Source: Candidatus Aceula lacicola (GTDB taxonomy: Bacteria > Omnitrophota > Gorgyraeia > Zapsychrales > Aceulaceae). From it: a stretch of 64,000 nucleotides of DNA. The notes under the pieces were generated by a model. The model was not told where the DNA came from, did not search any database, and saw nothing but the letters and a program-made list of their open reading frames with translations. A program made the translations under genes and the position numbers. Location of the stretch: the NCBI GenBank assembly GCA_030765785.1, contig JAVCCC010000028.1, forward strand, positions 2,826 through 66,825, read 5' to 3'. Shown here one piece after another: positions 1 through 64,000 of the stretch. Numbering within the stretch: the first letter of the stretch is position 1; every line of letters starts with the position of its first letter.

Positions 1-1275
1 AATCCATCCAATTTCCGAAAGGGCGCAAAGAGATGGTATTTTTAAAATCGTTTTCCAGATATGCGCAATACTCAAATGAATTGCCCCGATCAAAAAACAA
101 AGCATCTGCATATTCTGAGCATTATTAAGCCATGGCAAAAGCGGATTAAATATTCCTTTAATCCATGCTTGTCCAAATATGGTTCCGGTCAAAAGCCCCC
201 AAACAATCGCACACGTGCTTAACACATACATTAAAAACAATGGGGCTTTATCTTTCATTTTTTGATTGAGCTTTATATGTGCAAATAACGTGCCGAGAAA
301 GAAAATCACTCCATATCCGGCATCACCGATTAAAATCCCAAAAAAAATAGAAAGAAAAACTAAGAAAAACACGCTAATATCAAATTCTTTATATCCAGGC
401 AAAACATTCATCATAGAAAACACAGGCTTGATCATATCAACCCATTTTGGATTTTTCAAAAGCGTTGGGACCTTATCATCGTCAGACGGATCTTCAATGA
501 CTAAACCCCATTTTTCTTTACGGGAGACATTTTTTACTTCCACACAAGCGCTCGACGGACAAAAACCAACAAGATACGAAAGCTCTTCGGCCGCTCCCAT
601 GCCTGCGAGCGCTTCTTTAAGCCTTAAATCAGAAAACTTTTCTTCTAAAATATGTTTGAAGCTGTTAAAACACGAATGATAACGCTTAAGTTCGTTTTTG
701 ATGTTTTGAATTTTGTTGGCATCAGCGCTTTGCGCTTCTTTCATTTGAGATAAACTGATCTGCGGAAGATGAACCTCCTGAAAACCAAGAGCTTTTTTTT
801 CTTTGCACAAAACAAAGCAATGAGCGACCTGATCTTTAACAAAAATCTTATTACACACAACATCATCCGGTAAGTTTTTTAATTGCTTAACCGAAATCTT
901 AAAAAGTCCTGCGTGCAAATCTTTATGAGCAAAACTCTCAACGTCTTTGGGATTAAAATCGCCCCAAGGTTCCCATTGACTAATCAAAGAATGTTGTTTG
1001 GCCATATCATCTTTAAGCTGACGAATTTGATGAACACAATCCGTAATTCGCTCAATCATTTCAATTCGTCCTGAACCTTGCGTCGCATGCGAAGCTCCCT
1101 GGCCTTCTAGAAAATGAATCGCCTCTTGAAGTGCGCGCACCTCTTCTTTGACCTCGGCCACACCTGTGCCTTCCGGAGGATTTTCGTGGATGACATGAAC
1201 AACGCCAATATCACGCAAACGCATCAACGTATTCTCAGCATCTTTTTTCTGCACGACAAGCGATACTTTTTTCAT
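1..1275 (-). CDS. atpI: V-type ATP synthase subunit I (membrane a-subunit), partial - C-terminal part lies beyond the window start
   Basis: Manual minus-strand translation from ATG (revcomp of cat at 1273-1275) gives MKKVSLVVQKKDAENTLMRLRDIGVVHVIHENPP..., typical of the subunit I N-terminal cytoplasmic domain. Reading frame stays open to position 1. Position after atpD matches V-ATPase operon order. Not in the ORF track because it is truncated by the window edge. Confidence 0.65.
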   Translation of the reverse strand, partial: MKKVSLVVQKKDAENTLMRLRDIGVVHVIHENPPEGTGVAEVKEEVRALQEAIHFLEGQGASHATQGSGRIEMIERITDCVHQIRQLKDDMAKQHSLISQWEPWGDFNPKDVESFAHKDLHAGLFKISVKQLKNLPDDVVCNKIFVKDQVAHCFVLCKEKKALGFQEVHLPQISLSQMKEAQSADANKIQNIKNELKRYHSCFNSFKHILEEKFSDLRLKEALAGMGAAEELSYLVGFCPSSACVEVKNVSRKEKWGLVIEDPSDDDKVPTLLKNPKWVDMIKPVFSMMNVLPGYKEFDISVFFLVFLSIFFGILIGDAGYGVIFFLGTLFAHIKLNQKMKDKAPLFLMYVLSTCAIVWGLLTGTIFGQAWIKGIFNPLLPWLNNAQNMQMLCFLIGAIHLSIAHIWKTILKIPSLCALSEIGWI

Positions 1276-1283
1276 TGGAATAA

Positions 1284-1901
1284 TCATCGCGACATCTCCG
1301 CAAGCACAGCTTGCTCTATTTTCTTTTTGGCAACTTTACTTACCCCCACAGCGCTGGCCTGCTGATCGCCTAAATAAATTCTAATTTTTCTAATATTTTC
1401 AATACACTCTGGGATTTTAACTTTTTCAAACAAATTCACCCGTTGAGTAGTTGTCATCAATTCTTTTTGTAAAATCGCGATTTGTTTTTTGATGATTTCT
1501 GTCTCAACTAAAGAAGAAGAAAACTTTTGAATGGTTTCAATGCCAACGTCTACCCAAAACGGCATGAGATAAAGATCATAATCTTTTTTTTCAAACTCTG
1601 CTTTTTCAAAAATAGGAATATCTACGCCTGCGATATTATGCGTTGAGATTGAAACATTTGCAGGAGCAGTCCATTTTTCAATATCAACACCCGGATCAGC
1701 CAAAAGACCTACCCATTGATCAAGACTTGCTTTAGCTGAATCAAGATCAGTTTGTTTTTCTTTAAGAGCTTTTCGAATCTCAAAAATCTTGATTTGCAAC
1801 TGCTGCTTTTTTAACTGCAGCGTCGGCAAATAATGCGAAAACTGCGCAAGATTATCACGCTGTTTTTTGAGTTCACTTTTAGTTAATTTGATCTTCGCCA
1901 T
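1284..1901 (-). CDS. atpD: V-type ATP synthase subunit D
   Basis: 205 aa. MAKIKLTKSELKKQRDNLAQFSHYLPTLQLKKQQLQ... is the conserved subunit D N-terminus. Sits between subunit B and subunit I. Confidence 0.85.
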   Translation of the reverse strand: MAKIKLTKSELKKQRDNLAQFSHYLPTLQLKKQQLQIKIFEIRKALKEKQTDLDSAKASLDQWVGLLADPGVDIEKWTAPANVSISTHNIAGVDIPIFEKAEFEKKDYDLYLMPFWVDVGIETIQKFSSSLVETEIIKKQIAILQKELMTTTQRVNLFEKVKIPECIENIRKIRIYLGDQQASAVGVSKVAKKKIEQAVLAEMSR

Positions 1902-1906
1902 ATCGC

Positions 1907-3202
1907 TTATTTTTTAGGCCAATATTTCTCAATCAAAGTATCTTTGATTCCTGTTTCTGATGGTTCGAAGGTGCTTGATAAAATTTCCCAACCTAAATCT
2001 AAAGCTTTTTCTAAAGGAATATTTACGGATAAATCCATCAGCTCTTTTTCAAAACGGTCACCATATTTCAAAAGCTTTTGATCCCAGCCGCTCATTTGAA
2101 AGCCCATGGATTTCTTTTCTATAGTTTCTTTGTAATCCGCATAAAACTGAATCATGCGATCCATAATGGTTCTATGATCATCTCGGGTATCACCATTGAC
2201 TTGTTGTTTTAATCGGCTCAAAGAACCAAACGGCTCAATACGTCCACCTTTTAGATAAAATTGTCCTTCAGTAATATATCCGGTGTTATCCGGGACAGGA
2301 TGTGTAACGTCATCGCCAGGCATTGTGGTAACAGCCAAGACTGTAATTGAACCCGCATTATCAAAGTCAACAGCCTTTTCATAACGTTTGGCCAATTGGC
2401 TATAAAGATCGCCCGGGTATCCTCTATTCGACGGGATTTGCTCCATGGTAATTGCGATTTCTTTTAGCGCATCAGAAAAGTTTGTCATATCTGTTAAAAG
2501 AACAAGCACACGTTTTCCTTTTAAAGCAAACTGTTCGGCAACAGCTAAACACATATCCGGAACCAAAAGACATTCAACCGTCGGATCAGATGCAGTATGC
2601 ACAAACAAAATTGATTTAGACAAAGCGCCGTGCTTTTCAAGCGTATCTCTAAAAAATAAATAATCATCATATTTTAAACCCATTCCGCCTAAGATAATCA
2701 TGTCAACTTCAGCCTGCATAGCAATGCGTGCCAACAAAGGATTGTATGGTTCACCAGCGACAGAGAAAATCGGAAGTTTTTGCGACTCAACCAAAGAATT
2801 AAAAACATCAATCATCGGAATACCGGTTCGAATCATATTCTTTGGAATAATTCGTTTAGCTGGATTAACAGACGGTCCGCCAATATCAATCATATTTTCT
2901 TCTAAGGCAGGACCATTGTCACGAGGCTCTCCGCTTCCAGTAAAAATCCGTCCTAAAAGATTTTCGGAAAACGATACCTGCATCGGATGCTTTAAAAACC
3001 GCACCTTGTCGTTTGTGAAAATGCCACGGCTTCCGGCTAAAACCTGCAAAGAAACTCTATCTCCATCGAGACGAATAACCTGAGCCAAAGAAATACCGCC
3101 TTGGGTTTGAACTTCCGCAAGTTCATTGTATCCTACATTTTTTGCTTCGACCGTAATAACATCTCCGGCAATCTGAATGATTTCATTGTAAACTTTATGC
3201 AT
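1907..3202 (-). CDS. atpB: V-type ATP synthase subunit B (regulatory)
   Basis: 431 aa, typical V1 B-subunit length and sequence. Overlaps atpA by 8 nt. Confidence 0.9.
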
Positions 3203-4940
3203 TTTCTGCCACCCTTGTCACTTGTATTTGATCTAAAACATCTTTTTCAATTTTCTTAAATTCTTCAGAATTAAATTCTTTAGTGTTCCAGTTAATAAAC
3301 TTTTGACGCAGGCTTAAGAAAAATTTGCGCGCTTCCTCTTTGCTTTGAAATTCAAACTTTTTATCAATAATCTGAACAATGATATCAAAAATATACGTTT
3401 GTCGATCAGCAGCTGTAGCCTCATCGACTTCATCAAACGCATTTTGTTGTAAATATACAGAATCAAAGAAATCTCCTTTAAGATAATCGACAAAGTCTTC
3501 CAGCGTGGTTCCTTCCTCACCGATGACTTTCATCATCTGATCAACCTGATCACTTCTTTTTAAAATACGAACACCTTTTTGAACCTTCTCGATATCGATA
3601 AAACTTTCATATTTGCTCCAGCTTTGCAAAGGATCAATAGCAGGATATTTTCGCGCATTGGCACGGTCTCTGGAAAGTCCATGAAACGCGCCGACAACTT
3701 TTAGAGTGGATTGAGTAACCGGTTCTTCAAAGTTTCCGCCAGCAGGGCTAACCGCACCACCGATGGTAACTGAACCTGTTTTTCCGTCTCGAAGCTGAAC
3801 AATACCTGCCCTTTCGTAAAACGATGCAATGCGTGTTTCTAAATAAGCTGGAAAAGCTTCTTCGCCAGGAATCTCTTCCAATCGACCAGACATCTCTCGC
3901 ATAGCCTGTGCCCATCGAGATGTGGAATCTGCTAAAAGAAAAACATTAAGACCCATTTGTCGATAATATTCTGCAATCGTCACAGCCGTATAAACACTAG
4001 ACTCACGTGCCGCAACAGGCATAGAACTTGTATTGCAAATAATAATAGTTCTATCCATCAATGTTTTTTTAGTTCGAGGGTCCATCAGCTCTGGAAATGT
4101 TTTTAAAACTTCAACAACCTCACCTGCCCGCTCTCCACAAGCCGCGATAACAACAACGTCTACCTCAGCATGACGGCTCAACAAATGCTGCAAAACTGTT
4201 TTTCCAGCACCAAACGGTCCTGGAGTACAAAATGTTCCTCCAACCGCAACCGGCACAAGCGTATCAATAATGCGAATTTTGGAAACAAGCGGTTTGGTTG
4301 GTTTTAATTTCTTGGTATAAGCGTTAATAGGCATTTTAACAGGCCAAACTGTTTTCATTCCAACATCATATGTTTTTCCGTTTACATCTTTGACTTTGGC
4401 CACAATGTCTTGTATTTTATATTTTCCTTTATCCTTGATTTCAACAACTTCTAATTCACCAGAAAGATGAAACGGAACCATAATGCTATGCTCAAATATC
4501 TTTTCGGGGACAAATCCGACTTTTGATCCGGAGCGAACCTTGTCTCCTGTTTTAACCGTAGGCGTAAAATCCCATTCTTGATTATCTTCAAGTGCGCTTA
4601 GATAAACACCTCGCTTTAAAAAAAACCCATAATTTTCAGCTAAACGCGGCAAAGGATTTTGAAGTCCGTCAAAGACTTGACCTAAAAGGCCTGGACCCAG
4701 CTCAACGCTTAAAAGCTCACCGGAAAATTCAGCGCAATCGCCAACTTTAATTGCGTTAGTATCTTCAAAGACCTGAAGCTCGGCGCGTTTTCCCCGAACA
4801 CGAATAACTTCGGATTTTAACCGCTCATCGCCTTGAATAATGTACGCAACTTCGTTTTGCATAACGCGTGTAGTAAATTCAACGGACACCATGTTGCCAT
4901 TGACTCCAATGACTTGTCCTTTTCTTAAATTATCTGACAT
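3195..4940 (-). CDS. atpA: V-type ATP synthase subunit A (catalytic)
   Basis: 581 aa. P-loop GPFGAGKTV and typical A-subunit architecture. Confidence 0.9.
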
Positions 4941-4957
4941 ATGTTCTCCTAAAAATT

Positions 4958-5506
4958 TTATTGTAAAATCGTTTCTAATACTTTTGTTTGTTTGTATTTT
5001 TCAAATTTTTCTCTACCCTTTGAAGAATTAATTTCTCTATAACGTTCTAAAATTTGTAGCTGCAATCCATAAACAACAAGCGCTTCAATATGAAAAATAT
5101 CTCGCCTGATAAATTCATTTAATTTTTGCCACCTAAAACGATCTAATATCTTTTCTGCCTCTAGCGGATTTTCGGCCTTAATAGCACGATGAACCACACT
5201 AATCGAAGCCGAATCAACATATCGGTCTCCTCGGATATAATCTGAAGAATCCTTGCCTTGATTCTTAGCGCGAATACGAATCATTTCATTTCTAAATCTT
5301 CTATTAACTTTTGCCCAACGATCTAAAACAGGGCTCTCTGTACAAGAATCATCATAATTCAATGTAGATTTCTTTAAAATAGAAAAATCTTTTTCGCTCA
5401 ATTGCTCTTGACATAAATTCAAAAAATCTTGATAAGAAAAATTAACTTCTTTATCAAAATCTAACATCGGCAAACTAGAAACAAGATAATAATATGGGCT
5501 GCTCAT
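4958..5506 (-). CDS. DUF2764-like protein of V-ATPase operons (hypothetical)
   Basis: 182 aa. Sits between atpE and atpA exactly like the conserved hypothetical gene in Chlamydia-type V-ATPase operons. No recognised catalytic motif. Confidence 0.45.
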   Translation of the reverse strand: MSSPYYYLVSSLPMLDFDKEVNFSYQDFLNLCQEQLSEKDFSILKKSTLNYDDSCTESPVLDRWAKVNRRFRNEMIRIRAKNQGKDSSDYIRGDRYVDSASISVVHRAIKAENPLEAEKILDRFRWQKLNEFIRRDIFHIEALVVYGLQLQILERYREINSSKGREKFEKYKQTKVLETILQ

Positions 5507-5511
5507 AAAGT

Positions 5512-6123
5512 TTAGTTAGCTGCGTCTTTTAGTAATTCAGCGACTTGTGGGTTTAAATACATGCTTAGATATTCTGCTAAGCTTACGTCAGTAAACTCAA
5601 ACGAAGATTTGCCGGAATCAAAACTAACTGTAAATCCTGCTCCAATATCTTCCGAAGGACGAATCTCAATATTTTTTTTAACATCCTCTTTTAACTTTGC
5701 CATAACGCTACCAGACACAGCATCCAAATCTTTTTGGTTAAGTTCAACTTCAACCTTAGAACCAGCAGATTGATCCATAAAATTCTGGATAACAGTTTTT
5801 AGGACATCTGCCATCTGTTCGATAGTTAGAGCTTGAGTGGTTTCTTTTAAGATAATTTTGTTTAGGGTTTCTTGGATTTTCTTTCGAAGGTCTAAAAGCA
5901 TGTCGCGAGAGGCTTGCGTGACGGCTGCCTTTGCGCTTTCCTGAAGCTTGCCGGCATCTGCTTTTGCTTTTTCAACGATAACTGCTGCTTTTTGTTCAGC
6001 ATCTTTTATGATTGCGTCAGCTTTTGTTTGCGCCTTTGACTCAATCTCTTGAGCTTTTTGCTGCGCAGTTTCAAAGCCTTCTTCTTTGATTTTATTAATC
6101 AGATCTTGCACTTGTCTTCCCAT
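5512..6123 (-). CDS. atpE: V-type ATP synthase subunit E (peripheral stalk)
   Basis: 203 aa. Charged, Lys/Glu/Ala-rich coiled-coil N-terminus (AQEIESKAQTKADAIIKDAEQKA) and globular C-terminus. First gene of the V-ATPase block. Confidence 0.7.
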   Translation of the reverse strand: MGRQVQDLINKIKEEGFETAQQKAQEIESKAQTKADAIIKDAEQKAAVIVEKAKADAGKLQESAKAAVTQASRDMLLDLRKKIQETLNKIILKETTQALTIEQMADVLKTVIQNFMDQSAGSKVEVELNQKDLDAVSGSVMAKLKEDVKKNIEIRPSEDIGAGFTVSFDSGKSSFEFTDVSLAEYLSMYLNPQVAELLKDAAN

Positions 6124-6161
6124 GATTTTCTCTCCTAGGTATAAAACTAAACTTTAAATTT

Positions 6162-6896
6162 TTAAGCGTTTTGAATCTCTTTGAGTATCTCTTGTGCGGA
6201 GGCTAATGGATCTTCAGCCTTAACAATAGGGCGCCCAACAACCAAATAATTGCTTCCACTTTCGACAGCCAAAGAAGGTGTGGCCACCCTTTTTTGGTCT
6301 CCGACATCAGCATCTTTAGGTCGAATGCCAGGGGTGACAATCACAAAATCTTCTCCAAGCTCTTTGCGAATCAATGGCGCCTCATGAACAGAGGCCACAA
6401 CGCCATCAAGACCGGCCTCTTTAGCTAAAAGAGCTCTCTGCACAACAAGATTTTGTATGTTATCCCTATTCACTTCGCTTGTCAAGACTGTTATCCCTAG
6501 CCCTAAAGGTTTCCGGATATTTAATTTTTGAGCGATTTTTTGAGCGGTTTGAGCAGCTTTTTCAAGCATTTCTTTCCCGCCTGTGGTATGCAATGTATAC
6601 ATTAAAATACTTTTATTAGTATTATTAAGATCTGGATTTCCAGATGGCTGCAAATACGTAGCAGATTCTACAGCATTCGCTACTGTATTAGGAATATCAT
6701 GATATTTTAAATCTAAAAAAACTTCTCTTTCCTTGGCCTGAATATATCGAATCGCAACTGGGCCACACGATGTAAAGAGTTGGCTGCCTACCTTAAAAAT
6801 ATCAACAGATGGAGACAATATTTCTATAAGATTTCTAGCTTCTTCGAAAGTTCTCACATCTAACGCAACAATAAGCTTTGGTTTTTCTTGACTCAT
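6162..6896 (-). CDS. pyrF: Orotidine 5'-phosphate decarboxylase
   Basis: KLIVALDV...FKVG...LDLKYHDIPNTV motifs. Confidence 0.85.
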   Translation of the reverse strand: MSQEKPKLIVALDVRTFEEARNLIEILSPSVDIFKVGSQLFTSCGPVAIRYIQAKEREVFLDLKYHDIPNTVANAVESATYLQPSGNPDLNNTNKSILMYTLHTTGGKEMLEKAAQTAQKIAQKLNIRKPLGLGITVLTSEVNRDNIQNLVVQRALLAKEAGLDGVVASVHEAPLIRKELGEDFVIVTPGIRPKDADVGDQKRVATPSLAVESGSNYLVVGRPIVKAEDPLASAQEILKEIQNA

Positions 6897-7805
6897 CTAT
6901 TCTTCAATGCTCCCTATTAATTGTTTTATAGATTTCATTTTATTTTTCTTCATATAAGCGCTAATTCCCGTTAAAACATCCAAAGGTGCATTCGGATCAA
7001 CAAAACTAGCCGTGCCAACCGCAACCATGCTCGCTCCTGCAATAATAAATTCTAAAGCATCATCAGCTGTCATAATGCCTCCCATGGCAATGATCGGAAT
7101 CTTAACCTTTTGCGCAACATCATAAACCATTTTTAACGCAACTGGCTTAATTGCAGGACCGCTTAAACCACCGGACTTATTTCCTAAAATAAATTTTCGC
7201 GTTTTAATATCAATCGCTGTTGCCATCAATGTATTGATAAGGCTGATAGCATCTGCCCCACCTTTTTCAGCGGCTCGTGCAATCTCAGAAATATCTGTAA
7301 CATTTGGAGACAACTTTGCAATGATTGGCTTTTGAACAACTTTCTTAACTGCTCGCACAACTTCCTTCGTTACTTTTTGATCTTGCGCAATTAATTTCTT
7401 ATTTCTAAGATTTGGACAAGACAGATTAAGCTCAATGGCTTTGATAGCTTTAACTTTATCTAATTTCTTCGCCAGCGCAACAAATTCTTTGTTAGAGCCA
7501 GCCGAAATACTTGCGACAATTGGCACGCCTAAGCTGGAAAATTTCGGCATCTTCTCATTGATAAAATAATCCACGCCTAAATTTTCAATGCCAATAGCAT
7601 TAATCATACCCGATGGAGTCTCAAGGATTCTTGGAGAAAGATTCCCTTTTCTTGCGCTTAGCGTAACTGTCTTTGGAACGATTGCGCCGAGCTTCTTAAC
7701 ATCACTTGCTTTATAATACTGCTCGATATAGTCAAATGTTCCTGACGCAACAGTAACAGGGTTTTTAAAAGTGACCTTACCAATTTTGATAGAAAGATTT
7801 ATCAT
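6897..7805 (-). CDS. pyrD: Dihydroorotate dehydrogenase catalytic subunit (class 1B)
   Basis: 302 aa TIM-barrel DHODH (GKVTFKNPVTVASGTF, NLSCPN, GGI motifs). Paired with pyrK nearby. Confidence 0.85.
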   Translation of the reverse strand: MINLSIKIGKVTFKNPVTVASGTFDYIEQYYKASDVKKLGAIVPKTVTLSARKGNLSPRILETPSGMINAIGIENLGVDYFINEKMPKFSSLGVPIVASISAGSNKEFVALAKKLDKVKAIKAIELNLSCPNLRNKKLIAQDQKVTKEVVRAVKKVVQKPIIAKLSPNVTDISEIARAAEKGGADAISLINTLMATAIDIKTRKFILGNKSGGLSGPAIKPVALKMVYDVAQKVKIPIIAMGGIMTADDALEFIIAGASMVAVGTASFVDPNAPLDVLTGISAYMKKNKMKSIKQLIGSIEE

Positions 7806-7807
7806 TT

Positions 7808-8167
7808 TTATTTTAAAAAAATCATTTTTAATCCAAGAATAATTAAAAAAATTCCAAATGCTTTTTTAAGTTGCGGACCAGGCACAGCCTGAATCCAATC
7901 TGCGCCAAAGTATGCGCCGAAAACAAATCCCAAAGCAATAAAGCCTGCCATCACCCAATTAACATGTCCTGCTTGATAATATTTTAACACAGCTAAAATG
8001 CCAATGGGAGGCAACAAAATAGCCAGACATGTTCCTTGCGCTTGATGCTGCGTAAGCCCAAAAAGATAGACGAGCGCTGGAATCATAATGGCTCCACCGC
8101 CAATCCCAAAGATTCCGCTAAAGATTCCGCCAACCAACCCGACTAAAAGATATAAAAGTTGTGGCAT
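7808..8167 (-). CDS. Half-size TauE/SafE (TSUP) family membrane protein
   Basis: 119 aa with three predicted TM helices and glycine-rich GIGGGAIMIPALV motif typical of TSUP repeat units. Confidence 0.45.
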   Translation of the reverse strand: MPQLLYLLVGLVGGIFSGIFGIGGGAIMIPALVYLFGLTQHQAQGTCLAILLPPIGILAVLKYYQAGHVNWVMAGFIALGFVFGAYFGADWIQAVPGPQLKKAFGIFLIILGLKMIFLK

Positions 8168-8177
8168 ATAAAGCCTC

Positions 8178-8948
8178 CTAAAAAATAACTTCGTCTAACT
8201 TGAAAACCGGTCCATCTTTACAAACGGTTTTATATCCATTCTTTGTTTTTGTAGAACATCCCAAACAAGTCCCAATTCCACACGCCATGACTTCTTCTAA
8301 AGATGCTTGACCGCAAATACCTTCTTTTTGTGCAAACGATTGAACAGATTTCATCATTGGTTTTGGCCCGCATGTATAAATAAAAATCTCACCTGGATTG
8401 CCATTTATTTTAGAAAACAACTTTGAAACTCTTCCCTTTACGCCAACACTTCCATCATCTGTCGAAGTATAAACGCGGCAGCCGTTAGTCTTAAATTCTT
8501 TTAGATTAAACATATAATCTTTATTGCGCCCGCCGTATAAAAGAACCAATTCATATTTCTTTTCCTTAAAAACATCGGATAACCCCAAAAAAGGAGCAAT
8601 GCCAACACCACCTGCGACCATCACTACTTTTTTTACTTTTTTTGGCGGCATACAAAACGATGTTCCTAAGGGCCCAATACAATCAATCATCGTGCCCTTG
8701 GTTTTTTCAGACAACATCTTTGTTCCGCCACCAACTACATCATATAAAATCTCAATAGATTTCTTAGATCGAAACACGCTAAATGGTCGACGGAAGAACG
8801 GCTTTAATCCGCTGCTTACACGAAGATGTATAAACTGTCCCGGCTTAATCTTAGCCTTAAAAGATTTACCCGATAAAACTAAATGACAAAGTCTTGCCGT
8901 TAGTTTTTTATTGGATACAACTTTAAAATAATGTTGGTTCTTTAACAT
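8178..8948 (-). CDS. pyrK: Dihydroorotate dehydrogenase electron-transfer subunit (FAD/2Fe-2S)
   Basis: Ferredoxin-reductase-like fold with C-terminal CGxGxCxxC cluster (MACGIGTCLGCS). Confidence 0.8.
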   Translation of the reverse strand: MLKNQHYFKVVSNKKLTARLCHLVLSGKSFKAKIKPGQFIHLRVSSGLKPFFRRPFSVFRSKKSIEILYDVVGGGTKMLSEKTKGTMIDCIGPLGTSFCMPPKKVKKVVMVAGGVGIAPFLGLSDVFKEKKYELVLLYGGRNKDYMFNLKEFKTNGCRVYTSTDDGSVGVKGRVSKLFSKINGNPGEIFIYTCGPKPMMKSVQSFAQKEGICGQASLEEVMACGIGTCLGCSTKTKNGYKTVCKDGPVFKLDEVIF

Positions 8949-8949
8949 A

Positions 8950-9624
8950 TTATTTTTGTTTATACAAAATACTTAAGCTCACAGCAAACGCAACTCCAGC
9001 AAAGGCAGCAATCATAACTGTTTGACCCATATTAGTCTGGCGAAGAACAACTTGTTGTTGAAACGTCTCGAGCACAATGCCTAAAATTGGCCACAAAAAA
9101 AGACCTCGCTTTTCTTTTGTGCTCCACGCGATATCCCAAGGAAATGTTTGTGAAAATTTCAGACTTTTCATTTTCTTAATTTTAGGAAAAAGACGTGGTG
9201 TCTTTTTACAGTAATCCTTGTATTCTTCACCAAAAAGCTCTTCAAGATGCTTTTCTTCTTTAATCATTTGTTTGTTAAATCTTTGATAAAATGCTAAAGC
9301 AAATAAAGGCAGCGCCCACCAAGGCCAGACAATCAGCAAAAATCCTGCCCCCATTAAAAAACTGCCCAAATACATTGGGTTTCGCACCAATGCATAAAGA
9401 CCATCTGATACAAGACCATGCCCTTTCTTAGAAAACTCTTTTTTGTATCCCCGAGCCGCCATGCGCAAATAAATGCCTGAAAGCATAGCTAAGAATCCAA
9501 AATAATCAAAAACATTGTCCGAAAAAATGCTTTTAGAATACAGTCCAGGAAACAAATAAAGTACTCCCGTGAAAATAATAATGGATGACAAAATAAGACT
9601 GTCAACTTGTACTCGTTTTTTCAT
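8950..9624 (-). CDS. Isoprenylcysteine carboxyl methyltransferase (ICMT/PEMT) family membrane methyltransferase
   Basis: Polytopic. C-terminal signature RNPMYLG...EE..L...FGEEY..Y...PRLFP typical of the ICMT family. Confidence 0.6.
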   Translation of the reverse strand: MKKRVQVDSLILSSIIIFTGVLYLFPGLYSKSIFSDNVFDYFGFLAMLSGIYLRMAARGYKKEFSKKGHGLVSDGLYALVRNPMYLGSFLMGAGFLLIVWPWWALPLFALAFYQRFNKQMIKEEKHLEELFGEEYKDYCKKTPRLFPKIKKMKSLKFSQTFPWDIAWSTKEKRGLFLWPILGIVLETFQQQVVLRQTNMGQTVMIAAFAGVAFAVSLSILYKQK

Positions 9625-9629
9625 GAAAA

Positions 9630-10109
9630 CTAACTCCTTGCTTGTTTAATTTTCTCTATACATTCTTTAATTTTATTTTTCGCATCTTCAAGATTTTCAA
9701 CTTTTATCATACCATCAATTCCCCAGCTGCCAAGATCAATAATAGGTCTTTTGTAAACAAGACCATAGCAAATCTCACAATTTGTTCCATAGCTTCCCGG
9801 AAGAGCTACGATAATATCTGCAGAACAAGCAACCATGCAATTACGAGCAAACCCAATTGATGTTGGAAGCGCGATATCAATGTATGGATTGGCATCTTTC
9901 TTATCTTTTCCTGGCAAAAGGCCAATTGTTGTTCCGCCAGCCTCTTTTGCCCCTTTCGAAGACGCCTCCATTGCTCCACCAAGGCCTCCGCAGACAAGTA
10001 TAGCCTCCATCTCTGCTATAAATTTACCTATATTATGGGCTACTCGCTCCACTTCAGGTGTTAAGTCATGACTTCCGACAACGGATATAGTAATTTTCTG
10101 ATTTTTCAT
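9630..10109 (-). CDS. LOG/TIGR00725-family Rossmann-fold protein (putative nucleotide N-glycosidase)
   Basis: GGLGGAMEA and PGSYGTNCE motifs match the LOG family GGGxGxM / PGGxGTxxE pattern. Start trimmed to the MKNQK Met (10107-10109), 1 nt after the pyrC stop. The longer track ORF would overlap pyrC by ~120 nt. Confidence 0.5.
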   Translation of the reverse strand: MKNQKITISVVGSHDLTPEVERVAHNIGKFIAEMEAILVCGGLGGAMEASSKGAKEAGGTTIGLLPGKDKKDANPYIDIALPTSIGFARNCMVACSADIIVALPGSYGTNCEICYGLVYKRPIIDLGSWGIDGMIKVENLEDAKNKIKECIEKIKQARS

Positions 10110-10110
10110 C

Positions 10111-11391
10111 TTATTGCTTGGCCTGATAAGAAACCTTTCCCCCACAAATCGTTGTTTCAACACATCCTTTAAGTGTTTTTCCAATAAAAGGTGAGTTCTT
10201 TGATTTTGAAACAATTTCGCTTTTATCAAACACCCAAACTTTATCAGAATCTACAATAACGATGTCTGCATCCTTACCTTCGACAATTTCCCCTTTAGTT
10301 GTTAAGCCAGAAATTCTGGCAGGAGACACTGCCATGCGCTCAACCAATTTTCCCCATGTTAAAATTTTTGTTTCAACAAGCTCTTTAATAGCTAAACCTA
10401 AAGCTGTTTCAAACCCAATCATCCCAACAGGTGCGCGATCAAACTCGAGCTCTTTTTCTTCAGCCGTATGCGGCGCATGATCTGTTGTGATGCAATCAAT
10501 CGTACCATCCTTAAGCCCTTGCTTGATCGCATCAACATCCGCCTGCGTCTTTAAAGGCGGATTAACTTTTGTGTTCGTATCAAACGATTCCACGGCATTT
10601 TCTGTAAGCGAAAAATGATGAGGGCAAGCTTCTGCTGTAACTTCAATGCCCTGCGCTTTCGCAACACGAATAAGCTCAACTGAACGTGCTGAACTAATAT
10701 GAGAAAAATGAATTTTAGTTTTTAGATAGCGCACAAGCTCAATGTCACGTGACACAATAATACTCTCAGAAATATCTGGAATTCCTTTTAAGCCTAAAAA
10801 GGTTGAACAACTTCCTTCGTTCATGACACCCTGGCTTAAGGTTGGGTCCTCGCAATGCTCCATCACAAGAATATTTACCATCTTGGCATATTCGAGCGCG
10901 TGTCGCATTAACTGACCATTAGAAACTGACTTGCCATCGTCGGAGAGGGCAAGACACCCTGCTTCCTTAAGTTCAAAAATATCAGTCAACTCCTCACCAT
11001 TTTGCCCCTTAGTTACAGCGCCAACAGGAATCACATTAACAAGCCCAACCCGCTTGACTTCCTTTAAAATCCCTTCAATAATTTTTGCATTATCAATCAC
11101 AGGCTTTGTATTTGGCATACAAAAAATAGTTGTAAATCCGCCTTTAGCTGCGGACTTCGAACCTGACTCGATCGTCTCCTTATGCTCTTGACCCGGCTCC
11201 CTTAAGTGACAATGAAGATCAATTAATCCCGGCAAAACAAGCTTTCCTTTTGCGTCAATGACTTTATGATCACCCTCAGAAATTTTTGATAAAATCTTTT
11301 CAATGATACCTTTTTCAATCAAGATATCCTGACACTCTTTTGCAATTCCTTTAGAAGTTACAATATTTGCATTTTTTATAAGCAACGCCAT
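10111..11391 (-). CDS. pyrC: Dihydroorotase
   Basis: 426 aa amidohydrolase. LPGLIDLHCHLREPG metal-binding motif. Confidence 0.85.
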   Translation of the reverse strand: MALLIKNANIVTSKGIAKECQDILIEKGIIEKILSKISEGDHKVIDAKGKLVLPGLIDLHCHLREPGQEHKETIESGSKSAAKGGFTTIFCMPNTKPVIDNAKIIEGILKEVKRVGLVNVIPVGAVTKGQNGEELTDIFELKEAGCLALSDDGKSVSNGQLMRHALEYAKMVNILVMEHCEDPTLSQGVMNEGSCSTFLGLKGIPDISESIIVSRDIELVRYLKTKIHFSHISSARSVELIRVAKAQGIEVTAEACPHHFSLTENAVESFDTNTKVNPPLKTQADVDAIKQGLKDGTIDCITTDHAPHTAEEKELEFDRAPVGMIGFETALGLAIKELVETKILTWGKLVERMAVSPARISGLTTKGEIVEGKDADIVIVDSDKVWVFDKSEIVSKSKNSPFIGKTLKGCVETTICGGKVSYQAKQ

Positions 11392-11404
11392 TTTTTGCCT
11401 TTCT

Positions 11405-12888
<1,484 letters not shown>

Positions 12889-12893
12889 TTAGG

Positions 12894-13085
12894 TAAACAA
12901 AAAACCTCAACACGATTTGTGTGTGAGGTTAATTCAGCCAACAAGCTTGTGCTCTTTTGAACTCCACAAATTTTGGCCTCATTTAAAAAACTCACCCCTT
13001 GACTTTTGGGTGAGCATATAGTATTCCCGATATTTTTCATTTTTAACTCCTTGCCAATCTCACAGGATCAGCTTAAAGGTTAAAC
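12894..13085 (-). promoter_or_regulatory. Candidate PyrR-dependent attenuator leader (terminator hairpin + PyrR-binding-like loop)
   Basis: On the minus strand, hairpin CCUCACACACAAAUCGUGUUGAGG (12905-12928) is followed by UUUUUUGUUU and then the pyrR RBS. Further 5' (13047-13085) lies UUUAACCUUUAAGCUGAUCCUGUGAGAUUGGCAAGGAG, which resembles the conserved UCCnGAGAGGCU...AAGG PyrR-binding loop. Confidence 0.4.
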
Positions 13086-13162
13086 TTGTTAAAGCCAAAT
13101 ATAGCATCTCGCTGCTACATTGTCAAGCGGACAAATAAACACCAAAATACAATCAAATGCTG

Positions 13163-15493
13163 TCAATTATGCAAATTCTTATTACTCTTTTTCTTAAAAG
13201 AAAACGCACATAAAAACACACATCCCCCCAAACTAATTAAACTTACACATAAACCAAAATAAAACCAAAAAGGAATAAAGCGAAACTCAATAATATGAAC
13301 TCCTGGCTCTAAAAAAACACCTTTGAACAAATAATTCGCAGGATAAACCTTGGCAGATTTTCCATCTACCCAGGCTTTCCAGCCAGGGTGATAAGCGTCT
13401 AACAAGACCAGAAAACAATCTTTTTCTGCATTGGCTTTTAACGTGACACCATTGGCCCAAGTTTTCTCGATTTTTACTGGGACAATAATTCTTTTTCCAA
13501 AAACATTTACTTCAGGAAGAATATCTTGTGAATCTCTTTCAATAATAACGCGAAAAACAGCTTTCATCGCACTTTCTTTTATTGAATCTAAAATTCTTTC
13601 TTGCCCTTTTTTCTCAAAATCCCAGGCATAAGTCAAATAAGCTCGAGGAACGGTTACGTGTAAAGGCATAATCTGAACCTCTTCATTGTAAACATACCCC
13701 CCAGGATGAATCTTTTGACCAAGAACAATATACTTTACATTGGAAAAGCCTAAGAAATCGCTGCTATTAAAATCTTCCTCATCAACCTCGCCAATCTGCT
13801 CTTCACCTATCTTCTTATAAATCTCAGGATCAATTAATTTATCTACAAACTGAACATAACGATCAGGATAAAGAGATTGATGCCCTCCGAAACTATCCAG
13901 CCCATAGGCCATGGCCGTATTCTTATAAAATGCTAAAAGCTTTCCTTCTGATCTAGAGTAAAATTCTTTTTGCTTATTTTTCAAGAATTCAATATATGGA
14001 ACTGTTGGAAAAGAATCAAATCGTTTAACGCGATATCTCGGATTCAAAATAAAGAGCTCAATAAGCATTAAAACAATTAAGCTTATTGCCGCAATTATTC
14101 CAGCTTGTTTTTTCTGCTTAATCTTCAAAACAAACAAAACAACGCACGCAAAAAATAAAAGAAATAACGAAAATCTAGATACTGCTAAAGCCTGACCGAA
14201 AAACCACTGTTCTCGATAAATCCAAAGATGTCCTGTAATATACGAAGCTAAAACAATTGCGATAACACTAACTTTTTGAAATGATTTTAATGGATTGCTG
14301 AGAAGCTCTTGGCATCCAAAGGCCGCTAGCAAGGCTATTAAAAAAGCAAAGATGTGCGACAAATGCCATGTTAAAAGCATAACATTAAAGATCGGTAAAT
14401 GTCCGATCCATCTCGCATAAGAAAAGCTAAACATAATACCAAAAACAAATATAGCGACTCCTCCTAGAAACCAAACAAGGGACTTTCTTTCTTTTAACCA
14501 AAAACCTAAAATGCTAAGCAAAACAGCAATAACGCCTAAATAGCCCCCCACCCATGTATAGCGAACGCCATCACTAGAAAACCCTTTTGAAAAAAATCCA
14601 GGAACAAGCATAGTAAGAATTTTTACTTTGTGCTCCGAAGCCAATCCTGTCGAACCTGTATGATTTGTCCATGCCCTAAAAAAATCATCTATAAACGGAA
14701 AAAGAACAACCGCAGAAATCCCTATTCCTAAAATGTAAAAACCCAGGAGAGCTAATATTTTCTTTACCTTGTCAGGATTTTTCTTCTTAACATCCTGCCA
14801 AAATAAAAAAAGAATATATAAAGCCATCAAAAAATGTGTTAAAAAAATGTGTTCGACATGTCCAGACAGAACGCTCAACCCAATCGCTAAGCTAAAGAAT
14901 GAACAATGTCTCAAGGAAGGCTTCTCAAAAACTTTATAAGAAACAAGAAATAGCAAAGGAAGCAGCATATCTGCATTAACAGTCCATATCTGACCAACAA
15001 CCATGGGTCCAGTAAACATAAAAATTAACGCTGCCGTAATCCTCGGTAAATAACCAAACCCCCAAACGCTCATGAGCCAATACATCAATAACCCAGCGAT
15101 TAATATTCTGAGAAGAACCACGACGTCAAGACTAACTGTATTCGGAAGAACATAGAATGCAATGTTTAGAGGAAAAAATATTCCCCCTTCCATAACAAGG
15201 CTCATCGGAGTCCCGCAAAGTTGATGAGGATTCCACAATGGGAAAATGCCTTTTTGAAAATTTGTTTTCAAGAATTGAAAAAAGGGTTCTTCGAAAGGAG
15301 CTGTATCGCAAAATACCGATGCACGAAAATCAGAAGCATTTTTTTCCTGTCCATAGGGACCGTAAGGTAACGCCTGCGCATACATCGTCGAAACCTTAAA
15401 AGTTTTTCCTGAGAACACAACATCATAGAAAAGAATCGACATGACAAGCAAAAGAAAAGCCACTGCTAAAAAGACTGATAAGTTCTTTTTCAT
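13163..15493 (-). CDS. Large polytopic membrane protein, YfhO-like (putative membrane glycosyltransferase)
   Basis: 776 aa. More than 12 predicted TM helices in the N-terminal two-thirds plus a C-terminal extracytoplasmic domain. Architecture and size resemble the YfhO family. Confidence 0.4.
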   Translation of the reverse strand: MKKNLSVFLAVAFLLLVMSILFYDVVFSGKTFKVSTMYAQALPYGPYGQEKNASDFRASVFCDTAPFEEPFFQFLKTNFQKGIFPLWNPHQLCGTPMSLVMEGGIFFPLNIAFYVLPNTVSLDVVVLLRILIAGLLMYWLMSVWGFGYLPRITAALIFMFTGPMVVGQIWTVNADMLLPLLFLVSYKVFEKPSLRHCSFFSLAIGLSVLSGHVEHIFLTHFLMALYILFLFWQDVKKKNPDKVKKILALLGFYILGIGISAVVLFPFIDDFFRAWTNHTGSTGLASEHKVKILTMLVPGFFSKGFSSDGVRYTWVGGYLGVIAVLLSILGFWLKERKSLVWFLGGVAIFVFGIMFSFSYARWIGHLPIFNVMLLTWHLSHIFAFLIALLAAFGCQELLSNPLKSFQKVSVIAIVLASYITGHLWIYREQWFFGQALAVSRFSLFLLFFACVVLFVLKIKQKKQAGIIAAISLIVLMLIELFILNPRYRVKRFDSFPTVPYIEFLKNKQKEFYSRSEGKLLAFYKNTAMAYGLDSFGGHQSLYPDRYVQFVDKLIDPEIYKKIGEEQIGEVDEEDFNSSDFLGFSNVKYIVLGQKIHPGGYVYNEEVQIMPLHVTVPRAYLTYAWDFEKKGQERILDSIKESAMKAVFRVIIERDSQDILPEVNVFGKRIIVPVKIEKTWANGVTLKANAEKDCFLVLLDAYHPGWKAWVDGKSAKVYPANYLFKGVFLEPGVHIIEFRFIPFWFYFGLCVSLISLGGCVFLCAFSFKKKSNKNLHN

Positions 15494-15541
15494 ATTCTTA
15501 TTATAAAACGAATTAAAAAAAATTAAATCTATTAAGATATT

Positions 15542-16219
15542 TTAAGACAAATAATTACCATGAGAACCAAGAATGAAAACAAATTCTCCCCTAGGAGTCT
15601 TCTGAGAAAAATACTCAACAAGCTCACTTGCTTTTCCTTGTTTGACTTCCTCAAATTTCTTGGTAAGTTCCCGTGCGCAAACAACGATAGGATCATTTAA
15701 AACATCTTTTATGTCCCCAAGCGTTTTGACGACACGATGTGGTGCCTCATAAAAAAGAATAGTCTTTTTTCCATCCTCAAAAGTCTTAAGCTTTTTCTGA
15801 CGGGCAACAGTCTTAACTGGCAAAAAACCTTCAAAAGTAAAACTGCTTGCAGGCATTCCAGAAACAGTTAAAGCCGCAACAAAAGCCGTTGCCCCAGGAA
15901 TAGCAGTTATCGCAACGTCGTTTTCCTTCGCAAGTTTAATTAAAACATATCCTGGGTCGCTAATGCCTGGCGTTCCAGCATCAGAAATAAGAGCAATATC
16001 TTTTCCCTCTTGAAGCAACTTTAAGAGATAAGAAGATTTTGATAACTTATTATGCTCATAATAACTTGTCAATGGCGTTGTAATTTCGTAAGCATTTAGA
16101 AGAATCTTGCTATGACGGGTATCTTCAGCTGCGATCAAATCAACGCTCTTAAGCGTTTCAATCGCACGCAATGTTATGTCTTTGAGATTTCCAATAGGAG
16201 TTGAAACAATATAAAGCAT
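15542..16219 (-). CDS. rsmI: 16S rRNA (cytidine1402-2'-O)-methyltransferase
   Basis: MLYIVSTPIGNLKDITLRAIETLKSVDLIAAEDTRH is the tetrapyrrole-methylase-type RsmI N-terminus. Confidence 0.8.
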   Translation of the reverse strand: MLYIVSTPIGNLKDITLRAIETLKSVDLIAAEDTRHSKILLNAYEITTPLTSYYEHNKLSKSSYLLKLLQEGKDIALISDAGTPGISDPGYVLIKLAKENDVAITAIPGATAFVAALTVSGMPASSFTFEGFLPVKTVARQKKLKTFEDGKKTILFYEAPHRVVKTLGDIKDVLNDPIVVCARELTKKFEEVKQGKASELVEYFSQKTPRGEFVFILGSHGNYLS

Positions 16220-18051
16220 TATTCAACCGTGACAGATTTAGCCAAATTTCTCGGCTGATCCACATCATTGCCACGTGCAACAGAAATATAATAAGCAATT
16301 AACTGTAGTGGAACAACCGCAACAATGGGCGTGAGCATTTTATATATTGAAGGAATATAAATCACGTTATTGGCATGCTGCTTAATAACATCGTCCCCTT
16401 CGCTTGCGATAGCAATAATTTTTCCTTTACGAGCACGAATTTCTTGAATATTTGAAATCATTTTCTCATATGTATCTGATCTAGGAACAATGCAGACAAC
16501 AGCTCGATACTCATCAATCAACGCAATCGGCCCGTGCTTCATTTCGCCTGCCGCATAGCCTTCGGCAGGGATATAAGAAATTTCTTTTAGTTTAAGCGCT
16601 CCTTCGAGTGCAGAAGGAAAATTAATATTTCGGCCTAGAAATAAAAAACAACCAAAATGAGAATTTGCTTTAGCAACTTTTGCAATCTTTGTCTTCAATT
16701 TTAAAATCTGAGAAACTGCATTCGGTACCTTCTTAAGCCCCCTAACAATATCCTTAACCTTAGAAGGTTTAAGCTTCTTTTTAACCATTCCTAATTTTAC
16801 CGCAAAAAGATATAGCATTCCAAGCTGAGCTGTATAAGCCTTTGTGGATGCAACGCCAATCTCCGGACCTGCATGCGTATACAAAACTCCGTCGGATTCA
16901 CGTGCCAGAGAAGAGCCAACAACATTGCATATCGAAATAACTTTAGCTCCCTTAGCCCTTGCCTCTCGAACAGCCGCTAGAGTATCTGCTGTTTCCCCAG
17001 ACTGACTAATCGCAATCACAAGAGTCTTTTTGTCAATAATCGGTGTCCGATACCTAAACTCACTTGAAACATCAATCAAAACAGGAATACGTGCTAAATC
17101 TTCAATAACATATTTCCCAACGAGACCTGCATGATATGCTGTTCCGCAAGCCACAATCACAATATCTTTTATTTTTTGAAGATCGCCGTCTTTTAACGAG
17201 AGTCCATCTAGAACAATCTTGCTTCCTTTGATCCGGCTTGCAAACATACGCGATAAAACTTTAGGCTGCTCATAAATTTCTTTGAGCATAAAATGTGCAA
17301 ATCCCTCTTTTTGAACGGAATCTAGCTTGAGCGAAACTTGATGAATTTTATAAGAAACTTTTTTTCCAGCTAAATCAAAAATAGAAACACCTTTTCTCGT
17401 CATCTCTGCAATTTCTCCATCTTTGAGATAAACAATTTTACGTGTCTTATCTAAAATTGCAGGAACATCAGAAGCAATAAAGTTTTCTTTTTTCCCAATT
17501 CCAATAATTAAGGGTGATCCTAAGCGGGCGGCAATCAAACGATCTGGGTGATCAGAACTGATAACGCCAAGAGCAAATGAACCTCTAAGCTTGCGCACTG
17601 ATTCTTGAACAGCCTGAAGGAGATTTCCTCTATAAAGAAAAGAAATTAAATGCGCAATAACTTCAGAATCTGTTTCTGATAAAAATTTATAACCCTTTTC
17701 CTTTAAAAAATCTTTAATCTCTTGATAATTTTCAATAATTCCGTTGTGAACAATTAAGAATTTCTTAGATGAGTCAAAATGAGGATGCGCATTTACTTTT
17801 GTCGGCTTGCCATGCGTTGCCCAGCGTGTATGCGAAATTCCTAAAGACCCGGAACCAAGCGGATGATCTTTAAGAAAATTGGAAAGATTTTGAATCTTTC
17901 CTTGTGCTTTGCGAAGATTAATTTTATGATTTTTATCGGCTACAATGCCTATACCACACGAATCATATCCCCGATATTCTAAACGCTTTAGTGCGTTTAA
18001 TAAAATGGGTTGGGCGTTCTTGTCTCCAATATAGCCTACGATTCCGCACAT
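16219..18051 (-). CDS. glmS: Glutamine--fructose-6-phosphate aminotransferase
   Basis: 610 aa. N-terminal MCGIVGY Ntn nucleophile and two SIS domains. Confidence 0.9.
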   Translation of the reverse strand: MCGIVGYIGDKNAQPILLNALKRLEYRGYDSCGIGIVADKNHKINLRKAQGKIQNLSNFLKDHPLGSGSLGISHTRWATHGKPTKVNAHPHFDSSKKFLIVHNGIIENYQEIKDFLKEKGYKFLSETDSEVIAHLISFLYRGNLLQAVQESVRKLRGSFALGVISSDHPDRLIAARLGSPLIIGIGKKENFIASDVPAILDKTRKIVYLKDGEIAEMTRKGVSIFDLAGKKVSYKIHQVSLKLDSVQKEGFAHFMLKEIYEQPKVLSRMFASRIKGSKIVLDGLSLKDGDLQKIKDIVIVACGTAYHAGLVGKYVIEDLARIPVLIDVSSEFRYRTPIIDKKTLVIAISQSGETADTLAAVREARAKGAKVISICNVVGSSLARESDGVLYTHAGPEIGVASTKAYTAQLGMLYLFAVKLGMVKKKLKPSKVKDIVRGLKKVPNAVSQILKLKTKIAKVAKANSHFGCFLFLGRNINFPSALEGALKLKEISYIPAEGYAAGEMKHGPIALIDEYRAVVCIVPRSDTYEKMISNIQEIRARKGKIIAIASEGDDVIKQHANNVIYIPSIYKMLTPIVAVVPLQLIAYYISVARGNDVDQPRNLAKSVTVE

Positions 18052-18069
18052 AATATTATTTCGTTTTAA

Positions 18070-18363
18070 TTATTCTTTAACAGCCTTTTTTGCTGTTTTC
18101 TTTTTTGCTACTTTTTCAACTGAGCGAACATTGACAAAAGTTACAGCCTTTTTGTATGATCCGCTCTTTTTCGTAAAATAAATCTCACCGTCGCAGCTCG
18201 CTGTCAAATGCATACGCCCTGCTACATTAACGCCTGGTTTCCATTTATCCCCTTGACGAGTTAAAACAGTTCCTGCTTTGACTCTAGATCCTCCGGCAAC
18301 CTTGATGCCGCGCGTCTCTTTATAATTAATCTTTGATAAACCGCCAACTTTAGCACACATCAT
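18070..18363 (-). CDS. rpmA: 50S ribosomal protein L27 (with Lys-rich C-terminal extension)
   Basis: KVAGGSRVKAGTVLTRQGDKWKPGVNVAGRMHLTASCDGEIYF aligns with the L27 core. No rplU upstream. Confidence 0.7.
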   Translation of the reverse strand: MMCAKVGGLSKINYKETRGIKVAGGSRVKAGTVLTRQGDKWKPGVNVAGRMHLTASCDGEIYFTKKSGSYKKAVTFVNVRSVEKVAKKKTAKKAVKE

Positions 18364-18391
18364 TTCCTCCTTAATTTCTTCTTAATAAATT

Positions 18392-19153
18392 TTATTTTAA
18401 AATCTGCTCAATTTGATTCTTAAACTCTTGGGCTGTCCGCCCCATTGTTCTCTTTCCATTAACAAAAAACGTAGGCGTTCCCCCAACTTCTGCTTTTCCA
18501 GCAACCGCCATACCTTTTTGAACCATTTGCTCTAATTGCGCATCTTGATCTTTTAATTTCTGAGCAAACTCATCGGCATCAATCCCAAGCTGCCCAGCTA
18601 ACTCTTTATACTTATCTTGACTTAAACCTTTAGCATTCTGAAAAATCAGATCCATCATTTCCCAATATTTTCCATATTGCTTAGCAATTAAAAGCGCTTT
18701 GGTTGCTGGCTTCGCTTCTTTGTGATAAGGAAGCGGGAAACTCATAAAAACATAATTAACATCCTCAGGATACGCATTGACAACATCCATGATAATCGGG
18801 TGAAATTTCTGAGAATAGGGACACTGGAAATCAGAAAATTCTACAACAGTCACTTTTGCTTTTGGATTTCCTTTAACCATCGAACCGCTAATGTCAATAT
18901 CATAAATTTTATTAGGATCTACTTTGGGTCTCGCTCTTTCTTGCCCTTTTGGCTGACGCAAAAGACCTTTACCCGACAATGCTTTTATAATTTGTTTTTG
19001 ATTATCTTCAATAGCAAATAACTTTTGCTCCAATCTCTTTTGATAAATAAAACCCTTTTTATATTCACTCATTTTCAAAGCAAACATTGCCAAAAGAAAA
19101 AGAGCCACTGAGCTAAACAACAATATTTTTTTTAACATTTTCTTCCCTTTCAA
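18392..19153 (-). CDS. DsbA-like thioredoxin-fold protein with single-Cys CPYS motif, membrane-anchored
   Basis: N-terminal TM helix. DsbA-fold region FSDFQCPYSQKF...LPYHK with CPYS in place of CxxC. Confidence 0.55.
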   Translation of the reverse strand: MKGKKMLKKILLFSSVALFLLAMFALKMSEYKKGFIYQKRLEQKLFAIEDNQKQIIKALSGKGLLRQPKGQERARPKVDPNKIYDIDISGSMVKGNPKAKVTVVEFSDFQCPYSQKFHPIIMDVVNAYPEDVNYVFMSFPLPYHKEAKPATKALLIAKQYGKYWEMMDLIFQNAKGLSQDKYKELAGQLGIDADEFAQKLKDQDAQLEQMVQKGMAVAGKAEVGGTPTFFVNGKRTMGRTAQEFKNQIEQILK

Positions 19154-19171
19154 GATATCTATGAGTATTAT

Positions 19172-19335
19172 TTATTGATTTATATTCTCTAAGAGCATCT
19201 CTGCTACTGTATCCCTAGCAAGCTGCTTGACGTCAGTTCTGATTTTCTTTTCCCAAGCATCAAGTCGAATAAAAAAAATAGTGGCAAAAATAGCCATACC
19301 TAAAATTATAATCAAAAACGCTACTGCTTTTTTCA
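19172..19335 (-). CDS. Small (54 aa) single-TM hypothetical protein
   Basis: Manual translation gives MKKAVAFLIIILGMAIFATIFFIRLDAWEKKIRTDVKQLARDTVAEMLLENINQ. It sits in an otherwise empty 270-nt gap. Too short for the ORF track. Confidence 0.25.
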
Positions 19336-19424
19336 TTTTTTCTCCAATTTACTATGATTAGAATGAACAATTTTACCCTATAAAGCCCTGTTTGGCAAAC
19401 AAATTCTATTGACCTTTCAAAGCT

Positions 19425-20267
19425 CTAAAGTGCAATCCTGCCGTAGCGAGAAACGATATATTTAATGTCTTTCCATCGGCGTCCGCTTTTGCATCCAAAA
19501 ATCGCAATAATCAAATCATCTCCCCCATGTTTTGCGTATCCGACAAAACATGATTTTGCCTTTTTTGTATATCCCGTCTTTCCAAAAAGCTTTTGTTTCC
19601 AATCAAAAAAAAGAATTTTATTATGACTTTTTAAGGTCGTTTTTCGTCCTTTCTCTGAATAAATCGTTTTATACTTATATGTAATTGCTTTCTTAAAAAA
19701 AGGATGCTTTAAAGCAGCTCTAAAAATCAAATACATATCATATGCTGTTGTATACTGCGTTCCAGGCTTTGTGGGCAGCCCATTAGAATTCGCAAACTGT
19801 GTGTGCTGACATCCAAGCTGCTTTGCGCGCTTATTCATCATAACGGTGAATTTCTTTTCTGTTCCCGCCATGGCTTCAGCCAAAATGACGCTAGCATCAT
19901 TGGCCGACCTAAGCAAAATTGCAAAAAGAAGATCCGAAACCTTATATCGATCGCCTGGGCGAGCATAAATTTTACTAGGCTCAGGATATGTTGCATTTTT
20001 ACTAACTTTAACCATATGGTTTAAAGGAAGTTTTTCTAGCGCAAGTAACGCTGTCATAACTTTAACCGTGCTTGCCGGCAAAACTTTCTTATGTACATTC
20101 TTGCCGTAAAGTCTTCTAACTTTTGTGCTGTTAGAAAATATGGCTGACTTGGCTGAGACATGATATTTCTTCGCGGCTTCGCTTCTCGCTGACAATCCTA
20201 CGAAGAAAACAGAAAACAATACGAAGCTAACACAAAATATTTTGATCCTTACGAACTTTATCAACAT
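19425..20267 (-). CDS. D-alanyl-D-alanine carboxypeptidase (peptidase S11, PBP5/6-like)
   Basis: Signal peptide, then the SxxK active-site motif (ASTVK) and a downstream SxN (RSAND) motif. Confidence 0.7.
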   Translation of the reverse strand: MLIKFVRIKIFCVSFVLFSVFFVGLSARSEAAKKYHVSAKSAIFSNSTKVRRLYGKNVHKKVLPASTVKVMTALLALEKLPLNHMVKVSKNATYPEPSKIYARPGDRYKVSDLLFAILLRSANDASVILAEAMAGTEKKFTVMMNKRAKQLGCQHTQFANSNGLPTKPGTQYTTAYDMYLIFRAALKHPFFKKAITYKYKTIYSEKGRKTTLKSHNKILFFDWKQKLFGKTGYTKKAKSCFVGYAKHGGDDLIIAIFGCKSGRRWKDIKYIVSRYGRIAL

Positions 20268-20272
20268 AAATT

Positions 20273-21292
20273 TTATTTTGATCGCTGAAATGCTAAAGAA
20301 ATTATTTTCTGAATAAGCTCATTATAATGAATGCCTATTTTTTCAGCCGACTGAGCCACCTCATCGCATCGAGCAATGCAAGGGTTTGCGTTTGGCTCCA
20401 GAATATAAATGCGTCCCGTTTCTGTCACTCGAATATCAAAACGCGCATAACTCTGAATATTTAAAGCCCTATAAGATCGCTTACACGTTTCTTTGATTCG
20501 CTCTTCTAGGTCTCCCGCCAGCTTTCCGATAAAAACACTTTTAATATCCCATTTTTCTCGATATTTGTCATCCCACTTTGCCTTATATGTTGCAATGCGA
20601 GGCTCATCTTCTGACATTTTTCCAAATTTAATTTCTCGAAGTGGCAATGCTTCCAAACGCTTATTTCCAAAAACGCTAACATAAATTTCTCGCCCTTCAA
20701 TATATTCTTCGGCGATAGCATCGGCATTCATGCTTTCATGAATAAATCGAATACGTTCAACAAACGCCTCCTCTTTATCAACGACAGATGCTAACGATAT
20801 CCCTCGAGAGGCCTCTTCACTCAAAGGTTTTATAACCGCTGGGAGCTTTATATTTTTAGGAAGCCAGACCCGATGTTTTCGATAAAATGTATGAAATCGC
20901 GGAACACGAATACGATGAAAACGAATTATTTTTTTTGCTAATGCTTTATCATTACAAATAAAAAGACTCTCTGCGGAAGCCCCGGTATAAGGAACGCCAA
21001 TCATTTCAAAAAGTCCTGCGACATTTTTATCCAACTGAGATTTCTGGTCAAACACCTCCGCCAAATTAAAAATAACGTCTGGAGGAAATTCTTTTACTTC
21101 TTCAAGAAGTATGCCTATGTCATTATAAAGCCCCAGCAATCGAACCTCGTGGCCATTTTCTAAAAGAGCTCGGTAGACATCGTTTTCCGTATACCAATTA
21201 TCCTTGTCTTTAAACTCTTCGACAAAGTCATAGCCTCTTGGTTTTACATAAGGGCTATCAAAAACTAAAAGAACTTTTAATTTCTTTTTCAT
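20273..21292 (-). CDS. ATP-grasp ligase of the D-Ala-D-Ala ligase (Ddl) family, divergent
   Basis: 339 aa. ATP-grasp fold with Ddl-like C-terminus (YILEPNANPC...). N-terminus diverges from canonical Ddl. Confidence 0.55.
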   Translation of the reverse strand: MKKKLKVLLVFDSPYVKPRGYDFVEEFKDKDNWYTENDVYRALLENGHEVRLLGLYNDIGILLEEVKEFPPDVIFNLAEVFDQKSQLDKNVAGLFEMIGVPYTGASAESLFICNDKALAKKIIRFHRIRVPRFHTFYRKHRVWLPKNIKLPAVIKPLSEEASRGISLASVVDKEEAFVERIRFIHESMNADAIAEEYIEGREIYVSVFGNKRLEALPLREIKFGKMSEDEPRIATYKAKWDDKYREKWDIKSVFIGKLAGDLEERIKETCKRSYRALNIQSYARFDIRVTETGRIYILEPNANPCIARCDEVAQSAEKIGIHYNELIQKIISLAFQRSK

Positions 21293-21298
21293 AAAAAT

Positions 21299-22333
21299 TT
21301 ATTTCTTATTTCCTCGAAACCATCCCGTATAAACATAATTAAGAGTAAGCGCTGTAATATACGTTGCCACCTTTAAAATGGCCGTACTCTCGGAATCTTT
21401 AATCACAAGATTAAGCGCACGACACCGAAGACAAATATCTTTAAAAAGATCGTTGACGATATACTTTTTCTCTCCCGTCCACATCGAAACATTATCTAAT
21501 ATCTCTCGACGATATTTTCGTATGCTTTTAACTGCCGAAGGCATATCTTTATTTTCTTCTGTTCGCTCTAAAAAAATTCTCTTTAAATTTTCGTCATGGA
21601 AATGAGGAAAATCTTCAGCATGAAAATGCTTCTTCTTTTTATAATGATTTCCTAGCGTCCTTTTAAGTGTCGATGCCTGCCAATACTTTTTCCACTTCTT
21701 AACAACAGGCTCTTTATTTTGAATCTTTTTCATAAGCGATTCAACATACTCTATCTTTTTAATCGCTTTCCATTTTTTATATTGATTTTGCCAATCCGAA
21801 TCAGATGTCAACCAAACAGCAAAAGTCTCTGCAAAATCTTCATCCGGATGATATTGTGCATAGAATCCATCTAAGTGACGGACAAAATTCTTGCTGTGCG
21901 GTCGATAGCGATATGTGTCATCATATTCTTCGGATGAATGTCCAAATGTTTTCTGCCAACTACGTTTTTTATGCAAACGATACGCATAACTTATCGCATG
22001 GCCAAGCTCATGACGCAAAAGCTGCAGACACGTCTTTTTTGTTCCACCCTCAACATCAAGCATCATTCTTTGTTCAAGCTTCATCAATGTTGGATGTGCT
22101 AAATAAAAAGGAATTCCGATAACGGGCTCGTCTTCTGGAGTTAGCCATTCTTCAGCCAAATAAAATTCTGGTTTAAATTTAAGATTTTTTCTCTCAAGAT
22201 CAGAATAAACTTCAGCAAGACATTCCTCAATCCACGTCCCCTCAATAGCAATCGGAAGCTCGCAAATTCGTAAGGCCAGAAGTTTTTCTTCAGAAATTTC
22301 AGATAGGTTAATCACAGTTTTTTCTCGTCCCAT
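21299..22333 (-). CDS. Putative zinc metallopeptidase (HExxH)
   Basis: LLRHELGHAISYAY HExxH motif in a ~340 aa soluble protein with a Lys/Trp-rich C-terminal half. Confidence 0.45.
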   Translation of the reverse strand: MGREKTVINLSEISEEKLLALRICELPIAIEGTWIEECLAEVYSDLERKNLKFKPEFYLAEEWLTPEDEPVIGIPFYLAHPTLMKLEQRMMLDVEGGTKKTCLQLLRHELGHAISYAYRLHKKRSWQKTFGHSSEEYDDTYRYRPHSKNFVRHLDGFYAQYHPDEDFAETFAVWLTSDSDWQNQYKKWKAIKKIEYVESLMKKIQNKEPVVKKWKKYWQASTLKRTLGNHYKKKKHFHAEDFPHFHDENLKRIFLERTEENKDMPSAVKSIRKYRREILDNVSMWTGEKKYIVNDLFKDICLRCRALNLVIKDSESTAILKVATYITALTLNYVYTGWFRGNKK

Positions 22334-22461
22334 ATTCCCTTCTCCATCTTTTAGAAATTATACCATAGCTTCAAAGTCAATGACATTACTTTTGTAATTC
22401 TTAAGAGACAAAAAAAGCTTTTTTTGTTATGATGCTAAGGACAAATTAAAGAAAGAATACT

Positions 22462-23256
22462 ATGTGGATTGAAAATATCGTCTTAGGCATCACGCAAGGC
22501 ATCGCAGAATGGCTCCCGATAAGCTCCGAAGGACTTATTACTCTGATCAAAATAAAATTCTTTTCGGACCATCACTTTTTTTCTATTATCAAGCTTGCTT
22601 TATTTTTGCATCTCGGAACATGCTTTGCCGCGTTCATCTATTTTTGGAAAGATGTTGTATCTCTTTCAAAAACACTTTTCTTTTATAATGCTGCTGATGA
22701 AGAAAACAAGAAGACTCTGACCTTCCTAATCATATCATCAACAATAAGCTGCCTTTTAGGCCTTATCATAATCCTTCTTGTTTCAAAAATCGCCAATCAA
22801 ATGCTTTTATCTGGAAAAATCATGACGTTTGGAATAGGAATTCTGCTTCTTATAACAGCATTTCTACAATTAAAAACAAGAAAAGAAGGCTTTAAGAATG
22901 TTCGAGATTTAAGAAAAATTGATGCTGTTGTCTTAGGCTTCGTCCAAGGATTTGCTGCTCTTCCTGGGCTATCTCGCTCCGGATCAACCATCGCCACCTT
23001 GCTTCTAAGACAATTTGACAAAACAACTTCACTAAAACTAAGTTTCTTAATGAGCCTTCCCGTCGTCTTAATTGGGAATATTTTCTTAGGAATAAAACAT
23101 TTTGAATTTACTTTTGAATCGCTGGCAGGATTTTTCTTTTCTTTTGCTTTTGGACTCCTAACAATCCACATTTTATTTAAAATTGCTAATAAGATTAATT
23201 TTGGCTATTTTGTCCTCGGATTTGGAATCTTAACGATAATTTCAGTTTTCATATAA
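22462..23256 (+). CDS. uppP: Undecaprenyl-diphosphate phosphatase
   Basis: GITQGIAEWLPISSEG and ALPGLSRSGSTI motifs of BacA/UppP. Confidence 0.85.
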   Translation: MWIENIVLGITQGIAEWLPISSEGLITLIKIKFFSDHHFFSIIKLALFLHLGTCFAAFIYFWKDVVSLSKTLFFYNAADEENKKTLTFLIISSTISCLLGLIIILLVSKIANQMLLSGKIMTFGIGILLLITAFLQLKTRKEGFKNVRDLRKIDAVVLGFVQGFAALPGLSRSGSTIATLLLRQFDKTTSLKLSFLMSLPVVLIGNIFLGIKHFEFTFESLAGFFFSFAFGLLTIHILFKIANKINFGYFVLGFGILTIISVFI

Positions 23257-23257
23257 A

Positions 23258-23290
23258 AAAGACCCATCTTTTAGATGGATCTTTCATTTT
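23258..23290. terminator. Bidirectional hairpin terminator between uppP (+) and tRNA-Glu (-)
   Basis: The inverted repeat CCATCT/AGATGG is flanked by A-run and T-run: AAAAAAGACCCATCTTTTAGATGGATCTTTCATTTT. T-tracts follow on both strands. Confidence 0.4.
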
Positions 23291-23366
23291 GGTAGCCCCA
23301 ACGAGATTTGAACTCGTGTTTTATGGCTGAGAACCATATGTCCTGACCAGGCTAGACGATGGGGCC
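23290..23366 (-). tRNA. tRNA-Glu (anticodon CUC)
   Basis: Manual fold of GGCCCCATCGTCTAGCCTGGTCAGGACATATGGTTCTCAGCCATAAAACACGAGTTCAAATCTCGTTGGGGCTACCA. 7-bp acceptor stem, TATGG/CCATA anticodon stem, loop TTCTCAG, T-arm ACGAG-TTCAAAT-CTCGT, encoded CCA. Confidence 0.7.
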
Positions 23367-23631
23367 AAATATGTTATTAATCCCGACACTCTTACATTCA
23401 GGATAGATTTTTAATCTAAACTGCTCATCTTTTTTGAAGAATAAAAACAACCGAATAAACCCCGCTTTGCGGGGTCATCTACTCACCTTTTAAAAAGCAT
23501 TTAAGATAAGTAAATAAAATAATACCATATCTTTCTAGATGGTCAACAAAAAATTATTAACCCCAGCTCTCATTCAAAAAACTTTTTCCCCACCTTCTCT
23601 GAATAAGAAATCTTCTAAAACAGAATTAAGG

Positions 23632-23662
23632 TTGACACTCCAAAATCTACCCTTTACTATAG
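23632..23662 (+). promoter_or_regulatory. Candidate sigma70 promoter for the FIST/HK/GGDEF operon
   Basis: TTGACA-N17-TACTAT about 40 nt upstream of the FIST gene start. Confidence 0.3.
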
Positions 23663-23703
23663 ATTGTACAAATTTTATTAACTAATATTAATATTCTTAT
23701 TTT

Positions 23704-24906
23704 ATGTCTATTCAAATCGGTATCGGCTTTAGTAAAGATGAGAGTCCTTTTCGCGCAGCGCAAGACGCCGCTATTCAAGCTAAAATTCAAACAAAAGAAG
23801 TCCCCGTTCAACTTGTTGTCGTTTTTTCGACAATCCACTATAGCCGAATTGAAGCTCTAAATGTTATCAAAGAAACATTTCCTGAAGCTAAAATCATAGG
23901 ATGCTCAACAAGCGGCCTTATTCTTTCTAAAACAATTGAAACTTGGGGCATTTCCATATTAGCCATCGGATCAAAAGATCTTCATTTTGGCATTAGTTGC
24001 GTCAAAAACATAAGCAAAGATAAAATCAATTTAATTTCTGAAGAGCTCGCCCAAAAAGCAACCAAAAACTTTGGCCTAGATCGTCGACAAGTATCCTTAC
24101 TGCTAACCGATGGGCTTTCTCAAAATAATTCTCTGCTTCTTAAGGGAATGCAAAAATCTTTAGGACTCCTCTCTCCGATCCTCGGTGCTGGCAGCAGCGA
24201 TAACTTTCAATCAAAAAAAACATATCAATACTTTGAGAATGAAGTTTTAACAGACTCCGCGATTGCCGTTATTATGGGCGGACAAATCGCCACCGGATTT
24301 TCTAGCCAACACGGATGGAAACCTTTGGGAAAACCACGTATTATTACAAAAGCAAAAAAAAATATTATCAAAGAAATTAACAATAAAAAAGCTATCTCGC
24401 TTTATGAAGAATTCTTTGCTGATCAAGCCGTGTCTCTTTTTTCAAGTCGGTTAAATCGTATGCGTGATTTTTATCCCTTAGGCATGCTTATCGAAGGTGA
24501 AAAAAAATATCTGTTACAACAAGTTGTCAGCGTCACAGATACCGGTGAGCTCGTTTGCCAAGGGGAAATTCCAGAAGGAACAGAAGTCCATATCATGATC
24601 GGAAACAAAGATTCTTGCCGCCATTCTGCTCTTAATGCGGCCTGCGAGGTGAAAGAATCTCTTTTTGGCAGAACTCCTGATCTTGTTCTTGTCTTTGAAT
24701 CCGCTTCTCGGCAAAAATTATTAGGCCGTAATATCTTTCAAGAAATCCAAATTATCAAAGAAGTTTTAGGAGAAAGTGTTCCCATTTTTGGAATGTACTG
24801 CTACGGTGAATTCGCTCCCCTAGGAACACCCGGGCAAGCAAGCCAGTCTTTTTTGCAAAATGAAACAATATCCATCTTAGCTATTGAACACCATAAGGTT
24901 TATTAG
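23704..24906 (+). CDS. FIST-domain sensory protein (FIST_N + FIST_C)
   Basis: 400 aa soluble protein with the two-lobed FIST architecture. Immediately upstream of a histidine kinase, as is common for FIST proteins. Confidence 0.5.
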   Translation: MSIQIGIGFSKDESPFRAAQDAAIQAKIQTKEVPVQLVVVFSTIHYSRIEALNVIKETFPEAKIIGCSTSGLILSKTIETWGISILAIGSKDLHFGISCVKNISKDKINLISEELAQKATKNFGLDRRQVSLLLTDGLSQNNSLLLKGMQKSLGLLSPILGAGSSDNFQSKKTYQYFENEVLTDSAIAVIMGGQIATGFSSQHGWKPLGKPRIITKAKKNIIKEINNKKAISLYEEFFADQAVSLFSSRLNRMRDFYPLGMLIEGEKKYLLQQVVSVTDTGELVCQGEIPEGTEVHIMIGNKDSCRHSALNAACEVKESLFGRTPDLVLVFESASRQKLLGRNIFQEIQIIKEVLGESVPIFGMYCYGEFAPLGTPGQASQSFLQNETISILAIEHHKVY

Positions 24907-24955
24907 TATATTAAATCAAGAAGCTATTAAGAATCTTTACTTTAAAATATAATTT

Positions 24956-26497
24956 ATGCTAAATATCACAAGTTCTTCTGTCGACCTTACCTTTTTTGCG
25001 ATTATCGGAATTGCCATCCTGACGATGATCGCAGCGCTAGTTTTTGTTCTTATCAACAAAATCGATCAGGTTAAAGAGCTACGCTCCGCTCTAAAAAAAC
25101 TTAAGCTGTCATTTAACAATTTGGACGAGCAGGCAAAGCTTATCTTAAAGACCGATCTCGAGCTTAACCGCGCACAAGAAGAGCTGGATAAACGTCTCGC
25201 CAGCCTTGATGCGCTTCAAAGAACATCACGTCTTATCAGCACAACTTTGGATGAGGCTGAAATCTTTCGAAGACTTGACAAATCCCTCATGCTTCAACTC
25301 GGTTTTGAACAAATCCTTGTTTTTATTCTTGATAAGAAAAAGAATTTAATTCCGCGCGTCAATTCTGGATTCTCAGACTCTAAAATTCAAGAAGCTTCCG
25401 ACCAACTTTTAAAAGATACATCTTTTTCTTCTTTGTTTAAAGAAGGCTATGCTCTTTCTTCTGCAACAACATCTAAAGCAAAAAAAGAAAAAATCATCGC
25501 TTTCTTTGGAGCAAGCAATTTTATTCTCTCTCCTATCTTGACACAAGATGGAACCATTGGCGTTATCTTCGTCGGAAATCAAAACGAAACACAAACAATG
25601 TCTGAAGCGGATGAAGAAATGATTTCCATCCTAACAAATCAAATCGGCCAATCTCTTGAGAACGCACAACTTTTTGAACAAGTCTACAAATCTCGACAAG
25701 AACTAGAATCAAGAATTCAAGAGAGAACCAGACAGCTTGCCTCTGCCTTAGAAAAAGTGCAAAAAATTAGCCGAACAAAAACCGAGTTCGTTTCAGCAGT
25801 TTCTCATGAGCTAAGAACTCCTTTGACATCTATCAAGGGGTACGCGTCGATTCTTATGACAGGAAAGCTCGGAGAAATTCCAGATAAAGTTAAAGAACGA
25901 CTAGAAAAAATTAACAAGCATTCCGACAACCTCGTCGAACTGATTAATGAACTTTTAGATATTTCTCGAATTGAGTCTGGACGCGTTGATATGAAATTTG
26001 AGAAAATACCTGTTAAAAGCTTAATAGAAAATGCACGTGATCTCTTGATGCTACAGATGAAAGAAAAACAAATCACATTCTCTTGTGAAATAGCAGAAAA
26101 AACTCCAAATATTTTGATTGATCAAAAACAAATTGAACGTGTTTTTATTAATCTTTTAAGCAATGCTATTAAATATACCCCAAATGGAAAAATAAACATC
26201 AAGGCCTCCCACAACGAAAAAGAAGTCCTTTTCGAAATCGAAGATACTGGATCGGGCATTAAGGCAGACGATCTTCCTCGTCTTTTCGATGAATTTTATC
26301 GAGTTGATGACGAGCTTAACCAAAATATCAAGGGAACGGGCTTAGGTCTCTCTTTAGCCAAGCATATTATCACAGCTCACCAAGGAGAAATATGGGTCAC
26401 CAGCGAAATCGGCATTGGAACAACATTTCATTTTACAATTCCTATTGATCGAAAAAATGAAAACCTTGATCAAGAAAAAGAAATTCTAAATTCATAA
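24956..26497 (+). CDS. Sensor histidine kinase (TM, coiled coil, GAF, HisKA, HATPase_c)
   Basis: H-box [19 protein letters not shown], plus N, G1 and G2 boxes (GTGLGLSLAK). GAF-like region precedes. Confidence 0.75.
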   Translation: MLNITSSSVDLTFFAIIGIAILTMIAALVFVLINKIDQVKELRSALKKLKLSFNNLDEQAKLILKTDLELNRAQEELDKRLASLDALQRTSRLISTTLDEAEIFRRLDKSLMLQLGFEQILVFILDKKKNLIPRVNSGFSDSKIQEASDQLLKDTSFSSLFKEGYALSSATTSKAKKEKIIAFFGASNFILSPILTQDGTIGVIFVGNQNETQTMSEADEEMISILTNQIGQSLENAQLFEQVYKSRQELESRIQERTRQLASALEKVQKISRTKTEFVSAVSHELRTPLTSIKGYASILMTGKLGEIPDKVKERLEKINKHSDNLVELINELLDISRIESGRVDMKFEKIPVKSLIENARDLLMLQMKEKQITFSCEIAEKTPNILIDQKQIERVFINLLSNAIKYTPNGKINIKASHNEKEVLFEIEDTGSGIKADDLPRLFDEFYRVDDELNQNIKGTGLGLSLAKHIITAHQGEIWVTSEIGIGTTFHFTIPIDRKNENLDQEKEILNS

Positions 26498-26512
26498 AAG
26501 GCTAAAAAATAA

Positions 26513-27442
26513 ATGAATCAACTAAAAATTTTAACTATTGATGATGACCCAGATATCCTAGATGTTTTAGAATTAACATTATCAGAAGATTATATTGTCT
26601 TTCAGGGATCCAACGGCGAAGAAGGCCTAACACTTGCCAAAACCCACTCTCCCGACCTTATTATTACAGATTATAAAATGCCGGTGATGGACGGCCGTCA
26701 ATTTTGTCGATTAATTAAAAAAGACATTTTATTACAGCACACGCCGATCATTATGCTCACCGGAAAAGGTGAAGTACGAGACAAGGTTGGCGGACTTGAG
26801 GCCGGCGCAGATGATTATCTTGTGAAACCATTTGAACCTAACGAACTTTTAGCCAGAATTCGTATGATTCTAAGACGTACCAAGCGAAGCCTTGATGCCA
26901 ACCCCCTAACGCGTCTCCCCGGAAACAATTCTATTATGGATGAGCTGCAATATCGCATTCAATCTCAAAAACCATTTGCTGTTGGTTACGCAGATTTAGA
27001 CAAATTTAAAGCCTATAACGACACTTATGGATTTGAGAAAGGCGATGAAATTATTAAAGAAACAGCTCGTATTGTCATTAACGCAACCCAAGAAAAAGGG
27101 GATAGAGAAACTTTCGTAGGCCATATTGGTGGCGATGATTTTGTTTTTATCTGCGAGGATGATATCGCTGACGCTATCTCGCAAGAAATAATCAAACAGT
27201 TTGATGCGAAAGCGCCTCTTTTTTACAACGAAAAAGATCGCGAAAAAGGCTATATCGTCGCAAAAAACAGACAAGGCGAACAGGTCAAGATTGGGCTTCT
27301 AGCTATTTCAATTGGAATTGTAAGTAGTCGTAAACAAGAAATTAAACACATCGCTCAAGTTGCTGAAATTGGAGCTGAATTAAAGAAATATGCAAAAAGC
27401 ATTGAAGGAAGCTCTTTTGTAAGGGATCAAAGAGCCGAATAA
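26513..27442 (+). CDS. Response regulator with receiver + GGDEF-type domain (GGDDF variant)
   Basis: REC domain (DDDPD...D...MLTGKG...K). C-terminal PLTRLPGNN...HIGGDDFVF matches the GGDEF fold. Confidence 0.65.
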   Translation: MNQLKILTIDDDPDILDVLELTLSEDYIVFQGSNGEEGLTLAKTHSPDLIITDYKMPVMDGRQFCRLIKKDILLQHTPIIMLTGKGEVRDKVGGLEAGADDYLVKPFEPNELLARIRMILRRTKRSLDANPLTRLPGNNSIMDELQYRIQSQKPFAVGYADLDKFKAYNDTYGFEKGDEIIKETARIVINATQEKGDRETFVGHIGGDDFVFICEDDIADAISQEIIKQFDAKAPLFYNEKDREKGYIVAKNRQGEQVKIGLLAISIGIVSSRKQEIKHIAQVAEIGAELKKYAKSIEGSSFVRDQRAE

Positions 27443-27453
27443 ATCGCACCTTC

Positions 27454-28137
27454 TTACTGCACACAAATCGTCACCTTAGCATCGTCGCCATTACAATCTC
27501 CACTACACCATTTAACAACAGGTCCATAGTCTTTTCCGGAAATGCTGGCTGGACAGTCCACATAAGTGTGATGCTCTTCTACTGGATATGCTTTAAAGGT
27601 TACTCCTGTTAATCCAGCAATGTTCGCTAAGTAAGGATCCATGCAAAGAGTGATTTTATCATCATCATCACTGCCATCACCACTAACCCAGCGAACAAGT
27701 AGATCCGTTCCAGCAGGGCAATTTGCAATACCCATATCGTCATCCTTGGGATAAGCAGATCCTCCAAGCTCTTTGTTGCAACACAACGTCATTGTAGAAT
27801 CATGACCCTCACATTCACCCTCACACCAATGAGCAAATTCGTACAGCCCTCCAACCCCATCTGAACAAGAAGCGTAGTTCGGAGTAGTGCCTCCCCAATA
27901 TTCCAAAGGATAGGCCTTACAAACTAAAGGCGGCGGGACAGGCGGGTCTTTCAGTTCTGTAACCGCATCTCCCATAATTTCTGTTTGAACCTTTTCAAAA
28001 TAATTCGTCATAGGGTCTCGGACATCGCCCCCTGTTTGAAAAAATGTTTTAAACCCCCAAAAAGCCACTAACCCACAAATGGTTAGAAGCAAAAGATACT
28101 CAATGGCAATTTGCCCTTTAAAAAGTTTATTTTTCAT
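27454..28137 (-). CDS. Cys-rich secreted protein with prepilin-type (class III) signal peptide
   Basis: N-terminus MKNKLFKG|QIAIEYLLLLTICGLVAFWGF has the KG/Q cleavage context, Glu at +5 and a hydrophobic helix. The ~200 aa mature part carries about 16 Cys and acidic DDDD runs. GGAG RBS; 28 nt downstream of rpe. Confidence 0.45.
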   Translation of the reverse strand: MKNKLFKGQIAIEYLLLLTICGLVAFWGFKTFFQTGGDVRDPMTNYFEKVQTEIMGDAVTELKDPPVPPPLVCKAYPLEYWGGTTPNYASCSDGVGGLYEFAHWCEGECEGHDSTMTLCCNKELGGSAYPKDDDMGIANCPAGTDLLVRWVSGDGSDDDDKITLCMDPYLANIAGLTGVTFKAYPVEEHHTYVDCPASISGKDYGPVVKWCSGDCNGDDAKVTICVQ

Positions 28138-28165
28138 AATGAAATGCTCTCCACTTTTAAGTATA

Positions 28166-28876
28166 TCATATTCTCAAGCTTTTAAGATACTTGACCGTTT
28201 CTTTCGGTTTTGAAGAACTAAAGAAATAACTAGCTGTCGCAAGAATATTAGCTCCCGCCTTAACGGCTTCTGGTGCAGTTAGCTCGTTAATGCCGCCATC
28301 CACCGCGATATCTTTATCAAAAATATCTCTTAAGCCCTGAATTTTCGCAAGTGCTACTGGCATAAACTTCTGCTTTGCAAACCCTGGATTAACCGACATC
28401 ACCAAAACGCCATCGGCCTGCTCTAAAACACCCTGAATACAAATAGGGCTAGATGGATTTAAAACAACAAAGGCCTTTTTGCCGTTGTCCTGAATTCTTT
28501 GAATATCTTTCCTAAGCTTTGATATATTAATAGCATCAACTTGCCGAGTATACCCATCTGCCTCTTTTGTCAAATGGCCATCAAGCGCATAACACTCTGC
28601 ATGCAAAGATATTGAATCTGTTCCTACTTTTAAAAAAGAATCGATATACGCGCTTGGATTCTCAATCATAAGATGCGCTTCAATCGGAAGCTTTGTAATC
28701 GGACGAATAGCTTCTACAATAAGCGCACCAACGGTAATATTCGGAACAAAATGACCGTCCATAACATCAATGTGCAGCATGTCAACACCAGATTCTTCAC
28801 ACATTTTAATTTCATTAGCTAAATTTGCAAAATCAGCACATAAAATACTAACGCTAACTTTAATTTCCTTACTCAT
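28166..28876 (-). CDS. rpe: Ribulose-phosphate 3-epimerase
   Basis: HIDVMDGHFVPNIT metal-binding motif. Confidence 0.85.
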   Translation of the reverse strand: MSKEIKVSVSILCADFANLANEIKMCEESGVDMLHIDVMDGHFVPNITVGALIVEAIRPITKLPIEAHLMIENPSAYIDSFLKVGTDSISLHAECYALDGHLTKEADGYTRQVDAINISKLRKDIQRIQDNGKKAFVVLNPSSPICIQGVLEQADGVLVMSVNPGFAKQKFMPVALAKIQGLRDIFDKDIAVDGGINELTAPEAVKAGANILATASYFFSSSKPKETVKYLKSLRI

Positions 28877-28943
28877 TGATCTCCTTTAAATGAGCACATA
28901 ACTTACGCGACTATCAAGGAGCGCTAAGTTATTAGTGCGAATT

Positions 28944-28971
28944 TATCCCATACCCGAAGGGTATCGGGATA
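28944..28971. repeat. GC-rich perfect hairpin TATCCCATACCC-GAA-GGGTATCGGGATA
   Basis: Inverted repeat read directly from the sequence in the rpe upstream region. Confidence 0.4.
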
Positions 28972-28998
28972 TTAACCGTTTAGATTTTCAACCCTTAT

Positions 28999-29020
28999 CC
29001 CCACACGTGAAGCGTGTTGG
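28999..29020. repeat. Palindromic element CCCCACACGTGAAGCGTGTTGG (copy 1 of 2)
   Basis: 21 of 22 nt identical to the reverse complement of 52734-52757. Forms a ~9-bp stem hairpin around a CACGTG core. Confidence 0.5.
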
Positions 29021-29040
29021 AATTCTTTAATAAATAAATT

Positions 29041-29742
29041 TTAACCTTCTGCGCCTGCTTTGCTTTTTAAATCTTGATACAGGTAATAACTAAAAATCAT
29101 TGCATAAATACCGAGTGCTATTTTAACAGCTTCATTGATAATAAATCCAACATATGGAATCAGAACCATAAAAGAAGAAATAATGGAAATCAAAAGCGCA
29201 ACGCCCATTAGCGCAAGCATTTTAAGCAAAAATTCTTTTAGATTAGCCTTAATGACGGATTTGCTAAGAACCAGCGCTTCATTTCCCCTCTTCTCGTCGA
29301 GAATAACCGACAATTGTGAAAAGCTATATAAAACAGAAAAAATGATACCTGGAATAATCAAAAGCAGCGACCATAAAAGCACTTTGATAAAAACAATGAC
29401 AGACACAACCGCAAACGGCTTTAAGACGCCTCTTGCTTCTTTATACATTTCCATGCCACTAACCGCTTGACCTTGCGCAGCATTATGAATTGTTTTAATA
29501 AGAGCAATCGAATAAAGCAATGCAAACAGAGTAATAGCTATAAACGCAATCCCTGAAACTAAAATGGAGATGACAAAAAAACCTCCATCAGCTGATTTTA
29601 AAAACGTAAAAATTCCACCACCTAACAAAATTAATACAACCATTGGAACAAAAAAGATGAAAAAAACAATAGAAAAAACTTTAATATTCTTTAAAAATAA
29701 ATCATAACTTTTTTTAAAAATAGCGCTAAAATTTTCTTCCAC
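29041..29742 (-). CDS. Polytopic membrane protein, hypothetical
   Basis: 233 aa with about 6 predicted TM helices. No recognised motif. Confidence 0.35.
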   Translation of the reverse strand: MEENFSAIFKKSYDLFLKNIKVFSIVFFIFFVPMVVLILLGGGIFTFLKSADGGFFVISILVSGIAFIAITLFALLYSIALIKTIHNAAQGQAVSGMEMYKEARGVLKPFAVVSVIVFIKVLLWSLLLIIPGIIFSVLYSFSQLSVILDEKRGNEALVLSKSVIKANLKEFLLKMLALMGVALLISIISSFMVLIPYVGFIINEAVKIALGIYAMIFSYYLYQDLKSKAGAEG

Positions 29743-29825
29743 GTCATGCCCCTTTCTTTAAAATGTACATATATTTATTTGATAAAGTATTATACCTTAT
29801 TATAAAGCACGCCGCCACTCCTGCG

Positions 29826-29862
29826 ACAATTAAAAAGGCTTAGATTTTATCTAAGCCTTTTT
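29826..29862 (-). terminator. Intrinsic terminator downstream of tRNA-Leu
   Basis: Perfect inverted repeat AAGGCTTAGAT-TTT-ATCTAAGCCTT flanked by A5 and T6. On the minus strand the hairpin is followed by UUUUU. Confidence 0.55.
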
Positions 29863-29946
29863 TGGTGCGCGGGGTGGGACTTGAACCCACACGGATTACT
29901 CCACACGCCCCTCGAACGTGCGCGTATACCATTCCGCCACCCGCGC
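29863..29946 (-). tRNA. tRNA-Leu (anticodon GAG), class II with long variable arm
   Basis: GCGCGGGTGGCGGAATGGTATACGCGCACGTTCGAGGGGCGTGTGGAGTAATCCGTGTGGGTTCAAGTCCCACCCCGCGCACCA aligns closely with E. coli tRNA-Leu. Anticodon loop is TCGAGGG, which gives C33 rather than U33. Discriminator is A. Confidence 0.6.
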
Positions 29947-29995
29947 ATAAACTATCACTATAGCCACTCTTTAAAATTTTTCAACCCAAGAACTT

Positions 29996-31600
29996 TTAAG
30001 TCCCCTCTTCTCTATCTTCAAATCGCCTCATGTCGATAACCAGTGTTTTTTCTTGAAAACTTGATGGTTTTTCAGAGGCAACCCCAGAATCCACCTTGAT
30101 CTGATATCGATACATTTGCTTTTCATCATTAATATCTCTAAAAATATATAAAACCATCTTTGTGCTAGGATCAAAATTGATGTGAAACACCTCCATCGTT
30201 CCTTTAGCAACTTCTCTTAAAAGGCAAGAAACCAAACCCACCATGTTATGACTATAAACAGTCGTTAAATTGCCAAATTCATCACCTCTGTTTTTTAAAT
30301 ATCTCTCTTCAGGCTGAACAAAATAAATCTTCTCATATTCATTAATATTAACTTTTGCCATTTGATCTTTAACAAACTGAATCTCCTTCTGGCTTGGAAC
30401 AACACGATAATTTAATATTGTCTGATGTGCCTGCACCACACCATAAAAACTTAACAACAAAAGTGCGATAGAAAAAACTATTCTTTGACGATTTTGAAAA
30501 ATAAATTGAATCCATGCCCTTGCCGACCATATAAAAATAAAGAAAACAAGCACTGTGAGCGGTCCCGCACATCGATAATAAAAAATACTTTGACTGGAGA
30601 CAAGGTTAGGCAAAAAACTTAATAATGATAAAATAATCAAGATTGAAGATCGAACAAAACCATTTATAAAAAATTCTATTCTTTCTTCTTTTTGCTGTCG
30701 TAAAACTTCTAAAGCAATCGCGGAAATGACAAACGTAACACCAACAGCAGCAGCTATCTTATAAGGAAATATATTCCACAAGTTTAATGCATTTACCAAA
30801 GGCTCTCTAAGAAACCATCCTATTTTTCCAAAATAATCTGTTGTCAGCGCATATGGATTATATCCCCATAAATTAAATCGAGAAAAATATGGCTTAATTA
30901 ACCGAAGAACAAGCACGTAAAGACCTAGCGAAACGATTGCCGGAGAAAATAAATTAATCATCCGATTCTTAATTTCAGAGAAATCCTTAAACTCAGAAAA
31001 TAAAACAACCAGCCCAGCCATCGTCCAATAAAACATAGCTGTTGGCTTATACGTCGACAAGGCACAAAAAAACAAGAAAACAGATAATACAAATCGACCA
31101 TTAAATATCCGACGAACGATCTTATCCGACAAAGAAATACGGTAAGCAGACGAAAAAGCCCCAATGGCAAATAAAATAGAAACTGGCTGGTAAGTCATTG
31201 CCGTCTGAGATACGGCAATCTGAAAAGAAGGCAAAGTAAAAACAGCTAACGATAATAAAAAAGCGTTTCGTGATGAAAAAAATTTCTTCCGAAGCCAGAA
31301 AAAAAGAATGAGTGCGCAAAACGCAAGATTAACGACACCTAAAAATCGAACACCTTTAAGGTCATCAATAGAATTGATCAAAAACCCCATTGCCATGTAC
31401 AGATGCGCCCCAATAAAACGCCCAATTGATAAATTAAAAAGCGTCCCTGGCGCCTCAGGTCTCGTCGAAGTTCTTAAAAAGAAGATGACATCATCGTGAT
31501 ATGCATAATACGATGAAATGGCAGGCCAAAATGCAATACATAGAAAGATTAAAAAAAGGGAAAAAATAATGACTCTTTGAAAAACTTTTGTTTTAATCAT
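29996..31600 (-). CDS. Large polytopic membrane protein, possible GT-C-type glycosyltransferase
   Basis: 534 aa with more than 10 TM helices. An HDD motif follows the first TM helix (YAYHDDVIFF), as in GT-C enzymes. C-terminal soluble domain. Confidence 0.3.
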   Translation of the reverse strand: MIKTKVFQRVIIFSLFLIFLCIAFWPAISSYYAYHDDVIFFLRTSTRPEAPGTLFNLSIGRFIGAHLYMAMGFLINSIDDLKGVRFLGVVNLAFCALILFFWLRKKFFSSRNAFLLSLAVFTLPSFQIAVSQTAMTYQPVSILFAIGAFSSAYRISLSDKIVRRIFNGRFVLSVFLFFCALSTYKPTAMFYWTMAGLVVLFSEFKDFSEIKNRMINLFSPAIVSLGLYVLVLRLIKPYFSRFNLWGYNPYALTTDYFGKIGWFLREPLVNALNLWNIFPYKIAAAVGVTFVISAIALEVLRQQKEERIEFFINGFVRSSILIILSLLSFLPNLVSSQSIFYYRCAGPLTVLVFFIFIWSARAWIQFIFQNRQRIVFSIALLLLSFYGVVQAHQTILNYRVVPSQKEIQFVKDQMAKVNINEYEKIYFVQPEERYLKNRGDEFGNLTTVYSHNMVGLVSCLLREVAKGTMEVFHINFDPSTKMVLYIFRDINDEKQMYRYQIKVDSGVASEKPSSFQEKTLVIDMRRFEDREEGT

Positions 31601-31606
31601 AAAACC

Positions 31607-33211
31607 TTAAGGCCTCTTCACCAGAGAAGCAGCCACAAAGCTTTGAAACAAAGGATGCGCTTTGTCTGGCTTCGATTTAAACTCAGGATGAAACTGACAC
31701 GCAACGAACCATGGATGATTTTTAAGCTCGAGAATCTCGACCAATTTCTTCTTTGTATTAATGCCTGAAAAAATAACACCTTTTTTCTCAAAAACTTTTC
31801 GATATGCATCATTAAACTCATACCGATGACGATGCCTCTCAGATATGCTCTCTTTCTTATATGCCTGAAAACTTTTTGTTTTCTTTTGCAACTTACAAGG
31901 ATACGCACCTAAGCGCATTGTAGCTCCCATATTCTTAATTTTCTTTTGCTCCTCTAAAAGGCTAATGATAGGATACTTTGTTCCCTTGTCAAATTCTGTT
32001 GAATTTGCTCCTCTGTATCCACAAACATTACGAGCAAATTCAATCGAAGCAATCTGCATGCCTAAACAAATCCCGAAAAATGGAATACCTTTTTCTCGAG
32101 CATATTGAACAGCTTTTATTTTTCCCTCAATTCCCCTCGTTCCAAATCCGCCAGGAATAAGAATACCGTCGGAATCTTTAAGATATTTCTTGACACTAAA
32201 TTTCTCAATATCTTCAGAATCAACCTTGTTGATAATAACGCGTGCATCGTTAGCAATTCCACCATGCACTAAAGCTTCATAAATTGATTTATATGCATCT
32301 GGAAGAGAAATATATTTCCCAACAACAGAAATTCTAACTTCTTTGGAAGGATTTCTTAATCGTTTTACAACATAATCCTCCCATTTCTTAAGATCGCTAT
32401 CTGGCTTCTTAATATTTAATTTTCTTAAAATAAGATTATCTAATCCTTCTTTCTTGAGAAAGACAGGAACTTCATAAATATGCTTAACATCAATCGCCTC
32501 GATAACAGCTTCTCGATCAACGCTACAAAAAAGAGCAATCTTTTCTCTTTGCTCTTTAGTCATATGTTTTTCTGTTCGACACAACAAAATATCTGGAGCG
32601 ATACCAATTTCACGCAAACGTCCAACACTATGTTGTGTCGGCTTTGTTTTATGTTCACCTGCAGATTTAATAAAAGGCAAGAGCGTCACATGTACATTAA
32701 TGCAATAGCTTGGACCAATTTCCCATTTCATTTGTCGAATAGCTTCAAGAAACGGCAAACTTTCAATATCACCAATCGTTCCACCAATTTCAACAATCGT
32801 GACGTCCACATCGCGAGCTTTCGCAACCTTCTTTATTCTATTTTTTATTTCATCTGTAATATGAGGAATGATCTGAACTGTTTTCCCAAGATATTCACCT
32901 TTGCGCTCTTTTGAAATAACAGAAAAATAAACTTTACCCGTGGTAATGTTGCTATCCTTACCAACCCGAGCATTTGTAAAACGTTCATAATGACCTAAAT
33001 CCAAATCCGTTTCGGCACCATCGTCTGTCACATAAACTTCTCCATGCTGAAAAGGGCTCATGGTTCCAGGGTCGACATTAAGATAAGGATCACATTTGAT
33101 TGTGGTTGTGGAGAGACCTCTTTCTTCAAGCATTTTTCCAATCGAAGCAGAGGCAATGCCTTTTCCAAGGCTCGAAATAACGCCGCCTGTAACAAAAATA
33201 AATTTACTCAT
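31607..33211 (-). CDS. pyrG: CTP synthase
   Basis: N-terminal [19 protein letters not shown] and C-terminal GATase domain with GICLGMQ. Confidence 0.9.
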
Positions 33212-33276
33212 GGGTGTTTCCTGTCATTAATATTTTAATATTATAATAAAATTTTAAAGATTATACACCTAAAATC

Positions 33277-34650
33277 TTAACAGTTCTTTTCTAGTAAATA
33301 CTTGCTCTGGTTCTTCGGAACTTGCTCAGGATACACACCATCAAAACATGCGTGACAAAACGCATTAGAATCTTTCATGATTCCAAGCATTCCCTCTAAG
33401 CTTAAGTATTGAAGAGAATCAACCTCAATAAAATCAGCGATCTCTTTAACGCTCTTGTTGGATGCAATCAACTCACCTTTACTAGGAAAATCAATACCAT
33501 AAAAACAAGGAAATGTAATCGGCGGACATGTCACTCTGAAATGAATCTCTTTAGCCCCAGCTCTTCGAATCTCCTCGACACGACTTCGACTTGTTGTACC
33601 GCGCACAATAGAATCCTCAACAACCACAACACGCTTTCCTTTTAAAACATCACGAATTGGGTTTAATTTTACACGCACCCTAAATTCCCGCAAAAACTGA
33701 CTCGGCTGAATAAAAGTCCTGCCAATATAATGATTTCGAATCATGCCAATTTCTAAAGGAAGACCTGACTCTTTAGCATATCCAACTGCCGCATAATTTC
33801 CCGAATCAGGAATCGCCATAACAAAATCTGCATCAATAGGATGTTCTTTAGCAAGCTGTTCCCCTAAACGTTTTCGCACTAAATAAATATTATCATCAAA
33901 AATATGGCTGTCTGGTCGAGCAAAATAAATATTCTCAAAAATACAATGCGCCTTTTTCTTGCTTTTCTCTAAAAATACACTTTCGACCTTTCCATCGCTA
34001 ATAAAAACAATCTCACCCGGCTCAAGCTCTCGGACAAGCTGTGCTCCAATCAAATCCAAAGCACATGTTTCACTGACTAAAATATATGCGTCTCCTTTTT
34101 TACCTAAACATAAAGGGCGAAACCCAAAAGGATCGCGCGCACCAACTAAAACATTTCCCATCATAAAAACAAGAGAAAAAGCTCCCCTTAAACGCATCAA
34201 AGCATTCTTAATCCATGCTTTGATATCTCCATTCTTTGTTTTTGCTAAAAGATGAACAATCACCTCAGAATCCATTGTTGTCTGGAAAATAGATCCCTGC
34301 TCTTCTAATTCATTATAAAGATCTTCTGTGTTTGTCAAATTGCCGTTATGCGCAATAGCAATCGGTCTATTTTTATGTGTCGCTAAGAACGGTTGAATAT
34401 TCTTAGAATTACTAGATCCTGTTGTTGAATAGCGAGTGTGCCCTATTGCAAAGTTACCTTTAAGACTCTCAACAGAGTTTTCATTAAAACAATCTGCAAC
34501 AAGGCCTCGAGCTTTTTGTGAGTGAATTTTCTTTCCATCAAAAGAAAGAATGCCGCACGATTCTTCTCCTCTGTGCTGTAACGCATACAGACTTAAAAAA
34601 ACAATCTTTGCTGCTTCTTCATGATTGGAAACACCGACAATGCCACACAC
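33277..34650 (-). CDS. purF: Amidophosphoribosyltransferase
   Basis: MCGIVGV Ntn start. PRTase domain. C-terminal Cys cluster. Confidence 0.9.
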   Translation of the reverse strand: MCGIVGVSNHEEAAKIVFLSLYALQHRGEESCGILSFDGKKIHSQKARGLVADCFNENSVESLKGNFAIGHTRYSTTGSSNSKNIQPFLATHKNRPIAIAHNGNLTNTEDLYNELEEQGSIFQTTMDSEVIVHLLAKTKNGDIKAWIKNALMRLRGAFSLVFMMGNVLVGARDPFGFRPLCLGKKGDAYILVSETCALDLIGAQLVRELEPGEIVFISDGKVESVFLEKSKKKAHCIFENIYFARPDSHIFDDNIYLVRKRLGEQLAKEHPIDADFVMAIPDSGNYAAVGYAKESGLPLEIGMIRNHYIGRTFIQPSQFLREFRVRVKLNPIRDVLKGKRVVVVEDSIVRGTTSRSRVEEIRRAGAKEIHFRVTCPPITFPCFYGIDFPSKGELIASNKSVKEIADFIEVDSLQYLSLEGMLGIMKDSNAFCHACFDGVYPEQVPKNQSKYLLEKNC

Positions 34651-34652
34651 AG

Positions 34653-37600
34653 TTAAACTCCTTTACGATAATATTCTTGCAAAGACTTTACATTAAAATC
34701 TTTTTCTTTGCTTGATTCAATTCCGTTGATAGCCGCCCATGCCCCTTGTATCGTTGTGATGCACGGAACATTTTGCAAAATAGCAGCTGCGCGAATAGAA
34801 CGCATATCTGATTGACTCTTTTGCCCAGAAGGCGTATTAATAATCAAATTAATCTTATTCTCTTTAATTAATTTTAACAAATCATTTTTTCCTTCACCAA
34901 CTTTATCAATAATCTGAACTTTAATTCCATTTTTTTTAAGCGCTCGGGCTGTCCCCCTTGTTGAAAGAAGGTGGAATTTCATATCAAAAAGTTTTTTTGC
35001 TAAAAATGCAATATTGCGCTTATCTGTGTCATTAACGCTTAAGAAAATCTTTCCATCTTGAGGCAAAGATTGACCAGCCGCTGCTTGCGATTTTGCAAAG
35101 GCAGCACCAAAAGTTTCATCAATGCCCATAACCTCTCCTGTTGACTTCATCTCAGGACCTAAAACAATGTCCACGCCGGAAAAACGAGAAAAAGGCAAAA
35201 CAGATTCTTTAACCGAAATATTCTTCAATTCTTCAATATCAACAAATTTAAAATCAGATATCTTTTTTCCAGCCATAATTTGAGATGCTATCTTCGCTAA
35301 AGACACCCCTGTTGCCTTACTAACAAAGGGTACAGTTCGAGACGCTCTCGGATTAACTTCCAAAACATAAATCCGATCCCTTTTAATCGCAAATTGAATA
35401 TTCAAAAGACCAACAACTTTTAATCCTTTAGCAATATCACAAGTATGTTTTTTAATTCTCTTAATTAACGTCGAACTCAACGTATGTGGTGGCAAAACGC
35501 ATGCTGAATCACCTGAATGAATTCCTGCATTTTCAATATGCTCCATCATGCCAGCAACAACAGCATCTTGTCCGTCAGAAATACCATCCACATCAACCTC
35601 AATCGCATCTTCAATAAATTGATCAATCAAAACAGGGTGTCCCTGCGAAACATCTTTAGCCTCTTCAATAAATTCAAGCAATGATTTCTCATCGTACACA
35701 ATTTTCATAGCCCTACCACCTAAAACATAAGATGGTCTTGCTAAAACTGGATATCCAATTCTTTGCGCGATTTTAATCGCTTCCTCTGCAGAAAGAGCAG
35801 CACCATTTTCAGGCTGAGAAAGTCCAAGCTTTGTGATAAATTCTGAAAACTTTTCTCTATTCTCTGCTAAATCAATAGACTCCACTGTCGTTCCAATAAT
35901 AGGCACCCCAACTTCATTTAACGCATGCGCTAAATTAAGCGGAGTCTGTCCACCAAGCTGTACGATAACGCCATCTGGTTTTTCAACCTCAACAATATTC
36001 ATAACATCTTCAAACGTGAGTGGCTCAAAATAAAGACGATCAGATGTATCATAATCCGTCGAGACTGTCTCAGGATTTGAATTAACCATAATCGTTTCGA
36101 AATCCATTTCTTTTAATGCAAACGAAGCATGACAACAACAATAATCGAATTCAATACCTTGTCCAATACGATTTGGCCCACCACCTAAAATCATAATCTT
36201 TTTTTTCTGACTCTTTTCTTTCTTCGCAGCCTTGCTTTCATCTTCATCTTCATATGTTGAATAATAATATGGCGTATACGCTTCAAACTCAGCTGCACAC
36301 GTATCAACTAATTTAAAAACCGCACGAATACCTAGGCTCTCTCTTAAGCTTCGCACTTCTTTTTCAGTTGTTAAAAAAATCTGAGCCAATTGTGCGTCGC
36401 CAAACCCCCACTGCTTTGCTTGTCTTAAGGAATCTTCGCCAACCGTCTTTTTTTCATCAAATTCTTTTTTAAGTTTATTCTCAAATTCTACCAATTCTGC
36501 GATATTAGAAAGAAACCATGGATCAATCTTTGTAATTTCAAAGATTTCGTCAATACTCATTCCTTTTTGAAGTGCATATTTAATATAAAAAATACGAGAT
36601 GCATTTGGAACTTTAAGTCGCTGAGTCATCTTCTCATCAGAAATATCTTTAAAATTAAGTTTGTTGTCTAATCCCACATGCCCTATTTCAAGACCACGCA
36701 AACCTTTTTGCAAAGATTCTTTAAACGTGCGCCCTATCGCCATTGTTTCTCCAACAGACTTCATGGAAACACCTAAAGTGTCGCCTGCCTCAGGAAATTT
36801 CTCAAAAGTAAATCTTGGAATTTTTGTCACACAATAATCAATCGTCGGCTCAAACGCAGCGGGCGTTTCTCTTGTAATATCATTTTGAATTTCATCTAAT
36901 GAATATCCAATAGCCAATTTCGCTGCAAACTTTGCAATCGGAAAACCTGTTGCTTTGCTCGCCAAAGCAGAACTGCGAGATACTCGAGGATTAACTTCAA
37001 TAACAACAATGCGTCCATTTTTAGGATCAACTGCAAACTGAACATTGCACCCTCCGGTCTCGACGCCAATCTCTCGAATTACTGCAAGAGTTTGATCTCG
37101 CATTCTTTGATATTCTTTATCCGATAAAGTTTGCGCTGGAGCAACCGTAATGCTGTCACCGGTATGAACACCTAAAGGATCTAAATTCTCAATAGAACAA
37201 ACAATAACAACGTTATCTTTACAATCTCGCATAACCTCAAGCTCATATTCTTTCCACCCCTCGATAGACTCTTCAATCAAAATTTCACTATTCATACTAC
37301 TTTCAAGACCTAGAAAAGCTATTTTTTCAAGCTCTTCATCATTATGAACAATTCCTCCACCCGTTCCGCCTAATGTATAGCTTGATCGAACAATCAAAGG
37401 AAATCCAATTTTCTTGGCTGCTTCTCGAGCTTCTTCAATGGTATGCGCAAACGCACTTTCAGGCACTTCAAGACCAACTTTCAAAACAGCTTCTTTAAAA
37501 CATTCACGATCCTCTGCTTTTTTAATAACATCATACGGTGCCCCAATAAGCTCGACATTATATTTTTCTAAAATACCTTGCTCAGAAACTTTCATCGCTA

Positions 37601-37892
37601 AATTTAAACCTGTTTGACCGCCTAGCGTTGGCAAAAGCGCATCTGGCCTTTCTTTTTCAATAACGCGCTCAACAAACTCCGGTGTCAAAGGCTCAACATA
37701 GGTCGCATCCGAAATCTCAGGATCTGTCATAATCGTCGCTGGATTTGAATTAATCAAAACGACTTCATATCCTTCTTCTTTAAGCGCCTTGCAAGCCTGC
37801 GTTCCAGAATAATCAAACTCACATGCCTGTCCAATAATAATCGGACCGGAGCCAATCAATAAAATTTTCTTTATATCGTTACGTCTCGGCAT
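34653..37892 (-). CDS. carB: Carbamoyl-phosphate synthase large subunit
   Basis: 1079 aa with duplicated ATP-grasp halves and a C-terminal MGS-like domain. Confidence 0.9.
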
Positions 37893-38976
37893 GAAAATCC
37901 TTCATCATTTTAATAAACTTATCAAATAAATATTGTGCATCATGTGGACCAGGTGAAGCTTCAGGATGATATTGAACAGAAAAAAGTGGATACTTCTTGT
38001 GATCAATTCCTTCAACTGTTTTATCGTTCAAATTAATATGTGTCACTTCTACATCCTCTTTATTTAAACTTTCTATATCAATACAAAATCCATGATTTTG
38101 AGATGTAATGGAAATTTTATTTTCTTTCAAATCTTTTACAGGATGATTGGCGCCTCTATGTCCAAACTTTAATTTGTATGTTTTTCCACCAAGAGCCAAA
38201 CCCAAAATTTGATTACCTAAACAAATACCAAACATCGGCAATTTTCCTAGAAATGCCTTAACAGTCTCTACAACATACGGCACAGCCGCAGGATCTCCTG
38301 GACCATTAGAAATAAAAAGTCCGCTAGGATTAATAGCTAAAATTTCTTCAGCACTTGCTGTTGAAGGAAAAACATGAACTTCGCATCCAAGACTAGCAAG
38401 AATTCTTAAAATATTAAATTTAACACCACAATCAATAACTGCAACTTTCAAATCATGCTTTGCACCCTTATTCCAAATATACTTTTCTTTTATGGAGACC
38501 TCTTTAACCCAATCGCTGCCTTCCATGTCTGGCACTTTTTTTAGCTTATCAGCTAAGCTTTTCGGGTCAAAATCTTCTGTGGAAATAATACCTTTCATGG
38601 CTCCGCAAACTCTTAAATGTCGCGTCAAAGCTCTTGTATCAACATTCTCAATCGCAATAATATTATTTTCTTTTAAATATTCCATCAAACATTTTGTGGC
38701 ACGGAAATTAGAATATCGACGGGCAAACTCTTTAACAACGAATCCTTTAACATGAACCTTATCTGATTCAACATCTTCTTCGTTAACGCCGTAATTTCCA
38801 ATCAAAGGATATGTCATGGTGACAATTTGACCCGCATAGGAAGGATCAGTCAAGATTTCTTGATACCCACTCATCGAGGTATTAAAAACCATCTCGCCTG
38901 CACTTTCTCCGGAAGAAAAGATAGAACGTCCTTGAAAAATCGTTCCATCTTCCAAATATATGATTGCTTTTTTCAT
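37879..38976 (-). CDS. carA: Carbamoyl-phosphate synthase small subunit
   Basis: From Met20 ([14 protein letters not shown]...) it aligns with the E. coli CarA N-terminus. GATase triad GICLGNQ...H...E. Start trimmed from the track ORF. Confidence 0.85.
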
Positions 38977-39075
38977 ATAAAATAAATACCAAAAGGCATG
39001 TTTCAAGAACTGGCTCTTCAAAGCCAGGTACAATATATCATTATTAATTTGCGCGTCAAATAATATTCATTAATT

Positions 39076-40503
39076 TTATTTGACTAAATATTCATTAACT
39101 CCTTCAGCAGCGCTGCGCCCTTCATGAATAGCCCAAACAATTAACGACTGACCGCGACGCATATCTCCAGCTGCAAAAACACCATTAGCACTAGTCATAT
39201 ACTTCTCATCTGTTCTAACGTTGCCTCTTTCATCAAGCTGTATATTCAAATTATCAACTAACCCTTTTTTAAAAGGGCCCATAAATCCCATAGCCAAAAT
39301 TAATAAATCACAATCTACTTCAAATTTAGAGCCAGGAACTTCTTTCATCGACGCCCTTGATGTAACCGGATCTTTAAAACCATATTCCAACCTTACCCCA
39401 TGAAGTTTTTTAAGCTTTTTCTTTTCTCCGCCTAAGCTTTTTGTCAAGATGCAGTAATCTTGATCAACTCCCTCTTCATGAGAGCTTCCTTCTTTATAAA
39501 TAAACGCCCATTCAGGCCACGGATTATCAACTGCCCTTGTTAAAGGAGGACGCGGCAAAATCTCAAACTGCTTTACACTTTTTGCCCCCTGACGGTTTGC
39601 CGTACCAATGCAATCAGCTCCTGTGTCACCACCACCTAAAACAATAACATTCTTATCCTTAGCAGTAATTTGCTCCTTTGGCTTAACTCGAACTCCAACA
39701 TTAATGCGGTTTTGCTGACGTAAATAATCCATCGCTTGATAGACTCCTTGCAACTCTCTCCCAGAAACCTTAAGATCACGAGCATCTTCCGCACCACCAG
39801 CTAACACACTCGCATCAAATTCCTTTTGAACATAACGAATCGAAATATCAACACCTATTCTACATCGCGTCTTAAACACAATTCCTTCTTCTTTTAGAAT
39901 ATTTACACGCCTTTCAATAATCTTTTTCTCAAGCTTAAAATCCGGAATACCTAAAGACAAAATTCCACCAATGCTTTCACTCTTTTCAAAAACAGTAACG
40001 CTATGACCAGCCTTATTCAGCTGGTCAGCGCAAGCTAGCCCAGCAGGACCTGATCCAATAACAGCAACGGACTTACCCGTACGTTTAACCGGAGGCTTAG
40101 GCTTAACCCACCCTTCTTCGAAAGCCTTCTCAATAATCGAAAGCTCTATATTGCGAATCGTAACAGCATCTTTCGTAATCCCTAAAACACACGAATACTC
40201 GCATGGAGCAGGACAAATGCGACCAGTAATTTCAGGAAAATTATTTGTTTCTATCAAGCGCTCATACGCCTCTTTCCAGCGTCCACGATATACAAGATCG
40301 TTCCAATCAGGAACTAAGTTTGCCAACGGACATCCCCAATGACAAAAAGGTGTGCCACAATCCATACAACGCGCTGCTTGCTGACGCAAATCTTCAACAG
40401 GCAAAGGATGAATAAACTCCCTCCAATGCTGCTTTCTCATCTCAACAGAATCCTTCGAGAAGTCTTCTCTTTTATATTTTAAGAAACCAGTAATATCGCC
40501 CAT
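39076..40503 (-). CDS. gltD: Glutamate synthase small (beta) subunit, NAD(P)H-dependent
   Basis: 4Fe-4S Cys motifs (CMDCGTPFCHWGCP) and FAD/NAD Rossmann motifs (VAVIGSGPAG). Confidence 0.8.
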   Translation of the reverse strand: MGDITGFLKYKREDFSKDSVEMRKQHWREFIHPLPVEDLRQQAARCMDCGTPFCHWGCPLANLVPDWNDLVYRGRWKEAYERLIETNNFPEITGRICPAPCEYSCVLGITKDAVTIRNIELSIIEKAFEEGWVKPKPPVKRTGKSVAVIGSGPAGLACADQLNKAGHSVTVFEKSESIGGILSLGIPDFKLEKKIIERRVNILKEEGIVFKTRCRIGVDISIRYVQKEFDASVLAGGAEDARDLKVSGRELQGVYQAMDYLRQQNRINVGVRVKPKEQITAKDKNVIVLGGGDTGADCIGTANRQGAKSVKQFEILPRPPLTRAVDNPWPEWAFIYKEGSSHEEGVDQDYCILTKSLGGEKKKLKKLHGVRLEYGFKDPVTSRASMKEVPGSKFEVDCDLLILAMGFMGPFKKGLVDNLNIQLDERGNVRTDEKYMTSANGVFAAGDMRRGQSLIVWAIHEGRSAAEGVNEYLVK

Positions 40504-40507
40504 ATTC

Positions 40508-43500
40508 TTATTTAAATACCTTTTCTTCGCGCTCTATCGCTTCATCTTCTTTCATCATCTTCCCTAAAACCCTTCGGTATTCCATAGGAAAAACTTTAAC
40601 AAAAGACGGAAGAGCCTGATCCCAATTATCCAAAATATCTTTAGCCTTTTGACTTTGCGTATATGAAAAATGTTTTTCAATCATATTTTTAAGTTCTACA
40701 ATATCCTTAACATCTCTCACAAGCTCTAAATCAACCATATCTAAATTACATCTACCATCAAGCTTATTATCAGGATCATAAATATACGCTATTCCCCCGC
40801 TCATTCCAGCAGCAAAATTAACACCAGTTTCACCTAAAATAACCACGCGCCCTTCTGTCATATATTCACACCCATGATCCCCAACACCCTCAACAACCAC
40901 GTAAACACCGCTATTACGGATAGCAAATCGTTCACCAACACACCCATGAATATAAGCCTCACCAGACGTTGCACCATACAAAAGAACATTCCCACAAATA
41001 GCATTCTCGCCAGGATTGTACGTAGATTTTTTATAAGGCTTAACAACAATTTTCCCGCCACACAACCCTTTTCCTAAATAATCATTAGATTCTCCCTCTA
41101 AAATAAACTTTATCCCTTTAGACAAGAAAGCACCAAAACTTTGACCAGCAGCCCCCTGAAAATGACAAACAATCGTATCCTCTGGCAACCCTTCTTGTCC
41201 ATAACGCCTTGCAATCTCTCCAGAAAGCATTGCCCCCGTTGTTAAATTTGTATTAAAAATTGGCATCTCAATAAAAACGGGTTCTTTCTTTTCAAGAGCT
41301 TCACGTGCAAGCTCAATCAATTTTTTATCAAGCACTTTCTCGATACCATGATCTTGAGCTTCGCGACAGCGTACATCTGAATTTTCTTTCTGAACAACTT
41401 GAGTTAAAATTCGTGAAAAATCTAACCCTTTAGCTTTCCAAAAATCAATTGCCTCGTTTACCTCTAGAAGATCGCTACGCCCGACAAGCTCATCCATAGT
41501 CTTAACGCCAAGCTGAGCCATATATTCTCGAACTTCCTCAGCAATCATAGAAAAGAAATTAACCAAATACTCTGGCTTGCCACTAAAATTCTTACGTAAT
41601 TGCGGATCCTGCGTAGCAATTCCCACCGAACAAGTATTCATGTGACAATTGCGCATCATAACACATCCGCAAACTACTAATGGCGCCGTTGCAAAGCCAA
41701 ACTCTTCAGCACCCAACAATGATGCAATTACAACATCACGGCCTGTTTTCATTTGACTATCTGCCTGAATACGAATACGACTACGTAAATTATTCAAGAC
41801 AAGCGTTTGTTGTGTTTCTGCAAGACCAAGCTCCCACGGAGCACCAGCATACTTTATTGAAGACAAGGGAGATGCTCCAGTCCCACCATCGTGACCACTA
41901 ATTAACACCATATCCGCATGAGCCTTGGCTACACCAGCTGCAATAGTACCAACGCCTGCTTCAGAGACCAACTTAACCGAAACGCGTGCTTTAGGATTAA
42001 CGTTCTTTAAATCAAAAATAAGCTGCTTAATATCTTCTATTGAATAAATGTCATGATGAGGTGGAGGAGAAATAAGAGTAACGCCTGGGGTTGAGTACCT
42101 TACGCGTGCGATTTCTTCATTAACCTTATGCCCAGGAAGCTGTCCTCCTTCTCCAGGCTTAGCTCCTTGAGCAATCTTAATTTGAAGCTCCTTAGCATTA
42201 ACAAGATATTCGGCGGTAACACCAAATCGACCACTGGCAACTTGCTTAACTTCACTACACTTGCTATCACCATTAGGAAGCGGCTTATAACGCGCAGGAT
42301 CTTCTCCTCCTTCACCACTGTTGCTCCTAGCATTCATGCGATTCATAGCAATAGCTAATGTTTCATGAGCTTCTCGACTGATGGAGCCAAATGACATAGC
42401 AGACGTAACAAACCTTTTCACAATAGATGAAACAGGCTCTACCTCCTCAATTGAAATAGCTTTTGTCTTTTTAAATTTAAAAAGTCCACGCAACGTAGAT
42501 TGTTTCTTAGTCTGATCATTAATAAGCTGAGCATATTCTTTGTAAAGCTTAGTATCATTATTACGTGTCGCTGTCTGTAATTTATAGATCGCTTCTGGTG
42601 TCCACAAGTGCCTTTCACCGTCTCTACGAAATGCGTACTGCCCGCCATTAGCAAGAGCATCACTATCAACCCGAGAATCCTCTAAGGCTTGTTCATAGCG
42701 CAAATTGGCTTCTTTGGCAACTTCATCAAGTCCGATTCCTTCAATACTAGAAACCGTACCCGTAAAATATTTCTCAACGATATCACGGCTTAAACCAACT
42801 GCCTCAAAAACTTGCGCCCCTCTATAGCTACGCAAAGTTGAAATTCCCATCTTAGACATAATCTTTAAAAGTCCCTTGCAGAGCGCATGAATATAATTTT
42901 CCAAAGCCTTTGTGGTGCTGACTCCTTTTTCCAACATTTTTCTCTGAGCCATATCTACCACTGTTTCAAACGCTAAATATGGATTAATTGCTGTGGCTCC
43001 ATATCCTAATAAAAGCGCAACATGATGAACTTCGCGAGCCTCAGCTGTTTCAACGACTAGACCTACCTGTGATCGCAACCCTTCGTTAATCAAATGCTGA
43101 TGAATTGCCGAAACAACTAACAATGTTGAAATTGGTATTAGTCCGTCCGGAAGATTGCGGTCACTCAAAATAAGCAACGAACACCCATTGCGTACAGCAG
43201 TCGCAGCTACACGTCTCAACTTATCTAAAGCTTCTCCTAAGTCTTCTCCGTTGCCTTGACGTAAAAAACCCATTTGCAAAGTTGTTGTCCAAAAATCTTT
43301 TAACTTTAGAGAACTAACACGCTCAAGATCTTCGTTAGAAAGAATCGGATGCATTAGTTTAATCAAGCGTGCATTTTGAGGAACTTCCGTCAAAATATTG
43401 CCAAATTTTCCCATAAACGTCATCAAAGACATGACAAGCTCTTCGCGAATAGGATCAATAGCAGGATTTGTAATTTGTGCAAAAAGCTGTTTAAAATAAG

Positions 43501-45046
43501 AATAAAGGAGTTGTGGTTTTTCAGATAAAACCGCCAATGGCGTATCACAGCCCATAGAACCAATAGGCTCGGATCCTTTCACTGCCATCGGAGCCAGAAT
43601 TAACTTAAGATCCTCGCGAGTATATCCAAAAATGCGTTGACGTAAAGCCAGAGTCGATTTATCAACAGGCAAAGAAACGACATCGTTAAAGAATCCATGC
43701 AGCTCAATCTTATTTTCCTGTACCCACCTTCTGTAAGGTTGACGACGAGAATAAAACGTTTTTATCTCCGTGTCTTTTAAAACACGTTTTTTCTCCAAAT
43801 CAACTAAAATAATTTCTCCTGGCCGCAAAGACCCTTTTTCAGCAACGTTTTTAGGATCAATGTCTAAAACTCCAGTCTCGGAAGCTAAGACCATAAACCC
43901 ATCTTTAGTAATTGTATAACGACAAGGACGCAGGCCGTTGCGATCCGATAGCGCCCCTACAACATGACCGTTGCTAAAGGCAACAGCAGCAGGCCCATCC
44001 CAGGGCTCCATAAGTCCTGCGTGATATTCAAAAAACTTTCTTAAATCTGGACCAACAGGATATTTGACACCCCAAGCCTGAGGAATCATCATCATCATTG
44101 CATGAGGCAAGTCTCGTCCGCCATTAGCTAAAAGTTCTAAAGCATTATCCAAACAAGCTGAATCGCTACCATTAGGATCAATAATCGGCAATATTTTCTT
44201 TATATCCTCACCAAAAAGATCCGATGATAAAAGCTTTTCGCGAGATTGCATTTCATTCAAATTACCACGCAAGGTATTGATCTCGCCATTATGCGCCAAA
44301 TAACGAAACGGCTGAGCCAATTTCCATGAAGGAAATGTATTCGTGCTATAGCGTTGATGAACAACAGCTAAAGCACTAGCTAGCAATGGATCTTCAAGGT
44401 CTCTATAAAAAGCGGAAACCTGCGTAGCCATCATCAACCCTTTATAAATAATTGTCTGATGAGAAAAACTTGGAATATAAAACTGATCTCCTAAAGATAA
44501 TCTCTCTTGGACTTTATGCTCAATTTCTTTGCGCAATACGTATAATTTTCGCTCAAAAGCTTCTGGGCCAAGATTCTCGCAAGAAACAAAACATTGCACG
44601 ATAAAAGGTTGTTCTTCTCGAGCCTTTTCCCCTAGCGTAGAACTTTCCACTGGAACAGCTCGCCAGCCCAAGAATTTCAAACCTTCCTGCGCCGCAATTT
44701 CTTCAGTAATCTCCTGACAAATATTGCGTAAATCGTTTGCTTGAGGCAAAAACATCATAGCAACGCCATAGCTTCCCTGTTCAGGCAAAGTAATCTTAAG
44801 CGCTTGGCATTCTTTTTGAAAAAAATCATCCGGGATTTGTATCAAAATCCCTGCGCCATCACCAGTCTTAGCATCTCCACCAGTAGCACCACGATGAAGA
44901 AGGTTCTCTAAAACTTTAATAGAGCGAACAATGATATCGTGAGATTTTCTTCCATCAATATTGACAAGAAATCCCACTCCGCAGCTATCGTGTTCAAATG
45001 CTGAATCGTATAATCCTTGATTGAGAGGAAAATTAAATTTTTTCAT
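40508..45046 (-). CDS. gltB: Glutamate synthase large (alpha) subunit
   Basis: 1512 aa. N-terminal Cys1 Ntn amidotransferase (CGVGF), FMN domain and GXGXG C-terminal domain. Confidence 0.9.
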   Translation of the reverse strand: MKKFNFPLNQGLYDSAFEHDSCGVGFLVNIDGRKSHDIIVRSIKVLENLLHRGATGGDAKTGDGAGILIQIPDDFFQKECQALKITLPEQGSYGVAMMFLPQANDLRNICQEITEEIAAQEGLKFLGWRAVPVESSTLGEKAREEQPFIVQCFVSCENLGPEAFERKLYVLRKEIEHKVQERLSLGDQFYIPSFSHQTIIYKGLMMATQVSAFYRDLEDPLLASALAVVHQRYSTNTFPSWKLAQPFRYLAHNGEINTLRGNLNEMQSREKLLSSDLFGEDIKKILPIIDPNGSDSACLDNALELLANGGRDLPHAMMMMIPQAWGVKYPVGPDLRKFFEYHAGLMEPWDGPAAVAFSNGHVVGALSDRNGLRPCRYTITKDGFMVLASETGVLDIDPKNVAEKGSLRPGEIILVDLEKKRVLKDTEIKTFYSRRQPYRRWVQENKIELHGFFNDVVSLPVDKSTLALRQRIFGYTREDLKLILAPMAVKGSEPIGSMGCDTPLAVLSEKPQLLYSYFKQLFAQITNPAIDPIREELVMSLMTFMGKFGNILTEVPQNARLIKLMHPILSNEDLERVSSLKLKDFWTTTLQMGFLRQGNGEDLGEALDKLRRVAATAVRNGCSLLILSDRNLPDGLIPISTLLVVSAIHQHLINEGLRSQVGLVVETAEAREVHHVALLLGYGATAINPYLAFETVVDMAQRKMLEKGVSTTKALENYIHALCKGLLKIMSKMGISTLRSYRGAQVFEAVGLSRDIVEKYFTGTVSSIEGIGLDEVAKEANLRYEQALEDSRVDSDALANGGQYAFRRDGERHLWTPEAIYKLQTATRNNDTKLYKEYAQLINDQTKKQSTLRGLFKFKKTKAISIEEVEPVSSIVKRFVTSAMSFGSISREAHETLAIAMNRMNARSNSGEGGEDPARYKPLPNGDSKCSEVKQVASGRFGVTAEYLVNAKELQIKIAQGAKPGEGGQLPGHKVNEEIARVRYSTPGVTLISPPPHHDIYSIEDIKQLIFDLKNVNPKARVSVKLVSEAGVGTIAAGVAKAHADMVLISGHDGGTGASPLSSIKYAGAPWELGLAETQQTLVLNNLRSRIRIQADSQMKTGRDVVIASLLGAEEFGFATAPLVVCGCVMMRNCHMNTCSVGIATQDPQLRKNFSGKPEYLVNFFSMIAEEVREYMAQLGVKTMDELVGRSDLLEVNEAIDFWKAKGLDFSRILTQVVQKENSDVRCREAQDHGIEKVLDKKLIELAREALEKKEPVFIEMPIFNTNLTTGAMLSGEIARRYGQEGLPEDTIVCHFQGAAGQSFGAFLSKGIKFILEGESNDYLGKGLCGGKIVVKPYKKSTYNPGENAICGNVLLYGATSGEAYIHGCVGERFAIRNSGVYVVVEGVGDHGCEYMTEGRVVILGETGVNFAAGMSGGIAYIYDPDNKLDGRCNLDMVDLELVRDVKDIVELKNMIEKHFSYTQSQKAKDILDNWDQALPSFVKVFPMEYRRVLGKMMKEDEAIEREEKVFK

Positions 45047-45078
45047 AATTTAAATTTATTAACTTTTAAAAACACCCA

Positions 45079-46773
45079 TCACATATTTTTCTTTTCTTGA
45101 TATCGATTCGTAATCGGCAAGCGACGATCCCGACCAAATGCTTTAGGTGTAATTTTAATCCCCGGAGGAGATTGCCGACGCTTATACTCCACACAATCAA
45201 CAAGTCCAATAATCTTTTTCGCAAGGTTACCATTAATCTTTTTTTTCTTCAACGACTTTAAACTCGAATCTCCTTCAACATAAGCCTCAAGAATAGAATC
45301 CAAAACATCATAAGGCGGAAGGCTATCCTGATCTTTTTGTCCTTTTTTAAGCTCTGCTGTAGGAGCTCTTTTAATAATACTTTTAGGAATCAGATCTAAA
45401 CCTTCTTTTTGATTACGATAATCAACCAACTTATAAACTTTTGTTTTAGGAACATCTTTAATCGGTGCAAATCCACCTGCCATATCACCATAAAGAGTGC
45501 AATATCCAACAGCAAATTCACTTTTGTTGCCTGTTGTTAAAACAAGATGTCCAAATTTATTAGAAAGGGCCATTAAAATATTACCTCGAATACGTGCTTG
45601 TAAATTTTCTTCAGCAATATTTACTTTTTGTCCTAAAAATGACTTCTTTAGCGCTTGAACATAACTTTGATACACTTGTTTTATTGGTATTTCAATAAAA
45701 TCGATTCCAAGATTCTTTGCTAATCTTTGCGCGTCTTCTCTTGTTCCTTTCGATGTATGCTGCGATGGCATAGAGACACCTAAAACATTTTCTTTGCCAA
45801 TTGCATCACTTGCAATTGTAGCAACCAAAGCAGAATCAATCCCACCACTAATTCCAAGAGTAATCTTTTTAAACCCATTTTTAATAATATAATCACGCGT
45901 TCCACAAACAAGGGCATTATAAATTTCTTCGTTTACACTTATTCTTTTCTTTTTCTTTGACTTAATAAAAACCTTTTCTGTAGATACATCTTGCTTAAGC
46001 ACGCATATTTTTACATTCTTAGAAATTTTCTTTTCTTTAGCTTCAATATCAACAACAATTAAATCATCTTTAAACTGTCGTCCCTCTGCTAAAACCTCCC
46101 CTTTAGGGCTAACAACAACACTCGATCCATCAAAAACAAGCTCATCTTGTCCACCAACAAGATTACAACAACAAACAAATGCTTTTACTTGTTTTGCCCG
46201 CTTAACAAGAAGAGATCGACGCTCAATGGTTTTGCCGCAACAATATGGAGAAGCCGAAAGATTTAAAAGTATTTGTGAACCATCTTTAACTTGTTTAGCA
46301 GACAACCCTTTTTCTTCCCAAATGTCTTCACAAATACTTATGCCAAAACGAATTCCATCCAAAGAAAAAATAGGATTCTTTTCCCCTTTAAAAAAATAAC
46401 GCTTTTCATCAAAAACTCCATAATTAGGAAGACATTCTTTTGCATAAACACCCTTAATCTTTCCACTAGAAATAACAGCAGCAGAATTATAAAGTTTTTT
46501 ATTACGTTTACGATCCACAAACCCAACAACAACAATAATATCTTTTATTTTTGAAGCAAGACTGTGGAGTACCTTTATATTATCATCAACAAAATGTTTT
46601 TTAAAAAGCAAGTCCTCCGGTGGATAACCTGTGATACTAAGCTCTGGAAAAACAACCACGTCAGCGTCTACCTGCTTAGCGGTTTCCACAAAACTCAAAA
46701 TCTCCTTGGCATTCTGATAAAGATCGCCAACAATTGTATTCATTTGTGCAAGTGCGATTCTTATTTTTTTCAT
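45079..46773 (-). CDS. nadE: Glutamine-dependent NAD+ synthetase (nitrilase + NAD synthetase domains)
   Basis: N-terminal CN-hydrolase domain (RIALAQMN). PP-loop SGGIDSA in the C-terminal half. Confidence 0.85.
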   Translation of the reverse strand: MKKIRIALAQMNTIVGDLYQNAKEILSFVETAKQVDADVVVFPELSITGYPPEDLLFKKHFVDDNIKVLHSLASKIKDIIVVVGFVDRKRNKKLYNSAAVISSGKIKGVYAKECLPNYGVFDEKRYFFKGEKNPIFSLDGIRFGISICEDIWEEKGLSAKQVKDGSQILLNLSASPYCCGKTIERRSLLVKRAKQVKAFVCCCNLVGGQDELVFDGSSVVVSPKGEVLAEGRQFKDDLIVVDIEAKEKKISKNVKICVLKQDVSTEKVFIKSKKKKRISVNEEIYNALVCGTRDYIIKNGFKKITLGISGGIDSALVATIASDAIGKENVLGVSMPSQHTSKGTREDAQRLAKNLGIDFIEIPIKQVYQSYVQALKKSFLGQKVNIAEENLQARIRGNILMALSNKFGHLVLTTGNKSEFAVGYCTLYGDMAGGFAPIKDVPKTKVYKLVDYRNQKEGLDLIPKSIIKRAPTAELKKGQKDQDSLPPYDVLDSILEAYVEGDSSLKSLKKKKINGNLAKKIIGLVDCVEYKRRQSPPGIKITPKAFGRDRRLPITNRYQEKKNM

Positions 46774-46877
46774 TTTTTTGCCTACTTTTTATACAATAAA
46801 TTTCAAAAAAACTTAAAGATTCCAAAGCCTTCAATATCAACATACTTTTTAAAAAAAATCATAAATCTTTCCTAAAA

Positions 46878-48971
46878 TTAAAGCATAAACAACATCTCAG
46901 CATAAGATGGAAGCGGCCAAATATCTGACGGAACTAATCCTTCAAGAGTATCAATTGGCTGACGTAATCTTTCCATTGCTTGTTTTGTCTTAACGCCATC
47001 CTTTTTTGCAATAATTGCCTCTAATTTATCCACATTAACCAAAGCCATCTCCACTTGCCTTGTAATTTCCTTAAGTAATTTACGAGACGCTGTTGACTTT
47101 GTTTTATTTACAGACTCAACTGATCGAATTGTTTCAGCTAATTGATTTTGATATTCAATAGCAACTGGCAAAATCATAGTTTTTGCCATATCCGCTGCAA
47201 GTCGCCCTTCAAAATCTAGAATCGTCTCATATATTGCCTTATACACTTCATAACGAGAAGCTAACTCTTTTCTAGTTAAAACTTTCTGTCTTTCAAACAA
47301 AGCTGGAATCTCAGGTTTCTTTAAAATCTCCAAAGCTTCTGACGTATTCTTTAAGTTCGAAAGACCTCTTTTCTTAGCCTCCTTAACCCAATCTTCTGTA
47401 TAATTATCTCCATTAAAGATAACTCGTTTATGCTCTTTAATAATACTCTTTAAAAGATTCTGAACAGATACATTAAAATCTTTTTTATCTTTTTCTAACG
47501 TTTCACACATTTCATCTAAAACATCAGCAACAATCGTATTTAAAACAATGTTTGGTCCGGCCAAATTTGTATTAGAACCTACCGCACGAAATTCAAACTT
47601 AGCACCTGTAAATGCAAAAGGAGACGTTCTATTGCGATCTGTTACGTCTCTTGGCAACATTGGCAAAGAATCTACCCCAATTTCTAAGACACCACCTTTT
47701 TTAGATGTTCTTGCACCACCTTTTTCAATCTGCTCAATAATATCTGTAAGCTGATCACCTAAAAAGATAGATATAATAGCAGGCGGTGCTTCGTGAGAAC
47801 CAAGTCTGTGATCATTTCCTGCCGATGCGATAGAAACACGCAACAGTTCTGCGTACTTATCAACAGCCTTAATTACAGCACAAAGCACAACTAAAAATTT
47901 TGCATTATCATGAGGATTATCCCCTGGAGCAAGCCAGTTTTTTCCATCAGGCCCAACAATAGCCCAATTATTGTGCTTACCAGAACCATTGATTCCAGCA
48001 AAAGGTTTTTCATGAAGAAGACAAACAAAGCCATGCTTCTCTGCAACCTTTTGAGCAATTTCCATACAAATCATATTATGATCAACAGCTAAATTAAGAC
48101 TTTCAAAAACTGGAGCTAACTCATACTGCGCTGGCGCAACTTCATTGTGTCGAGTCTTTGCAGGAATACCCATTCTCCACATCTCTCGATCAAATTCTTC
48201 CATAAAACCCATAATCCGAGTTTTAATAGCTCCAAAATAATGATCTGACATCTGCTGATGCTTGGCTGGCTCTTTACCAAAAAGAGTGCGCCCTGTCTGA
48301 ACAAGGTCGATTCTTTGATAATAATAGTCTCTATCGATTAAGAAGTATTCTTGTTCACCCCCAAGCGTCGCATACGATTGTTTTCCTTTTGAACTAATAC
48401 CGAACAGCTCTCCTAGACGACAAACTTGCTTTGACAAAGCTTTCATAGAACGCAACAAAGGCGTCTTTTTATCCAATGATTCACCATGCCATCCAACAAA
48501 ATACGTTGGAATACAAAGCGTTGCACTCTCAGGCCCTTCTTTAATAAAAGCAGGGCTTGTTGGATCCCATCCAGTATAGCCACGTGCTTCAAATGTTGCA
48601 CGAAGACCACCTGATGGAAAACTAGAAGCATCTGGCTCACCTTGAGTTAATTCCTTTCCAGAAAACTTTAAAATAACTCCCCCCTCACCATCTGGAGTAA
48701 TAAAAGAATCATGTTTTTCTGCTGTTGTTCCTGTCAAAGGCTGAAACCAATGTGTAAAATGAGTCGCTCCCTTGGAAACAGCCCACGTCTTCATCGCATC
48801 AGCCACTTCGTCTGCAATCGACGAATCAAGAGTTCCCCCTTGTCTAATTGTTACACTTAAAGATTTATACGCTTTTTCAGATAAATAATTGCGCATCACT
48901 TTAAGACTAAATACATTTTCACCGTAAAAATCTGCTACCGTCTCAACATTTTTCTTAGATCTTGCTTTCAT
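46878..48971 (-). CDS. glnA: Glutamine synthetase, type III
   Basis: 697 aa, the GSIII size class. GS catalytic-domain motifs in the central and C-terminal region. Confidence 0.7.
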   Translation of the reverse strand: MKARSKKNVETVADFYGENVFSLKVMRNYLSEKAYKSLSVTIRQGGTLDSSIADEVADAMKTWAVSKGATHFTHWFQPLTGTTAEKHDSFITPDGEGGVILKFSGKELTQGEPDASSFPSGGLRATFEARGYTGWDPTSPAFIKEGPESATLCIPTYFVGWHGESLDKKTPLLRSMKALSKQVCRLGELFGISSKGKQSYATLGGEQEYFLIDRDYYYQRIDLVQTGRTLFGKEPAKHQQMSDHYFGAIKTRIMGFMEEFDREMWRMGIPAKTRHNEVAPAQYELAPVFESLNLAVDHNMICMEIAQKVAEKHGFVCLLHEKPFAGINGSGKHNNWAIVGPDGKNWLAPGDNPHDNAKFLVVLCAVIKAVDKYAELLRVSIASAGNDHRLGSHEAPPAIISIFLGDQLTDIIEQIEKGGARTSKKGGVLEIGVDSLPMLPRDVTDRNRTSPFAFTGAKFEFRAVGSNTNLAGPNIVLNTIVADVLDEMCETLEKDKKDFNVSVQNLLKSIIKEHKRVIFNGDNYTEDWVKEAKKRGLSNLKNTSEALEILKKPEIPALFERQKVLTRKELASRYEVYKAIYETILDFEGRLAADMAKTMILPVAIEYQNQLAETIRSVESVNKTKSTASRKLLKEITRQVEMALVNVDKLEAIIAKKDGVKTKQAMERLRQPIDTLEGLVPSDIWPLPSYAEMLFML

Positions 48972-49103
48972 GCATTCCTCCTATTTAATATTCTAAGATT
49001 CAAATCCTCTGCCATCTCTTCCCTATAAATATATCAGTCTTTTAAAACTTTCTTTTCTACAAAAAACAAAAAAAGTCACTACCAAGCTACTCAAGAAACT
49101 TAC

Positions 49104-49445
49104 TTATCCTATCGCTTCGCTTCCTTCTTCTTCTGTCCGAATGCGGATACATCGAGGCAAATCTAAAACAAAAATCTTTCCATCTCCAATATTGCCAGTT
49201 TTTGCACCCTTAATAATCGCCTGGACTGTTGGCTCAGCATACTCTTTGTTAACTGCGATTTCAAGTCGAACTTTTTTGAGCAAATTAACTTCGTGAACGA
49301 TTCCACGATAAGTCTCACTATACCCTTTTTGCTGACCGCAGCCAAGAACATTCATAATAGTCATTTTATGGACATCCGCTTCAAATAACGACTTTTTAAC
49401 ATCTGGCAATTTGTGTGGTTGAATCATTGCAATGATTAACTTCAT
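49104..49445 (-). CDS. glnK: Nitrogen regulatory protein P-II
   Basis: From Met8 ([10 protein letters not shown]...) it gives a 113-aa canonical PII. GGAGGA RBS 8 nt upstream of this ATG. T-loop region [12 protein letters not shown]. Confidence 0.8.
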
Positions 49446-49475
49446 GATATTTTCCTCCATTAACATAAGATTGTT

Positions 49476-50738
49476 TTATTGTGTTGTAAAGATCTGAAAT
49501 CCTGTATAAGACTCCATTCCATGTTCACCGATGTCTAAACCTTTAAGCTCTTCTTCTTCGCTAACACGCAAACCAATTGTTGCGTCAATAAGCTTAAAAA
49601 TAATTCCCATCGTAACACCGACAAAACCAACCACAGCAAGAACTCCCAATGCTTGAATGCCAAGCTGAGTTAAGCCTCCTCCATAAAACAATCCATTAGT
49701 GGAAACACCTAAAGCTGCCTTACCAAAAAGTCCAACTGACAAAGTTCCCCAAATGCCATTTATGCCATGAACGGGAAAAGCTCCCACAGGATCATCAATG
49801 CGAAACTTATCTAAAAGAACAACCCCCAAAACAACCAAAACACCTCCAACACCGCCAATCACAATAGCTGCCCAAGGATCAATGAAAGCACAAGGAGCTG
49901 TAACAGCTACAAGACCCGCCAAAGCACCATTCATAGCCATAGAGAGATCTGGTTTTCCAAACATTCTCCAAACAACCAGCATAGCCACAATGCCTCCAGC
50001 TGCTGCTGCTAAATTCGTGTTAATTGCAATTCGTGCAATTAAACTACCATCTCCAACGCCTAGTGTTGACCCTGGATTAAATCCAAACCATCCAAACCAT
50101 AAAATGAAAACACCCAAAGCTGCCAGCGGAATATTATGACCCGCAATAGCATTAACGCTTCCATCTGTATTATATTTTCCAATGCGTGATTTTAAAATTA
50201 TGGTTCCAATCAGTGCTGCAACACCCCCAACAGTATGAACAACCGTTGAACCGGCAAAATCTGCAAAACCAAAATTAGCCAACCATCCACCACCCCAAAT
50301 CCAATGACCAACAATTGGATAAATAAAAGCAGAAATTAAAAACGAATATATCAAATAAGCTTGAAATTTCATGCGTTCAGCCATGCCGCCTGCCACAATC
50401 GTTGCAGCTGCTCCACAAAACACAGCCTGAAACAACCAGAACGCATACAGGGGAACATCCGCTGCAGATTCAGCACCAACCAAAAACCATCCGCTTGTTC
50501 CCATGAAACTATTTCCAACACCAAACATAATGGCATATCCAAAGATAAAAAACCCTAAAGATGCCATACAAAAATCTAAAAAATTCTTTGTCAAAATATT
50601 GCAAGTATTTTTGGCCCGTATAAAACCGGCCTCAACCATGCCAAATCCTGCCTGCATAAAAAACACTAAAAAAGATGCAATGAGCACCCACATGGTGTCA
50701 ATGCCTGTACGAATACTAATTAAATCACTTGGGTTCAT
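49476..50738 (-). CDS. amtB: Ammonium transporter
   Basis: 420 aa with 11 TM helices. Amt signature in the N-terminal region. Confidence 0.9.
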   Translation of the reverse strand: MNPSDLISIRTGIDTMWVLIASFLVFFMQAGFGMVEAGFIRAKNTCNILTKNFLDFCMASLGFFIFGYAIMFGVGNSFMGTSGWFLVGAESAADVPLYAFWLFQAVFCGAAATIVAGGMAERMKFQAYLIYSFLISAFIYPIVGHWIWGGGWLANFGFADFAGSTVVHTVGGVAALIGTIILKSRIGKYNTDGSVNAIAGHNIPLAALGVFILWFGWFGFNPGSTLGVGDGSLIARIAINTNLAAAAGGIVAMLVVWRMFGKPDLSMAMNGALAGLVAVTAPCAFIDPWAAIVIGGVGGVLVVLGVVLLDKFRIDDPVGAFPVHGINGIWGTLSVGLFGKAALGVSTNGLFYGGGLTQLGIQALGVLAVVGFVGVTMGIIFKLIDATIGLRVSEEEELKGLDIGEHGMESYTGFQIFTTQ

Positions 50739-51009
50739 TTCCGCCCTCCTTGTTTTGGAGGATTTTCTTAAAAAAGAAAATCCTCAAGTTAAAGCCTAAA
50801 CACACCATCAGTGGCTCTTCTTGAGGACGTCATTGCCCAGTTTAAAACAAAAAAGCCCAACCTTTCTCCTATGCTTCTCGTTGGAAAAATGTTGGACATC
50901 CTTGCCCAAATAAAAAACCCTCTCAACCTTTCATTAGATCAAGAGGACTCCTTTGCCCTATTACTGATCTAAATATACAACATTCTAAAAAAATGTCAAG
51001 TGCAAAAAA
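50739..51009 (-). promoter_or_regulatory. Promoter + attenuator-like leader of amtB-glnK-glnA (candidate ANTAR target)
   Basis: Minus strand: TTGACA (50994-50999), 16-nt spacer, TATATT (50972-50977). The ~225-nt leader has a 7-bp stem TAGATCA...TGATCTA and two GC-stem plus U-tract elements: GGGUUUUUUAUUU (50908-50920) and GGGCUUUUUUGUUUU (50844-50858). Confidence 0.4.
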
Positions 51010-52254
51010 TCAAGATTTTTTCTGAAGCTCATCCATCAAAACAATAGACTCTGCAATTTCTTTCATTGTCTTACAAGAATTCATGCTCTTTTTATGAATC
51101 ACTTTATGCGCCTCTTCTTCAGCCAGTCCTTGCATGCGCATCAAGATCCCCTTAGCCCGCTCAACAAGCTTACGAGTTTCAAGCGCTTCTTTAGCTTTAA
51201 CAGTCTCCTCAACAAGCTTAGTGTTTTCAATAGCAATCGCTGCCTGATTTGAAACCATTTGAAGAACGCTAATCTCTTCTTGCGAAAAAACATGCGGTCT
51301 TTTTGTATAAATATTGATAACACCAATCACGCGATCTTTAACAATCATAGGCACCGACAACATTGAACTTAAATGTTCTTTTTCTGCAAGATTTCGATAC
51401 GCATACTTCTCTTCCATGCGTACATCAAAATACATTTTAGCTTTTTTTGCCTTAACAGCTTCTCCGCTTAATGATTTTGATACTTTTACATTAGGCTTTT
51501 TCTTATAATCTTCACTTAAAGACTGCGTTGCCTTAATCGAAAGCTCCTGCTTCTTTTCATCTAAAAGCATAACCGAACAAATTTTAGAATCTAGCATTTC
51601 TGCCGTAACAACAACAATCAAACTCAAAATTTCATCTAAATAGCTTTCCGAAGTAATCGACTGACTCACCTTCATTAATTTATCAAATTGAATAGCCTTT
51701 TTCTTTGTCTCAGCATACAGCCTAGCATTCTCAATAACTCCGCTAACTTGTTTTGCAATAGTAGAAATTAAGCTAACAATACTCAGCGGAAAATCATATA
51801 CCCTTTTATGCTGTGCATTGATAACACCGATGGCAGACCCTTTATGCAAAATAGGAATCGAAAGAAAAGCTTCATATTGATCTTCAGGAAGAACATCAAA
51901 ATTCTTAAAACGAGAATCCTTGTACGCATTCTCCTTAATCTGGACTGTTTTATTCTCCTTAGCAACCCAACCTGTAATACCTTCGCCTACCTTTAAAGTA
52001 ATAGCACCAAGTTCTTTTTTATGAGGCGTTTTTGAAGCCATTAAAGTCAAAATCCTTCTTTTATTATCAAAAAGATAAATAAAAACAGAATCTACTTTTG
52101 TAATCGTATTAATAATTTTAACAACTTCACCCAAAACAAAGCTTAAATCTAGATCGGAACTTGTCAAATCAACAATTTTACTCAAAATCTCTATCTGCCG
52201 AGCCTGAGTGATTGCTGTTTTACCAGATTTCTTTATTTTTCTTTTTTCAACCAT
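51010..52254 (-). CDS. GAF-GAF-ANTAR RNA-binding antitermination regulator
   Basis: C-terminal ANTAR helix motif (LETRKLVERAKGILMRMQGLAEEEAHKVIHKKSM). Two GAF-like domains upstream. Confidence 0.7.
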   Translation of the reverse strand: MVEKRKIKKSGKTAITQARQIEILSKIVDLTSSDLDLSFVLGEVVKIINTITKVDSVFIYLFDNKRRILTLMASKTPHKKELGAITLKVGEGITGWVAKENKTVQIKENAYKDSRFKNFDVLPEDQYEAFLSIPILHKGSAIGVINAQHKRVYDFPLSIVSLISTIAKQVSGVIENARLYAETKKKAIQFDKLMKVSQSITSESYLDEILSLIVVVTAEMLDSKICSVMLLDEKKQELSIKATQSLSEDYKKKPNVKVSKSLSGEAVKAKKAKMYFDVRMEEKYAYRNLAEKEHLSSMLSVPMIVKDRVIGVINIYTKRPHVFSQEEISVLQMVSNQAAIAIENTKLVEETVKAKEALETRKLVERAKGILMRMQGLAEEEAHKVIHKKSMNSCKTMKEIAESIVLMDELQKKS

Positions 52255-52351
52255 AATGATTCCAAGAATATTAATATCAACAACTTATCGCATATTTTAA
52301 CATAAAAAAACAAAACTTCCAATTCCTTTAAAAACACGCTAAAATATTAAT

Positions 52352-52720
52352 ATGCAAAAAAAGATTTTAATTATTGATGATGACCCCGTCCAGACAAAAC
52401 TTTTAGAAACAAAACTTCCTGAAAATGGATATCTTTTTTTATCAGCTACCAAAGCAGCTGTCGGCCTTCAAATGGCTATAAATAAACACCCAGATTTAAT
52501 TATTTTAGATGTTATGATGCCTATCATCAACGGCTATAATCTCTGTCAACTTCTTAAGAACGACCCTACACATAAAAATATTCCAATCATTCTTCTAACT
52601 TCTCGCGATAAAGAAAAAGACATCGAGATTGGTCGCAATGTCGGGGCAGACGCCTACCTTATAAAACCAGTCAGCATCTCTTCTTTGTTAGAAAAAATAA
52701 AAGAACTTCTAAAAAACTAA
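52352..52720 (+). CDS. Single-domain response regulator (CheY-like receiver)
   Basis: DDDP...DVMMP...LLTS...K receiver motifs. 122 aa, no output domain. Confidence 0.7.
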   Translation: MQKKILIIDDDPVQTKLLETKLPENGYLFLSATKAAVGLQMAINKHPDLIILDVMMPIINGYNLCQLLKNDPTHKNIPIILLTSRDKEKDIEIGRNVGADAYLIKPVSISSLLEKIKELLKN

Positions 52721-52733
52721 CTAATGTCATTAA

Positions 52734-52757
52734 CCCCAACACGTTTCACGTGTGGGG
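52734..52757. repeat. Palindromic element CCCCAACACGTTTCACGTGTGGGG (copy 2 of 2, inverted relative to copy 1)
   Basis: Its reverse complement CCCCACACGTGAAACGTGTTGGGG matches 28999-29020. Confidence 0.5.
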
Positions 52758-52806
52758 TAAATTCGCACAGCACCTTGCATTCACTTTATTCCGCAAGACT
52801 GCGTAC

Positions 52807-53283
52807 TTATTTAAAAACTTTCGGCACCCACAATCCTACATAATAAGTCACAATAATAACAAGAATCGCAATCACCAAATGCTCTGCAATAGCCTTTGCA
52901 GGATTTGCTTTATCTTTCTTCGCAATATAATAACTAAACAATCCTAAAACAAGCAATCCCCATCCAATACTTACAAAAATCGCTGTTAACGTCTCAAGAA
53001 AAATAATAGGCAGAACAAAAATCATAGAAAAGAAAAACTTAACTACAAAAGTCGATATTGTCGCTTCCCAAATTTCTCTTGCGCTATGAACGCCTTCCGC
53101 CTCTTCAGAAAGATGAATTCCAAGAGCATCTGAAAATGCATCAGCAATCGCAATTGTTAAAATCCCACCAACAACAACCATCTTAGACCCTGTTCCCGAA
53201 TAAAGACCAACAATTAACCCCAAAGTCGTGATAATTCCTGAACTAAGCCCGAAACTAAAACCTTTTTGAATGGAATGATTCAT
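52807..53283 (-). CDS. Small polytopic membrane protein, VIT1/CCC1-like (putative Fe/Mn transporter-like)
   Basis: 158 aa with 4-5 TM helices. GLSSGIITTLGLIVG motif resembles the VIT family. Confidence 0.35.
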   Translation of the reverse strand: MNHSIQKGFSFGLSSGIITTLGLIVGLYSGTGSKMVVVGGILTIAIADAFSDALGIHLSEEAEGVHSAREIWEATISTFVVKFFFSMIFVLPIIFLETLTAIFVSIGWGLLVLGLFSYYIAKKDKANPAKAIAEHLVIAILVIIVTYYVGLWVPKVFK

Positions 53284-53303
53284 TTCTTTTTTTCTTTTTT
53301 TCT

Positions 53304-53834
53304 TTATTTTCTATCAAAAAATGGATTCTTTGATGTTGCGCTTAATGGAATTGCATAGGCAATCTTAACGTCTTTTCCAAGAATTCCCATTTCAAGAGCT
53401 GCCTGTCCGACACTATACATAATACGATTATCAATACGATGATCCATAGCTACGCTAACTGCAGAACCAATTGCAATACCTAGGTCTCCTATATTAAAAA
53501 CGCATGGAATATTCTTATGCTCATCTTTTTGTGCGCAATCTTTAAAACCACACATGCCACACTTCTTTAAACCCATCGGCTTAATCGTTGTGCCAGCTAA
53601 GATCATAATAGAAGAATTTAAAATATTTTGCGCGTCTCTTAAAAATCCAGGAGCATCATATTTTTCGCCCATTTCATTTATTTTTTTAGAAAGAATTTCA
53701 ATGTCTTTACGCTCTGCAATCTTAAAAACAAAAGTATCCGCCCCTTTTCCCTTAGGAGCCGTACGTGCAGCTATGATCATTTTTTGTGCGACATCTTTAA
53801 GTGATTGTTCTTTTATTTCATTTTCTTCAATCAT
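53304..53834 (-). CDS. DUF2148-like ferredoxin-domain protein
   Basis: 176 aa. CGMCGFKDC Cys cluster and overall length fit DUF2148. Confidence 0.45.
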   Translation of the reverse strand: MIEENEIKEQSLKDVAQKMIIAARTAPKGKGADTFVFKIAERKDIEILSKKINEMGEKYDAPGFLRDAQNILNSSIMILAGTTIKPMGLKKCGMCGFKDCAQKDEHKNIPCVFNIGDLGIAIGSAVSVAMDHRIDNRIMYSVGQAALEMGILGKDVKIAYAIPLSATSKNPFFDRK

Positions 53835-54050
53835 GCACCCTCCCCTTTAAGAAATAACATCTTTATGCTATCACAAAGAAAAGCTGTTTTCTATAGACAA
53901 GCACGCAATCTTACAAATTTATCTGCTAACAAACAAATGCAATATTCATAAATTACTGAGCAAATTTACCCAAAAAACACAAACAATACAAAATTTTCTT
54001 CTATTTTCCTCTTGGTCTTTTTGCATTCAAAGTGTACAATAAAAACCGTT

Positions 54051-55178
54051 ATGGACAAAACAAATATTACAATTATTGGAGCTGGAATTTGCGGTCTTGC
54101 CACAAGCTTCATCTTATCGCAAAAATATAAAGATATCTTTGTCGTTGAACAACGCGATTCTTTTGGACGCGAAACATCTTCTCGTAATTCTGAGGTTATC
54201 CACGCCGGAATTTACTATCCAAAAAATTCTCTCAAAGCAAATCTGTGTATTAAAGGAAAAACACTACTTTATGATTTATGCAAAAAACATAATATCCCTC
54301 ACCAACAACTTGGAAAAATCCTGGTCGCTTGTGATAACGCAGAAGAGAAAACAATTGAAGGCATTCAAAGAAATGCAGCTGAAAATGGCGTCAACAATCT
54401 TCGTTTTCTCAAAAAAGGTGAACTTGACACTTTAGAGCCAGATATAAAAGCACAAAAGGCACTCCTATGTCCCGACACGGGTATCGTTGACTCACATAAG
54501 CTTATGCACTTTTTTTCTGAAAAATCTAAAAACAACAACGTTGAATTTGCTTATAGCATAAAAGTTATCAACATCACAAAAAAAGACTCTGAATACGAAA
54601 TTACCGTCAAAGAGCCATCTGGTGAACTTTTTTCTTTTAAAACAAATATTATTATTAACGCTGGTGGATTCTATGCCGATGAAATTGCTTCAATGGCAGG
54701 CATTGATATTGAAAAAAATAAATACAAAATTCATTACAGCAAAGGTCAATATTTTCGCATTAGCCATCCTAAAAAATTTAAAATTAATCATCTCATCTAT
54801 CCACCGCCAAGCACTACCGATTTAGGCATTCATATCACTCCAGACTTAGCTGGAGGGCTTCGCCTTGGACCAGATGCAGCCTTTGTTGATACGATTGATT
54901 ATGCCATCAACGAACAAGATAAAGAAAAATTCGCAACGTCTGTTTCTCGATTTCTTAAAGACCTATCAATCGATGATCTCGTACCCGATACATGTGGCAT
55001 TCGAGCAAAGCTCCAAGCACCAACAGAAAACTTTAGAGATTTTGTTGTCACTCATGAAAAAGACAAAGGACTTGAAGGTTTTATTAATTTACTCGGAATT
55101 GAATCGCCAGGCCTAACGTCTTGCCTAGCCATTGCTGAAATGATAAAAGACCTTTTACAGCCTTTCGATAATCATTGA
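54051..55178 (+). CDS. FAD-dependent oxidoreductase, L-2-hydroxyglutarate oxidase (LhgO)-like
   Basis: GAGICGLA dinucleotide-binding motif and SSRNSEVIHAGIYYP motif. ATG at 54051 chosen over the upstream TTG of the track ORF. Confidence 0.65.
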   Translation: MDKTNITIIGAGICGLATSFILSQKYKDIFVVEQRDSFGRETSSRNSEVIHAGIYYPKNSLKANLCIKGKTLLYDLCKKHNIPHQQLGKILVACDNAEEKTIEGIQRNAAENGVNNLRFLKKGELDTLEPDIKAQKALLCPDTGIVDSHKLMHFFSEKSKNNNVEFAYSIKVINITKKDSEYEITVKEPSGELFSFKTNIIINAGGFYADEIASMAGIDIEKNKYKIHYSKGQYFRISHPKKFKINHLIYPPPSTTDLGIHITPDLAGGLRLGPDAAFVDTIDYAINEQDKEKFATSVSRFLKDLSIDDLVPDTCGIRAKLQAPTENFRDFVVTHEKDKGLEGFINLLGIESPGLTSCLAIAEMIKDLLQPFDNH

Positions 55179-56318
55179 AACTCCACCGCCACCACCAAAA
55201 CAAATACTCATTAATCCAATCTTTTTATTTTGATCTTCTAAAGCATACAAAAGGGTTGTAAGAATTCTTGTCGCTGTTGAGCCTAAGGGATGTCCTAACG
55301 CAATATCTCCACCAAAAATATTAAATTTTGCATCTTCAATGTTCAATCTTTCTTTTGTCAAAACAGCTTGCGATGCAAACGACTCTCCAATTTCAAAAAG
55401 ATCGATATCATTTCTTTTCAAATTACATTTCTCAAGACATTTCTCTGCTGCTTTAATAGCGCCTAAAAAAGAATCTTTAGGATCAATAGCAACAGATGAA
55501 TAGCCTAAGATCTTCGCTTTAGGTTTAAGCTCGTATTTCTTCATAGCTTGTTCGTCTGCCAATAAAATAATCGCTGCAGCATCTGCAGCGGATGATGCAT
55601 TGCCAGGCGTAACAGTTCCATCCTCTTTAAAAGAACTCGGAAGTCTCTGCATCTTTTCTAAACTAATATTCTTTCTTGCACGCTCATCTTTTGAAAAAAT
55701 TTCACCATTTTCTTTTTTAATACCAACAATTTCTTGATCAAACTTTCCTTGAAGCTGTGCCTGCAATGCTTTTTGATGACTTTCAAAAGCAAGCTTATCT
55801 TGTGCTTCTCGTGAAATGTTAAATTCTTTAGCTAAATTTTCCGCCAACTCTCCCATATGAGAATCTGCCATCACACACCAAAGCCCATCAGAAAGAAGAC
55901 TCTCTATCGGCTCTTGTTCTCTTTTAATAATTTGAGGATTATGCGTTGCGCTCTCTGCTCCTCCAGCTAAAACCAAATTAGCTTCGCCGCTTAATATAGC
56001 TTGAACTCCAACAATAACAGACTGAAGACCAGAACCACAAACACTGTTAATTGTAAAAGCGGGAATATTGATATTCAAATCAGATAAAAAAACAGCATGA
56101 CGAGCCATATTTTGACCTGTTCCAGCTGAAACCGCATGCCCTAAAACAACTTGATCAATACCTTTCTTAATTTTAGGATAGCGCCTGCAAATTTCATCAA
56201 TGACAAATCCAGCAAGCTGTGCAGCCGAAAAAGTTTTTAGACTTTTATGCGTACTACCAATAGGGGTGCGCACACCGTCAACAATATAAATAAAATTTAA
56301 AATTTGATTGGAAGCCAT
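55155..56318 (-). CDS. Acetyl-CoA C-acetyltransferase (thiolase)
   Basis: Active-site Cys region NSVCGSGLQSV. C-terminal CFGGGGGVSMIIE. Confidence 0.85.
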   Translation of the reverse strand: MASNQILNFIYIVDGVRTPIGSTHKSLKTFSAAQLAGFVIDEICRRYPKIKKGIDQVVLGHAVSAGTGQNMARHAVFLSDLNINIPAFTINSVCGSGLQSVIVGVQAILSGEANLVLAGGAESATHNPQIIKREQEPIESLLSDGLWCVMADSHMGELAENLAKEFNISREAQDKLAFESHQKALQAQLQGKFDQEIVGIKKENGEIFSKDERARKNISLEKMQRLPSSFKEDGTVTPGNASSAADAAAIILLADEQAMKKYELKPKAKILGYSSVAIDPKDSFLGAIKAAEKCLEKCNLKRNDIDLFEIGESFASQAVLTKERLNIEDAKFNIFGGDIALGHPLGSTATRILTTLLYALEDQNKKIGLMSICFGGGGGVSMIIERL

Positions 56319-58735
56319 TTGGTTAGAGAAACAACCGTAGTTTCGTCTGGGGTTAGTTTATATCTTTTATTATTAATAACAATAAAGATTTCCGCTGGAC
56401 CCTGCAAAGAAATCCGTTTTAAAAGTTCCGACTTAACAGTAATTTCTTCTCTTGTAATTTTAATATTAAGCCAAATATCCCGATAACGAACAGAAAACTT
56501 CATCTTTTTCCATTTTTCTGGAAGCTTAGGATTAAGAGAAATTTGGGTATCTTGAACACTCAATCCAGCGAAACATCGCATTACCAAATCAATCGTACCT
56601 GCCATAACACCACAATGAATACCTTCCTGCGTTGTACCGCCCTGACTATCATAGATGTCACTCTTAAGAGCATCTTGAAAATGCTCCATAGCTAACTCTT
56701 CATAGTCAACACGTTCGGCTAAATACGCATGAACAACACGGCTTAACGTTGAGCCATGAGACGTACGTTTAACATAATAATCATAATTCTTTCGAAAAAT
56801 ATCTTTTGAAATAGGATATCCCAACTTCTTAAAAATTGCTCGAACTTCTTCATCATTAAGAAGATAAAACGTCATTAAAGTATCCGCTTGCTTCGCTACT
56901 TTATAATTATCAGGAGAAGATCCTTCCGCCTTTAAAATCCGATCAATACGATGAATATTATCATATTTTTCACGATACTCATCCCAATCCAATTCCTTAA
57001 GATCCATGTACCCTTCAAACTGATGAATAATCCCATCTTTCCCCATCGGGATAGTCATTTTCGTCGTAATATCTCGCCACCGCTCTACTTCCTCAGCAGA
57101 AACTTCAATTTTTAAAAGAAGGGCTTGTCTATCCTCTTCACTCATTGAATCAAGCAAAAATAATGCTTTTTCTAAAATCCAAACAACTAAAATATTTGTA
57201 TATGCATTATTCTTAACTCCTGGTTTTTCTGAACCTGGAAGTTTCTCGTGAAATTCATCCGGCCCCATAACACCTTCAATACAATATCTTTTTGTTGATT
57301 CATCAAAGGTTGTAATGCTAGACCAAAAATGAGAAATTTCTAAAATCATTTCAGCCCCATAACGAGCAAGAAAATCACTATCTCCAGAAGTGTAATAATA
57401 TGTCCACACATTATAAGCAATAGCAATCGAAACATGTCTTTGTAGACAACTGTTATCTGGTCCCCATTTTCCAGATAACGGATTCAAATGAACAACCTGT
57501 GTTGTCTCATTTCCAGAAGAAGCGCTTTGCCATGGATACATAGCTCCTTTATATCCATTTTCTCTAGCATATTCCTTTGCGGCCGATAGTCGACGATATC
57601 GATACATTAAAAGTGCCCGCGTAATTTCTGGAGCCTTTAAATTGTAAAAAGGATAGACGTATAATTCATCCCAAAAAATATGTCCACGATACGCCTCTCC
57701 ATGAAGCCCTCTCGCCGGAAGACCAGCATCAATTTCTTCATTATAAGTCGAAGCAACTTGAAGTGAATGAAATGTATGTAATCGCAATGCCAACTGACTA
57801 AAATCATCACCCTCAATCTCGATATCAAACTTTTTCCATAAAGCACGCCATTTGGCAACATGTGGCTTATAAAGACTATCAAAATTCTCTATTTTTGAAA
57901 CAGCCTCTTGTGCCATTGCACAGCTATCCACAACACCATGATCTCGAGATGTGTACAAGCTCATGACTTTGTCGATGGTATATCTTTTCCCTTTTTCAAC
58001 ATCAATAATAAATTCTTTAACTGCACGCTCACGTCCATGAGTTAAAACATTCATTTTAGGATTAATTTTCTCACCCTCACAAAAAACAACTGTTCGTACC
58101 GCCTCAGTAATTTCAATCTTAGATTGATTTGTCTGCATCTGCAAAAAAATACCGTCCTGCCCAAAACACCCTAAAGATTTCGGCTCTAGATGTTTTGAAT
58201 TAAGCTGCTTATATCTTTCAACTCCAGCATTAATAATTTGCCCATCGATCCCGCTTCGAATTGTTATTTTGCCACTATAATTTTCAGGAGTAATTGTACA
58301 TCTAAGAGCTGCATAATGAGGATTAGCCATACTAACGAGACGATAGTTGTCCATCGTCGTGATTCGTCCTTTTTCATCTTGCCAACGTACGCGTCGAGAC
58401 AAAACCCCTTTACGCATATTTAAAGTCATTTTCCACGAAAGAATTTTTACTTTTAAACGATCAAACCAAGGACCATTCTCAATGCGAATATTAAGCATCA
58501 ACCAATTAGGACAATTTACAAAATCTTCATTAGCAACTTTTTTTCCCGAAACATCCGTTATAAGCTCATTATAGACGCCTGCAATATACGTACCTGGATA
58601 ATGCACTTTTGTTGCTGAGGTTTCCGGAGCAGCACCACGCGTTCCAAAATAACCATTTCCAAGAGTACAAAGGGCTTCTCTTAGATTTTCTTCTTCTGGA
58701 ACAAACTTATCGTATATTAATTTCCACGTATTCAT
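56297..58735 (-). CDS. Glycoside hydrolase family 65 disaccharide phosphorylase (kojibiose/trehalose/maltose-phosphorylase type)
   Basis: 812 aa. N-terminal LGNGYFGTRGA motif and (alpha/alpha)6 catalytic domain of GH65. Confidence 0.75.
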   Translation of the reverse strand: MNTWKLIYDKFVPEEENLREALCTLGNGYFGTRGAAPETSATKVHYPGTYIAGVYNELITDVSGKKVANEDFVNCPNWLMLNIRIENGPWFDRLKVKILSWKMTLNMRKGVLSRRVRWQDEKGRITTMDNYRLVSMANPHYAALRCTITPENYSGKITIRSGIDGQIINAGVERYKQLNSKHLEPKSLGCFGQDGIFLQMQTNQSKIEITEAVRTVVFCEGEKINPKMNVLTHGRERAVKEFIIDVEKGKRYTIDKVMSLYTSRDHGVVDSCAMAQEAVSKIENFDSLYKPHVAKWRALWKKFDIEIEGDDFSQLALRLHTFHSLQVASTYNEEIDAGLPARGLHGEAYRGHIFWDELYVYPFYNLKAPEITRALLMYRYRRLSAAKEYARENGYKGAMYPWQSASSGNETTQVVHLNPLSGKWGPDNSCLQRHVSIAIAYNVWTYYYTSGDSDFLARYGAEMILEISHFWSSITTFDESTKRYCIEGVMGPDEFHEKLPGSEKPGVKNNAYTNILVVWILEKALFLLDSMSEEDRQALLLKIEVSAEEVERWRDITTKMTIPMGKDGIIHQFEGYMDLKELDWDEYREKYDNIHRIDRILKAEGSSPDNYKVAKQADTLMTFYLLNDEEVRAIFKKLGYPISKDIFRKNYDYYVKRTSHGSTLSRVVHAYLAERVDYEELAMEHFQDALKSDIYDSQGGTTQEGIHCGVMAGTIDLVMRCFAGLSVQDTQISLNPKLPEKWKKMKFSVRYRDIWLNIKITREEITVKSELLKRISLQGPAEIFIVINNKRYKLTPDETTVVSLTKWLPIKF

Positions 58736-58741
58736 AAATAA

Positions 58742-59518
58742 TTAAGTAATTTGAATAAATGTTTCTAAAACTTCCTTAACGTCTTGTGGATTCTTGACAA
58801 TATACTCAGCTTCAGTTTCTCTTTCAGCCGTAGCAACCAAAATCCCAAAACCTTTTTCCTTTAATGCTCTAAACGCATCTTCGTCCGTTGTATCATCCCC
58901 CAAATAAACAGGTAAAATATCTTTCTGTTCTTTTTCAAAAATACTAAGAATCCAATCAACAGCTTTTCCTTTATGCCAATCTATTTTAGGGCGAATTTCA
59001 AAAACTTTTTTACCACTTGTTTTTCGAAGCTGCGGATATTGACTTAAAACACCATCAACCTCTTGCTCAAACTTTGGAAAATCTTCATCAGAAACCAAAC
59101 GATAATGCGCCGAAACCGTATACTTAACATTTTCAATTAAGGCACCCTTGATATCTTTTACTTTTTCGGCTAATTTCTGCTGAACTTCATCAATCACCGG
59201 CCGTATGGCCTGAGCCTCTTCATTAATTTTAACTTCTCCCAAAGGATCATTAATTTCAAATCCATGACTTCCTGCATAAAAAATACCGTCAATTTTAACC
59301 TTAGATCTAACATCATCTGTCGCACGCCCAGAAACAATCGCAACCTTAATCTTTTTGGATAATTTCTCAACAACTAAACGCATATCATCAGAAATAATGG
59401 CCAAATCTGGCGTTGCCACAATAGGGGTAAGCGTTCCATCATAATCTAAAAAAACAACTAACGTTTTTCCATGTAATCGAGCCTTAATCTCATCTAAACT
59501 TTCAAAAAACTTTCTCAT
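58742..59518 (-). CDS. HAD-IIB phosphatase, trehalose-6-phosphate phosphatase-like
   Basis: VFLDYDGTLTP motif I and downstream GDD motif. Confidence 0.65.
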   Translation of the reverse strand: MRKFFESLDEIKARLHGKTLVVFLDYDGTLTPIVATPDLAIISDDMRLVVEKLSKKIKVAIVSGRATDDVRSKVKIDGIFYAGSHGFEINDPLGEVKINEEAQAIRPVIDEVQQKLAEKVKDIKGALIENVKYTVSAHYRLVSDEDFPKFEQEVDGVLSQYPQLRKTSGKKVFEIRPKIDWHKGKAVDWILSIFEKEQKDILPVYLGDDTTDEDAFRALKEKGFGILVATAERETEAEYIVKNPQDVKEVLETFIQIT

Positions 59519-60276
59519 TTCTTTATCTCCTCAAGCCATTCTTCAATTTTTTGAGCATTAACACCTTCAAAATGATTAACAACAATATCCGCTCCATTAT
59601 TTTTCAAATCATCATCGTTGCCTTCACGAGCTACTCCTAAAACTAATGCAAAGCCCCCATTCTTTCCTGCCTGAACACCTGAAACTGCATCTTCAACCAC
59701 AACAGCCCTATCTGGCGTGCATCCAACATTCTCACAAGCTGTCACAAAAATATCACCTTCAGGTTTTCCTTTTAACCCCATTTCAGCTGAAACAACGCCA
59801 TCTACACGTGTTTCAAAAAGATCCTCTAATCCTGTTTTTTGCAAAATAAGCTGACAATTTTTACTTGAAGAAGCAACCCCTATATGAATACCATTAGCCT
59901 TTAGATCTTTCATTAAAGCCACAGCCGGATCAAAAACTTCAGCTCCCTTTTCCTCTAAAATACTTTTAAACTTAACATTTTTCTTATTTCCAAGACCACA
60001 GGCAGTTTCTTCCCCTGGAACATCAGTCGGATCTCCAAATGGAATATTAATCCCTCGGGATTCTAAGAAGCTCTCAACGCCTTTATAGCGAGGTTTGCCA
60101 TCAACAAAAGGAAGATAATCTTTTTCGTGAGTAAATTCTTTAAAAAGCTCCTTGTCTCTTTGTTCTCTAAGCTTAAGATACTCATCAAACATTTGTTTCC
60201 AAGAAGCGGCATGAACTAAAGCTGTTTTTGTGATAACACCATCTAAATCAAAAATAACCGCATCGTAATTCTTCAT
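59515..60276 (-). CDS. pgmB: Beta-phosphoglucomutase (HAD-IA)
   Basis: AVIFDLDGVITKT motif I with the beta-PGM cap. Adjacent to the GH65 phosphorylase. Confidence 0.75.
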   Translation of the reverse strand: MKNYDAVIFDLDGVITKTALVHAASWKQMFDEYLKLREQRDKELFKEFTHEKDYLPFVDGKPRYKGVESFLESRGINIPFGDPTDVPGEETACGLGNKKNVKFKSILEEKGAEVFDPAVALMKDLKANGIHIGVASSSKNCQLILQKTGLEDLFETRVDGVVSAEMGLKGKPEGDIFVTACENVGCTPDRAVVVEDAVSGVQAGKNGGFALVLGVAREGNDDDLKNNGADIVVNHFEGVNAQKIEEWLEEIKK

Positions 60277-60411
60277 TTCACGCTCTCTCTTTCTAAACCT
60301 TTATTTTTCTAACACTTAGGACTGTACTGCAGTAAATGCATTTTGTATTAGATATTATAAGCGATAAATCAGATATTGGCAAGCAATTCTCAGAAAGACA
60401 AGCTCTTGTGA

Positions 60412-60960
60412 TCAATATTCTGCCGTCATAACGTAATCAACAAAAACAGCCAGAGTTTGAGGTCCTATTTTTCCATCTGGAGTAAGCCCTCTTAATTCTT
60501 GAAGCTTTCTGATCGCCTCAACTGTTTTTGGACCTAATTTTCCATCTATTTTCCCAGGATTAAACCCTTCTTTCACTAGAATTTCCTGAATAAAAGCCAC
60601 ATCAACTTCTCCATCAGAAACAAGACCTAAATTTGAAAAAGAATTCAATTCTTTCCAGGTTGCCTGATCCACATATCGGCTAACCTTGAGCCCCTGATCC
60701 TCTTGAAATCTTGCAATTGCCTCTCGAACCTTTGATCCCATTTTTCCATCTATTTTCCCACAAGAATATCCGTTGACCTTTAAAAGCTTCTGAGTTTGCT
60801 CAACTTTTTCATTAGGCATAAAAGGAATAATTTCCCCTATCAAAATCTTTTCTTCAGCCGCTTCTTTTTGAATAATGCCATAAATAAAATCACATCCCAA
60901 GAAATTTTGGATACAGATAAATAAAACTAGTAAAAATATTATTTTTTTCTTTAATCCCAT
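60412..60960 (-). CDS. Lipoprotein with two peptidoglycan-binding (PG_binding_1) repeats
   Basis: Signal peptide with FLGC lipobox. Two LQ..L...GY....DG..G..T..A...FQ repeats. Confidence 0.6.
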   Translation of the reverse strand: MGLKKKIIFLLVLFICIQNFLGCDFIYGIIQKEAAEEKILIGEIIPFMPNEKVEQTQKLLKVNGYSCGKIDGKMGSKVREAIARFQEDQGLKVSRYVDQATWKELNSFSNLGLVSDGEVDVAFIQEILVKEGFNPGKIDGKLGPKTVEAIRKLQELRGLTPDGKIGPQTLAVFVDYVMTAEY

Positions 60961-60971
60961 TCTAGAAACAA

Positions 60972-61005
60972 ACGGCTCCTATCTTTATAGAACAGGAGCC
61001 GACCT
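60972..61005 (-). terminator. Hairpin terminator after the REC gene pair
   Basis: GGCTCCT/AGGAGCC inverted repeat followed on the minus strand by UUUGUUUCU. Confidence 0.35.
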
Positions 61006-61023
61006 TATTAAATTTTATATTTT

Positions 61024-61383
61024 CTACAGAGTTAATTTTTCAATAGACTCTAAAAGATATTTAAAATCCACGGTCTTAACCGTAAAATCATCTGCTCCAG
61101 ATTCCCTAGCCCTCCGAGCATCTACAGCCTCGAGCTTTCCTGTATAAATAATAATTTTTACCTCATCATTATCATTTTTAATTTTTCGACACACATCAAA
61201 ACCGTTTTCATCTGGAAGCATGACATCTAAAATAATAACACATGGATTTTCTTGCTTTAAAATCTCTAAGCCCTCTTTTGCCGTTGAGGCAACAAATGTC
61301 TTGTACCCAACAGCCTCAAGATTTGCTTTTAATATTTTTTGGATGTCCAACTCATCTTCAATAACCAAAACTTTCTTTTCCAT
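61024..61383 (-). CDS. Single-domain response regulator (receiver)
   Basis: EDELD...DVMLPDENG...K receiver motifs. Confidence 0.7.
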   Translation of the reverse strand: MEKKVLVIEDELDIQKILKANLEAVGYKTFVASTAKEGLEILKQENPCVIILDVMLPDENGFDVCRKIKNDNDEVKIIIYTGKLEAVDARRARESGADDFTVKTVDFKYLLESIEKLTL

Positions 61384-61392
61384 GTTTCTCTC

Positions 61393-61761
61393 CTAGTCTA
61401 ATAATTTCTTTATTTTCTCCAACAGCTCTTCATAATCAAACGGCTTAAACATATAATCCTGCGCTCCAGCCTCTGCAGCTCTTTCTTTAAAACCTTCTGA
61501 TGCTGTCGATGCCGTTAAAAACATAACAGGGATACTCTTAAAATTGTCATCTGCTTTAATTCTTTTACACACTTCAATTCCATTAAGCAAAGGAAGCGTA
61601 ATATCCAAAAGAACGATATCTGGACGCTCATCTGCAATCATATCCAATGCCATTTGCCCATTAATCGCCGTCCTAACATCATATCCTTCTTTTTTAAGAC
61701 GAAAGATGACAACCTTTAAAATATCCGGCTCATCATCTACAGCCAAAATCTTTTTAGACAC
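61393..61761 (-). CDS. Single-domain response regulator (receiver)
   Basis: DDEPD...DITLP...LTAS...K receiver motifs. Confidence 0.7.
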   Translation of the reverse strand: MSKKILAVDDEPDILKVVIFRLKKEGYDVRTAINGQMALDMIADERPDIVLLDITLPLLNGIEVCKRIKADDNFKSIPVMFLTASTASEGFKERAAEAGAQDYMFKPFDYEELLEKIKKLLD

Positions 61762-61784
61762 GGCACCCTCCTGTTTATCAAACT

Positions 61785-64000
61785 CTATCTCTTTCTTCTT
61801 TCCTTTATTGGCAAAAGAAAGGAAAAGGCGCTACCTTTTCCATGTTCAGATTCTACCCAAATCCTCCCACCATGACCTTCAACAATTTTCTTTGAAATAG
61901 CAAGACCCAGCCCTGTGCTTCCTGTTTTTCTTTCCTTGCCCTTCTTTAGCTGACCAAACGTTTGAAAAAGTCTATCAAAATCTTCTTCTTTGATTCCTTC
62001 TCCTTGATCGACGATAGAAATCTGAACGGTATTATGTTCATGCAATGTTTTCATAGTAATTGGCTTGCCACCTGCGTACTTAATAGCATTACTTAATAAG
62101 TTTGTCACAACTTGCGTAACGCGATCACGATCCATGCTCACCTTTGGAAGGCTACCATCTAAATCAAGCTTTAAATCAGCTCCTTCTTTCTGTGCCACTT
62201 TTTCCATAGTTTGAGCTACTTCCTCAACCAATAGATTAATGTCATCAGGCACGAAATCAAGAATCATTTGCTGAGCCTCCAATTTCTGAAAATCCAAAAC
62301 ATCGTTAATAAGGCGGGAAAGCCTGTCGACATTTCTCTTTGCGACAGATAAAAACTCTGCTTGATCCTTATTAATTTCCCCTGTAACGCCATCAGCGACA
62401 ATAGAAATACCTTCTTTAATGGCAGTCAAAGGGGTACGTAGTTCGTGAGAAACAACAGAGATAAATTCACTTTTCATGCGCATTGCATCTTTAGCTTTGT
62501 CTTCTGCTTGTTTACGCGCCGTGATGTCTTCTTTAACAGCTAAAAAATGCGTCATCTCTCCGTCGTCGCTTCTAACGGCTGAAATAGAGGCGGTTTCCCA
62601 GTACTCTTCGCCATCTTTCTTCTTATTACAAAATTCCCCTCGCCACTCATTGCCACCTCTGATTGTGTCCCACAGCTCTTTATAAAACTCTTGAGGTTGA
62701 TCTCCTGACTTTAAAATTCGCGGATTTTGCCCTAGGGCCTCTTCAATCGAATAGCCCGTAAGCTGACAAAACTTAGGATTCACGTACTCAATGTTTCCCT
62801 CTAAATCAGTAATAACAACCGTACTTGGACTTTGCTCAACAGCACGAGATAATTTTACAAGTTCATTCTGAAATTCTTTAATCTTTGTAATATCAGTTCC
62901 GACGCAAAGAATCTCACTTCTTTTTTCATCTTTTGAATCTGAAACCACCCTGTTAGACCATCTTACCCAAACACGTTGACCATCTTTGCAAATATTTTCA
63001 TTCTCATTAGATTCATACTTTACTGGATTCTCTAAAATATTTAAAACCATCTCGCTTAAATCGCGCCCAGAGGCATCTTGCTTAGACAAAACAGTTCCGA
63101 TGATATGCTTGCCTAAAACTTCGTCTTGCGTAAAACCAAAGAATTTTTCTGCATATTCATTAAAAAAAGTGATCTCACCTCGATCATTCAATCGCAAAAT
63201 AATACTATTTGCATTTTGAACTAAATGACGATATTTTTCTTCACTTTCAGATAAATCTTCCTCAGCCTTTTTTCTTTCTGTGATATCTTCAAAGCTTTCA
63301 ATGCCTCCTACCGTATTGCCATTAAAATCTCGAAGTAGGTCACAATTTTTTGCAATGATTCTGATTTGTCCATCTTTTCTTTTTATATAACATTCTCTGT
63401 TTGCAATAGGTTTTTTAAGGCTTCCTGAAAAAAGACCGCATGTTTCTGTGCAGGGATAGTCAGCAAACAAAAGGCACTGTTTCCCAATCACTTCTTCTGA
63501 TTTATACCCTGTCAGCTCTTCTGCTTTCTGGTTCCACTTCGTAACATTTCTATTGGTGTCAACCGTAAAAATCGCGCTCGGACTAAGTTCAAAAATCTGT
63601 TCAGCGGATTCTTTGGCCGCAACAATTTCTTCTTGAAACTTTTCTAATCGTTCTGTTTTATCAGAAAGCTCAGAATAAAGAGCCTTAATTGCATCATTTG
63701 TTTTTTCCAAACCCCAAGCTTTTTCTTTTAAAGCCTCTTGCGCTTCTTTGAGAACTTTTTCTGCTCTTTTATTCTGTGTAAAATTTCGAGCGATCGTAGA
63801 TGCCCCTATAACCTTACCGCCTTTGTCTAGAATCGGCGAAACGCTCAAAGAAACATCTATCATGCGACCGTCTTTACAGCGGCGAATGGTCTCCAGCCGT
63901 TCAACAGCCTCCCCTTTTTTTATTCTTTCTAAAATATTTTTTACTTCGTCCTTCCGATCATCAGGAATGAGCATGTTAATAGATTTTCCTTGAACCTCTT
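61785..64000 (-). CDS. Multi-PAS sensor histidine kinase, 5'-truncated by window end
   Basis: HisKA H-box [19 protein letters not shown] and HATPase ([11 protein letters not shown]). At least 3 PAS/PAC repeats. Frame stays open upstream of the track Met to position 64000, and the N-terminal part is mid-PAS, so the true start lies outside the window. Confidence 0.75.

What the first reader, a model, noticed from the sequence alone, without database searches (positions are those of the whole stretch)
19425..22333. Zn-metallopeptidase / Ddl-family ATP-grasp ligase / DD-carboxypeptidase three-gene cassette divergent from uppP
Three co-directional genes encode a soluble HExxH metallopeptidase, a divergent D-Ala-D-Ala-ligase-family ATP-grasp enzyme and a secreted S11 DD-carboxypeptidase. 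They are transcribed divergently from the undecaprenyl-PP phosphatase gene.

The ligase has a non-canonical N-terminus, so it may ligate something other than D-Ala-D-Ala. The pairing with a dedicated Zn-peptidase looks like a make-and-trim module acting on a D-amino-acid-containing dipeptide or the peptidoglycan stem peptide. It could mediate stem-peptide remodelling or resistance-like D-Ala-D-X editing.
Basis: partly seen in the sequence, partly recalled or inferred. Interest (0 to 1): 0.55.

Follow-up and report, generated by a model that had tools for sequence, protein, structure and literature searches.

The report
Conserved zinc-peptidase plus Ddl-like ligase pair
An Omnitrophota genome carries a tightly coupled gene pair, a cytoplasmic zinc peptidase and a ligase that resembles D-alanine-D-alanine ligase but has a changed substrate pocket; the pair recurs across more than ten bacterial phyla with no known function, while the neighbouring cell-wall genes are local bystanders.

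Summary

Only the first two genes form a conserved unit. In 83 loci carrying a peptidase homologue, from Omnitrophota, Nitrospirota, Acidobacteriota, Planctomycetota, Gemmatimonadota, Myxococcota, Bdellovibrionota, Alpha- and Gammaproteobacteria and others, the ATP-grasp gene lies immediately downstream in 79 of 81 informative cases. In 53 of those 79 the stop and start codons overlap by 4 nt. None of the 83 has an S11 or uppP gene nearby. That arrangement survives only in two close relatives (88% and 79% identity).

The ligase has a Ddl fold and keeps every ATP/Mg2+ catalytic residue. It scores about half the curated Ddl thresholds, its first 82 residues do not align with DdlB, and the D-Ala-contacting residues are replaced (S150A, Y216W/H, S281D/E, L282E/D). 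The peptidase has HExxH plus a downstream Glu, a fold like anthrax lethal factor and PPEP-1, and no signal peptide. It shows no VanX/VanY (M15) signal.

Best reading: a self-contained ligase-hydrolase module acting on an unknown amide, not D-Ala-D-Ala. The peptidoglycan link has no comparative support. I found no literature on the pair.

The parts
21299..22333 (-). Cytoplasmic zinc metallopeptidase, 344 aa; first gene of the conserved pair. HELGH at residues 108-112. Y158-x4-P163-x-E165 is the likely catalytic Tyr and third zinc ligand. A C-terminal helical domain spans about residues 190-340.
   Evidence: PF15887, 37.6 bits against a cut-off of 27. H108, E109, H112, Y158, H162, P163, E165, D166 and E169 are at least 95% conserved in 75 sequences from many phyla. 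The AF2 model has pLDDT 84.5. The best Foldseek PDB matches are anthrax lethal factor, PPEP-1 and 4L7A, all weak (E about 0.1-0.4). No signal peptide is visible in the translation.
20273..21292 (-). Ddl-fold ATP-grasp amide ligase with a remodelled substrate pocket, 339 aa; second gene of the conserved pair.
   Evidence: PF07478, 87.5 bits. All NCBIfam Ddl/Van models score far below their cut-offs. Foldseek places it closest to Ddl structures (TM 0.7-0.85, 19-26% identity). K116, K155, E195, E202, K239, R284, D286, E299 and N301 match DdlB K97, K144, E180, E187, K215, R255, D257, E270 and N272. A161, W240, D310 and E311 replace S150, Y216, S281 and L282.
22357..22386 (-). Promoter-like site (ATGTCA-18 nt-TATAAT with a TG extension) about 24 nt upstream of the peptidase start codon. 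It could drive the pair.
   Evidence: 10 of 12 matches. The number of such sites in the region is not above the shuffle expectation, so this is only suggestive.
19425..20267 (-). Secreted S11 DD-carboxypeptidase/endopeptidase, 280 aa, starting 5 nt downstream of the ligase. It is probably co-transcribed here but is not part of the conserved module.
   Evidence: PF00768, 162 bits. Absent next to the pair in 83 wider loci. Adjacent only in L085 and L086.
22462..23256 (+). Undecaprenyl-diphosphate phosphatase (UppP/BacA), divergent neighbour. Not part of the conserved module.
   Evidence: PF02673, 156.5 bits. Absent near the pair in 83 wider loci.

Best explanation
The functional unit is a two-gene, translationally coupled module: peptidase first, ligase second. 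It is not a three-gene cassette.

The ligase is a catalytically competent ATP-grasp enzyme of the Ddl structural family. Like other ATP-grasp enzymes, it should activate a carboxylate as an acyl-phosphate and couple it to an amine. A Glu at the start of helix 1 (E36) may correspond to DdlB E15, which would suggest an amino-acid-like donor, but this is tentative. The acceptor pocket is remodelled: an acidic pair replaces S281/L282, W or H replaces Y216, and A replaces S150. [quoted passage not shown] This step is inferred.

The partner is an intact cytoplasmic HExxH...E zinc hydrolase. It most likely acts on the same amide, either hydrolysing the product or preparing the substrate. That would make a synthesis/hydrolysis couple of the kind seen in RimK/RimB or glutathionylspermidine synthetase/amidase.

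S11, uppP, DsbA and GlmS are housekeeping neighbours that stayed adjacent only in this Omnitrophota lineage.

Shown: gene order, coupling, conservation, intact catalytic residues, altered pocket residues. Inferred: the chemistry, the substrate class, and the opposing roles of the two enzymes.
For: - Adjacency: the ligase lies directly downstream on the same strand in 79 of 81 informative loci from more than ten phyla. The stop/start overlap is 4 nt in 53 of 79.
- Co-inheritance: pairwise-identity matrices of the two proteins correlate at r = 0.94, with 0 of 500 permutations reaching that value, and both have about 48% median identity.
- No third partner: no other conserved neighbour was found.
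- Ligase competence: ATP/Mg2+ residues are conserved while the D-Ala contacts are replaced. Position 310 is E/D in 64 of 75 sequences, position 311 is E/D in 73 of 75, and position 240 is W or H in 71 of 75.
- Ddl HMM scores are about half the curated cut-offs, although the fold is closest to Ddl.
- The peptidase catalytic motif is conserved across phyla.
- Neither protein has a signal peptide.
- A preprint reports K01921 Ddl in 176 of 176 complete Omnitrophota genomes, consistent with a separate housekeeping ddl.
Against: - No substrate or product is known, and no biochemical data exist.
- The pocket inference rests on sequence alignment to DdlB, not on a ligand-bound model. L282 contacts D-Ala2 through its backbone, so its substitution alone is not decisive.
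- The first 82 residues could not be aligned, so E36 = E15 is tentative.
- I could not scan the source genome for a second, canonical ddl. The K01921 count in the preprint could in principle include this paralogue.
- In this lineage the S11 gene starts 5 nt after the ligase, so co-transcription with a cell-wall enzyme is likely here.
- The correlation between the identity matrices is also expected for any two vertically inherited genes.
- Two loci (L038, L080) carry the peptidase without the ligase.
Confidence: 0.6

Rival explanations
1. One reading: the peptidase, ligase and S11 carboxypeptidase form a make-and-trim cassette. It remodels the peptidoglycan stem peptide or edits D-Ala-D-X termini in a Van-like way, and is coordinated with uppP.
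For: The genes are co-directional with 5-6 nt gaps. The arrangement uppP | pep-lig-S11 is kept in two relatives. The ligase's closest structural relatives are Ddl and Van ligases. SLT lytic transglycosylases flank the pair in 6 of 125 neighbour genes.
Against: S11 and uppP were found in 0 of 83 wider loci. The two relatives that keep the arrangement share a longer housekeeping synteny block that also includes DsbA, L27 and GlmS. The peptidase gives no M15 VanX/VanY hit. No VanH or VanRS genes are in the window. The D-Ala contact residues are replaced. The pair also occurs in Pirellulales MAGs (L027, L063), an order reported to have lost peptidoglycan-synthesis genes (PMC12283558).
Confidence: 0.1
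2. The ATP-grasp gene is simply this organism's essential housekeeping D-Ala-D-Ala ligase, and the peptidase is an unrelated neighbour.
For: Best sequence and fold matches are Ddl. No other ddl lies in the 64-kb window.
Against: It scores 128 against 243 and 110 against 246 on the curated Ddl models. S150, Y216, S281 and L282 are replaced. The N-terminal domain does not align with DdlB. It is not in a dcw context. It is strictly linked to the peptidase in phyla such as Alphaproteobacteria, Nitrospirota and Myxococcota, which from general knowledge have canonical ddl. DdlB scores only 25-72 bits against family members, whereas members of the family score 226-533 bits against each other.
Confidence: 0.03
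3. The pair is a protein or peptide tagging system. The peptidase trims a protein C-terminus, or removes a tag, and the ligase adds residues or an isopeptide link. This would resemble RimK/RimB on ribosomal protein S6, tubulin tyrosination, or Dop/PafA.
For: Both proteins are cytoplasmic. Their genes are translationally coupled and probably produce equal amounts of the two proteins. The peptidase has a fold like lethal factor and PPEP-1, which are endopeptidases that act on proteins, plus a large extra helical domain. The ligase omega-loop region is longer than in Ddl and is poorly ordered in the model.
Against: No conserved small ORF or target gene lies nearby. The ligase is Ddl-like, a family that uses small substrates, and gave no RimK Pfam hit at E <= 0.01. 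If E36 corresponds to DdlB E15, the donor is a free amino acid.
Confidence: 0.2

Closest known systems
D-alanine--D-alanine ligase (DdlB/DdlA; also VanA/VanG ligases)
   Same: Same three-domain ATP-grasp fold (Foldseek TM 0.7-0.85). All ATP/Mg2+ and catalytic residues are conserved: K97, K144, E180, E187, K215, R255, D257, E270, N272. Similar size.
   Different: Only 19-26% identity. It scores at about half the curated family thresholds. Residues 1-82 do not align with DdlB and carry an insertion of about 20 residues after strand 1. D-Ala contacts are replaced: S150A, Y216W/H, S281D/E, L282E/D. The omega-loop is longer. It is never seen in a dcw or van context and is always paired with an HExxH peptidase.
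Pfam PF15887 Peptidase_Mx (structure 4L7A, BACCAC_01431) and the zincins resembling anthrax lethal factor and PPEP-1 (MEROPS M34)
   Same: HExxH plus a downstream Tyr/Glu motif. It passes the PF15887 gathering threshold. These are the best fold matches.
   Different: The Pfam match covers only residues 99-228. Fold matches are weak (E about 0.1-0.4). This protein is cytoplasmic, whereas those relatives are secreted or lipoproteins. It has a unique N-terminal region and a C-terminal helical domain. It scores 27.5 against a cut-off of 75 on TIGR04549. Profile comparison with E. coli MtfA (M90) is not significant beyond the HExxH motif.
Opposing ATP-grasp ligase/hydrolase couples: RimK/RimB (rimABK), glutathionylspermidine synthetase/amidase, cyanophycin synthetase/cyanophycinase (named from my own knowledge, not tested here)
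   Same: The logic is the same: an ATP-grasp amide ligase genetically coupled to a hydrolase that can undo or prepare the same bond.
   Different: Both partners belong to different families: Ddl-like rather than RimK-, GspS- or CphA-like, and HExxH zincin rather than retropepsin, CHAP or S51. The substrate is unknown. The analogy is functional and does not imply family membership.
VanA/VanX (ligase plus D,D-dipeptidase) resistance modules
   Same: A Ddl-family ligase sits next to a zinc hydrolase.
   Different: VanX and VanY are M15 enzymes without HExxH, and no M15 hit was found. There are no vanH or vanRS genes. All NCBIfam Van models score 48-98 bits against cut-offs of 495-775. The pair is chromosomal, with no plasmid matches.

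Membership tests
D-Ala-D-Ala ligase (Ddl, EC 6.3.2.4) | Score above the curated family HMM thresholds (NF002378, TIGR01205) | tested here: not met
   128 against 243 bits and 110 against 245.65 bits.
D-Ala-D-Ala ligase (Ddl, EC 6.3.2.4) | ATP-grasp fold with conserved ATP/Mg2+ and catalytic residues | tested here: met
   Foldseek top hits are Ddl structures. K97, K144, E180, E187, K215, R255, D257, E270 and N272 are all conserved.
D-Ala-D-Ala ligase (Ddl, EC 6.3.2.4) | D-Ala binding residues: the E15/S150/Y216 triad, plus S281/L282 for the D-Ala2 carboxylate | tested here: not met
   S150 is A, Y216 is W or H, S281 is D or E, and L282 is E or D, across 75 family members. An E15 equivalent may be retained as E36, but the N-terminal domain does not align.
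D-Ala-D-Ala ligase (Ddl, EC 6.3.2.4) | It is the only ddl in the genome, or sits in a dcw (murC-ddl-ftsQ) context | tested here: inconclusive
   It is not in a dcw context in the window or in any of 83 loci. The rest of the source genome could not be read. A preprint reports K01921 in 176 of 176 Omnitrophota genomes.
D-Ala-D-Ala ligase (Ddl, EC 6.3.2.4) | Synthesises D-Ala-D-Ala in vitro | not testable with these tools
   This needs an enzyme assay.
Van-type resistance module (VanA/B/C ligase with VanX/VanY and VanH/VanRS) | M15 D,D-peptidase partner, a ligase above the Van HMM cut-offs, and vanH/vanRS genes | tested here: not met
   No M15 or VanY hit for the peptidase. Van models score 48-98 bits against cut-offs of 495-775. 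No such genes are among the window ORFs scanned.
Pfam Peptidase_Mx (PF15887) zinc metallopeptidase | Score above the gathering threshold, and an HExxH motif with a downstream Glu ligand | tested here: met
   37.6 against 27 bits. H108, E109, H112, Y158 and E165 are at least 95% conserved. Catalytic activity itself is untested.
Peptidase M90 (MtfA) | Profile-level homology to E. coli MtfA | tested here: not met
   hhalign probability 0.8%, with only 17 columns aligned around HExxH.
Peptidase S11 DD-carboxypeptidase (third gene) | PF00768 above threshold, SxxK/SxN/KTG motifs, and a secretion signal | tested here: met
   162 against 27.6 bits. STVK, SAN and KTG motifs and a hydrophobic leader are visible in the translation. 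It is below the cut-offs of all specific NCBIfam PBP models.
RimK-type protein-glutamylating ATP-grasp with RimB protease | RimK-family ATP-grasp domain and a retropepsin-like partner | tested here: not met
   The only Pfam hits at E <= 0.01 are Dala_Dala_lig_C, ATP-grasp_3 and ATP-grasp_4. The partner is an HExxH zincin. This is a functional analogy only.
Known anti-phage defence systems (PADLOC) | A match to any PADLOC model | tested here: not met
   No hits for any of the three proteins.

The most novel reading that the evidence does not exclude
The peptidase-ligase pair is an uncharacterised, ancient and widely distributed cytoplasmic system. It would make and remove a so-far unknown amide-linked product, such as an amino-acid-amine conjugate, an unusual dipeptide, or a peptide tag on a protein. 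The chemistry would differ from all characterised Ddl-family enzymes and would be unrelated to peptidoglycan.
Probability: 0.5. Interest if true: 0.6.

Novelty: new variant of a known kind. Interest (0 to 1): 0.45.

Why it matters
If the pair makes a product other than D-Ala-D-Ala, it defines a new branch of the Ddl family, with a dedicated hydrolase partner, in many environmentally dominant bacteria: soil Xanthobacteraceae, Nitrospira, Acidobacteriota, Planctomycetota and Omnitrophota. The representative library holds 2,036 clusters at 50% identity for the peptidase.

It also matters for annotation. JGI labels several of these ligases 'D-alanine-D-alanine ligase', and orthology-based pipelines could count them as ddl. 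That could inflate inferences about cell-wall capacity in uncultured lineages.

The strict two-gene architecture makes the question directly testable with two recombinant proteins.

Tried and rejected
- Iyer et al. 2009 (PMC3268129) is the most likely place for a prior comparative-genomic mention, but it is not held. Whether the pair was noted there stays open.
- Literature searches for Peptidase_Mx/PF15887, for ATP-grasp with metallopeptidase or gluzincin, and for Ddl-like ligases with peptidases found nothing on this pair.
- I looked for a third conserved component in three ways. BLAST clustering of ORFs within about 5-6 kb gave only alternate-frame shadows of the two genes. A Pfam census of 125 flanking genes gave no family above 7 of 125. 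Upstream genes in Omnitrophota are not homologous to each other.
- N-terminal extensions in some peptidase homologues are Arg-rich and look like mis-called starts, not informative fusions.
- A mobile-element or defence origin is unsupported: no PADLOC hits and no plasmid matches.
- Homology to MtfA (M90) was suggested by the Y-x4-P-x-E motif but is not supported by hhalign.
- A last homologue search seeded from a Xanthobacteraceae peptidase returned only uncultured soil sequences with generic names.
- A second ddl was sought in the window and in all fetched loci, and none was found. Whole genomes could not be read.
Full report
**1. Observation**

The window region 19425-22333 contains three minus-strand ORFs exactly as described:
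- 21299-22333, 344 aa
- 20273-21292, 339 aa
- 19425-20267, 280 aa

The gaps between them are 6 and 5 nt. uppP (22462-23256, plus strand) is divergent across a 128-nt spacer. That spacer holds a promoter-like site with an extended -10 about 24 nt upstream of the peptidase start. The site count in the region is not above chance.

Pfam assigns the genes as follows:
- Peptidase_Mx to the first gene, 37.6 bits against a cut-off of 27
- Dala_Dala_lig_C to the second, 87.5 bits
- Peptidase_S11 to the third, 162 bits
- BacA to uppP, 156.5 bits

The S11 protein shows STVK, SAN and KTG motifs and a hydrophobic leader. The first two proteins have no leader. The best database hits are Candidatus Omnitrophota MAGs at 88% identity. 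The rest of the window is ordinary housekeeping: V-type ATPase, pyrimidine synthesis, YfhO, GlmS, and a nitrogen-assimilation block.

**2. What is conserved**

I aligned 47 diverse peptidase homologues (A2, built). This alignment retrieved 446 confirmed relatives in the GTDB species-representative genomes. The best 80 loci span these groups:
- Omnitrophota
- Brevinematales
- Acidobacteriota
- Gemmatimonadota
- Planctomycetota (Phycisphaerae, Pirellulales)
- Methylomirabilales
- Nitrospirota
- Myxococcota
- Bdellovibrionota
- Alpha- and Gammaproteobacteria

Adding three loci gives 83 loci. In 79 of them an ORF homologous to the window ligase (226-533 bits for full-length copies) lies immediately downstream on the same strand. 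Two loci end before that position (L019, L079). Two truly lack the ligase (L038, where an S9 peptidase follows, and L080).

The peptidase stop and ligase start overlap by 4 nt in 53 of 79 loci, the classic sign of translational coupling. Pairwise-identity matrices of the two proteins correlate at r = 0.94, with 0 of 500 permutations reaching that value, and both have about 48% median identity. This fits inheritance as a unit, although any two vertically inherited genes would also correlate.

None of the 83 loci has an S11 or UppP homologue within the fetched flanks. The uppP | pep-lig-S11 arrangement reappears only in the two closest relatives examined (88% and 79% ligase identity). There it sits inside a longer block: uppP | pep-lig-S11-DsbA-L27-GlmS-methylase.

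No third gene is conserved:
- ORF clustering gives only alternate-frame shadows of the two genes.
- A Pfam census of 125 flanking genes peaks at Peptidase_S9 (7) and SLT (6).
- The upstream genes in Omnitrophota are unrelated to each other.

**3. The ligase**

Sequence and fold both place it closest to Ddl:
- B. anthracis Ddl 3R23: E = 6e-27
- Foldseek TM 0.7-0.85 at 19-26% identity
- AF2 model pLDDT 80

It nevertheless fails every curated model:
- NF002378: 128 against 243 bits
- TIGR01205: 110 against 246 bits
- Van models: 48-98 bits against cut-offs of 495-775

E. coli DdlB scores 43.5 bits against it.

Alignment to DdlB (MAFFT, hhalign) shows all nucleotide, Mg2+ and catalytic residues retained: K97, K144, E180, E187, K215, R255, D257, E270 and N272. 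The D-Ala contacts are replaced. The replacements are family-wide in 75 sequences:

| DdlB residue | This ligase | Family-wide (75 sequences) |
|---|---|---|
| S150 | A161 | A 47, G 18, S 10 |
| Y216 | W240 | W 51, H 20 |
| S281 | D310 | E/D 64 |
| L282 | E311 | E/D 73 |

hhalign cannot align residues 1-82, which carry an insertion of about 20 residues after strand 1. A nearly invariant Glu (E36, 72 of 75) sits at the start of helix 1 in the model. That is where E15 sits in DdlB, from my knowledge of 2DLN, so the equivalence is tentative.

I infer an active amide ligase whose acceptor site has become acidic. It is therefore unlikely to bind the carboxylate of D-Ala2 and more likely to take a cationic acceptor.

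**4. The peptidase**

HELGH (108-112) and Y158-x4-P-x-E165, with D166 and E169, are at least 95% conserved across phyla. The AF2 model (pLDDT 84.5) has a zincin catalytic domain. Its best, though weak, PDB matches are anthrax lethal factor, PPEP-1 and the Peptidase_Mx structure 4L7A. A helical C-terminal domain has no match. There is no M15/VanX/VanY signal. Profile comparison with MtfA is not significant.

**5. Is it the housekeeping ddl?**

Everything tested argues against this: the HMM scores, the pocket residues, the context, and the obligatory peptidase partner in phyla that have normal cell walls. I could not read the whole source genome, so the direct test (a second, canonical ddl) remains open.

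A 2026 preprint reports K01921 Ddl and alanine racemase in 176 of 176 complete Omnitrophota genomes (10.64898/2026.06.07.730766). An iScience paper reports conserved dcw genes in the phylum (PMC12283558). Either orthology call might also capture this paralogue. The pair also occurs in Pirellulales MAGs (L027, L063), an order that paper describes as having lost peptidoglycan-synthesis genes. That is weak evidence against a peptidoglycan role.

**6. Mechanism**

The best-supported model is a self-contained ligase-hydrolase couple acting on one amide bond of unknown identity. It is analogous in logic, not in family, to RimK/RimB, glutathionylspermidine synthetase/amidase, or cyanophycin synthetase/cyanophycinase (named from my own knowledge).

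Whether the substrate is a small molecule or a protein terminus cannot be decided here. The Ddl ancestry and the possible E15 equivalent favour a small amino-acid donor. The endopeptidase-like fold and the extra domains keep a protein-tagging reading alive.

**7. Novelty**

NCBI names these proteins only 'ATP-grasp domain-containing protein' and 'putative zinc-binding metallopeptidase'. JGI sometimes labels the ligase 'D-alanine-D-alanine ligase'. No paper in the searchable library describes the pair. The 2009 amidoligase survey that might mention it could not be read.

I rate it a new variant of a known kind: a Ddl-family ATP-grasp with altered specificity, coupled to a hydrolase. Interest is moderate.

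Noticed in passing
window 19172-19336 (-): A small ORF (about 54 aa, MKKAVAFLIIILGMAIFATIFF...) with one hydrophobic helix lies between the S11 gene and the DsbA-like gene. A promoter-like site at 19398-19370 precedes it.
   Followed up: no
window 18392-19153 (-): A DsbA/thioredoxin_4 protein with an N-terminal membrane anchor. Together with L27 and GlmS downstream, it stays syntenic with the pair in the two close relatives L085 and L086.
   Followed up: partly
window 23704-27442 (+): A signalling operon next to uppP: FIST_N/FIST_C sensor protein, then a GAF histidine kinase, then a response regulator with a GGDEF domain. The FIST protein gives a weak NosP-like hit (76 bits against a cut-off of 450). 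The FIST gene is also near the pair in L085.
   Followed up: no
window 33277-52254 (-): A long co-directional block for nitrogen assimilation and nucleotide synthesis: GAF-ANTAR regulator, ammonium transporter, type III glutamine synthetase, NAD synthase, glutamate synthase large and small subunits, CarA/CarB, PurF, then CTP synthase.
   Followed up: no
window 29996-31600 (-): A 534-aa ORF with no Pfam hit at E <= 1e-5 sits directly downstream of CTP synthase, which is also 534 aa.
   Followed up: no
window 1284-6123 (-): V/A-type ATPase subunit genes (A, B, D, and a DUF2764 protein) in an Omnitrophota genome.
   Followed up: no
whole window: GC skew is negative in every 2-kb bin (cumulative -6.9), and almost all long ORFs are on the minus strand. 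This fits a single replichore with genes co-oriented with replication.
   Followed up: no
L038 7908-11217; L080 7974-10313: Two Acidobacteriota loci carry the peptidase homologue without the ATP-grasp gene. In L038 an S9 prolyl-oligopeptidase-family protein follows, and a TonB-dependent receptor lies upstream.
   Followed up: partly
protein clusters (e.g. P0391, P0397, P0480): Xanthobacteraceae-type copies of the peptidase form 90%-identity clusters with hundreds of member sequences from soil metagenomes. The pair is therefore abundant in soils, although no cultured carrier appeared among the names.
   Followed up: no

What the first reader, a model, noticed from the sequence alone, without database searches (positions are those of the whole stretch)
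27454..28137. Orphan cysteine-rich protein with a prepilin-type (class III) signal peptide, no pilus machinery nearby
The N-terminus MKNKLFKG|QIAIEYLLLLTICGLVAF has the hallmarks of a prepilin-peptidase substrate: basic residues, a Gly-Gln cleavage context, Glu at +5 and a hydrophobic helix. This is closest to archaeal-type and Tad/Flp-type pilins.

The mature part (~200 aa) has about 16 cysteines in CxxC / CC / CxGxC arrangements and runs of Asp (DGSDDDDK, NGDDAK). That is far larger and far more Cys-rich than any Flp pilin. No PilB/PilC/TadA or prepilin peptidase is encoded nearby.

The gene sits 28 nt downstream of rpe and carries its own GGAG RBS. It could be a pilus-tip adhesin, a metal- or disulfide-rich surface module, or a new class of prepilin-peptidase-processed secreted protein.
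Basis: partly seen in the sequence, partly recalled or inferred. Interest (0 to 1): 0.7.

Follow-up and report, generated by a model that had tools for sequence, protein, structure and literature searches.

The report
Flp-like pilin with swappable cysteine-rich head
This gene most likely encodes a pilus-type surface-fibre subunit of an Omnitrophota bacterium: a conserved anchoring helix carries a disulfide-locked head made of three small modules resembling vertebrate resistin/PCSK9, and related species carry unrelated heads at the same genomic spot.

The parts
27454..28137 (-). Complete ORF, 227 aa plus stop. Predicted modular pilin precursor. The mature form would be 219 aa with pI 4.2.
   Evidence: Identical gene on independent metagenome contigs L017 and L018.
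28149..28152 (-). GGAG ribosome-binding site, 11 nt upstream of the ATG. The gene starts 28 nt after the rpe stop, so it is probably co-transcribed with rpe.
   Evidence: No convincing promoter or terminator between rpe and the gene.
28114..28137 (-). Leader peptide MKNKLFKG (8 aa, 3 Lys, ends in Gly-1). Predicted prepilin-peptidase cleavage after Gly8.
   Evidence: with the definition. Position -1 is G in 7 orthologs and A in 2. Position -2 is always K or R.
28051..28113 (-). Hydrophobic stretch of 21 residues, QIAIEYLLLLTICGLVAFWGF, with Glu5 and Tyr6 (Flp-type G|xxxxEY register).
27967..28113 (-). Conserved 'pilin module' (mature residues 1-49), predicted as one long, kinked N-terminal helix. 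This is the only part conserved among orthologs.
   Evidence: AF2 helices at residues 6-37 and 40-58. DNA homology to L001 and L003 runs up to window 27954/27960.
27922..27966 (-). Pro-rich linker AVTELKDPPVPPPLV between the pilin module and the head.
   Evidence: Conserved in the closest same-type ortholog P0006.
27433..27953 (-). Variable cassette. This DNA has no similarity to the syntenic genome L001, although both flanks are about 81% identical. It encodes the head.
27775..27921 (-). Head repeat 1 (aa 73-121) with all six Cys. Predicted disulfides: 73-120, 91-119, 105-109.
27634..27774 (-). Head repeat 2 (aa 122-168). Degenerate: it keeps only C2 and C5, giving a predicted 140-165 disulfide. 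Contains the Asp run DGSDDDDK.
27457..27603 (-). Head repeat 3 (aa 179-227). Lacks C1 and C6. Predicted disulfides: 195-225 and 211-215. Carries the canonical WCSGDCNGDDAKVTIC motif.
28166..28876 (-). rpe (ribulose-phosphate 3-epimerase), the conserved upstream neighbour in every locus examined.
23704..27442 (+). Convergent, conserved neighbours: FIST protein, GAF histidine kinase, and a response regulator with a GGDEF-like domain (motif GGDDF). A functional link to the pilin is inferred only.

Best explanation
The gene encodes a modular type IV-filament subunit. A minimal Flp/Epd-like pilin module (class III signal peptide plus a helix of about 50 aa) is joined by a Pro-rich linker to a 155-aa extracytoplasmic head.

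Inferred mechanism:
1. The precursor inserts into the inner membrane.
2. A prepilin peptidase cleaves after Gly8, leaving Gln1 and Glu5.
3. The head folds oxidatively into three small beta modules locked by six disulfides. These probably pack as a pseudo-trimer, as in the PCSK9 C-terminal domain.
4. The N-terminal helix is extracted from the membrane and built into a type IV filament, or onto its tip, by machinery encoded elsewhere in the genome. The head is thereby displayed as a binding module.

Between species, the head-coding segment has been replaced as a cassette while the pilin module and the locus stayed fixed. This suggests selection on what the fibre binds or on what recognises it.

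Shown here: the motif and its conservation, positional orthology, the cassette boundaries, the repeat architecture, the fold similarity, and an assembly ATPase in the same genome.

Inferred: cleavage, polymerisation, the disulfides, and an adhesive role.
For: N-terminal signal:
- All sequence criteria of a class III signal are met: an 8-aa leader ending in Gly, 21 hydrophobic residues and Glu5.
- Q+1, A+3, I+4, E+5, Y+6 and L+7 are invariant in nine orthologs. Position -1 is G or A and -2 is K or R.
- Pfam Class_IIIsignal is the only hit for this protein (E 0.0079). It recurs in 4 of 4 further orthologs (E 2e-4 to 4e-3).
- The N-terminal profile's only pilin-like PDB matches are Caulobacter Tad PilA (8u1k) and Flp (8u2b), with TAIEY at mature positions 2-6.
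- AF2 predicts a long N-terminal helix, residues 6-58.

Orthologs and cassette:
- The position rpe -> gene -> <- RR-GGDEF <- HK <- FIST is the same in L001, L003, L004 and L005. In L006 the gene follows rpe and is followed by a convergent gene cut off by the contig end.
- The L005 ortholog is Flp-sized: 78 aa, with a mature length of about 57 aa and no head.
- Flanking proteins are about 90% identical to those of L001, but the head is unalignable (227 aa against 165 aa). DNA homology stops at window 27954 and resumes at 27432.
- GC3 of the head matches the host (0.35 against 0.31), so the head is not recently foreign.

Head:
- It consists of three significant internal repeats (z 4.3-13.8).
- An exhaustive HMMER search finds the module in same-architecture orthologs (P0006, P0011) and in Sec-secreted or TM-anchored proteins.
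- Across 16 repeats, C1 and C6 are both present in 12, both absent in 4 and never discordant. C3 and C4 are 13 / 3 / 0. C2 and C5 are invariant.
- This is the disulfide topology published for each PCSK9 CHRD module, which is itself a three-module resistin-like pseudo-trimer.
- AF2 on repeat 1 with a 16-sequence alignment gives pLDDT 87.3.

Machinery:
- A 720-aa MshEN + T2SSE + REC ATPase (T2SSE E 6e-135, Walker A motif, Cys tetrad) lies on a contig that is 100% identical to the window over 12.6 kb, 37 kb from the gene.
- Tad and T4aP systems are widespread in Omnitrophota.
- Modular pilins with grafted heads are an established kind.
Against: - All Class_IIIsignal hits are below Pfam's gathering score (16.6-21.6 bits against 23.7). 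Flp_Fap, TadE and N_methyl models give nothing, and NCBIfam gives nothing.
- The PDB matches to Flp pilins have E of about 1-2.
- No prepilin peptidase, platform protein or secretin was seen in the 64-kb window or in about 13 kb of extensions.
- The one ATPase found is PilB/MshE-type, whereas the pilin motif is Flp/Epd-type. The cognate machine is therefore not identified.
- Foldseek against PDB and BFVD finds nothing.
- Profile-profile comparison with resistin gives E 0.033 over 22 columns, and with PCSK9 modules nothing.
- The head profile finds no PDB sequence.
- The full-length single-sequence AF2 model fails for the head (pLDDT below 50), so the three-module packing is untested.
- The only DsbA-like protein in the window has CPYS rather than CxxC.
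Confidence: 0.6

Rival explanations
1. The protein is processed by a prepilin peptidase but is not a filament subunit. It would be a surface-displayed or released protein that only borrows the class III signal and type IV machinery, like the archaeal 'bindosome' sugar-binding proteins. Alternatively it is strictly a single-copy tip or minor pilin rather than a polymerising subunit.
For: - Class III signals occur on non-pilus proteins (the bindosome passage).
- Modular pilins with bulky heads are thought to sit at the tip.
- A 155-aa head on a very small Flp-type helix may be hard to pack along a filament (inference).
- The gene is solitary, away from any pilus operon.
Against: - The conserved part extends over the full ~50-aa helix that forms the polymerisation interface, not just the cleavage site.
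- The headless ortholog in L005 looks like an ordinary Flp-sized major pilin.
- Invariant Glu5 is needed for assembly rather than for cleavage.
Confidence: 0.22
2. The protein is an ordinary N-terminally anchored (uncleaved signal-anchor) or Sec-processed periplasmic or outer-surface protein. The resemblance to a class III signal has no functional meaning.
For: - No curated pilin HMM reaches threshold.
- No peptidase was found in the sequence available.
- The same head module is also used behind ordinary Sec signals and TM anchors in other proteins.
Against: - A plain anchor would not be expected to keep [KR]-[GA]-Q-x-A-I-E-Y-L invariant, with a charged Glu inside the helix, across orthologs that are only 26-36% identical over the aligned N-terminal region.
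- The register matches Flp pilins exactly.
- The motif is unique to this gene family in about 250 kb scanned.
Confidence: 0.13
3. The protein is a ribosomal peptide or bacteriocin-type precursor. The conserved N-terminal region would be a leader and the hypervariable Cys-rich C-terminus a modified and exported core.
For: The pattern of a conserved N-terminus with an unrelated Cys-rich C-terminus of variable length, and an even Cys count (12 in all four long tails), superficially resembles leader/core families.
Against: - The 'leader' is a 21-residue membrane helix with a pilin motif.
- No maturase, radical-SAM enzyme, protease or transporter genes flank it in any of the loci. The neighbours are rpe and signalling genes.
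- The head is a 155-aa repeat domain with a confident globular fold prediction.
Confidence: 0.03

Closest known systems
Flp/Tad (type IVc) pilins, e.g. Caulobacter PilA (PDB 8u1k) and Pseudomonas Flp (8u2b), and their archaeal Epd relatives (Pfam Class_IIIsignal PF04021)
   Same: - Short basic leader, cleavage-site Gly, and the G|xxxxEY register with Glu5 and Tyr6.
- A small, helix-only pilin module.
- The L005 ortholog has the typical Flp size.
- The closest HMM being an archaeal one fits the published archaeal origin of Tad.
   Different: - Mature length is 219 aa, against about 45-60 aa for Flp pilins.
- It carries a C-terminal globular head.
- It is not in a tad locus.
- The Flp_Fap and TadE HMMs do not match, and Class_IIIsignal is below threshold.
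Modular type IV pilins, e.g. Streptococcus sanguinis PilB (vWA module) and PilC (lectin module), and ETEC CofB (PMC8179133)
   Same: An N-terminal pilin module is joined by a short linker to a grafted 'effector' module, presumably displayed by the filament, most likely at its tip, for binding.
   Different: - The pilin module here is a bare Flp-like helix without the usual alpha/beta pilin fold.
- The grafted module is unannotated and resistin/PCSK9-like.
- The module is exchanged between species at a fixed locus.
- No experimental data exist for this protein.
PCSK9 C-terminal Cys/His-rich domain (three modules M1-M3) and the resistin / RELM head trimer
   Same: - Each module has six Cys, ending in an adjacent CC pair.
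- Disulfides are nested C1-C6, C2-C5, C3-C4 (inferred here, published for PCSK9).
- There are three tandem modules.
- A single-module relative (P0008) has signal peptide + coiled coil + head, like resistin, and a weak Pfam Resistin hit (E 0.006).
   Different: - The modules are shorter, about 47 aa against 60-78 aa. The C3-C4 loop is only 3 residues, and three rather than six strands are predicted.
- No significant sequence similarity was found.
- The host is bacterial and the context is a pilin.
- Homology and convergence cannot be told apart.
Allelic C-terminal variation of major type IV pilins at a fixed locus, e.g. Pseudomonas aeruginosa pilA groups and Dichelobacter fimA serogroups (from general knowledge, not checked here)
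   Same: Conserved N-terminal helix, divergent C-terminal part, conserved flanking genes.
   Different: - Here the heads are not divergent alleles of one fold. They are unrelated sequences of different length, from 0 to 170 aa.
- The cassette is fixed within the species sampled: all 24 contigs read that carry the identical rpe have a 227-aa downstream neighbour, and the two compared at DNA level are identical.

Membership tests
Type IV pilin / class III signal peptide proteins | Hydrophilic leader of 6-26 aa ending in Gly (-1) | tested here: met
   The leader is MKNKLFKG, 8 aa. Gly is at -1 in 7 of 9 orthologs and Ala in 2. Definition from PMC4471445.
Type IV pilin / class III signal peptide proteins | About 21 predominantly hydrophobic residues after the cleavage site, interrupted by Glu5 | tested here: met
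   The stretch is QIAIEYLLLLTICGLVAFWGF, exactly 21 residues before the first Lys. Glu5 is invariant in 9 orthologs.
Type IV pilin / class III signal peptide proteins | Match to a curated pilin or class III HMM at its trusted threshold | tested here: not met
   PF04021 scores 16.6 bits against a gathering score of 23.7. Orthologs score 17.4-21.6 bits. There is no hit to N_methyl, Flp_Fap or TadE at E <= 10, and none in NCBIfam.
Type IV pilin / class III signal peptide proteins | Long N-terminal alpha-helix (alpha1) that forms the assembly interface | tested here: met
   AF2 predicts helices at 6-37 and 40-58, with pLDDT 88-89 over residues 11-30 and lower beyond. This segment is the only conserved part of the protein.
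Type IV pilin / class III signal peptide proteins | Cleavage by a dedicated A24 prepilin peptidase | not testable with these tools
   No peptidase gene was found in the window or its extensions. The rest of the genome could not be read.
Type IV pilin / class III signal peptide proteins | Dedicated assembly machinery (ATPase, platform protein) in the same genome | tested here: inconclusive
   A PilB/MshE-type ATPase (MshEN + T2SSE + REC) lies 37 kb away on a contig 100% identical to the window. No platform protein or peptidase was seen. The literature reports Tad and T4aP systems across the phylum.
Flp/Tad pilins | G|xxxxEY processing motif | tested here: met
   The motif reads G|QIAIEY. The register aligns with the mature N-termini of 8u1k and 8u2b.
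Flp/Tad pilins | Very small mature pilin (about 40-60 aa) encoded in or next to a tad locus | tested here: not met
   Mature length is 219 aa and there are no tad genes in 64 kb. The L005 ortholog does have a Flp-like size, about 57 aa mature, but is also not in a tad locus.
Resistin / PCSK9-CHRD-like module | Six-Cys module with nested disulfides C1-C6, C2-C5, C3-C4 and a terminal CC pair | tested here: met
   Inferred from perfect co-presence and co-loss of C1/C6 (12 / 4 / 0) and C3/C4 (13 / 3 / 0) in 16 repeats, with C2 and C5 invariant. No disulfide was observed directly.
Resistin / PCSK9-CHRD-like module | Beta-sandwich fold superposable on resistin or PCSK9 modules | tested here: inconclusive
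Resistin / PCSK9-CHRD-like module | Sequence membership (Pfam Resistin PF06954 or PCSK9 C-terminal families) | tested here: not met
   There is no Pfam hit for the protein or for any single repeat. The head profile finds nothing in PDB sequences. hhalign gives E 0.033 against resistin and nothing against PCSK9. The only hit is a sub-threshold Resistin match in the relative P0008.
Resistin / PCSK9-CHRD-like module | Three modules packed as a trimer or pseudo-trimer | not tested

The most novel reading that the evidence does not exclude
Omnitrophota keep one Flp-like 'carrier' pilin gene at a fixed chromosomal site and exchange its head as a cassette. One head type would be a true prokaryotic relative of the resistin / PCSK9-CHRD module, so far known from vertebrates (from general knowledge, not checked here). 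Because resistin-family proteins bind and permeabilise bacterial membranes (PMC13647132), such a head at the end of a pilus could be a targeting or membrane-attacking device. These ultra-small, putatively predatory or parasitic bacteria might use it on partner cells, with head swapping setting host range.
Probability: 0.2. Interest if true: 0.8.

Novelty: new variant of a known kind. Interest (0 to 1): 0.55.

Why it matters
Omnitrophota are uncultured, mostly ultra-small bacteria suspected of predatory or parasitic lifestyles. Pili are among the few candidate host-contact structures in these organisms.

- This locus offers a concrete, conserved 'carrier plus exchangeable head' pilin that can be surveyed across genomes to ask what these cells attach to.
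- It adds an unannotated, disulfide-locked mini-domain family. The family is used on pilins, on fibre-like secreted proteins and on coiled-coil stalks. Its predicted fold and disulfide topology match resistin/PCSK9, a fold described so far in vertebrate proteins.
- If the relationship is real homology, it bears on the origin of that fold. If it is convergence, it is a clear case of the same three-module, three-disulfide solution arising twice.
- Practically, the family shows that standard pilin HMMs miss Flp/Epd-like pilins in candidate phyla.

Tried and rejected
Searches that gave nothing useful:
- Word-indexed protein searches were poor. The full-length query gave 4 hits, the N-terminal 62 aa gave 1, and the repeat profile gave 1. 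The exhaustive HMMER search and the contig scans were what opened up the family.
- P0007, a eukaryotic FN3/PTP receptor, was rejected as spurious.
- There were no hits for single repeats in Pfam or for the proteins in NCBIfam.
- The head profile found nothing among PDB sequences. Foldseek found nothing in PDB or BFVD.
- A scan of viral contigs found none. The afdb50 library was unavailable.
- Profile-profile tests for resistin or PCSK9 homology were weak or negative. I claim fold and disulfide-topology resemblance only.
- Single-sequence AF2 of the whole protein failed for the head.

Hypotheses considered and rejected:
- Foreign origin of the head. Its GC is 46% against 36-39% for neighbouring sequence, but GC3 is host-like, so the excess reflects Gly/Asp/Cys/Pro/Ala content.
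- A diversity-generating retroelement. The heads differ in length and are unalignable, and no reverse transcriptase lies nearby.
- Within-species cassette variation. All 24 contigs read that carry the identical rpe have a 227-aa downstream neighbour, and the two compared at DNA level are identical.
- Homology among the other head types (P0002, P0003, P0004). No pairwise similarity exceeds shuffled controls.

Limits on reach:
- Extending the window located an ATPase but no peptidase.
Full report
**1. The observation**

The ORF is real. It lies at window 27454..28137 on the minus strand, starts with ATG and encodes 227 aa. It begins 28 nt after the stop of rpe (28166..28876) and has a GGAG 11 nt upstream of the start codon.

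Two details need correcting:
- There are 13 Cys, one in the hydrophobic helix and 12 in the mature part, not about 16.
- There is no CxxC. The arrangements are two CxGxC and one CC.

A regex for a class III N-terminus matches no other ORF N-terminus in the window. In about 190 kb of related loci fetched later it matches only the orthologs of this gene. The motif is therefore not a chance feature of the local sequence composition.

**2. Surroundings**

Pfam scans of all ORFs of at least 120 aa in the window show housekeeping genes:
- a V-type ATPase operon;
- pyrimidine biosynthesis genes, carAB, purF and pyrG;
- gltB, glnA-III, amt and P-II;
- trehalose metabolism genes;
- many two-component proteins.

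There is no pilus ATPase, platform protein, secretin or A24 peptidase. The only Rfam hit is one tRNA. Downstream and convergent, with stop codons 11 nt apart, lies a response regulator with a GGDEF-like domain, preceded by a GAF histidine kinase and a FIST protein.

**3. Not an orphan: a positional ortholog family**

The first protein search found only the identical protein and three relatives (P0002 to P0004). These share just the first ~57 residues with the query.

P0004 comes from an Omnitrophica MAG (GCA_028693815.1). There it sits in exactly the same gene order: carB-purF-pyrG-membrane-membrane-rpe-[gene], followed by convergent RR-GGDEF, HK and FIST.

A scan of GTDB species genomes with the N-terminal alignment gave three more loci (L003, L004, L005), all with the same arrangement. 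A further relative, P0011, also lies directly after rpe and is followed by a convergent gene cut off by the contig end.

Identity of the neighbours to the window falls from about 90% (L001) to about 63-66% (L004, L005). The association is therefore old.

Over the N-terminal 66-78 aa aligned, the nine orthologs are 26-77% identical to the window protein. They keep the following:
- Q+1, A+3, I+4, E+5, Y+6 and L+7 invariant;
- G (7 of 9) or A (2 of 9) at -1;
- K or R at -2.

**4. A conserved carrier with an exchangeable head**

Against L001, rpe and the response regulator are 91% identical at the protein level, but the target protein is alignable only to residue ~57 (227 aa against 165 aa).

At the DNA level, ~81% identity runs from rpe to window 27954, which is about codon 61. 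It resumes at 27432, inside the 3' end of the convergent gene. The ~520 bp in between have no counterpart.

The C-terminal parts of the orthologs differ as follows:

| Ortholog | Size | C-terminal part |
|---|---|---|
| L005 | 78-aa precursor, ~57 aa mature (Flp-sized) | none |
| L004 | 80 aa | 26-aa, six-Cys knot |
| P0002, P0003, P0004 | tails of 81-108 aa | three mutually unrelated Cys-rich tails |
| window, P0006/L003, P0011 | 227-259 aa | three-repeat head |

The four long tails show no pairwise similarity above shuffled controls (z <= 1.2). Yet each has exactly 12 Cys and is acidic.

The head's higher GC comes from its amino-acid composition. Its GC3 (0.35) is close to the host value (0.31).

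Within the species sampled the cassette is fixed. All 24 contigs read that carry the identical rpe have a 227-aa downstream neighbour, and the two compared at DNA level have zero nucleotide differences in the gene.

**5. The N-terminal module**

The review definition of a class III signal peptide is a hydrophilic leader of 6-26 aa ending in Gly, then 21 mostly hydrophobic residues interrupted by Glu5. Cleavage is by a dedicated peptidase after the Gly (PMC4471445). The protein meets every sequence criterion.

- Pfam's only hit is Class_IIIsignal (PF04021, an archaeal family) at E 0.0079 and 16.6 bits, below the gathering score of 23.7. The same sub-threshold hit recurs in all four other orthologs tested.
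- No bacterial pilin model (N_methyl, Flp_Fap, TadE) and no NCBIfam model matches.
- A profile of the N-terminus searched against PDB sequences finds, apart from one unrelated membrane protein, only the Caulobacter Tad pilin and a Flp pilin. The E-values are 1-2, so the matches are not significant. They do place TAIEY at mature positions 2-6, the register expected if cleavage is at Gly8|Gln9.
- AF2 predicts a long, kinked N-terminal helix, residues 6-58.

Resemblance to both archaeal and Flp types is expected, because Tad systems are reported to derive from an archaeal Epd-like pilus (PMC6668835).

**6. The head**

Residues 73-227 form three tandem repeats of ~47 aa. Alignment scores are 4.3 to 13.8 SD above shuffles.

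An exhaustive HMMER search of 1.84 billion representatives with residues 60-227 found eight real relatives. A metagenome scan added more. The module consensus is C-x-A-x-P-x-E...C-P-x-G...W-C-S-G-D-C-x-G-D-D-A-K-V-T-I-C-C. It occurs in three architectures:
1. a class III pilin module plus three modules (window, P0006, P0011);
2. a Sec signal plus a long fibre-like repeat region plus three modules (L009, L012, L013, from marine and other metagenomes);
3. a Sec signal or TM anchor, in one case with a coiled coil, plus a single module (P0008, P0010, P0013, L008).

None of these proteins carries a functional name or a Pfam domain.

In the 16-repeat alignment:
- C2 and C5 are invariant;
- C1 and C6 are both present in 12 repeats, both absent in 4, never discordant;
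- C3 and C4 are both present in 13, both absent in 3, never discordant.

This implies disulfides C1-C6, C2-C5 and C3-C4, which is six disulfides in this protein.

The PCSK9 CHRD is described as three tandem modules, each with six Cys bonded 1-6, 2-5 and 3-4, together resembling the resistin homotrimer (PMC9113161). That is the same module count and the same disulfide topology inferred here independently from sequence.

Caveats:
- Foldseek finds nothing.
- Sequence-level tests are weak or negative. hhalign against resistin gives E 0.033 over 22 columns that do align C-P-x-G and C-x3-C. Nothing is found against PCSK9, and the head profile finds nothing among PDB sequences.

I therefore claim fold and topology resemblance, not membership of the resistin family.

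**7. Machinery**

Looking up window proteins in public assemblies showed that the organism is widely sampled. Contig L019 is 100% identical to window 51393..64000 and extends 7.7 kb beyond the window end.

About 1.1 kb past the end, at window-equivalent ~65.1-67.3 kb and 37 kb from the gene, it encodes a 720-aa protein. Its domains are MshEN (E 9e-21), a full-length T2SSE domain (E 6e-135, with Walker A motif and Cys tetrad) and a C-terminal receiver domain. This is a PilB/MshE-type filament-assembly ATPase.

No peptidase or platform gene is in the sequence I could reach. Published surveys report Tad and/or T4aP systems in most Omnitrophota classes, and Flp-family pilins in V. archaeovorus. 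Scattered pilus genes are normal for type IVa systems.

**8. Most likely mechanism**

The protein is most likely a modular pilin. I put the probabilities as follows:
- a class III signal that is actually used: about 0.8;
- incorporation into a filament, in the body or at the tip: about 0.6;
- a resistin/PCSK9-like fold for the head: about 0.6;
- an adhesive or targeting function: about 0.4.

In this model the precursor is cleaved after Gly8. The ~50-aa helix is the assembly module. The Pro-rich linker projects a six-disulfide, acidic (pI 4.2) triple-module head as a ligand-binding unit. Head replacement between species retargets the fibre or evades recognition.

The conserved convergent FIST-HK-RR(GGDEF-like) cluster and the MshEN (c-di-GMP-binding) domain on the ATPase suggest second-messenger control. 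This rests on synteny alone.

**9. Rivals**

- Class III processing without polymerisation, or a strictly tip-located minor pilin (0.22).
- An ordinary signal anchor (0.13). This is disfavoured by the invariant charged motif.
- A RiPP-like precursor (0.03). This is disfavoured by the membrane helix, the lack of maturases and the globular repeat head.

**10. Comparison and novelty**

The closest concept is the modular pilin of Raynaud et al. (PMC8179133), in which a pilin module carries a grafted effector module, probably at the tip. More than 1,200 examples were found through bacterial pilin signatures.

This case differs in three ways:
- The carrier is a minimal Flp/Epd-like helix that standard HMMs miss.
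- The head is a new, unannotated module with a resistin/PCSK9-like predicted fold.
- Unrelated heads occupy the same conserved locus in related species.

I rate it a new variant of a known kind. The 'orphan' and 'new class of substrate' framing is not.

**11. Limits**

- There is no experimental evidence.
- The prepilin peptidase was not located.
- The fold assignment rests on one predicted repeat.
- The packing of the three modules is untested.
- Taxonomic assignments come from record titles only.

Noticed in passing
L019:4485-6647 (+), equivalent to about 65115..67277 just past the window end, minus strand: A 720-aa fusion of an MshEN (c-di-GMP-binding) domain, a full PilB/GspE-type T2SSE ATPase and a C-terminal receiver domain. 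It sits among single-domain response regulators and a 1098-aa dCache-PAS kinase whose 3' part is the window ORF 61785..63974. A receiver-fused pilus-assembly ATPase is unusual.
   Followed up: partly
window 26513..27442 (+), and its orthologs in L001, L003, L004 and L005: The response regulator next to the pilin gene has GGDDF in place of GG[DE]EF. The variant is conserved in all loci read, and Pfam matches only positions 5-120 of the 161-position GGDEF model. It may be a non-canonical or inactive cyclase.
   Followed up: no
window 18392..19153 (-): A DsbA-like thioredoxin-fold protein with an N-terminal membrane or signal segment. Its active-site motif is CPYS, with a single Cys instead of CxxC. 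This is relevant to how the six-disulfide head would be oxidised.
   Followed up: no
L009:1381-2679, L012:6387-8435, L013:4260-5660: Sec-signal proteins of 432-682 aa from marine and other metagenomes. They combine a long region of 'G-x-V-G-I-G-T..P..K-L-H-I' fibre-like repeats with three C-terminal copies of the same Cys module. In these proteins the third copy has lost C3 and C4. No Pfam match was found.
   Followed up: partly
P0008 (112 aa, Logan contig): A single-module relative with signal peptide + coiled coil + Cys-rich head, the same layout as resistin. It gives a sub-threshold Pfam Resistin hit (E 0.006, 17.5 bits).
   Followed up: partly
C-terminal tails of the window protein, P0002, P0003 and P0004: Four heads with no detectable mutual similarity and lengths of 81-170 aa each contain exactly 12 Cys and are strongly acidic. 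The L004 mini-head has 6 Cys in a CGDGIC...CPPDCGIC pattern.
   Followed up: partly
window 29041..29742 (-) and 29996..31600 (-): Two polytopic membrane proteins just upstream of rpe have no Pfam family above threshold. Against L001 they are only 64-70% identical, while the surrounding genes are about 90% identical. This is a second fast-evolving patch next to the pilin gene.
   Followed up: no
window 23257..23703 (tRNA at 23293..23366, minus strand), compared with L001:14249-18100: Between FIST and bacA the window has only a tRNA. The syntenic MAG instead carries a MerR regulator, three HSP20 genes and a DnaJ-like gene.
   Followed up: no
L015:14618-15762: Contigs of this organism end about 5 kb beyond the window's left edge at an IS element (rve/DDE transposase plus HTH_Tnp_1). 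This probably explains the assembly breaks there.
   Followed up: no

Follow-up and report, generated by a model that had tools for sequence, protein, structure and literature searches.

We found that the window (the whole 64-kb stretch of DNA that was analyzed) probably encodes a one-component ANTAR switch that governs nitrogen assimilation by antitermination. A gene for a regulator with two GAF domains and an ANTAR domain lies directly upstream of amtB-glnK-glnA(III), and the ~227-nt leader of amtB carries three intrinsic terminators, each after a hexaloop hairpin with the identical stem, GGGC-AANGNN-GUCC. The new part is the GAF sensor, while the RNA mechanism is of an already known kind, because the hairpin closely resembles the binding site of GnfR.

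Regulator and controlled genes

The features of the locus are collected in Table 1. With regard to the regulator, Pfam detected two GAF stretches (GAF_2 4.4e-35; the second at residues 206-343) and, at the C-terminus, a match over the length of the model of the three-helix ANTAR domain (3-54/54 of PF03861), and no Response_reg or other receiver domain in the 414 aa. The ANTAR domain matches Rv1626 (1s8n), EutV (6wsh) and NasR (4akk), the last of these only at residues 343-408. In the AF2 model (pLDDT 78), GAF1 occupies residues 17-150, a helix 157-197, GAF2 203-316, a second helix 325-375 and the ANTAR helices 379-413, and the second helix appears to be continuous into the ANTAR helices in this monomer model. 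A long helix (coiled coil) that links the sensor to ANTAR and serves dimerisation is a trait of the ANTAR regulator family. More than 100 homologues of the regulator (66-87% identity), all with GAF and ANTAR, come from Omnitrophota. A divergent REC-only gene adjoins the regulator gene, and it is kept in the close clade and missing in most relatives.

Table 1. Features of the locus (positions in the window; CM, covariance model built from relatives)
Feature	Position	Strand	Remarks
GAF-GAF-ANTAR regulator ORF, 414 aa	51010..52254	(-)	order: GAF1 - helix - GAF2 - long helix - ANTAR (Pfam, AF2)
GAF1, PtsP/EI-Ntr-type + NifA-type	51700..52212	(-)	residues ~15-185
GAF2	51220..51672	(-)	residues ~195-345; Pfam GAF_2/GAF best stretch 206-343
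ANTAR RNA-binding domain	51040..51195	(-)	residues 354-405; PF03861 1.3e-19
sigma70-like promoter TTGACA-16-TATATT	50972..50999	(-)	11/12 positions match; start inferred near 50965
hexaloop hairpin 1, GGGC-AAAGGA-GUCC (putative antiterminator arm)	50945..50958	(-)	-5.0 kcal/mol; CM 25.1 bits, E 0.002, best in the window
terminator 1, UCCUCUUGAUCU / AGGUUGAGAGGG + UUUUUUAUUU	50908..50947	(-)	-13.9 kcal/mol; 5' arm starts within hairpin 1
hexaloop hairpin 2, GGGC-AAGGAU-GUCC	50894..50907	(-)	CM 18.9 bits, E 0.054
terminator 2, GUCCAAC.AUUUUUC ... GGAGAAA.GGUUGGGC + UUUUUUGUUUU	50844..50897	(-)	-16.6 kcal/mol; 5' arm starts within hairpin 2
hexaloop hairpin 3, GGGC-AAUGAC-GUCC	50825..50838	(-)	CM 22.0 bits, E 0.01
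terminator 3, GUCCUCAAG ... CUUGAGGAU + UUUCUUUUUU	50770..50828	(-)	-18.7 kcal/mol; kept in L081, L082, L083
post-terminator hairpin GAGGAUUUUCUU/AAGAAAAUCCUC (50785-50758), possible anti-SD CCUCC (50761-50757), SD AAGGAGG (50751-50745)	50745..50785	(-)	-17.2 kcal/mol
controlled genes amtB-glnK, probably glnA	46878..50738	(-)	directly downstream of regulator and leader
amtB	49476..50738	(-)	Pfam
glnK	49104..49466	(-)	Pfam
GSIII glnA	46878..48971	(-)	Pfam

The promoter, which lies just 3' of the regulator stop codon, is the best-scoring site in a 2-kb scan and is kept in L081 and L082. A similar element (TTGAC[AT]-N16-18-TAnWnT, no more than 130 nt upstream) occurs in 23 of 58 related leaders versus 1 of 58 control regions; the distance from the -10 element to the hairpin clusters at 10-21 nt in the related leaders and is 13 nt in the window leader. 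Neither a module nor a strong promoter was found in the glnK-glnA spacer, and the glnA-nadE spacer likewise yielded no hairpin/terminator module. Thus far the locus agrees with the earlier note, which had described a 414-aa protein with two GAF domains and ANTAR without receiver, a sigma70-like promoter after its stop codon and amtB-glnK-glnA(III) directly downstream: Pfam bears out the domains and the genes, and the promoter was recovered at the same spacing. The glnA gene is probably in one transcript with amtB-glnK.

Hairpins and terminators in the amtB leader

Each terminator ends in an element of stem and U-tract, namely GAGAGGG-UUUUUUAUUU (50924-50908) for terminator 1, GUUGGGC-UUUUUUGUUUU (50861-50844) for terminator 2 and CUUGAGGA-UUUUCUUUUUU (50788-50770) for terminator 3. 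The 3' arm of each hairpin, GUCC, is at the same time the first part of the 5' arm of terminator 1, 2 or 3, respectively, and the two folds are therefore mutually exclusive. In all three modules the terminator is the minimum-energy fold, at -14 to -19 kcal/mol, while the hairpin reaches just -5 to -7 kcal/mol. The loops AAAGGA, AAGGAU and AAUGAC have A at position 1 and G at position 4 (A1/G4) in three of three cases, and the 16-nt RNA spanning the hairpin is AGGGCAAAGGAGUCCU. The three exact copies of GGGC-AANGNN-GUCC are the sole matches in the 64-kb window even when one mismatch is allowed, against a chance expectation of 0.32. A covariance model built from relatives only, with the window sequences left out, also ranks the three leader hairpins as its top three matches in the window.

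No further hairpin/terminator module was found elsewhere in the 64-kb window by motif scan or covariance model. A fourth match of the model, within the regulator ORF (51537-51516, AGGC-AACGCA-GUCU, E 0.3), was considered as an autoregulatory site and dismissed as chance, its four pairs being kept at 2 of 94 orthologous positions and A1/G4 being unconserved. A scan match at 25221 was rejected as a further module; it is without the consensus stem. When the leader was compared with Rfam under permissive E-values, only noise (at most 21 bits, all far below gathering scores) and no riboswitch came out, and this noise-only result is no evidence against the hairpin motif.

No hairpin is found upstream of module 1, and only ~6 nt separate the inferred transcription start from hairpin 1. 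Without an upstream recruiting hairpin so close to the start, the canonical dual hexaloop is absent in its classic geometry. Two candidates for the second hexaloop of the window are located within the terminators: the apex of terminator 1, GAUCU-AAUGAA-AGGUU (50940-50925), whose loop AAUGAA follows hairpin 1 by 4 nt and precedes hairpin 2 by 17 nt, and the inner hexaloop of terminator 3, GCC-ACUGAU-GGU (50815-50804). Both are also of the A1/G4 type.

These results support the proposal of the earlier note that the leader is of the ANTAR-target type, since it contains A1/G4 hexaloop hairpins that each exclude a terminator, and a covariance-model search, a kind of check proposed there, points to the same hairpins. 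Some details differ. Two elements of GC stem plus U-tract had been listed, and both exist, but the total is three, the third having been overlooked. The '7-bp stem' of that note is ambiguous; our scan reports the 7-pair UUGGGCA/UGUCCAA, which is hairpin 2. Folding of the leader, suggested there as a way to find the dual hexaloop motif, gave A1/G4 hairpins overlapping terminators, but the classic dual with a short linker is absent at the first module.

After the last module, the post-terminator hairpin, in which GAAAAUCCUC is the candidate anti-SD strand, recurs in L083 in the same layout with a compensating length change, and it may couple read-through to translation. Such a hairpin with possible anti-SD/SD pairing would also suit a regulator whose main effect is post-transcriptional, be it on translation or on the stability of the mRNA, and not on termination; such a mode has been proposed for the ANTAR targets of mycobacteria. 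The minimal ANTAR motif consists of one A1/G4 hexaloop, and a lone hexaloop can serve for binding where no kinetic constraint applies (PMC8934654). However, every hairpin overlaps a stem and U-tract, this overlap is kept in two phyla, and the hairpins do not overlap the ribosome-binding sites, so that we regard a mainly post-transcriptional action as improbable compared with antitermination.

Conservation among relatives

In 99 related loci (718 kb), modules of a hairpin (G[GA]C/G[UC]C stem) with an overlapping terminator were found 78 times in sense and 0 times in antisense orientation, and they precede amtB (18), nadE (17) and GSIII (10). The strict scan finds a module in just 47 of the 92 loci with enough downstream sequence. 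When the loop was not imposed (GGRC-N6-GYCC sites, n=138), A1 together with G4 occurred in 80 sense versus 6 antisense sites, and 6-nt loops outnumbered those of 4, 5, 7 or 8 nt by a factor of 3-6. The same-strand next genes of the orthologous regulators are amtB-glnK-GSIII, GSIII or nadE, and the target genes are all glutamine-centred.

In the sequence-based three-way alignment with relatives of 85-87% identity, A1, A2 and G4 of the loop are invariant and positions 3, 5 and 6 vary. The terminators show compensatory changes in this alignment, which are CCGCUUAA/UUAAGCGG for terminator 1 in L082, and GUCCGAC/GUCGGA in L082 and GUCCGAU/AUCGGA in L081 for terminator 2. Terminator compensation was judged on this three-way alignment, as the terminator 3' arms are out of register in the MAFFT alignment of 69 modules. 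On the other hand, sequence conservation exceeds covariation in the hairpin stem, where the only independent pairs are 4 (86% paired) and 5 (66% paired), the three inner pairs being imposed by the scan and so not independent evidence. A clade of 77% identity (L097, L099) has G rather than A at position 1 of the loop.

Many relatives carry a further A1/G4 hexaloop, either upstream (34 of 80 modules; 43 occurrences versus at most 16 for any other N1/N4 class) or inside the terminator (25 of 78 modules). In L005, L010, L011, L051, L079 and others, a canonical recruiting hexaloop stands 9-26 nt before the terminator-overlapping one. The sites of the relatives include GGCAAUGACGCC and GGCAAUGAAGCC. 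Moreover, at least 575 loci exist among the GTDB species representatives, and the arrangement is thus not uncommon, contrary to the earlier note. A separate exhaustive search of representatives was dominated by giant multi-GAF proteins and yielded no family size of use.

It is conceivable that the repeats are protein-independent attenuators, that they belong to another regulator or that they merely terminate the regulator transcript, with the adjacency of the GAF-ANTAR gene being coincidental. The terminators would indeed also block read-through from the regulator gene. Nevertheless, the promoter sits between the regulator stop codon and hairpin 1, hexaloops with the A1/G4 signature are specific both for ANTAR and for the strand, Rfam gave no riboswitch, and the linkage of gene and RNA is kept from Omnitrophota to Nitrospirota though the downstream genes differ. 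A coincidence is very hard to reconcile with these facts, which argue for the ANTAR switch.

Sensor domains and candidate ligand

The best homologues of GAF1 are, by a wide margin, the nitrogen-sensing GAF domains of PtsP and NifA. The closest solved homologue is the PtsP GAF 3ci6 (E 1.1e-29 when the family profile is used and 2.7e-20 for the sequence alone; TM 0.87-0.91, rmsd 2.0-2.4 A), and NCBIfam PRK11061 for PtsP matches as well (positions 5-164, 5.7e-35). The match to the NifA GAF is weaker (TIGR01817, positions 3-169, 5.4e-20). The homology to the N-terminal GAFs of PtsP and NifA extends along the whole length of GAF1, and the stretch in common with PtsP, GEGITGWVA...RFKNFDVLPEDxYEAFLSxP, is also the most conserved one in our family. 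The NifA GAF reports 2-oxoglutarate. The PtsP GAF binds glutamine (PMC4848567). The likeness of GAF1 to the PtsP GAF and, more weakly, to the NifA GAF suggests a one-component system that senses nitrogen status directly, and as GAF1 is far closer to the PtsP GAF (E 1e-29) than to the NifA GAF, glutamine would be no less likely than 2-oxoglutarate to be the ligand; this assignment is based on ~30-38% identity to PtsP GAFs, whose glutamine pocket is structurally undefined.

Structure and profile comparison found no informative homologue for GAF2, whose nearest solved structures are the cyclase and PDE GAFs 1ykd and 5w10. The same RNA mechanism might respond to another input, such as the PII protein, a cyclic nucleotide, a redox or other ligand on the GAFs, or the adjacent divergent receiver-only protein. 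Overall, the tandem GAF fold comes closest to PDE and cyclase modules that bind cNMPs, the gene for GlnK is part of the controlled operon, and retention of the REC-only gene in the close clade would fit as well. The GAF domains of NifA in some species are under PII control. Against such inputs stand the PtsP and NifA affinity of GAF1, the absence of the REC-only neighbour from most relatives and the glutamine-centred targets. Another input is therefore possible but doubtful, and we prefer a nitrogen-status metabolite.

Proposed mechanism

In the default state, transcription from ~50965 would meet three serial terminators before amtB. The 5' arm of each opens with GUCC(UC), which is the 3' arm of the weak 4-5-bp hairpin; since each module alone folds as the terminator, the operon would be off. 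When induced, an active dimer of the GAF-GAF-ANTAR protein is predicted to bind the A1/G4 hairpin while it emerges from the polymerase. The bound hairpin would keep GUCC from the terminator base beside the U-tract and allow read-through into amtB-glnK and probably glnA(III) and beyond. Three serial modules should make the response tight and steep. A metabolite that reflects nitrogen status and binds GAF1 probably governs the activity, and in the likeliest arrangement glutamine would inactivate and/or 2-oxoglutarate would activate the protein, leading to read-through under nitrogen limitation.

A broader view can be put forward tentatively. The GAF-GAF-ANTAR protein might be an RNA-binding antiterminator that senses glutamine/2-oxoglutarate directly, and in Omnitrophota and Nitrospirota, comammox and nitrite-oxidising Nitrospira among them, it might be the main regulator of nitrogen metabolism, without a kinase or DNA-binding factor. 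One hexaloop at the 5' end of the transcript, or another in the terminator apex, might then suffice, and the tandem modules with the anti-SD switch might give ultrasensitive control of both transcription and translation.

Comparison with known systems

GAF-ANTAR is among the commonest ANTAR architectures. There was no characterised member as of 2012 (PMC3369931), and a review of 2025 merely lists the architecture (PMC12591593). In the literature that we searched, we came across neither a characterised GAF-ANTAR protein nor any text that mentions ANTAR for Nitrospira or Omnitrophota. The locus with its conserved relatives provides a fully specified, testable pair, in which the RNA site is delimited at single-nucleotide resolution and GAF1 points to glutamine or 2-oxoglutarate. 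Nitrospirota include culturable nitrifiers, in contrast to the uncultured Omnitrophota, and the system is thus open to experiment. It may explain how nitrogen status is sensed in these environmentally important groups, and its natural variants with a single hexaloop or tandem attenuators bear on whether antitermination requires the dual hexaloop.

That ANTAR proteins control amtB, glnK and glutamine synthetase has itself been established or predicted before (PMC2995071; PMC3369931). The GnfK/GnfR system of Geobacter sulfurreducens shares the ANTAR output and the targets amtB and glnK with the window system. The gel-shift-verified site of GnfR (REC-ANTAR), CAGGCAANGGCGCC, overlaps the terminators of the Geobacter nifH, glnK and amtB leaders (PMC2995071), and the stem-loop register of the window sites GGGCAANGNNGUCC agrees with it. 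The GnfR hairpin GGC-AANGGC-GCC overlaps the 5' side of the terminator, and it corresponds to GGGC-AANGNN-GUCC in the window and to GGC-AAUGAC-GCC in some relatives; one conserved hairpin per terminator suffices for GnfR binding. On the other hand, GnfR is a response regulator that its cognate kinase phosphorylates, whereas the window protein has two GAFs in place of the receiver. The promoters of the GnfR system are RpoN-dependent while that of the window is sigma70-like, and here up to three modules stand in tandem per leader. By analogy of the sites, the window regulator would be GnfR-like at the RNA level, and it is outside the GnfR two-component family.

EutV/EutW of Enterococcus faecalis has in common with the window system that A1/G4 hexaloops sit on short stems whose folding excludes that of the terminator (PMC3369931; PMC8934654). 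EutV needs the dual hexaloop for antitermination in vitro. The canonical upstream recruiting hexaloop of this motif is present in many relatives, whereas hairpin 1 of the window is at the 5' end of the transcript without a partner. Moreover, EutV has a REC sensor and serves ethanolamine use, in contrast to the GAF sensor and nitrogen assimilation here. NasR of Klebsiella (NIT-ANTAR) is likewise a one-component protein, with a ligand sensor fused to ANTAR, and antiterminates a nitrogen-assimilation leader. However, its NIT sensor binds nitrate/nitrite, its target is nasF, and its homology to the window protein is limited to ANTAR. Finally, PtsP and NifA resemble the window protein in the sensor and differ in the output, which is a PTS phosphotransferase and a sigma54 activator, respectively, and is predicted to be an RNA-binding antiterminator here.

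Results

A 271-nt spacer separates the regulator stop from amtB. The leader transcript made from it contains three copies of GGGC-AANGNN-GUCC, and neither strand of the 64-kb window has a further copy even when one mismatch is tolerated (0.32 matches expected by chance). Each copy forms a hairpin with a 4-5-bp stem and a hexaloop (AAAGGA, AAGGAU and AAUGAC) having A1 and G4, the signature of ANTAR-bound RNA (PMC3369931; PMC8934654). The GUCC of each hairpin also opens the 5' arm of a second stem, which ends at a U-tract. Folded alone, each hairpin is worth between -4.6 and -6.7 kcal/mol and each terminator between -13.9 and -18.7 kcal/mol, and in RNA folding of the complete modules (hairpin plus overlapping terminator) the terminator fold wins in all three. 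Thus, the unassisted state is termination, three times in series. The earlier note had predicted the hexaloops without placing them and had counted two stem/U-tract elements; both elements are there but a third terminator had been missed, and hairpin/terminator alternatives exist at all three sites.

Features of the regulator-amtB locus and its neighbourhood
Feature	Position	Strand	Remark
Receiver-only response regulator gene	52352-52720	+	divergent from regulator gene
Regulator, 414 aa	52254..51010	-	two GAF and C-terminal ANTAR (domain assignment)
Promoter TTGACA-16-TATATT	50999..50972	-	11/12 match, best promoter-like site of the region
Leader hairpin 1	50958-50945	-	GGGC-AANGNN-GUCC
Terminator T1	50947-50908	-	3' arm ...GAGAGGG, U-tract UUUUUUAUUU
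T1 apex hexaloop	50940-50925	-	GAUCU-AAUGAA-AGGUU; 4 nt after hairpin 1, 17 nt before hairpin 2
Leader hairpin 2	50907-50894	-	GGGC-AANGNN-GUCC
Terminator T2	50897-50844	-	3' arm ...GUUGGGC, U-tract UUUUUUGUUUU
Leader hairpin 3	50838-50825	-	GGGC-AANGNN-GUCC
Terminator T3	50828-50770	-	3' arm ...CUUGAGGA, U-tract UUUUCUUUUUU
T3 inner hairpin	50815-50804	-	GCC-ACUGAU-GGU
Post-T3 hairpin, perfect 12 bp	50745-50785 region	-	GAGGAUUUUCUU/AAGAAAAUCCUC; reuses 3' arm and U-tract of T3
amtB	50738..49476	-
glnK	49466..49104	-
Type III glutamine synthetase (GSIII glnA)	48971..46878	-
Co-directional array, 17.5 kb	33277-50738	-	amtB to purF-like gene, short spacers

A domain search of the whole regulator detected no receiver domain, in agreement with the GAF-GAF-ANTAR architecture proposed earlier. 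The promoter proposed from the same reading also holds; it begins eleven bases past the regulator stop codon, and transcription would start near 50965. The leader promoter is conserved among relatives: TTGAC[AT]-N16-18-TAnWnT occurs within 130 nt upstream in 23 of 58 related leaders but in just 1 of the 58 control regions, and the distance from the -10 element to the hairpin clusters at 10-21 nt (13 nt in the window).

Past glnA, the co-directional genes encode glutamine-dependent NAD synthetase (nadE), gltB, a gltD-like subunit, carA, carB and a purF-like amidotransferase. The genes of this array produce or consume glutamine, and 3' of the attenuator they may be transcribed as a single long unit or as a few such units. 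The pairing with the divergent receiver-only gene is kept (71-87% identity) in L001, L082, L083 and L096-L099, not in remoter relatives.

The top protein matches of the regulator (85-87% identity) are from Omnitrophota MAGs, so this phylum is very probably the origin of the window. At least 575 related loci were found, one genome per GTDB species; 80 were kept, and to these were added 15 loci from metagenomes and 4 contigs with close homologues (99 loci in all, cited by L numbers). In Omnitrophota, the genes that come next on the regulator's strand are amtB-glnK-GSIII or GSIII alone, and in about 25 loci of Nitrospira and other Nitrospirota (47-53% identity) the next gene is nadE. In the Nitrospirota loci L042, L045, L051, L055-L060, L064, L066, L069, L072 and L079, glutamine-dependent nadE replaces amtB/GS, and GGAC-AAAGGC-GUCC with an overlapping terminator lies ~100-200 nt past the regulator stop; nadE leaders of Nitrospira read GGAC-AAAGGC-GUCC-UCC...GAGGACGUUUUUUUU. 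Some Nitrospirota loci carry extra modules downstream of nadE.

We scanned 718 kb for A1/G4 hexaloop hairpins that overlap, at their 3' arm, a stem followed by a U-tract. Modules with the stem G[GA]C/G[UC]C numbered 78 in sense and 0 in antisense, and they precede amtB (18), nadE (17) and GSIII (10). In a non-circular test fixing only a strand-symmetric stem, GGRC-N6-GYCC, A1 and G4 occurred together in 80 of 138 sites read sense and in 6 read antisense, and 6-nt loops were 3-6 times commoner than those of 4, 5, 7 or 8 nt. A covariance model trained on the hairpins of 64 relatives, leaving out those of the window, ranked the three leader hairpins first to third among all hits in the window (25.1, 22.0 and 18.9 bits). 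An intragenic hit in the regulator (51516-51537, minus strand, AGGC-AACGCA-GUCU, E 0.3) was rejected as chance, being kept at 2 of 94 orthologous positions.

Aligned by sequence alone, the window and the relatives of 87% and 85% identity share all three modules, with loop positions 1, 2 and 4 invariant and 3, 5 and 6 variable. Compensatory changes in the terminator stems convert CCUCUU/GAGAGG to CCGCUUAA/UUAAGCGG and GUCCAAC/GUUGGGC to GUCCGAC/GUCGGA. A 77%-identity clade (L097 4300-4500, L099 4280-4480) has three tandem modules with loops GAAGAA, where G at position 1 goes against the canonical A1 rule. In some relatives (L097-L099, ~4520-5350), amtB is separated from the attenuator leader by a Gcw_chp (PF09694) gene. 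The closest NCBI relative (L096, 86%, 190-kb contig) has no hairpin/terminator module; there (4240-7245) a DUF1016/nuclease-like gene and an FGE-sulfatase gene follow the regulator, so the locus is rearranged.

The classic ANTAR target is a dual hexaloop, in which an upstream recruiting hairpin is joined by a short linker to a terminator-overlapping hairpin. Many relatives have this form, with a 9-26-nt linker: L005, L010, L011, L032, L046, L051, L055, L057, L078-L080 and L088, and upstream hexaloops in relatives are A1/G4 in 43 occurrences (any other class at most 16). The first leader hairpin of the window, like that of its nearest relatives, comes ~6 nt past the inferred start and lacks an upstream partner. 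The T1 apex and the T3 inner hairpin are possible partner hexaloops; the latter covaries (GCU/GGC in L082, GCC/GGC in L083). Of the 78 modules, 25 have an inner A1/G4 hexaloop, which is a class in only modest excess (26, with at most 15 for any other class). The terminator apex or an inner stem thus often bears an A1/G4 loop closed by C-G, for example ...GC-AAUGAC-GC.... They may serve as a second ANTAR contact that is folded in both states.

Past T3, an alternative pairing is available to the strand CUUGAGGAUUUUC, namely with GAAAAUCCUC further downstream (-17.2 kcal/mol). This downstream strand of the post-T3 hairpin ends 3' in CCUCC, and the amtB Shine-Dalgarno sequence is AAGGAGG. L083 (~5500-5550) has this layout too, its length changed in a compensating way.

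GAF1 (residues ~15-185) has the N-terminal GAF of PtsP/EI-Ntr as its closest solved homologue: it matches 3ci6 (1.1e-29 with the family profile, TM 0.87-0.91), 3trc and NCBIfam PRK11061 (PtsP) positions 5-164 (5.7e-35). Next comes the N-terminal GAF of NifA (TIGR01817 positions 3-169, 5.4e-20). The part common to the regulator and PtsP is the family-invariant stretch GEGITGWVA...RFKNFDVLPEDxYEAFLSxP. GAF2 gave generic homologues only. In the AF2 model (pLDDT 78), GAF1, a helix, GAF2 and a 50-residue helix into the ANTAR bundle follow one another, which is the usual signalling-helix arrangement of tandem-GAF dimers.

Discussion

By default, the three intrinsic terminators in series would stop transcription before amtB, and three serial attenuators should multiply the discrimination between active and inactive regulator. 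In the proposed mechanism, the active regulator would bind the hexaloop hairpins and so let polymerase read on into amtB; the nature of the targets suggests that such read-through happens under nitrogen scarcity. CCUCC, when free of the post-T3 hairpin, could mask the amtB Shine-Dalgarno sequence, and this hairpin may, speculatively, be a coupled layer of translational control.

With regard to the signal, the earlier note took 2-oxoglutarate as ligand from NifA, which is reasonable. On the other hand, the PtsP GAF binds glutamine, and in E. coli, S. meliloti and C. crescentus this inhibits the autophosphorylation of EI-Ntr; 2-oxoglutarate has the reciprocal effect on E. coli EI-Ntr (PMC4848567 and references therein). 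Since GAF1 is nearer to PtsP than to NifA, homology makes glutamine at least as likely a ligand.

ANTAR attenuation of amtB, glnK and GS is already known or predicted. The known case is the REC-ANTAR protein GnfR of Geobacter, which when phosphorylated binds its hairpin site by gel shift (Ueki and Lovley; PMC2995071). The window hairpin closely resembles this site, and some relatives of the locus carry GGC-AAUGAC-GCC. For diverse bacteria, Ramesh et al. predicted ANTAR sites before genes for PII, ammonium transporters and glutamine/glutamate synthases (PMC3369931). Thus, this is a known kind of switch at the RNA level. The absent upstream partner is not fatal, because the EutV-RNA structure redefined the minimal ANTAR site as a single hexaloop (PMC8934654) and GnfR, too, binds a site of one hairpin. 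One-component design is known from NasR, the NIT-ANTAR regulator of Klebsiella, and GAF-ANTAR is an already listed architecture. In the searchable literature, neither a characterised GAF-ANTAR protein nor an ANTAR system in Omnitrophota or Nitrospira is described. The locus offers a GAF-ANTAR case that is clean, well conserved and amenable to experiment, and it could settle which signal such proteins respond to and whether one hexaloop is enough for antitermination.
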